From assembly GCA_039621445.1 (NCBI GenBank), contig CP154954.1, positions 14,426,387 to 14,447,599 on the forward strand: DNA of 21,213 bases. The letters are read 5' to 3'. The notes beneath the pieces were generated by a model, which was given only the letters and a program-made list of their open reading frames with translations, made no database searches and was not told the origin of the DNA. Origin of the DNA: Euglena gracilis (Eukaryota). The translations under genes and the position numbers were made by a program. The first letter of the stretch is position 1, and each line of letters starts with the position of its first letter. Positions 1-21,213 of the stretch are shown piece after piece.

Positions 1-51
1 AAGTCAGTTCAAAATGCCACAGCCCATCCCAGGGTCGCCCTCGCCTCGCAG

Positions 52-155
52 AGGCCACGGCAGCCCCGGCGGACCGCCTCGCCAAGTTCGTGGGGCAGCG
101 ACTGCCGGCGTGGGCCGTGGCCGCCGCGCAGCGGCTGCCCGCCCGCCCTTTTTGA
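52..155 (+). CDS. Probable terminal coding exon of an upstream gene that starts outside the window
   Basis: Pyrimidine-rich acceptor cctcgcctcgcag| at 51. The phase-1 frame reads (E)ATAAPADRLAKFVGQRLPAWAVAAAQRLPARPF* with mostly G/C third positions and TGA at 153-155. GC-rich putative 3' UTR follows to about 260. Confidence 0.5.
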
Positions 156-267
156 CGGCCGCGGGGCTCCGCCGCCGCCACACCGGCTGGCTGGGGTCGA
201 GACCGCGGAGTGTGGGCGCCGGGACTTGTGCGGCACGCGCACTCGAGTGGCTGCCGGCAGATTTCAT

Positions 268-405
268 TATAATTCAGAAGACTCCCCCCCCCCAGGGGGG
301 TTGGGTGTGTGGGTTGGTCTCGGGCCAAGGGGGGGGGGGTCATTTTCCACTCTGAAAAAACCAGTCAGTCACTTTTTCCTAAGAACCAGTCAGTCAGTCA
401 GGGGA
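268..405. repeat. Dispersed repeat copy with (ac)cagtcagtca motifs, related in reverse orientation to 4628-4885
   Basis: tctgaaaaaaccagtcagtcac...aaccagtcagtcagtc is the approximate reverse complement of gtgactgactggttttttcggag (about 4629-4651) and gtgactggtttttgaacagtggctgactggttttttt (about 4815-4851). Both copies carry C-run/G-run palindromes. Confidence 0.65.
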
Positions 406-559
406 GGCCACTCTTGAATTTGCTTATGTTGGCAAGGCACCATGGTGACACAATGACATTAGAGGTATGTTCTCATGTGTGGCCCAAATTGAGAAAAAGG
501 AGGCATAATTCTATCAGAAGAATGGTCACACAAATGTCCTCGAGTTTGCCTATTCCTTC

Positions 560-985
560 ATTATGAACATTTGCCAAAAAGTCTCAAAAAATTCCCAAAA
601 AATTCCGGCGCCTTCGCTCAGCCAGTTTTCATTTTCGGGCCTACCCCACCTCTGGGGCAGGGGTTTTTTAAGCCCCCCCCCCCCCAGCCCCCCCCCAGAG
701 GGACCCACCCATTTTTCCTCGAAAATGGCCAAAATTGCGAAAAATGCCAAAAATGCCAAAAATAGCACCTTTGTCAAAAATTCGAAAAGTATACTCACTC
801 CCCTCCAGGGGGCCCTCCAGGGGGGGGGGGGCTCAGCCGGACCCCCCCCCCAGGGGACCTCCCGGGGGGAGGTCCCAGGACGGAGGCCTGGGTGTAGGTT
901 TTTAACTTTTTTGTGAGAAATGTTTTTAATGGCCCAATTTTTACGGGTCCCCCCGGGTTCCCTTGGGGGACTTTAAAACAGGTTT
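560..985. repeat. Low-complexity MITE-like repeat region (aaaaatgcc units, C/G-run palindromes)
   Basis: Short tandem aaaaatgcc-type units at 722-763, caggggttttttaagcccc at 658 and cctcccgggggg at 858 resemble motifs at 19010-19093. Termini and TSD not resolved. Confidence 0.45.
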
Positions 986-1163
986 GGCTGTCGTTCCCTA
1001 ACTGCTGCATTTCTTTTTCTTGGTGTGGGATGTGAGTTTTTGACTTCGTTCAGAGGTGAGTGAGTGGGTTCCAGCCGAACTGCCTGCTGACCTGTCTGTT
1101 TATACCATTAACTTTTTTTTTCTGTATTTGCTTAATTGTTTGGGGGATCATTGGTCACCACAG

Positions 1164-4100
1164 CTGCAAGGTCTGTTCCTCCCTACCCCTGGCTGGTGAG
1201 ACACCAGAATTGTTTCAAAAAAGTCAAAATCCAAAAAAAATTTGCCATTTGTCGCTTCAGCAGGAGCGCACCTTTTTCCAGCCTCGGTCCCCCAACGGCG
1301 TGGTTGGGCCCAGACAGGCTCAGGGATGCCTTCTGCTCTCGCAGCATTATGCCCCCCCCCGATGGCACCCTTCCCCAGACCCATTACCCCCCATCGCAGC
1401 ACCGCAATCGTTCCGCTCTAACCCTTGGGCCGCGGCGCAGCGACCGCAGCCGCGGGCCTAGAGGAGCAGCGAGGCCCCTCCTTTCGCCCGCCGCCTGTCG
1501 GAAAGCTTCGCGGGTCCAATTCCCTGGCCGTTTCAAGGGGTGCAATTACTTGTGCCCCCCCACCCCTGTCTGACCAACCCATGGTGCGTTTACCACAAAT
1601 CATTGGTCATAAGCCAAGAAGAGAGGCGCCTGCTGCGTCTCTGGATTCACCAATATATTTCATTAGAAAGTGTGTGCAGCAAGTATGCTGGTCAAGTGCA
1701 GATGAGACCAACGGTGCAGTCCGTAGTTGGGGCGTCAAAAACAATCCGCTCCAGTGTACCTTTTGCACTCCGTTCGCCCGCAACTTGCTGATTCCCCGCT
1801 TCGTTCTTCATCTGTGGTTGATGCCTCCTTCCCCTCTGTTTTCATTATCTTTTTGGTGGCTACACCCGACACCCACATATTTGGGCAATCTTTGAAAAGA
1901 ACGATCATTGAACGTTTGTAAATCAGTACAATGATGAAGCAAAGCATTTTGAATTTTTTTTGTGGTGCTAATTTTATTTGGGCACATTTTCTTCGGGCCT
2001 TCAGAATTTGGGCACGTGATTTCCTCCCATTCAAAATTGTGGGTTCTCCATCACTCCGTCCGCTTGAACCACTCCACGCACCAGGCTGCAATAATACCTA
2101 CATCTTTAATCCTTCCAGGAGCTGGCCTGCCCTCATCATCGGCGATCCCTTCTTCTTGCGCCATTGTACGTTGTACTGGCCAGGACACCCGGACAATCCA
2201 CTAATATTTTTGAGCTTCTGGCTTGCAACGTTAGAGGGGAGGGGAGGCGGCTACATTCGTGTGCGCATGAAAAATATGTCTGTTCAATTGTGTGTTTTTT
2301 TGGAGGCCAAAAGTGCTTCCAGTAGCTTTCAATGGCGTGGTTATGTGTTGCTGCTGAATCAGAAAGAGTGGTGTTTGAAGAGCCCTGGAGCACTGTGAAC
2401 AATGCGGATGAGTAAGATCATATTATGTACATATTGCAAGCAAAGTCTTTTTTAGGGTTCGACTATTAAAAACAAGGTGTACTTTATTTTTGCAAGATGT
2501 ATGGTTTACGGCAGTTGAGTTAAATACCAAGTATTTGAAATTTTTCCCAGCGTTGTGTTTTCGGCAGTTTATTTGAATGTGTAATCTCGAAAAATTGTCA
2601 CATAAAACTCTCCAAGAAATGTGAATAATTTTTTTTATGTTTGGTATGATGGCAAGCAAATTCTGCTTGTTTGTTGTTAACAGTTTTCCTTCTATCCCCC
2701 TGCTTGGTTCCCTTGTTGATCACATAGTTTGTGAGAGTCGACCTTGTCTTGCAGTGTCTCCTTTCTTTCCCTGTAACTCAATGTCAGATGATGAGAGCGG
2801 TGAACGGGGTTTGTCACAACAGATTTGCCGTGTGCATGAGTCTTCGCCTTTTTTGATGGACATAATGAAACCACATTTGCATTCCAGGGCAACAGCTTTT
2901 TTTTCCCCAGAGACCCCAACAAACGGACGCAGACTCGCAGCCAAAGGTTATTTCAATACTCTTATCAATTTCAGATTTCAGACTTTTCTGCAATGAGAGC
3001 GATTTATATTTGTGTTTCTTAGGCCTTCTATATGCACAGAGCAGTCCGATACACTACCCCAATATGGTGAAATCGAGGCCTGATTTTGCCTTTGATGTCG
3101 GGATGGATGGGCCATGGCCAAGTTGACAGTCGGGGAGCATGTTAATTCACATGATGTGCATTTTGTGCACATCTAAAAATCTCGAAATTTTTATTTTATT
3201 TTTTTGCACATTTGAAGTGCCTTGTCCCCACCAGGTCGTGCACATCCCCCGGCGGTGTTCCCAGTGGGTTCTCGAAACAGTCGCGGCAGCGGAAGTGGTG
3301 CCGGAAGAAAGAGCGGCAGAAGACATCGTCCCCGCGGCACCACCCACACCACCCGACGTGCCAACACCTCCCCGTGCCGTGGCCGACAATCTTGTGTCGT
3401 GGCAGACCAATCAACCACGTTGCATATATTCCACATTGCACAATGCCATTCCTCCCCAATGCCAAATATGGGCAGAATTTCAAGATCCGCATGGGGCGGT
3501 TATACATTTTTCATGTTCATATTTTTTTGAATTTTCTATTTTGTCAGAAAATTCATCGACCTAAAGGTCACCATTTTCCTTTGCCTGAACGTTTCTCAGC
3601 TTTCTCATCTTTCTCATCTTTGACCATCTTGAAGCATATGTCAAATTTTTGGAGCATTTTGCTTCGACGCCTTTTGCTTTTTGAAACATGTGTGTGCTGT
3701 CCAAGAAATGGGAGAGCCCTGCATTTTGTAATCAAACCAAGGGCCCCGTTAGGGGCTATACATTTGCGCACCTGCATGGGTTTTTTATGAACAATTTTCT
3801 GATTGTGCAGGTGTGGCCCGAGGGGAAAGGCGTGTGTATGCTTTGGGTACCCTCCGCAACTTTTGTTGTATCTTCCCAGCAACACTGAATCCTCTTCAGG
3901 TCGGCCCGCTCCTGCAGCATGTTTTTATTTTGCCATGAAATGTAGCGCGTAAATGTGGTACGTAAATGTAAACCTACGTATAAATGGATAAATGTTTGTA
4001 AGTGTAGTGTGTTTTATTTAGGCATGAAATTTGGCATGTAAATGTGGTATTTAAATGTAAACCAACGTATAAATGGAAAAAATGTATGTAAATGTGGTGT

Positions 4101-4500
4101 GTTTTTTTTATTTGGACATGAAATGCAGCATGTAAATGTAGTATGTAAGTGTAAATAAAGGTATAAATGCCTAAAGGTGTGGTAATGTAGTGTGTTTTTA
4201 TTTGTACATGGCCTGAAATGTCGCAGTGCGGCTTTCGGCTGTTTTTCCGCCGTCCCTCCCTAATGCAACCTGGCCACAGGACGGTCCCACCCTCCTCCCC
4301 TCGACCCCACCCTGCAGTGCGTGTGCTGTACCAAGCTGAGCCTCTACGTCCACGAGCAGGAGACGCCCCAGGACAGGGCGTCTCCTCATTTGGAGGGACC
4401 CCACCCTCTGGGGGGGCAGCCACCCAGCAGCCTGTTCCCGGACCCCGCTCTCCCCCTCGACTCACTGCTCGGCTGCCCAGTCTGCCAGCACCCTCAAAGA
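1164..4500 (+). CDS. Tentative upstream exons of the F-box-like gene (candidates 1164-1195, ~1261-1539, 2119-2165, 2911-2946, 3235-3398, 4280-~4500)
   Basis: GC-rich islands bounded by AG/GT: ccacag|..|gtgag, ccttccag|..|gtacgt, ttttccccag|..|gttatt, ccccaccag|..|gtggca, ccacag|. Exons 2119-2165, 2911-2946, 3235-3398 and 4280 onward join in one open frame (ELACPHHRRSLLLAPL-DPNKRTQTRSQR-SCTSPGG...PTILCR-RSHPPPLDPTLQCVCCTKLSLYVHEQETPQD). The start codon, the frame of 1261-1539 and the donor leading to 4917 are unresolved. Confidence 0.35.
3920..4211. repeat. Degenerate tandem repeat, about 90-bp unit, about 3 copies
   Basis: The unit start tgttt(t)attt..catgaaat recurs near 3920, 4009 and 4100, with a partial copy near 4192. 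Internal taaatgt motifs. Confidence 0.75.
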
Positions 4501-4627
4501 AAGCCCAACTCTTATCAAAAAATTCAAAATTTCAAAAATAAAAAGTTCAGTTTTTAAAAAGGAATTCGAAAAAATACCGCCTGTGAGCTGGACCATTCCG
4601 TTGCTCAAGATGCATCCGACCCGAACG

Positions 4628-4885
4628 GGTGACTGACTGGTTTTTTCGGAGTGACTGACTGCTTTTAGGCTCCGGACCCCCCCCTCCCCGGGGTGGGTCG
4701 GCCAGGATACCTGGGGCGAATATTTTTTGACCAAAATCCTTTGTATTTGGTCATTTATGGCCGAGTGACCAAAGTGACTGATCCCCCCCGGGGGGGGGAG
4801 AGGGCAGGAACTGGGTGACTGGTTTTTGAACAGTGGCTGACTGGTTTTTTGAAATTGGAAGAATACCCCCCTCCCCCGGGGGGGT
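4628..4885. repeat. Intronic repeat with gtgactgactgg motifs, same family as 268-405
   Basis: Repeated gtgactg(actgg)tttt motifs and cccc..gggg palindromes near 4783-4798 and 4866-4884. Confidence 0.65.
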
Positions 4886-4916
4886 AAGCAATGGTATGCG
4901 TTGCACCCCCCGGCAG

Positions 4917-7683
4917 GTCGTTTCGCAACGCCCTGCCGCCGAAGGACCGCATCCTGGCGGAGGACGAGGAGGAGCCGCCTTGTACGGGCCCCATCAACAC
5001 CCGCCTCCCCTACCGTGACCTGGTCGTTGCCCTGAAAGGTGCGCCGGTGCGAGTTCTCTCGTGCTGTTCACCGCGGGGCAAGTTAACCGTTGTCTTCAAT
5101 TGACCTTGTTTTGTCTCTTTTTTTTTTGTTCAACGCTTCGAGTGGTTCCATGTGATTTCCTTTGGGGCAGTTCAACCAGGGCCACAGGGCCAAGGGCCAA
5201 CAGACGCCCAAACTGTCAACTGCAAAATTATTATTATTATTATTATTATTATCCGTAATCATAAACCGGTGCCAAAACGTCAGAAAAATGTGTTTTCGAC
5301 TTTTTAATTTTTGACCCTGTCGACCCACGGATCAGCCTTTGGCCATCCCTTGGCCCAAGGGCAGTCTTTAGGGGAAAAAGGCTGATATCCAACAGGTAAT
5401 ATTTTTTTCAGTCGTCCGTTCCGATGGTGGTGAAGGTGCGGATATCCCTGAAATCCACCCGTTTTTTTAACCCAAAATACGGCCGTTTTGCGCCATTTTT
5501 TCCCTGTGGATTTTTCATTGAATGTGCTCCAACAGTATTTTTTGTCTTTTTTCTTTTCTTACTGCCCTGCCGTCATCGGGCAGGTCTGCGCCACTGACCC
5601 ACACTGCCAACCCCTTACCCTCCAGGGGGGCCGGCACTGCACTGCAACTCCGTGCAGCCTCCCCGCGTCCTGTCCCTCAGAGCCGGCAACGGGCCGGCTG
5701 AGCCCCCTGGAGCGCTGCGGGACCGACGTGCTGGATGCCATCTTTGCGTTCTGTGACGCGGTCAGGAGGTTTCTGAGGCCCGAAGGCCCCAGCAACCATC
5801 ACCCACCTGCTATTTTTTTTTATCCATCCACAGCTTTCATGTCTGCGGTAATCAAATTGCCCCAGCTAAGCTGGTTTGAAACCAAAATTCTGGGAGTTTA
5901 ATTTATTTGTGGGAATTGGGGGCCACATTTGCATTTCAAAAACCGCCACCATTGAGCCTTTAGGGGCTCGCTTGCAAAAAAAAAACTGGTTAAAATTTGC
6001 AAACCATGCACATCACGTTTTTTTTTTTTACACAGTATTTCATTTCCCCGCCGACTCCGGCCTGACAACCTGCAGAGCCCCCCCCCCCCTTGATGGACCC
6101 ACCCCCAGCAGGGGAGCCGTCGGGGGTCCTGCCCACACCACCACACTTCTCCTTGCGGGGCTGGGTGCGTGGGGGTGTTCCAACAAACCCCCCTGGACGC
6201 GGTGGACCTCATCATCTGCCGCTTCGTGTGCCCGGCGTGGTGGGCCGGGGCCAGCGGCCGGCTGTACTTCGGCGTGCTGGAGCAGAGCCGGACGGGCCCC
6301 CGGTGTGTGACGTCGGCCCGGGGCAAGTGGGCGCATGGGTGTTGCCGGTCGTTTATTTCGGGGGACGGAAAACCCAGCGTGTCACCGTCGACACTTTGCT
6401 CATTCATCGATTTTATTTATGGGGTTTGGTGGGTTTTTGAGTGTGGGTGGGTGAGTCGGGTCGCTGGACCCCCCACCCCTCCTGCCACCGCGGAGGGTGG
6501 GGAGCGCTATGGGACAATGAAGCCGAGCCGAGCCAAAAGCCACACCAGGGGTTTCGGCTTGTTTGAGGTGCTGTTTGGATGGGTGGGTGGGTAGGTTGAC
6601 CCCCGCGCGGGTTTTATGGTTGCTTGGGTTTTCAATAATAGTGGGTGGGTGGCTTTGGGCCCGGTCCCCCCCCCCCCAAGTGAATCACTGGCTTCATCCC
6701 ACGGCTCACAGAACCGTGCATTTCATTGACATTTCGATAGAAATATTTCGAAAGATTATGTATTTTTTGTGTGGGTCTTTCTGCGAATAACTGTCCAAGG
6801 TCGCCCACTCCTCTGTGTTGCAGGCTGCTGGGCAAGGTCATGCAGGCGCAGGTGCGGGTGGCCACGTCCGGCTTCCGCACGCAGCACGAGGCGCACTGCT
6901 TCCTGGAGGCCAAGTGCCTCCAGCTAACCCCCCCCCCCCCAAATAATACCCCCCCGGGGAATTATTTTTTTGCCCGAAGTCCTGGCCCGAAGGGGGGTAT
7001 TATTTGGGGGGGGGTAATAGCACCCCAAAATTTTCGAAATTTTTCGAAGTCCTGTAAGACCCAAAATAGCATACAAAGCCCCCCCTTTGGGGTCATTTTT
7101 TGTCCTTTCTCATAAAATGTAGCATTTTTGGAGGCCAGGTGATCCAGAAAAATCGATGTTTTTCGTAATTTGTTGTCAGAGATTGTCAGAGAGACATTTT
7201 TACCCAAAATTTCAGGTCAAAATCCGGGTCGTCGGCCCGAGATTGGGGGGGGGGTATTAATTCGGTGGCCGAAGTCGGACCCCAAGGGGGGGTATTATTT
7301 GTTTTGGGAAGGTAGGCCCAAAAGCTGCCAAAAAAGGCCAAAGTGTGGGCAAAAGTGCCCAAAAACGGCCAAAAGGAGTGCCAAAAAGTGGCTAAGGGTG
7401 GCCATGTTGTTGGACAGTGGTGGGCAAAAATGGCTAAATGTGTGGCAAAAGTTGACAAAAGTGCACAAAAGTGGCCAAAAGTCATCTTTGTCTCAGAACA
7501 AATTCTTCCAATATTGTGGCCGGGACCCCACCTCCAGTGTTCAAACCCGACAAATCCCGACAAATCCCGGCAAATCCTGTCAACACCACCAAAATGACAA
7601 GTGCCTGGAAGTGCTTGCTGTCGGCACAGGAGAAGACGGAGCGCCGACGGTCGTCGAAGCGGCACGACCAGGCATCTGCTTAA
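4917..7683 (+). CDS. F-box-like protein, C-terminal exons 4917-5038, 5681-5759, 6201-6302, 6824-6915, 7613-7683
   Basis: Exons join in frame: SFRNALPPKDRILAEDEEEPPCTGPINTRLPYRDLVVALK-EPATGRLSPLERCGTDVLDAIFAFCDA-VDLIICRFVCPAWWAGASGRLYFGVLEQSRTGPR-LLGKVMQAQVRVATSGFRTQHEAHCFLEAKC-LLSAQEKTERRRSSKRHDQASA*. Introns 5039-5680 (gtgcg..ctcag) and 6303-6823 (gtgtg..tgcag) are GT-AG and phase-consistent. LERCGTDVLDAIFAFCDAVDLIICRFVCPAW matches the F-box pattern L..LP.E++..IF.+L...+L.....VC+.W. The last exon is less certain. Confidence 0.78.
5228..5252. repeat. (TTA)n microsatellite
   Basis: About 8 tandem TTA units. Confidence 0.9.
5760..6200 (+). other. Euglenid-type nonconventional intron
   Basis: Borders c|ggtCAG...CTGgacgc|g: Y|R at both ends, CAG at +4..+6 (5763-5765), CTG at -8..-6 (6193-6195). 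The ends pair (caggaggttt with aaacccccctg; cccagc with gctggg further in). There is no AG at the 3' junction. Removal restores the F-box motif in frame. Confidence 0.85.
6916..7612 (+). other. Probable second nonconventional intron, repeat-filled
   Basis: t|gcctcCAG...CTGgaagt|g has Y|R borders and paired ends. The ccag...ctgg core (6920-7608) is flanked by aagtgcct (6912-6919) and aagtgctt (7609-7616). The exact boundary can slide within aagtgc. CAG lies at +6 rather than the usual +4. Confidence 0.55.
7315..7580. repeat. Short tandem repeats (ccaaaaagtgg-like units, then cccgacaaat x3)
   Basis: Degenerate 10-12 bp units over about 7315-7482, and cccgacaaat/cccggcaaat at 7546-7575. Confidence 0.75.
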
Positions 7684-7710
7684 CGGTTGACAGTCCCCCC
7701 CGGAGGCGAT

Positions 7711-8105
7711 GCTGGCAAGTCCCAAATTGATTAATTAATTGGGGCTAGTCCCAATTTGACTGTTGGAAATGAGACGCCCCCTCCCCCCCTGGCGAGGGTC
7801 CCGCTAACAACCGGAAAACCGGGACCCACTGACCAGAAATTTTTGGAACCTCAAACCCCACCATTAATGCACATTTCTGGCATTTTTTTTTTGGGATTCT
7901 GTGGAACAAAATGAGGCAAAGAAAGCTCATTAAAAGTCTTATTTCCATCTCCGGGGGGTAGCCCTTGAGGAATTTTTTTCCAGTGGGAGGGACCCCCGGA
8001 CCACCCAGTCCAGGCCAGTGGCGGGTGGGGGGGGGTAAGGCTGGGGAGTTCTAGTGGATAGTAAGTGGTGTTGGCCACTGGACCCCCTTAAGCAAAAGCT
8101 TGGGC
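7711..8105 (-). other. Candidate nonconventional intron on the minus strand, ending in a dispersed-repeat terminus
   Basis: On the minus strand cat|gccCAA...TTGccagc|atc gives Y|R borders, CAA at +4..+6 and TTG at -8..-6, joined in phase 0 into an open frame. Segment 7969-8102 resembles 20941-21072. Confidence 0.4.
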
Positions 8106-8376
8106 ATGACCGCATGCCGGCGGAAGTGCGAGCTGCTCAGGCTGTGCCGCGGTGCTGGCACCGCTTCTTTCAAGTGTACTCATCATTTTTGGGAAGAAGC
8201 GTGCGTGTACTGCAGTCCAACACAACAGCATCAGAAATGTGCTACGATTTAATGAGTGAATGGTGTCCGAACACACTACATACATACACACGTCATACAA
8301 TACACACGTCATATACAATACATTACATAGACACACACGTCGTATGTATGTATGTATGGATGGATGGATGGATGCC

Positions 8377-8441
<65 letters not shown>

Positions 8442-8444
8442 GCA

Positions 8445-8475
<31 letters not shown>

Positions 8476-9696
8476 ATGTATGTATGTATGTATGTATGTA
8501 TGTATGTATGTATGTATGTATGTATGTATGTATGTATGTATGTATGTATGTATGTATGTATGTATGTATGTATGTATGTATGTATGTATGTATGTATGTA
8601 TGTATGTATGTATGTATGTATGTATGTATGTATGTATGTATGTATGTATGTATGTATGTATGTATATATGTATGTATGTATGTATGTATGCATGCATGCA
8701 TGCATGTATGTATGTATGTATGTATGTATGTATGTATGTATGTATGTATGTATGTATGTATGTATGTGTGTGTGTGTATGTATGTATGTATGTATGTATG
8801 TATGTATGTATGTATGTATGTATGTATGTATGTATGTATGTATGTATGTATGTATGTATGTATGTATGTATGTATGTATGTATGTATGTATGTATGTATG
8901 TATGTATGTATGTATGTATGTATGTATGTATGTATGTGTGTATGTGTGTATGTGTGTATGTATGTATGTATGTATGTGTGTATGTGTGTATGTGTGTATG
9001 TGTGTATGTGTGTATGTATGTATGTATGTATGTATGTATGTATGTATGTATGTATGTATGTATGTATGTATGTATGTATGTATGTATGTATGTATGTATG
9101 TATGTATGTATGTATGTATGTATGTATGTATGTATGTATGTATGTATGTATGTATGTATGTATGTATGTATGTATGTATGTATGTATGTGTGTGTGTGTA
9201 TGTGTGTGGGCATGTATGCATGTATGCATGTTTGCGTACCGAAGCTCTGGAGCTCTGAAGAAGCAGAAGCTGGCGGCGCCCCCTGCCAGTCGGCTATTGC
9301 CCCCTCGCAGTGCGGAAGGGAATGCGGTTCTTCTTCCCGTACGTAGTGTTCCAGAAAGGGATGATGGCCACGCAGCTGAGTTGATAACATATAAATTCCG
9401 GTCAAAACTATCAAATATATTGAGGGGGGTGCATATCGGGCCCAGGCGCCCAACCGACCCCTCAAATAGCCTGCTAATTTTGATTTAATCCACCCCTTCC
9501 TGACCAATTGACACATGCCCACCACCCCAAGTGCTTCGGTGGGGAGGATGTCTCCTTTTTTAACTAGCCATCTTGGCTGAAGTTGGGGGCGGTGGCAGCC
9601 ATCTGCGGAGTGCGTCAATACCGTAGTCTTATGGGCAAGGGATCCAGTGAGTTCGTTTCACCCAAAAGCAGGAAGTGGGGGCTGGTGGACTTCGTC
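8088..9696 (-). CDS. Tentative multi-exon gene of unknown function (exons 9696-9662, 9602-9523/9526, 9375-9240, 8209-8106 or to stop at 8088)
   Basis: GT-AG junctions (cacacag|, |gtgaaa..tattgac..ccgcag|, ctcag|, |gtacgc..ctgcag|) are phase-consistent and give TKSTSPHFLLL-DGCHRPQLQPRWLVKKGDILPTEALG(V)-LRGHHPFLEHYVREEEPHSLPHCEGAIADWQGAPPASASSELQSF-VHARFFPKMMSTLERSGASTAAQPEQLALPPACGH. An alternative frame in 9375-9294 (CVAIIPFWNTTYGKKNRIPFRTARGQ*) cannot be excluded. Further upstream exons are likely near 10060-10232 and beyond. Confidence 0.42.
8342..9230. repeat. Compound microsatellite (TATG)n with (GATG)n, (TCTG)n and (TG)n blocks
   Basis: Directly visible, about 890 bp. It accounts for all six long YVCM/HTYI ORFs and lies in the predicted intron 8210-9239. 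Confidence 0.98.
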
Positions 9697-10989
9697 CTGT
9701 GTGAATTACATGCAAGATGCGTTGTGCTTCCCCAGTGTATTTTCCCAACACACTTTGCTTTGATTTCAATCAAACTCTCAATGTGAGTATTCATTTTGAA
9801 GGCACATGTAAATTTTGTATTGTTATGAATGGAGTCCATAATTTCGTAGTTCATCACTGCTTGCCTGAGAATTATTAATTTGATTCATTGAGTATAAACC
9901 TGGGATTGCATGATTCATCCAATGTTCCTTGCTTTTTTTGACCATATTCAATTTTAATAATATATTGCTCGTTGTTTCACCAATGAATCAGCTTAACCAT
10001 GCGAGTGCATTTTTGCTTTCCTTTTTTATTTCAATCCCGATCAAAGGTGGTGGATCAACTGCTGCGTGCTCCAGACAAAGCACGCAGTATTAACGTTCGG
10101 CCTTCGGAATTGTGAGCTGTTCCCCGTCCCGTGGACCGCGGTGTTGGCTCCCCTGTGACGAATCCCCCGTTGGCATCTGCCAGCCTCGTCTGAAATGCCA
10201 TATTGTCATCCCTTCCACCGGCGATGCAGCTGCAGTATAGCAATCAGCAAACAGCAAATCAGGAAAACGGGTATAACATTCAGCAAACAGCAAACCAGCA
10301 AAAAGGAAATCAGAAAGGATATAAAAATAAAAAAATGTTAGTTTTGAGCGTTGAGTTTGAGCATTGAGTCATGCAAATGAACGCCTGAATAATGAGATGG
10401 ACGCTCATTGCAATGTTTTCTAGGTTGGAAAATCAATAGAAAACAAATATATGAGATAGGCTTTTTTACATCCACCTGAAAGCGGTTACCTTCTTATTGG
10501 AAAACGTGTATTCACAAATTGTTCTGACACAATACCGAAAGATCGATGAACCTAGTTGCCTTATGAAATCCAACAAGTCAGTCCCCACCGTTGCTGTCAG
10601 TCCCTACAGCTAATTGTTGTGTTGGCCCCTGTTCCAAAGCGAGGCTGCAGCCTCCAATTTGCTTTTCTTTGCACTATTTTTCTTTCGTGATGTGTCTGTC
10701 TGCCCGCCCCACCCGTCTCCCCCTCTTGGCCCCATCCATTGACCCGTCCCCTGTTTTAACCCCAACTTGGTGCCGTACGTCGGGCCCATTCCGCTGCTTG
10801 TTGACGTTCCCGGAGGGGGGAAAGAGCTGATTTGCTTTTTCCCCTCCTTTGATGACAGGACCTTCCTGCGGGACGTATATTATACCAGTAGCGTTCACAC
10901 GTATGTTAAACATATTGCTTTAATAAATACATGGATGTTATGTATAATATAGAGAGTAATGTATGCATACAACATGCAATGCATGCAAA

Positions 10990-11075
10990 GTAATATATAG
11001 TATATATGTATATGTATAAATACAGTATACATATAATGTGTGTATATATACATGTATACATATACATATATACTA
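10990..11075. repeat. Degenerate (TA)-rich simple repeat
   Basis: tatata/tatgta/tataca runs. Confidence 0.7.
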
Positions 11076-11493
11076 ATACTAGCAATTGTATGGACCCCTC
11101 CAGGGGGCACACATAGTTCCAGGGGGGGTCCTGACAGTTCCCATCTGGTCCAAACTTTTCGTTCCATTTCGCCTGGGAAGCGTGGCGAAATTGCACGTTT
11201 TTTTTTTGTCTGATTTGGGAGGATATGTGCATACTTGTAGGAATGGGGTTAGGCTGGGATTGACGGGCCGTAAACTGCCCCCGATTATGAAGACCGGAAG
11301 TTAGGTGGCCGGTTGGGAAGATTTAACCCGTTTTGCCCAAAGAATTGCTGGAATTTGGCCTAAATTCTCCCCAAAATGGTCCGGAATGCGGCCTAACCTC
11401 TCCCTAAATTCCCAACAATGAGATCCTCACGGCAATTGGGCCGGGACCCAAACCCCAACCCAGAAAATAAACTCCGACTGTCACCGAAAGTGG

Positions 11494-11495
11494 GT

Positions 11496-11574
<79 letters not shown>
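11494..11574. repeat. (TG)n microsatellite
   Basis: Nearly uninterrupted TG run. Confidence 0.97.
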
Positions 11575-11575
<1 letters not shown>

Positions 11576-12674
11576 ATGCCACTGGTATATACACAGGCGA
11601 GTGCTGCCGTTGAAGAATAGGATTGGTTGATTGGCAACCAGGAACCATATGGACACCCTCCCGGGAATTCCAGATAGCTCCTCCAGGGGGGAGGGGGTCC
11701 AACTAATTCCACCTGTCATGCACACATACCCAACACACAGTGGTTGGGGTTGGGTGGTTCGATGTGTGTGTTCACTCTTTGGGATCGTGTGGGTGAGTTC
11801 TCCAGGAAAATGGGACGGTGGGTTTAGTTTGGGAAAGGATGAATCTCTGGTGGGTGATTTTCGTGGACTGCTGTGGTTGGGGACCATGGAACAATACTGG
11901 ATTCCCCCGAAAACCGTCCCATGCATTGAAAAATAGCTGCGCATTTTACAACCCCTCTGTGGTCTTCTCAAAAATATCGTCCTTAATAATGCCAGAGTTG
12001 ACGTTGCATATTAATTCATTTAGTGCCTCCTGTGAGCACCAAAAGATGTATCTTTTGTTGTTTGCCCCCCCCATAGGCAAGCACTGGTGTGGTGAGGCCA
12101 CTTCTGCTGGCCTCGTATATGTATACCAGCCAAGTGCAGCCTTGACTGTCCTGGCAGTATGCTGCTGTGCCATGGTGTTATTCTGGTTCTGGGTCAGATG
12201 AGAATGACATATGGAGGTGGTGTTTTTGGTTACGATAAAGTGCGGTGAAAATTTTCACCACATCTGGAGTTGGAAGAGAAAGGAATATGCACAATTTACC
12301 ACTACCAACATACACAAGAACACCACACAGTTTTCCCGAAGAAAAATGTGTGAGGAAAACAGGGTTGTTCTGCGGGAAGGTATTCAGCAGTTTTTCGCCA
12401 ACTACCCCGGCTCAATACCCCCGCCTCGTGCCCCCCAATTTGCCCAACTCCCAAAGTTGGCCCTCGGCCTGTTGGAGCAAAAATGGTCCGTCCGGCCAAG
12501 GAGCCAAGAGTGGGCGGGTGGGTGCCTCACCAGCCGCAGCCAGTCAAAATCTTAGTTGCTCCGACCAGAAAATAAATCACAATCAAACGCCTGAACAAAG
12601 AACAAGGCCTGACCCACACCCACAGCATAGGGCGAGGAATCGGGTGTGTATCAAACTGGTTCCGACAGAATATG

Positions 12675-13160
12675 CAGGGGGGGGGAAAAATGCGTTTCAC
12701 ATTTTTTCGCATTTTTGCGCATTTTTTGCGCATTTTTTCAAATTTTCCAAAAATGCGCATTTTTGCGCATTTTTTCGCATTTTTTGCGCATTTTTTCGTT
12801 TTTTTCGGCGCATTTTTTTGCTTTTTGGCACATTTTTTCGTGACTTTCCAAAAATTTCGCATTTTTTGACCATTTTTGCAATTTTTTGCAAAAATTTGAA
12901 ATTTTCGACTTTTTTTGAAACTTACATTTTCCTCATTATTCTACATAATTTCTTCAAATTTGGTGCCATTTTTGCATGTTTTTGGGTAATTTTTGCATTT
13001 TCGTGATTTATGTGCATTTTTTCTCAGATTTTGCACATTTTTGCGCATTTTTTCCAAAAATGCGCATTTTTTGCGCATTTTTTTGCGCATTTTTGCGCAT
13101 TTTTGCGCATTTTTGCGCATTTTTTCCGAGGCCAGGCGAGCGCATTTCCCCCCCCCCCTG
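12675..13160. mobile_element. Non-autonomous TIR element (MITE) with CAG...CTG ends and a 7-bp TSD
   Basis: TIRs ca(g)9aaaaatgcg and cgcattt(c)11tg. gaatatg lies directly on both sides (12668-12674, 13161-13167). The interior is made of tttttgcgca repeats. Confidence 0.88.
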
Positions 13161-14334
13161 GAATATGGCGGTCAACATACTCAGGCGTTTCTGGGCCATC
13201 TTCTGGAATCCGCCCCAATTATCTGGCTTCCACTTTCTGAATGGTTGTCTTCCAAGCCTTGTGAAAGAAACCATCCAAATGTTGGGAATACAGGACAAGG
13301 CAAACAAGGTACCCATGGCCTGGGGTCCGTGTCACACAGCCCGCAGCTACCACACGACCACACTGTCTGCTTGACGCCCTCCTCTTGGGAGGAGGCGGGG
13401 CGGCCACCCCGGATCTCCAAAGAGGCATGCCCGTTTGGCGTGCGAACCTTCTCGGCCCTCCACCCCTGGGCCTGTGCTACGTCCCCTCCCCTGACTAAGC
13501 ACCCCCTTTTTCTTCCCCAGCGTTTTAAAGTTCATCTTCTTGGGGAGGTTTATTTTGTGTGCCTTTTTGAGAGAAATTCCTCGAAATTTTCGAATTTTCA
13601 AAATTTTCTGAAGCCTGATTTGGAAGATATTGTTAACAATTGGTTTTTGTATCCAAATGCCTGCAAATGCAACAGTGAGCCAAATTAAGGGAATTTTACT
13701 GGTGCGAAGCACCGGTTTTTTCTTACAGAAAAAAATATCTCGGCACGCCTCCCCCTCCCCTGGTTCTTGCCCGTCATTTCCGGTTCTCAGACAGGGGGGT
13801 GTTGGAATTAGGTTGTAAAAAATATTTCTGGGATTGGCGGCAATTGTCTGGTGTTGTTCTTTTACACCTGCAAATGAAGAAGTTAAAAAAGAATTTGGGT
13901 TTTTGGTCAATTCTGCTGGGTTCGAAAATTTGGGTCCATCAAAAGGGCATAAGATTCGAACATCCAACCTCCAATTCACTGTTTTTTCAATATATTTTTG
14001 CTAGAAACCACCAAGGGCTTAATTTTTATTGTTTTCTTTGACTAACTCCGGCCTTAAAATGAATTTGTATTTATTTTTTTCTGTTGGGGCTCCCAAGAAC
14101 AAGAAATTTCTTACTCCGACTCCTGTCCCCAATTTGCTTTTTATGGACTTGATTAACATGTTTTATGTGATTTGTCGTCTGGATGGTCTCCTACAAATCA
14201 GGATTTAGTAGTTTTTTTTTTTATCTGGTCTTCAGGTAATTTTTTATATTTTTATCTCCACCTCTGCGTTTATGTAAAAAAGGGTGATGCTCTTGTGTCA
14301 CCACACCAACCCAGAATTTTTTCTAGTTGTCGTG

Positions 14335-14530
14335 ACCTGGGGGGTGGGCGGGTCCCCGGGTCGGCCCGAGTGGGTATCCCCAGAGGCAGGATTTTCTTCT
14401 ATTTCAGCGTGAACCGCTGAAGAAAAATTTGGACCCCAAAATTGACCCCCCCCCCAAAAGTGGGTCCACCAACTCCCCCCTCCCCCCCCCCCAGGGGACC
14501 CCAGTGGTTGGGTCTGGACCCACCCCAGGT
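14335..14530. mobile_element. MITE-like inverted-repeat segment
   Basis: acctggggggtggg(cg)ggtcc is inverted relative to ggacccaccccaggt. No TSD found. Confidence 0.45.
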
Positions 14531-16043
14531 GCTCTCTCCCCCCAACAGACGCGGGACATTTGTTCAATTTCGTTCAATCCAAGCGGTTCTATTGGCTGGC
14601 TCCCGTTCAGCCACGTCCACTCCCTTCGGCAGCGCCGGCCCTCTGGCGGACCACCACTGACCCTTTGGCTGCCATAGGCAGCCACTCCCGGACGAACGCT
14701 TTCCTGAAACCAGGAGGGGGGAGTGTCTGCCCAAGCCTGGTCACGTAGTTGCCAACGGCGATGAGGGAAATGAAAATTTATAAAATAAAAAATAAAATAA
14801 AATGATTTTATTTTTATTGATTATTTTTATTGATTTTATTGAAGCGTGTAATGTCTTTCAAGGGGAACCGCGGCAATTTGTGTTCTGGAGGCTCTTTCGT
14901 CAACTTTTCATCATTGGTTAGGCACCTCAGGAAAGCCTTCCCGGATGCCTAGAACACCTCCGACTGCTGTGTGGACCAGCGGGTTGTCGCATTTTCGGGC
15001 ATGCCCGTCTGCTACAACAGCAACCATCTTTATTTTATGATTTTTACTTTGTATGCTTTTCACATTCTGCATTTTTGTTTGCATGTGACGGCACCCATCA
15101 ACAGAGTTCGCCCAACACAGTTCACAACAGTGTTTACCCATGGAATCCTTGCCTTACACACACGTAGGGATTTTGTTATTGATGGCGGGCTGTGCGAGGG
15201 AGGGCGACTGCCCCCCCCCCCCCACCAGGAGGGTTGGCCGACTAATTTCATTTGAGTTTGGGTCTGGGTCACGGTGCACCGCTGGTTTTGCCATTTTTCA
15301 ATTATTTTTTAAATATGGGACGTTTTTTGAGAGTTTCTAGGTCATCCTGGAGCACTTCCATCAATTTGAAACCAAATTCAATTTGAGGGCGGGCGGGCTT
15401 AATTTTTAATTTCAAAGAAGGGGGTATTGTACAATGTGGTACAGTGTTTTTTTGGATGAAAAGTATTTGCATGTACAGTATAATATTGATCGAGCAAAGG
15501 AAGCAATGAGAAATAGTGTGCAATGAATACATTTTTCCTAAAGCACTCATTGCACATTTGACGTCTGGCAGAGAAGTGTACATCCCAGGGGATGTACAAA
15601 GAATTTATTTCCGATTTGCATTTTTGAATTTTTTTGCATTTTTGTGGTAATTTGTTTTGGCATCAAGAGCCCCTCTTCTTCAACTTATGCAAATGTTGCC
15701 TAAAATCTTCCACGTGCTAACGTTCATATGGGCATGCCGCCATCCCCTGCCATCACAGCATTGGTCGCGCGAAAGCAGCGCCAGTCAGGGGTTTACTCAA
15801 CGACCCCGGGAGTGTTCCTGTGGATTGTACCCCCAAAATGTGGTCGCAGACGGTCAAGCAATGTATGTTAGTGAAGGTTGTGCACGTTTCCGCCTCAAAA
15901 TGTTTTTGGATAAGAAACCCAATCCACCTGGATTCGGGCTCTTTTTGGCGCCAGCCAGGCCTCGCCCGGGCTGCCAACTGGGACAAGTCGGCGGGCCAAC
16001 TGCCAAGTTTGCATGTTAATAATTGCGAGGCTAAATTCCTAAA

Positions 16044-16235
16044 GCCTAGAGGGGGGGGGGCAAGGTCAAAAGCTGGGGGGCTAAGTTTGTATGCAATGAG
16101 CAGGCGGGCCAAGCGCCTGGCGTTTGGCACTTCGCTCCGCCAGACTGGGCTAAAGTCACCCTTGCTTTGTATCAACAGACCCTTGCTCTCTGAAACCCAA
16201 TGGCTGGTGGGGAGGTCGACCCCCCCCCACTAGGC
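16044..16235. mobile_element. MITE-like inverted-repeat segment
   Basis: gcctagaggggggggg is inverted relative to cccccccccactaggc with one mismatch. No TSD found. Confidence 0.45.
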
Positions 16236-16608
16236 GGAAATACGCTTTCCGCATGTTTCAGAAAGGCGGATTTCCACCTTCCGAAAATTTCAAAATGTTA
16301 AAGGGGATGCCCACCCCGCAGTGCTGGAACTGCATGGAACTTCAGCCCGTTTTATCCGCATGCAAACACCTTGAATGATTTACCGCATTTTTTTGGTCAC
16401 TGCTCGATACTTCCAGCCAGAAGTGGTCAAATTGGCCCAAGGAGGCAAAAAGTCGCACAAAACGACCAGAGTTGCCCTTGATGGCCCGAAACAGCCAATG
16501 AGGCAAAAACAAGTTGTTTATATGTTTGTTTAACGGCCTGCAGTGCCGCGCACTGCCATGTAATGCCACGCAGTGCCCACACATTGCACTAATTGGTGGG
16601 CATCCCCA

Positions 16609-16729
16609 CAGATTTCTTTTCGTCCCGAGGGAATTTTTCCTTGTCCAGGTTCTGCAGTGGGTGGGACCCGGCCTTCTCGTACAGCCTATCCCCCCCCCCC
16701 GGGTGTGGGGTAGGGGTAAGAAACCCCTG
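16609..16729. mobile_element. Short CAG...CTG element with a 6-bp flanking direct repeat
   Basis: Ends cagatttctt and aagaaacccctg form an imperfect inverted repeat. tcccca lies at 16603-16608 and 16730-16735. Confidence 0.45.
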
Positions 16730-17227
16730 TCCCCAGGTCCGCTACTGGACTCTGGCCAATCCCTCGCCAGGGGGTGGCTATTTTTGTCTGGTGCATCATG
16801 TTTTGTTTTGTCATGTTTTCACATGGCCATCCATCCTCGGGAAAAATTCCTGAACTTTTTCAGTGGGTGGGCAAGACTGTTTGATTTCTCAGGTGGTGTT
16901 GATGGGATTAATTTACTTGAAATTTCTTGCTTGTCACTGAGACGTAAGTGTGGACAATACGTCCCCACTTTTTTGAAAAGATGTTTTTGTGACATTTTCT
17001 CGAAGTTTCTGGGGTTTTGTTTGCATTAATTTTTGCTGTTGCTTTTCTCGGAGAATATGCATGTACATTTATGCTGCAAGGAAGGAATGAAGCCCATTCC
17101 AAAAAAAATGCCAAAATGCACCCGCTTTCAAAGTTTATGCAAATTTTTTTCTGCCTCCGGCGTAGGTGTGAGCTGTCCTGATACCCCTTAAGGTCCTTGT
17201 CTTTGGCCACAATATATAAGCATCCAT

Positions 17228-17465
17228 ATATTCTAAATGCCCCTTCCGAGGGGGGGGGCATTTAGAGTTTGCAGGGGGTCAAAGTAGTCTTTTTGTGTTA
17301 ATGATGGTATAGGGTTAGGTGCGCGACTTAGGGTGTTAGGTGTACAAGTTAGGCCTAACCCTAACCCTAAGTTGCGCACCTAACCCTATTCCATCATTAA
17401 CGCAAAAAAGAGTTAACTGCCCCCTGGACACTCTAAATGCCCCCCCGGGGGGGCATTTAGAATAT
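17228..17465. mobile_element. Foldback (whole-length palindromic) element with central TTAGGG/CCCTAA units
   Basis: atattctaaatgcccc and ggggcatttagaatat ends. The arms stay complementary to the centre (ttaatgatggtatagggttaggtgcgc vs gcgcacctaaccctattccatcattaa). A TA TSD is possible. Confidence 0.85.
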
Positions 17466-19123
17466 GGCTGCCATATATATTATATGTGTGTATACATGTA
17501 ATTTTAAATTGACATATAAGCATAAACATTTAAATTCCCTCTATCTTCTCTGTCCCCTTGCTTTGCAGTCGACCACGGAGAGTTCCACTGCGCATATTAT
17601 ACCGCTGAGAGAACGTCCCTCAATCATTTCCCAGTTATCTGGCTCTTGTTTTGGCTTCATCCCTCTTCGCTTTGATCTGCAAAAGCATTTTTCCCCACCT
17701 TGAGGAGCTTTGTGAAGCCGTAGGGGGGGAACTTCCTGTTGCACAGAAACAGATTTGCAAAGACTTTTTTAGCTGGAATATTTAACTTCGTATGGGAAAA
17801 GACTTCAACGTAAAATATTTCACATATGTCATTCTGCAATTATGATATGAAGGCCCCATTTGGACCAATTTTTTACCTCACTGGTTAATACCTTGTTCCG
17901 TAAGATGCTCCAGAGAAGTGCCATTTTAACAAAATCAACAAAAACGAAGAGTGCATCACAACAAGGGCAGCCAAATCAATGCGCTCCGGCTCTGAATGCA
18001 AGCTTTGTTGGACGTGCAGGAGCTTTCACTCCTCCCCTGGAATTAGGGAGGGCGGACGTTCCGATACCCACCAATATTGTTGTACATTAGTTGACGACTT
18101 TCCTGAGTTTTTGTTTGTGTTTGTGCTTGTGCGCGAAAGATCAAGGATCATCTTGCTGATTTGTCAGCTCTGTTTATTTGTTTTATGGGTACATGGGTGT
18201 GCAGATAAATGATATCAGTCAATAATCATTCACAGTTCGCTGATTCTTCACCCTGGGTCAGTGTTACAATTGCTGATTTGTTGTTTTTTTTTTTTGCACA
18301 GCAAGTGTGTTATCGAAATTTTGTATTTTTACCTGAGCCTTGAAGTACTACACATGTATTCTTTCTTTGTTGTGTTTCTTTGTTATGTGAAGAAAATCGG
18401 GGGTTTCAAAACTGTACCCAGCTTCCAATTTTTATTGAGTGCCACCCATTGCCTTTGCCAGTCTTCTTTGATTTTCCTCTCGGCGGCGGATAATGTGTTT
18501 AGCTTTGGTTTAGTTTTAGTCCAGCAACCTTTGTTTTTGGTGATATTATTGACCACCAAACTATATCTCAAGTTCTTTCTTAGGCTTACTAGGGACACCG
18601 GCATCTTCCAACACCGACAGGTGGGCAGTCACCTGGATCCTGACAGTTCCTCGGGGGCGACACTCTCCCGGGAATAAATGCAGCAACCCCCCCCCCAACG
18701 TGAGGGAGGTTGCACTGCAGGATTGGTCAATGATGATCAATTTTGGACCACTTGCAGTCCCTTTCCCGCCCGATCAGAGGTTCCTTAAAGACGAGGGCGA
18801 GCACCCACTCACCCCCCCCACCCTCAGCCCCACCCCCCCCATGGGAGTGTCTGAAGACAGCTAACTGCTGTTGGGTGGTCAAATTTGGATCCAAAACATT
18901 TTTCGGCATTGCATTCAGAGGGTACCTCTGGGAAGGGGTTCACCTCCTGTTCCGTGCGAGACGCCGAGAAACGGGACCTCGAATTGAGCTGAAAAAGTTA
19001 GTCCTGGCCCCCTCCCGGGGGGGCTTACCGTAGGAGGAGGTTCGATCTCGAACGTTCGAGCTCGAACCTCCTCGAACGTTTTTAAGCCCCCCCTTCAAGG
19101 GGGGGAAGGGGGGGGACTTAAAA

Positions 19124-20633
19124 CAGGGGCAGGGAGATATTCCGGTCCGGAATAAACCGGAATAAACCGGAATAGCGAAAACCGGAATAAACCGGAATAA
19201 ACCGGAATAACCGGAATAAAAGTGCCAGCCAATAGCTTGAAAATTCTGCAAGACACAAAGGCAATGAAGGTGATACTTTCAGGTTTCAAAGCCACAAGAG
19301 CAACAAAAGAGCGCAAGCATAGCACAATCGGCATTTGATATCAGGAGCACACCTTCACTTTGCCTGTTTCTTCCCCTGATTGAATGCATTTTTTGTTTGG
19401 ATTTTATCCCCACTTGTGGGGCTGCACTTAGTGAATGTTTGTCCCTGAGTTCTTTCCAAAGGGACATGAACTAGAACAATATCTACGCTGTGATCTTTGG
19501 GGGCAGGGATCCCATTGGACAAAGCGAGGGGGTAATAACACTCTCAGGCGACCTAACTCGCACTTCAGGTTTTGATTTTTGCATTGCGTTTAAGCGCAAC
19601 GTTGCATTCTTTTTGAAGCCCAGCGGTGAAACCCACCCTTTTGGCCCTCTGGTTCCGCGGGGACCTTCCACGGTAGCACGTGTATCGTTTGCGGTTGTTG
19701 GGACCCAGGAAACAGGCCCTTTTGGTGTTTTTAAGCCTGTGCTCTATTTTGAAAGGGTTCAAAACTCCGGGGGGTTTAGGCTCTGCGATCTGTCCATTGA
19801 AGGTTTGCCTGCCCCAAGACCTTTCGCTTGGTACCGACAGAACTCAGCCACATTGCACAGCTCTCTGAAAATCGGCGGTCGCATTTTCCGACCCTGTTTG
19901 GAAATTCGAAATTCCTTTTTTCAGCTCCCATGTTGCCCATCGATTGAAAGCTCTTCTCAAGGGCTTTCAGCAGATGGCCTTAGATTTCTGCCATGCTGCA
20001 TGGTATTCTATTTCCCCAAAATTGGCCGAATGGAAATTGTTATACAAAAAAACCCAATTTCTGGCAGAAGACCCACCAAAAGACTGGCCAGATGTGCTTA
20101 CCACATGACTACAAACCATTTTGGGCACTTTTGGGCAGTTTTGATTTTGGGTCCTCCACACGCCAGCTTCAAGCCCGAACCGGCGTCACAGACACCGGTT
20201 CGGGTGTGAAGCCGGAGCCCCCAGACATGGTTTCAAAGCTAAGTGCGAGTTAGGTCGCCTAAGACACTTGGCAGGACAATTTTTGGGAAGGAAAAAAAGA
20301 CAGCGGTGCCAGGGACCCGCCTCAAGAGAAAACCCCAAGAACCAATTTTCATCGGCTTGTTTTTCCCAAAAAGGCCGGGGCTGTGATGTGATGTGATGAT
20401 CCGCATCACCAAGTGCGAAGTGACCACTTGGCGGGGTGGGGCAACCCCATTCGTGTAGCCCGGGTGAGCGCCTCGGCCCAATTGTACTTCGAAAAAATCC
20501 GAAGTCCATTCAGACAGGAATTGACCGGAATAAACCGGAATAAATTACGGAATAAACCGGAATAACCCGGAATAAACCGGAATAAAACACCGGAATAAAA
20601 TTTTCGGCCGACCGGAATATCTCCCTGCCCCTG
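19124..20633. mobile_element. Non-autonomous DNA transposon with CAGGGG termini (hAT- or P-like)
   Basis: Perfect 24-bp TIR caggggcagggagatattccggtc / gaccggaatatctccctgcccctg. cttaaaa is duplicated at 19117-19123 and 20634-20640. ccggaataaa subterminal arrays lie at both ends. No transposase ORF is recognisable. Confidence 0.92.
19542..20264. mobile_element. Inner TIR element nested in the CAGGGG element
   Basis: Perfect 20-bp inverted repeat aggcgacctaactcgcactt (19546-19565) / aagtgcgagttaggtcgcct (20241-20260), extending 4 bp outward with one mismatch. cac flanks both sides (possible 3-bp TSD). Confidence 0.78.
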
Positions 20634-20940
20634 CTTAAAAACGTTTGAGGACCCTCCTCGAACGACCTCGAACGACATTCGAGGAGGGTCTCGAACCTCC
20701 TCGAACGACCTCGAACGACGTTCGAGGAGGGATTTTAAGTGGACCCCCCCGGGAGGTGGGGGGATCCGCTGGCAGGGCTAGCCAGTGAAAGTTTTTGTTC
20801 CAGTTGCTGGCGCGAAGTGCCGAAAAGATTTCTGGGACCCCCCAAAACTGGCCAAATGCCCACATTTGGCCATTTTTTGGACAAAGTCTGCCAAAACCCC
20901 ATTAAAAACCTCACTTCTACCTCGGCGCACAGCACCAGAG

Positions 20941-21072
20941 GGAATTTTTTTTCTTCAGTCGGAGGGACCCCCGGACCCCCCCCTTGGAAGGGGGGTTCTA
21001 GCTGGTCCATTTTTTCCCAGCTCGTCCAAAATTTTAGCCAGTGGACCCCCCGGGGCCTTAATCAAAGGCGTG
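20941..21072. repeat. Dispersed repeat terminus shared with 7969-8102
   Basis: ggaatttttt..cagt.ggagggacccccggacc and gcca.tggacccc..ccttaa.caaa.gc.tg occur in both places in the same order. Confidence 0.7.
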
Positions 21073-21213
21073 GTGTGGATGAATTGCATGGCATTGGGCT
21101 GCAAGCCCCGGAGCAGGGGCGACAGCGATCGCATGCCAATCAAGCCAGGAAGTGGACCGGTCGGGTGATAATTTCCACACTTCCCCACCCGTGGTGGATC
21201 TTCAACTGCCCCA

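Follow-up and report, generated by a model that had tools for sequence, protein, structure and literature searches.

A nonconventional intron of Euglena gracilis whose 3- and 5-nt splice spacers sum to the length of its flanking 8-bp direct repeat, and its possible origin by DNA insertion

A 441-nt stretch in a nuclear gene of the Euglena gracilis type is a nonconventional (non-spliceosomal-type) intron that is removed from the mRNA, and its best reading is that it probably began as an insertion that duplicated 8 bp of the exon. The analysis covered a window of 21,213 nt (contig CP154954.1 of assembly GCA_039621445.1, positions 14,426,387 to 14,447,599 of the forward strand), and all coordinates given here are those of the window.

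Removal of the intron is documented in RNA. A joint from 5754 to 6196, which skips 441 nt and is slidable over 8 nt because 8 letters fit both sides, is carried by one transcript contig of X15, one of X16, and 13 raw reads with 10 start places in RNA run X21, in which read depth within the intron is zero. The mRNA holds one single GACGCGGT, and the joint occurs in none of the DNA contigs of X1, one of 14 DNA runs in which half or more of the words sampled are present; with one run covered, an empty allele might have escaped notice. The length removed is a multiple of three (3 x 147), and without it two open frames of one phase become continuous, with ...DVLDAIFAFCDA running directly into VDLIICRF....

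Nine cut positions are compatible with the mRNA, and GT/GC-AG borders are found at none of them. CAG at +4..+6 together with CTG at -8..-6 is found at a single position (shift 5), which is also the one with C/G borders (a slash marks the cut); the first base of the downstream exon is then G at 6201, a purine as the nonconventional code requires, and the borders are of the Y/R type. This code, N3-CAG...CTG-N5/R, is genetically defined, and the available text of PMC12501133 describes cuts whose positions, 3 nt ahead of CAG and 5 nt past CTG, are gauged from the terminal helix that the inverted ends form, a 3+5 spacer geometry that section 8 of that paper establishes by experiment. The features of the locus, placed accordingly, are as follows.

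5679..5759, + strand: upstream exon, delimited by the joints 5036 to 5679 and 5754 to 6196; its end at 5759 is set by the 3/5 rule, with an RNA ambiguity of 5754-5762
5755..5762, + strand: left 8-bp direct repeat GACGCGGT; exon in its first 5 nt, 5′ intron spacer in its last 3 nt
5760..6200, + strand: nonconventional intron, 441 nt, seen as a joint in RNA and placed by the published code as GGT-CAG...CTG-GACGC/G, with C/G at both borders
5763..6195, + strand: putative inserted element CAG...CTG, 433 bp, the stretch between the repeats
5763..5772, + strand: 5′ terminal inverted repeat CAGGAGGTTT, an 8/10 match to the reverse complement of 6186-6195
6186..6195, + strand: 3′ terminal inverted repeat AACCCCCCTG (reverse complement CAGGGGGGTT), which pairs with the 5′ end
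6196..6203, + strand: right 8-bp direct repeat GACGCGGT; 3′ intron spacer in its first 5 nt, exon in its last 3 nt
6201..6302, + strand: downstream exon, delimited by the joints 5754 to 6196 and 6301 to 6823; a conventional GT-AG intron, 6303-6823, follows it

The two copies of the repeat, evident on reading the sequence and returned by a repeat finder (family D11), adjoin CAG (5763-5765) and CTG (6193-6195) on their outer sides, and since the same 8-mer lies outside both motifs, the piece removed is the 433-bp element plus exactly one copy of the repeat. The inverted ends are imperfect (CAGGAGGTTT against CAGGGGGGTT, 8/10), and the element between them contains internal A/T homopolymer tracts and no ORF with a Pfam match. 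CAGG:CCUG is paired in the predicted minimum-free-energy fold and partly in the centroid, which is the intron-end pairing typical of nonconventional introns; the whole-intron fold has no extra stability over shuffled sequences (z = -0.41), and the terminal helix is, as modeled, the only meaningful part of the fold. Under the code placement, the back-splice junction of an excised circle would read ...CTGGACGC/GGTCAG....

A preliminary description, made from the letters of the window, had called this stretch a nonconventional intron, bounded by imperfect inverted ends and by a perfect 8-bp repeat abutting CAG and CTG, and had proposed that splicing takes out the element with exactly one repeat, given the 3 nt that precede CAG and the 5 nt that follow CTG. 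The repeat (8/8) and the inverted ends (8/10) are as it described them, and the absence of GT/GC-AG from all nine placements, with one placement fitting the code, bears out the intron class. The check that it proposed for the junction is answered by transcript contigs and 13 raw reads that lack the 441 nt, with a junction ambiguous over 8 nt; removal of the element plus one repeat fits both this joint and the code placement, and the spacer geometry is that established experimentally (PMC12501133, section 8).

Nothing at this locus differs in kind from euglenid nonconventional introns as portrayed in the available parts of Nomura et al. 2025 (PMC12501133) and Milanowski et al. 2014 (PMC3935182), with the code N3-CDG...CH′G-N5-6/R. 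The likeness extends to the lack of GT-AG, the 3- and 5-nt spacers, the purine that opens the next exon, the paired ends, and removal from the mRNA. Unlike typical members of the class, this intron keeps a perfect 8-nt repeat, and it thus falls among the ‘slidable’ introns that the 2025 study, in the portion available, set aside.

The host is a nuclear gene of the Euglena gracilis type with a product that carries a weak F-box-like motif. It matches an E. gracilis transcript for an EG_transcript_15752-like protein of 268 aa, and tblastn with P0002 gives 100% identity over 5680-5763 and 6196-6303. P0003, a protein from a second euglenid transcript, is identical at the codons formed by splicing (FAFCDAVDLIICRF), and removal of the intron therefore leaves no scar. 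The Pfam F-box model PF00646 matches P0002 at residues 121-145 with E = 0.0016 and 18.7 bits, below the gathering cut-off of 20.5, and an F-box search of P0003 with Pfam gave no match, so by sequence the protein appears only F-box-like. Of the earlier suggestion that splicing restores F-box codons, the restoration stands, as the identical codons in P0003 attest, and the F-box call is weak (18.7 bits against 20.5).

An 8-mer repeat might simply be coincidental in an ordinary nonconventional intron whose origin is ancient or not known, an explanation that we regard as very improbable. A blind count lends it some comfort: exact flanking repeats of at least 8 occur at 2 of 21,026 CAG...CTG pairs spaced 30-4000 nt apart in the window, one being this intron and the other a poly-C 10-mer, and such a window-wide count is by itself not significant. 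Blind scans for CAG...CTG stretches with a repeat of at least 7/8 and inverted ends of at least 7/10 found 2 against 0-1 in displaced-flank controls, a comparison that has no power in 21 kb, and relaxing the repeat to at least 6 gave 8 against 3-14 in the controls. Some perfect 8-mers are also expected by chance among the several hundred thousand such introns per genome. Once conditioned on a real splice junction, however, the 8/8 repeat is significant. Mismatched 5′/3′ junction pairs (110 pairs) agree at a mean of 2.46 of 8 positions, about 0.31 per position, from which simple arithmetic puts an 8/8 match at roughly 1e-4 per intron, yet such a match was encountered among only 11 introns. Coincidence is further opposed by the excess of repeats in 10 other introns (p about 1e-3 to 1e-4) and by the proportion of E. 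agilis introns that are slidable, 84.4% according to section 5 of PMC12501133, the same section reporting 649,158 junctions in E. agilis, 71.8% of them nonconventional.

The local sample comprises 11 nonconventional introns in the window, this one and the 10 others. In a frame test, in which 5 exon and 3 intron nt at one junction were compared with 5 intron and 3 exon nt at the other, the 11 introns gave 48/88 matches in frame against 92/363 outside it (permutation p = 1.2e-4), and 40/80 remained for the 10 introns left when this one was removed (p = 1.2e-3). An anchor-free best-window test with L=8 reached the observed sum of the 11 introns in 0 of 50,000 permutations; leaving this intron out, p was 0.053 (L=4), 0.0041 (6), 0.00012 (8), 0.00026 (10) and 0.0035 (12). 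The 10 other introns thus also have excess direct repeats at their junctions, with the signal strongest at a window length of 8. The maximum-likelihood repeat window for these 10 is not uniquely 8 nt, the window -5..+2 ranking 13th at about 1.2 log-likelihood units under the best, and 6 of the 11 introns have at most 4/8 frame matches. One neighbor resembles the present case closely, a 434-bp CAGG...CTTG element at 7669-8102 with the flanks GGCACGAC/GGCATGAC (7/8 match); the mRNA for its intron, 7665-8106, uses the T of the right copy, and hence the cut in the window's allele is not at the exact 3/5 position. In intron 6908-7622 the repeat is 11/14 and extends 5-6 nt past the frame. To add introns to the sample, ORF length and third-position GC were used to look for further genes beyond 10.2 kb, and nothing convincing emerged. 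The predicted enrichment of 8-nt repeats accordingly holds in part: there is an excess at the 8-nt scale in the 10 other local introns and in one published, recently gained intron (PMC4770533, in the text available), but with this intron left out the exact length of 8 is not resolved, and one neighboring repeat is longer (11/14).

Repeats of this kind are dispensable for splicing, given that the available text of PMC12501133 describes non-slidable introns that are spliced after knock-in at a foreign site, and an excess of them therefore calls for a historical cause. One such cause would be the repair of a staggered double-strand break, in which filler DNA is captured and the overhangs are filled in to give a direct repeat, without the action of a transposase or a mobile element; we consider this origin unlikely here. 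Milanowski et al. 2016 interpreted the eight-nt repeats of a new intron in gapC in this way (PMC4770533, section 7). That intron, gapC intron 4 of Euglena agilis strain ACOI 323, is nonconventional and carries eight-nt direct repeats at its junction; as the same section reports, it is absent from other E. agilis strains and was thus recently gained, and its authors favored break repair over target-site duplication. Among nonconventional introns, no other is described as strain-polymorphic and recently gained. The single-copy state of our element, which lacks a family in the window, and the longer repeat (11/14) of a neighboring intron are both in keeping with repair. Break repair, however, supplies no reason why captured DNA should have CAG/CTG ends, inverted at 8/10 and abutting the repeat, or why repeats should peak at the 8-nt scale. 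It could be rescued by selection through the 3+5 geometry, since an insertion could be taken out without a scar only if an 8-bp duplication surrounded its CAG...CTG ends.

If an 8-bp duplication by insertion is the preferred account, the kind of element has to be asked. The best guess is the hAT superfamily, a doubtful assignment that is made because hAT elements combine 8-bp duplications with CAG-type termini. The 8-bp target duplication of hAT elements is present in full (GACGCGGT, 8/8, abutting CAG and CTG). The terminal consensus of hAT elements is YARNG, with which the 3′ end agrees and from which the 5′ end, CAGGA, departs at position 5; since CAG and CTG are also demanded by the splicing code, they are not independent evidence for hAT ends. 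Non-autonomous hAT elements such as maize Ds share the 8-bp duplication, the CAG-type termini, the short imperfect inverted repeats and a length of a few hundred bp. Maize Ds is likewise spliced out of transcripts. Ds1 is about 400 bp long with terminal inverted repeats of 11 bp (PMC3260210, in the text available). In contrast to maize Ds, the Euglena element is without family copies in the window, and its 5′ CAGGA misses the hAT consensus at position 5.

Self-BLAST of the 21-kb window returned no second copy of 5763-6195, and comparison with 8 other intron elements in both orientations found no significant relatives, the best local score being 27 against a shuffle maximum of 24 and most scores lying within the null. 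The 31-mer depth of the element in DNA run X1 is that of single-copy sequence (90.5 and 84.7, other single-copy bins having 67-89), which excludes the element from any recently amplified MITE family; one X1 DNA contig covers 5499-6952 with 0 differences. The repeated family that would mark a hAT-type MITE is therefore not seen in the 21-kb window or in the depth of one DNA run. No transposase domain was found by Pfam in 10 ORFs chosen from the 58 window ORFs of at least 110 aa, which gave two chance-level matches only, and no link of hAT to Euglena or its introns was found in the literature searched. On these grounds the hAT assignment of the preliminary description is left without support from the ORFs scanned, the window or that literature, and its idea that intron ends cluster into families, pursued locally, found no relatives of the element among 8 other intron elements compared in the window.

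The insertion might instead have come from another superfamily that duplicates 8 bp, for example Merlin or a P-like element, which strikes us as quite improbable. It would accord with the lack of a hAT report for E. gracilis in the literature searched, and the transposons of E. gracilis known to duplicate 8 bp of target are of the Merlin type, with two families described (PMC8101967, in the text available). According to the same text, inverted repeats start with GG in all Merlin families, and their duplications measure 8-9 bp. The element ends CAGG.../...CCTG rather than GG...CC, and the intron ends GG...GC are a misfit as well; Merlin was set aside as a source because of its GG termini; its duplication length fits. 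Reverse splicing of an excised circle also seems a poor fit, as the spacers would then be expected to move together with the intron and no repeat of the target to arise, at odds with the 8/8 repeat.

An 8-bp-duplicating insertion, our preferred reading, would have proceeded as follows. A DNA element whose terminal inverted repeats are short and imperfect would insert into an exon at a staggered 8-bp cut, and fill-in of the cut would generate the 8-bp target-site duplication. RNA-level machinery already in existence would then take the insertion out scarlessly, provided that a purine stands at target position 6; with 3+5=8, removal leaves no scar and the insertion would be neutral from the start. 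The spacer geometry may reflect the 8-bp cut, or the order of events may be the reverse, the geometry having been fixed first so that only 8-bp-duplicating insertions survive in exons. There are parallels in the introner elements of Micromonas and Aureococcus and in other transposon-derived introns, which the available text of PMC11282704 presents as short non-autonomous DNA elements that bear terminal inverted repeats, duplicate their target and are excised from the RNA, where the duplication aids restoration of the reading frame. Introners are removed by the spliceosome, with one splice site supplied by the element and the other by a 3-nt duplication, and form large sequence families (PMC11282704, same text), whereas the Euglena intron follows the euglenid code, has an 8-nt duplication and belongs to no family detectable within the window.

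The origin and removal mechanism of euglenid nonconventional introns are stated as open questions in the portions available of PMC6221363 and PMC12501133, and a MITE-like origin, based on inverted ends and ‘TSD-like’ repeats, has been in print since 2014. The link 3+5=8 between insertion scar and splice geometry was not found in the literature searched, although the supplements of PMC4770533 and PMC12501133, which lay outside the search, may already give repeat lengths; the published MITE-like origin agrees with the earlier statement that a transposon origin had been proposed in general terms. The intron described here is the cleanest form of that link, in that experimentally fixed spacers of 3 and 5 nt sum to the repeat length, and RNA removal consequently undoes an 8-bp-duplicating insertion exactly.

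A broader reading is that the splice spacers (3 nt ahead of CAG, 5 nt following CTG) are matched to an 8-bp staggered insertion cut and that most such introns began as CAG...CTG-ended DNA insertions with 8-bp target duplications; we advance it tentatively, as a generalization somewhat more apt to fail than to hold. If true, any such insertion in an exon where target position 6 is a purine would be a ready-made scarless intron, and the same Y/R consensus at both borders, the 84% of introns that are ‘slidable’, and the eight-nt repeat in the youngest known intron would all be explained. It would also turn a loose hypothesis into a sharp test on public data, in which repeats flanking CAG/CTG would be profiled across several hundred thousand introns, and narrow the search for the mobilizing enzyme to enzymes whose cut is staggered by 8 bp. 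An intron with what looks like an 8-bp insertion scar hints at how nonconventional introns arise.

The 8-nt direct repeat GACGCGGT occurs in two copies, at 5755-5762 and 6196-6203 (read from the sequence and recovered by a repeat finder as family D11), with CAG (5763-5765) directly 3′ of the left copy and CTG (6193-6195) directly 5′ of the right copy. The 433 bp between them begin with CAGGAGGTTT and, read on the opposite strand, with CAGGGGGGTT, so that the inverted ends match at 8/10 positions; both the 8-bp repeat directly outside CAG/CTG and the imperfect inverted ends described in the preliminary description are borne out. Open frames on either side of this stretch are in the same phase, and the intron length of 441 nt is 3 x 147.

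Public sequence sets included 14 DNA-type runs containing half or more of the words sampled, as well as transcript-like contig sets with a small share and raw RNA runs under the same species label. Over window positions 1-8250, reads and contigs were compared from two transcript-contig sets (X15, X16), about 5% of one raw RNA run (X21) and a DNA contig set (X1). An RNA joint from 5754 to 6196, with 8 letters that fit both sides, skips 441 nt, and the transcript therefore has a single GACGCGGT. The predicted removal of the intron from mRNA is thus seen in one contig of X15, one of X16 and 13 reads of X21 with 10 different starts; X21 depth within the intron is 0. The joint is absent from the X1 contigs, and there is no empty allele in that one DNA set. 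Used as a protein query, the downstream exon retrieved P0002 (268 aa, 100%, with a source label of E. gracilis transcript) and its relative P0003 (267 aa, 94%), both of which read FAFCDAVDLIICRF across the splice junction; mapped to the DNA, P0002 is 100% identical over the flanking exons. The F-box match of the host protein is weak (18.7 bits vs a cut-off of 20.5), and the earlier assignment to an F-box gene does not hold at that threshold. In three RNA sets (29 + 13 raw reads in X21), reads carry loose ends ATTTTTTTTC(G) immediately 5′ of 2754, which have the appearance of a spliced-leader acceptor for this F-box-like gene; the gene upstream of it terminates at 2215, with a poly(A) loose end.

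Nine cut placements are compatible with the mRNA. GT/GC-AG borders occur in none. Only 5760-6200 has CAG in positions +4..+6 and CTG in -8..-6; both its borders are C|G and the downstream exon opens with G, in agreement with the nonconventional class (no GT-AG, Y|R borders) originally proposed. This placement conforms to the genetically defined euglenid code, 5′-N3CDG-/-CH′GN5-6|R, and in knock-in tests the 3-nt donor spacer tolerates neither +1 nor -1 and the 5-nt acceptor spacer tolerates +1 with some loss (PMC12501133). In the minimum free energy fold CAGG pairs with CCUG at the intron ends, and the whole intron folds no more stably than shuffles. The intron is typical of its class and is set apart by its arithmetic: 3 + 433 + 5, the element plus one repeat. 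That it consists of an element and one 8-bp target duplication, removed without a scar because 3 + 5 = 8, is well supported.

A blind count in the window found flanking repeats of at least 8 in 2 of 21,026 CAG...CTG pairs, which is not significant, and therefore the window's own introns were used as the sample. Two genes were reconstructed from the read joints, the protein map and a single loose end placed in the window; together they have 11 nonconventional introns, positioned by the 3/5 rule (3 nt before CAG, 5 nt after CTG) where the terminal helix allowed, and 2 conventional ones. Inverted ends of at least 7/10 lie exactly at +4/-6 in 7 of the 11. Eight positions were compared, 5 exon + 3 intron against 5 intron + 3 exon, and the identities were 1, 4, 3, 6, 3, 5, 8, 6, 6, 3 and 3 (48/88), compared with 92/363 in the 33 surrounding positions and a mean of 2.46/8 for mismatched 5′/3′ junction pairs (n = 110). 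The permutation p is 1.2e-4, or 1.2e-3 without the index intron, 5760-6200 (40/80). In an anchor-free test, each junction was scored by its best length-L window close to the leftmost cut, with re-paired junctions as the null. With all introns, the observed sum at L = 8 was reached in 0/50,000 permutations; without the index intron p was 0.053 (L = 4), 0.0041 (6), 0.00012 (8), 0.00026 (10) and 0.0035 (12). Junction repeats at this locus are real, on a scale of about 8-10 nt. The maximum-likelihood repeat window is exactly -5..+2 with all 11 introns; without the index intron several windows of 9-17 nt are slightly better and -5..+2 ranks 13. The expected enrichment at 8 therefore stands as an excess in the 10 other local introns, and the exact length is not fixed without the index intron, the sample being too small.

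Neighbouring junction repeats (window coordinates)
2805-3251: CGG...CCG, flanks GCGGTGAA/GCGGTGTT, 6/8
4374-4935: CAGGGCGT...ACGCCCTG, repeat 5/8
6908-7622: intron, junction repeat 6897-6910 / 7612-7625, TGCTTCCTGGAGGC/TGCTTGCTGTCGGC, 11/14
7669-8102 (7661-8110 including flanks): element of 434 bp, CAGG...CTTG, flanks GGCACGAC/GGCATGAC, 7/8

Two of these count against a strict 8. The 11/14 repeat of intron 6908-7622 extends 5-6 nt further upstream than the frame, and CAAGTGCCT occurs both at 6911 and at 7598, a pattern at odds with a simple 8-bp duplication. The 434-bp element is near the index element in size and has no sequence similarity to it. In its intron, 7665-8106, the T of the right repeat copy stays in the mRNA, and the cut is therefore shifted off the exact 3/5 site in the window's allele. 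Beside it, between two nonconventional introns, lies a 35-nt micro-exon (7626-7660). A variant allele of it (A>C at 7647, a 3-nt deletion at 7650) appears in a DNA contig as well as in transcript contigs, and the allele that is transcribed may thus not be the window's.

Other repeats also occupy the window. Intron-internal stretches at 276-825, 4401-4675 and 6876-7700 reach k-mer depths of 1e4-2e5 in a DNA run, vs about 70 for single-copy sequence, and represent repeat families of extreme abundance, capped by C-runs/G-runs. Among them is a perfect 23-nt inverted repeat (6932-6954 / 6992-7014) with TAA on both sides, which is MITE-like, with a 3-nt rather than 8-nt duplication. A (TG/TA)-rich microsatellite of about 950 bp with ATGT/ATGC-type units (about 8300-9250) lies within nonconventional intron 8135-9291, and an 85-bp tract at 11494-11578 is related to it. 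Self-BLAST found palindromic stretches at 17211-17481 (the largest, about 270 bp, matching its own reverse complement at 77%), 10998-11075, 19017-19093 and 20652-20731. No convincing coding exon was found in 10156-21213 by ORF length, third-position GC and Pfam, a search that may have missed short-exon genes.

In favour of a transposon is the direct adjacency of the inverted ends to the 8-bp duplication. Further, non-slidable introns are spliced at a foreign site (PMC12501133); repeats are thus dispensable for splicing, and their excess therefore points to the mode of intron origin. A published case also speaks for it: one nonconventional intron is a known recent gain, confined to a single E. 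agilis strain, and its direct repeats of eight nucleotides exceed in length those of that study's other introns (PMC4770533). Counted against it are the lack of a relative of the 433-bp element elsewhere in the window (self-BLAST and comparison with other intron elements), its single-copy 31-mer depth in DNA (84.7-90.5 vs 67-89 elsewhere in the window and 1e4-2e5 in true repeats), and the absence of a transposase domain from the 10 ORFs scanned, out of 58 window ORFs of at least 110 aa. Double-strand-break repair is a live rival as the source of the repeat, and would gain especially if splice geometry acts as a filter. It is the 2016 authors' own reading (PMC4770533). Together with their published case, the 10 neighbouring introns give modest independent support to an element plus 8-bp duplication as a general rule.

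A hAT label for the element is a guess, suggested by the 8-bp duplication and CAG termini. Of the element's two ends, the 3′ end agrees with the hAT terminal consensus YARNG and the 5′ end departs from it at position 5; Ac/Ds elements are described with an 8-bp duplication and short TIRs. CAG/CTG are also required by the splicing code, so they are no independent evidence for hAT, and no such proposal for euglenid introns was found in the literature text searched, including PMC11282704 and PMC12501133. The 8-bp-duplicating transposons described in E. gracilis are Merlin elements (PMC8101967), whose ends begin GG, a misfit to CAG...CTG.

A MITE-like origin of nonconventional introns has been proposed (PMC3935182) and restated (PMC6221363, PMC12501133, PMC12621601), and a review treats CAG/CTG as TIRs and 'TSD-like' repeats as frequent at junctions (PMC11282704). 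Slidable introns, 84.4% of all introns in E. agilis, were left out of motif discovery (PMC12501133). Whether the target-site correspondence was already published, a question raised at the outset, thus has a divided answer: MITE origin, TSD-like repeats and eight-nucleotide repeats are in print, and an equation of the summed 3-nt and 5-nt spacers with duplication length was not found in the text searched, including PMC11282704, PMC12501133 and PMC6221363, whose figures or supplements may hold repeat-length distributions. The value of this correspondence is that it offers a sharp, cheap genome-wide test for a long-standing hypothesis.

Follow-up and report, generated by a model that had tools for sequence, protein, structure and literature searches.

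The window analysed here, a stretch of 21,213 nucleotides of Euglena gracilis nuclear DNA, very probably carries two non-autonomous cut-and-paste transposons (elements 1 and 2, Table 1) with CAGGGG...CCCCTG ends, a 7-bp cut and a non-exonic location, which are plausible relatives of the seeds of nonconventional introns; a third candidate (element 3) is, with the same confidence, not mobile. According to the mechanism proposed, which we infer from the structure of both elements, sequences ending in CAGGGG...CCCCTG inverted repeats would have been inserted through a 7-bp staggered cut made by a transposase encoded elsewhere, element 1 being a putative MITE-sized form and element 2 a putative 1.5-kb composite deletion derivative. 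Their families count among the genome's most abundant repeats. Element 1 occupies an intron, conventional in appearance, of a locus that is transcribed, and element 2 is nested in a palindromic repeat whose DNA is essentially missing from mature RNA. The ends of both bear the cis-features read by the nonconventional-intron machinery, namely a hairpin with CAG paired to CTG at its base, and it is this feature that makes the two elements plausible living relatives of nonconventional-intron seeds.

The ends, duplications, hairpins, abundance, absence of coding capacity and position relative to RNA coverage of elements 1 and 2 were all observed. A scan for CAG...CTG pairs with at least 10/12 inverted-repeat matches and a flanking repeat of at least 6 bp retrieved two in the window, which are elements 1 and 2, against a mean of 0.015 per window under the null, in which any such pair was found in 3/200 order-2 Markov shuffles. 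The summed DNA word depth of their bins is ~1,000-10,000x that of single-copy bins in two independent runs (X1, X2), this summed contig/word depth being a measure of depth and not a copy number, and unitigs are interrupted at element borders (12672; 13181). In RNA minimum-energy folds, CAG is paired with CTG in both elements, at the base of terminal helices of 11 bp (uninterrupted) in element 1 and 24 bp in element 2. Both exhibit the features of MITE-like elements: terminal inverted repeats, which match at 18/20 positions in element 1 and at 20/20 in element 2, exact 7-mers abutting the ends as target-site duplications, high repetition as judged by depth, and the absence of a transposase ORF. 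The length of the duplication, 7 bp, is that of the P superfamily (Galileo-like) and not the 8 bp of hAT elements. Since each family has a single copy in the window, this length is known from n=1 per family. The 15 of 323 joints listed include no empty-site allele and no spliced joint at the element borders. No transposase is encoded within the window, Pfam returned no family at threshold for 10 translated window stretches, and the 23 Rfam matches of the window up to E=0.1 are all under gathering scores and all located on hairpins or microsatellites.

A previous reading of this DNA from sequence only had proposed that the genome hosts abundant CAG-ended inverted-repeat elements, and two of them are indeed demonstrated in the window. 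From the three duplication-flanked elements that it listed, 12675-13160 and 19124-20633 are upheld by their ends, TIRs, 7-mers and depth, and 16609-16729 is attributable to chance. Their location outside any exon holds at the available resolution: none of elements 1-3 is a segment missing from mRNA between two exonic flanks, as their flanking bins have an RNA depth of 0-0.4.

Table 1. Features of the window discussed in the text (positions are those of the window; a dot marks features without strand).
Feature	Position	Strand	Remarks
Gene 1 (F-box-like; EG_transcript_15752 homologue)	2781..10158	+	11 coding exons, 10 introns
Nonconventional intron 5 of gene 1, CAG...CTG core (comparator)	5763..6195	+	exact 8-bp GACGCGGT flanks
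RNA-covered exon upstream of element 1	12097..12174	+	depth 41 at 12152
Left 7-bp duplication GAATATG, element 1	12668..12674	.	same as 13161-13167
Element 1, very probable non-autonomous inverted-repeat transposon (MITE), 486 bp	12675..13160	.	ends CAGGGGGGGGGAAAAATGCG / CGCATTTCCCCCCCCCCCTG
Right 7-bp duplication GAATATG, element 1	13161..13167	.	same as 12668-12674
RNA-covered exon downstream of element 1, with putative boundaries	13347..13469	+	AG at 13345-13346
Repeat with 13-nt arms (GGGGATGCCCACC)	16303..16607	.	bin depth 17,825
Proposed element 3, rejected	16609..16729	.	single-copy sequence, chance 6-bp flank repeat
Palindromic host repeat CCTCCCGGGGGGG...CCCCCCCGGGAGG carrying element 2	19011..20756	.	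inner palindrome restored on removal
Left 7-bp duplication CTTAAAA, element 2	19117..19123	.	same as 20634-20640
Element 2, very probable non-autonomous inverted-repeat transposon, 1510 bp	19124..20633	.	24-bp perfect arms (CAGGGGCAGGGAGATATTCCGGTC)
Inverted-repeat element nested in element 2	19542..20264	.	arms 24 nt at 96%
Right 7-bp duplication CTTAAAA, element 2	20634..20640	.	further A follows

The interior of element 1 consists of GCGCA-T(5-7) repeats, and its summed DNA word depth reaches ~1.0-1.1 million vs ~90-130 in single-copy bins. The bases just outside the two GAATATG copies differ (A vs G), and therefore the duplication measures 7 bp and not 8. The RNA-covered exons on both sides (Table 1) place this element inside a GT...AG intron at 12175-13346, with exon borders drawn from 308-bp depth bins and GT/AG dinucleotides; the 3' end of the upstream exon, in particular, was set by the GT at 12175 and the bin sum. 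The RNA depth (X21) is 88 at 13399, ~1 at 13481 and 0 in the bin 12308-12615. A total of 29 RNA reads link the upstream exon to the window at ~10753-10782 (loose end at 12096), and the RNA-supported intron that precedes this exon can be read as GC...AG, 10784-12096. For the RNA-covered exons past the end of gene 1, a word-indexed search (127-406 aa only) yielded no protein homologues and phmmer 0 matches among 1.84 billion representatives. On the minus strand, an ORF whose frame persists when element 1 is removed was dismissed as a coincidence, with no homologue (58-188 aa only) and no RNA depth. As for relatives of the element, the pattern (GCGCATTTTT)x3 recovered 25 metagenome loci that correspond to the tandem part only, with no shared termini; 3/182 BLAST rows run slightly past this part, and the ends, sought by regex, were not found.

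Element 2, with bin depths of 116,000-589,000, holds subterminal CCGGAATAA repeats, six at 19147-19211 and six at 20525-20590, all of them on the + strand. Copies found elsewhere diverge from it at 19273, 19928, 20014 and 20446 (loose ends). None of its 4 internal ORFs matched Pfam at threshold, the sole row being Adenine_deam_C with E=0.32, below the cut-off, and its exact 22-nt end had 0 matches in metagenome_contigs and 0 in viral_contigs. When element 2 and one copy of its duplication are taken out, the inner palindrome of the host repeat is restored, with AACGTTTTTAAG pairing with CTTAAAAACGTT, and the DNA-contig joints 19091>20667 and 19093>20651 represent other copies of the host repeat without element 2. 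An end related to this host repeat appears also at 955-990. The element nested inside element 2 has a possible 3-bp duplication, CAC, at 19539-19541 and 20265-20267. The A-run at 19120-19123 had been pointed out as a sign that the duplication of element 2 might be of 8 bp; the 7-mer is exact, and no A-run indel appears among the 12 of 48 indel rows listed. The duplication may still have been of 8 bp (CTTAAAAA, the left copy having lost one A), at the cost of one extra mutation.

Element 3, for which a 6-bp tcccca duplication had been claimed, was rejected as a mobile element because that repeat is no commoner than chance, there is no terminal helix and the sequence is single-copy. Once the inverted-repeat requirement is dropped, CAG...CTG pairs with a flanking repeat of at least 6 bp number 12 in the window vs 9.76 expected, and the 6-bp class alone accounts for 6 vs 6.9 per shuffle. 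Its arms match at 9/20 ungapped positions, CAG and CTG are unpaired in the minimum-energy fold, and single-copy unitigs from two DNA runs traverse it, with a bin depth of 128.8 vs ~90-130 for single-copy sequence. Moreover, 5/6 bases of the left 'duplication' of element 3 are part of the repeat 16303-16607, whose terminus they form.

The introns with which these elements can be compared belong to gene 1, whose window ORF corresponds at 100% to the EukProt EP00667_Euglena_gracilis transcript EG_transcript_15752, a match that identifies the host organism. Three of its introns are conventional (I4, I6, I10), five fit N3-CDG...CHG-N5 (cores 2805-3251, 4374-4935, 5763-6195, 7669-8102 and 8138-9285), and two (I2, I7) match neither splicing code; the borders of I8 were set manually, given that one Ser codon more is present in the window than in P0002. 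Intron 5 is flanked by GACGCGGT at 5755-5762 and 6196-6203 and spans 5760-6200 by the 3+5 code. P0002 is continuous over it (...AIFAFCDAVDLIICRF...), in such a way that removal takes out exactly the element and one copy of the duplication; its fold pairs CAG with CTG, and it is absent from mature mRNA with exon on both sides. The intron that the sequence-only reading had singled out for its 8-bp duplication is, hence, a genuine euglenid nonconventional intron, across which the transcript reads straight, and the 3+5 splice offsets that this reading invoked are those of the Euglena code for nonconventional splicing, N3-CAG...CTG-N5, which was defined experimentally (PMC12501133). The flanking 8-mers of the five code-fitting introns match at 6, 5, 8, 7 and 1 of 8 positions (27/40), with offset controls yielding means of 2.09-2.36 of 8, and four of the five keep traces of an 8-bp duplication (5-8 of 8 bases). 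An 18-mer at 9565-9582 resembles the dinoflagellate spliced leader with 2 mismatches, and 4/100 shuffles also match; a dinoflagellate origin of the window, at which this 18-mer and the literature on introners had hinted, was discarded in view of the EukProt match to Euglena.

The end sequence common to the free elements and the introns of gene 1 is limited to CAGG/CCTG, which is the known nonconventional-intron consensus (PMC4770533). The CAGGGGTTT motif has 4 matches vs 0.68 expected, a number reached in 2/100 shuffles, and, as a post-hoc observation, offers weak support for a family similarity of intron ends and free elements. On the other hand, self-BLAST of the window linked no intron terminus to element 1 or 2, and no window intron resembles either of them. 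Beyond CAGG/CCTG and the weak signal of this motif, the family similarity proposed for intron ends and free elements is not supported. Elements 1 and 2 belong to families different from those of the window intron elements, with duplications of 7 vs 8 bp.

This difference in length has been interpreted as the product of a filter, in which CAG-ended elements insert everywhere and the machinery always cuts 3 nt before CAG and 5 after CTG, so that only insertions with 8-bp duplications are erased exactly from mRNA and tolerated in coding exons, those with 7 bp being purged from exons and persisting in introns and intergenic DNA only. Such a filter is coherent with the published code, 5'-N3-CDG...CH'G-N5-6|R, which was experimentally defined and whose 5' spacer is fixed, tolerating no change of +/-1 (PMC12501133). 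It also agrees with the excision of intron 5 exactly as element + 8, with the excess of matches in the intron flanking 8-mers (27/40) over the offset controls, with the 8-nt direct repeats of a recently gained intron in gapC of E. agilis (PMC4770533), and with the fact that both free elements have 7-bp duplications and are non-exonic despite satisfying the hairpin requirement. However, we regard it as possible but rather doubtful. The comparison sets two free elements against five introns from a single window. These free elements are of other families, and a family-specific cut length (a 7-bp transposase) explains 7 vs 8 equally well without selection. In addition, knock-ins with the 3' spacer shortened by one (4 nt) still reached ~20% of the wild-type transcript level, and a spacer of 6 works (PMC12501133), which is why the earlier statement that a 7-bp duplication would lose 1 nt on splicing is too absolute. 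As a tentative extension, the 3+5 splicing rule might be the RNA-level mirror of an 8-bp staggered cut made by a CAG-ended lineage, 7-bp sister lineages being excluded from exons. If true, excision under this rule would exactly reverse insertion, sister lineages with 7-bp duplications and a CAG:CTG hairpin (elements 1 and 2) would be recognised but mis-restored, and duplication length would divide the mobilome of Euglena into families that are 'intron-competent' and families that are 'intron-incompetent', the free elements being the living population, long sought, from which nonconventional introns arose.

Elements 1 and 2 could also be 'introns in waiting', excised from every RNA in which they are transcribed in the manner of nonconventional introns, the pre-mRNA that contains element 1 among them; any excision at the RNA level is here an inference. 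The code is respected by both, with N3-CAG...CTG-N5/6 followed by a purine and the trinucleotides paired: element 2 has an A after CTG+N5, and element 1 a T after N5 and a G after N6. Both form the terminal helix, and synthetic 50-bp introns built solely from the code rules are spliced (PMC12501133). Yet this seems unlikely, as neither a 12671/13166 nor a 19120/20639 joint occurs among the 15 of 323 joints listed, element 1 lies within an intron that is removed anyway, and conventional introns are reportedly removed first (PMC11282704).

It is improbable that ordinary hAT-type transposons with 8-bp duplications, each having lost one duplication base, account for elements 1 and 2. CAG-type termini together with 8-bp duplications are the hallmark of hAT elements, and the A that follows the right copy of element 2 permits CTTAAAAA. 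However, in element 1 there is neither a homopolymer nor a fitting 8-mer alignment (L8/R8 match at 2/8), and this reading requires that two 1-bp losses occurred independently, both leaving perfect 7-mers. Finally, the idea that the elements are not mobile DNA but inverted repeats arisen by chance, or else artefacts of the assembly, to which a genome rich in palindromes and G/C runs might lend itself, is scarcely credible given two elements against the shuffle expectation of 0.015 and the massive repetition of the same sequences in two independent DNA runs.

Since the 1990s, the origin and excision of euglenid nonconventional introns have been an open question. For the authors of the 2025 code paper their origin is still unclear, MITE-like elements being suggested (PMC12501133); a MITE origin is an already published hypothesis. 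According to a statement of 2014, transposable elements had not yet been identified in euglenids at that date (PMC3935182), and our literature search, which did not extend to the supplementary datasets of the 2025 paper, found no catalogue of free-standing source-like families in Euglena. The window presents abundant, structurally intact CAGG...CCTG hairpin elements, very probably transposons, beside a gene whose nonconventional introns bear 8-bp scars; the MITE-origin hypothesis gains concrete candidate families and a genome-wide prediction that relates duplication length to coding context.

Among known systems, the introners of Micromonas, Aureococcus, Polarella and Amoebophrya are also inverted-repeat transposons whose insertion and duplication can be removed from mRNA. 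Duplications of 3, 4, 5 and 8 nt, depending on the family, have been described for Polarella introner classes (bioRxiv 10.1101/2020.10.14.339549), and Amoebophrya-type introners, with repeats of 3-5 nt, do not fit elements 1 and 2 (PMC7789003). Unlike in Euglena, where the cut is set by the distance from the CAG:CTG helix, introners depend on GT/GC/GA-AG sites of the spliceosome that come with the element or the duplication; moreover, introners form introns, whereas elements 1 and 2 are likened to them by structure. With MITEs and non-autonomous hAT-like elements they share TIRs that start with CAG, a duplication, high copy, the absence of an ORF and nesting in repeats, but their duplication is of 7 bp instead of the 8 bp of hAT, and element 2 reaches 1.5 kb. 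Galileo and its relatives (P superfamily, Drosophila) resemble them in the 7-bp duplications, the internally repetitive ends and the foldback-like look (PMC2775673). In contrast, elements 1 and 2 are unrelated to them in sequence, the target consensus of Galileo is GTAGTAC vs GAATATG/CTTAAAA here, and the host of elements 1 and 2 is a euglenozoan. Regarding the euglenid nonconventional introns themselves (Milanowski et al. 2014, 2016; PMC12501133, 2025), elements 1 and 2 differ in lacking exon flanks in mature RNA and in having a flanking repeat of 7 bp vs the 8 implied by the 3+5 code, and the window introns show 8-14/20 inverted-repeat matches, unlike the very high-copy elements 1 and 2 with their long perfect inverted repeats. 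Both have in common the CAG(G)/(C)CTG pairing at the base of the hairpin, short flanking direct repeats, variable length and no coding capacity.

Among all CAG...CTG pairs in the window spaced 40-3000 bp, scanned with order-2 Markov shuffles as controls, 12 carry a direct flank repeat of at least 6 bp when no inverted repeat is demanded, against a mean of 9.76 (maximum 18) in 100 shuffles, and the 6-bp class holds 6 against 6.9 per shuffle. Since these counts are close to shuffle level, trinucleotide ends plus a short repeat are insufficient as evidence alone. Adding at least 10/12 inverted-repeat matches leaves exactly two survivors, elements 1 and 2, both with 7-bp repeats, while the combined criteria give a mean of 0.015 in 200 shuffles, 3 of which have any survivor. 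The flanks, read directly, are exact 7-mers, GAATATG and CTTAAAA, and the inverted-repeat arms agree at 18/20 positions in element 1 and at 20/20 in element 2, where 24 bases are perfect; the two 7-bp cases proposed by the sequence-only reading are thus upheld. The bases immediately beyond the GAATATG copies differ. The outer base on either side of the CTTAAAA copies is A, leaving an extra A after the right copy; a duplication of 8 bp with one A lost at the left is possible for element 2, and demands an additional event. No second copy of either family lies within the window, and searching metagenome and viral contigs for exact patterns turned up none that could be used, so the 7-bp duplication is n=1 per family.

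The third proposed element (element 3, tcccca, 6 bp) is rejected as a mobile element on depth, arms, fold and flank origin. Single-copy unitigs from both DNA runs (16554-17283 and 16564-17319) cross it unbroken and its bin is single-copy; between its arms 9/20 positions agree, the minimum-energy fold leaves its CAG and CTG unpaired, its left "duplication" is mostly the terminal CCCC of the adjoining repeat 16303-16607, and its 6-bp class occurs at the shuffle rate.

Two DNA runs (X1 and X2), an RNA-seq run and a further run presumed to be RNA were compared with 12000-21213. The X1 depths, with which the X2 pattern agrees, show that elements 1 and 2 are very abundant repeat families, summed depth not being copy number. 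Unitigs around element 1 break at 12672 and resume at 13181.

Features of the window, with summed word depth in DNA run X1
Feature	Position	Depth	Description
Single-copy bins		about 90-130	
Element 1	12675-13160	1.0-1.1 million	486 bp
Element 2	19124-20633	116,000-589,000	1510 bp, composite
Nested inverted-repeat element inside element 2	19542-20264		arms 24 nt, 96%; possible 3-bp duplication CAC
Host repeat of element 2	19011-20756		palindromic
Element 3	16609-16729	128.8	rejected
"Russian-doll" palindromic repeat	17228-17465	314,098	other copies diverge at 17331, 17409
Conventional introns, 3/10 of gene 1			I4, I6 GT-AG; I10 GC-AG
3+5-code introns, 5/10 of gene 1			I1 CGG...CCG; I3, I5, I9 CAG...CTG; I8 CAG...TTG
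Introns fitting neither code, 2/10 of gene 1	I2 3371-4287; I7 6912-7626		at protein-allowed positions

Element 1 is an array of a GCGCA-T(5-7) unit bounded by CAGGGGGGGGG.../...CCCCCCCCCCCTG ends. Element 2 bears six CCGGAATAA subterminal repeats per end, in a single orientation throughout, and no Pfam family reached threshold in four ORFs within it. In the DNA runs, other copies of element 2 diverge from the window at 19273, 19928, 20014 and 20446, break points which fit, as expected, deletion derivatives with common ends. Its host is another palindromic repeat, whose inner palindrome is rebuilt by deleting element 2 plus one 7-mer. The possible CAC duplication of the nested element points to a transposon class other than that of element 2.

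Other repeats accompany these elements. A family with ends GTTTTTTAAGCCCCC / GGGGGACTTTAAAAC is found at 640-985 and at 19075-19123/20634-20645, the copy surrounding element 2 being a mini-version of roughly 50 bp. A 74%-identical repeat is common to the interior of I8 (7922-8006) and non-genic DNA past element 2 (20894-20981). In the "Russian-doll" repeat, an inner CAGGGGG...CCCCCTG pair (17272-17426) has inverted, not direct, repeats as flanks; its CAG/CTG are internal to a longer arm and do not form an element end.

The comparison with introns relies on the F-box-like gene 1. A stop-free frame at 6094-6591 has two EukProt protein matches: over the part queried, EP00667_Euglena_gracilis EG_transcript_15752 (P0002) is 100% identical and EP00668_Euglena_longa (P0003) 94%. 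P0002 maps to the plus strand from 2781 to 10155 as 11 coding pieces, and the window is accordingly nuclear DNA of Euglena gracilis or of a very close relative. P0002 reads ...AIFAFCDAVDLIICRF..., which equals the window minus 5763-6195 and one GACGCGGT copy; therefore I5, which had been put forward as an 8-bp intron case, is a genuine intron. GT-AG ends appear in none of its nine possible registers, and I5 is a euglenid nonconventional intron. In such introns, CAG/CTG sit at +4..+6 and -8..-6 (PMC4770533 and PMC11282704), and a knock-in-defined code, 5'-N3-CDG...CH'G-N5-6|R, has been described in PMC12501133, where the 5' spacer has to be exactly 3 nt, the best 3' spacer is 5, lengthening the latter to 6 reduces transcript abundance by 30-40% and shortening it to 4 leaves about 20% of wild-type transcript. 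The 3+5 offsets suggested from sequence coincide with this code.

In the five code-fitting introns, the 8-mers adjoining the trinucleotides match at 6, 5, 8, 7 and 1 of 8 positions (27/40), against means of 2.09-2.36 of 8 in shifted-offset control comparisons. Matches of this kind are what decaying 8-bp target-site duplications would leave, in agreement with the 8-nt repeat reported at a recently gained E. agilis intron (PMC4770533). An extra Ser codon in the window (about 7650), relative to P0002, meant that the borders of I8 had to be placed manually. In I9 (8138-9285), (TGTA)n/(TGTC)n microsatellite takes up about 900 bp; the intron shows no duplication trace (1/8) and is followed by a pyrimidine instead of the preferred purine. 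I2 and I7 may be composite or stepwise-removed introns; I7 has CTG+N6 on its 3' side without CDG at +4, and holds nested palindromic repeats (6932-7014, with a perfect 23-nt arm). The window also differs from P0002 by Thr/Pro at 3356 and Lys/Gln at an exon end, 6912, and X1 and X2 differ from the window at about 1% of single-copy positions, pointing to variation between alleles, strains or paralogues. An 18-mer at 9565-9582 is two mismatches from the dinoflagellate spliced-leader core; 4/100 shuffles also match, and it was judged a chance match in a Euglena genome. A dinoflagellate source for the window, raised by this 18-mer and by papers on introners, was set aside.

Minimum-energy RNA folds place the CAG:CTG pair at the foot of a helix, of 11 bp in element 1 and of 24 bp in element 2, and pair the two trinucleotides in the same way in I5, I8 and I9; elements 1 and 2 thereby carry the published cis-features. 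Of the resemblance claimed between intron ends and free elements, what stands is confined to CAGG/CCTG, itself the known consensus (G/C at +7/-9 in 31/55 introns; PMC4770533), and to a weak, post hoc excess of the motif CAGGGGTTT, part of which the sequence-only reading had noticed (4 occurrences versus 0.68 expected; 4 reached in 2/100 shuffles). Self-BLAST of the window returned 5 repeat pairs outside microsatellites, none of which ties element 1 or element 2 to the end of an intron.

With about 5% of the RNA run X21 read, short covered blocks lie at about 12097-12174, about 13347-13469, and within 14464-15079, 15696-16003 and 17544-18159. In 12308-12615 the depth is 0, and near elements 2 and 3 it is 0 to 0.4. 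The sequence from 12096 onward is joined by 29 RNA reads to ~10753-10782, which would fit a GC...AG intron spanning 10784-12096; GGCC recurs as a 4-nt repeat at each border of this interval, which starts about 600 bp past the gene 1 stop codon. The blocks downstream belong either to a distinct, unnamed transcript or to a spliced 3' UTR. GT at 12175 and AG at 13345-13346 place element 1 inside a conventional-looking intron whose exon borders are deduced from depth bins and these dinucleotides rather than from spliced reads. Protein searches gave no identity for this RNA-covered locus, and a minus-strand ORF that remains open once element 1 is taken out lacks both a homologue and RNA support.

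On the best-supported interpretation, elements 1 and 2 are cut-and-paste transposons, non-autonomous and inserted with a 7-bp cut, extremely abundant, non-exonic in the window, and with ends that mimic the nonconventional splicing signal. It had also been suggested that duplication length decides which CAG-ended insertions coding exons tolerate. This idea is logically sound in the light of the published code, which would remove the element plus 8, so that a 7-bp duplication would lead to a -1 frameshift; it is nevertheless rather doubtful, given that it compares two elements with five introns, that duplication length is confounded with family identity, and that the reported 3' spacer tolerance softens the frameshift argument. 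Earlier publications already describe the 3+5 geometry and the 8-nt repeats, and the proposal that nonconventional introns arose from MITEs dates from 2013-2014 (PMC3935182) and was restated in 2024-2025 (PMC11282704, PMC12501133, PMC12621601 and PMC11170887). A literature search, with supplementary datasets outside it, returned no account of CAG...CTG inverted-repeat families that occur in Euglena as free-standing, high-copy elements, nor any comparison of their duplication length with splicing offsets.

Elements 1 and 2 bring a worthwhile, testable hypothesis linking duplication length and splicing offsets. As regards known transposons, hAT duplications are 8 bp, a rule to which these elements, with 7 bp, do not conform. 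Duplications of 7 bases, as in elements 1 and 2, are also described for Galileo, from the P superfamily (PMC2775673).
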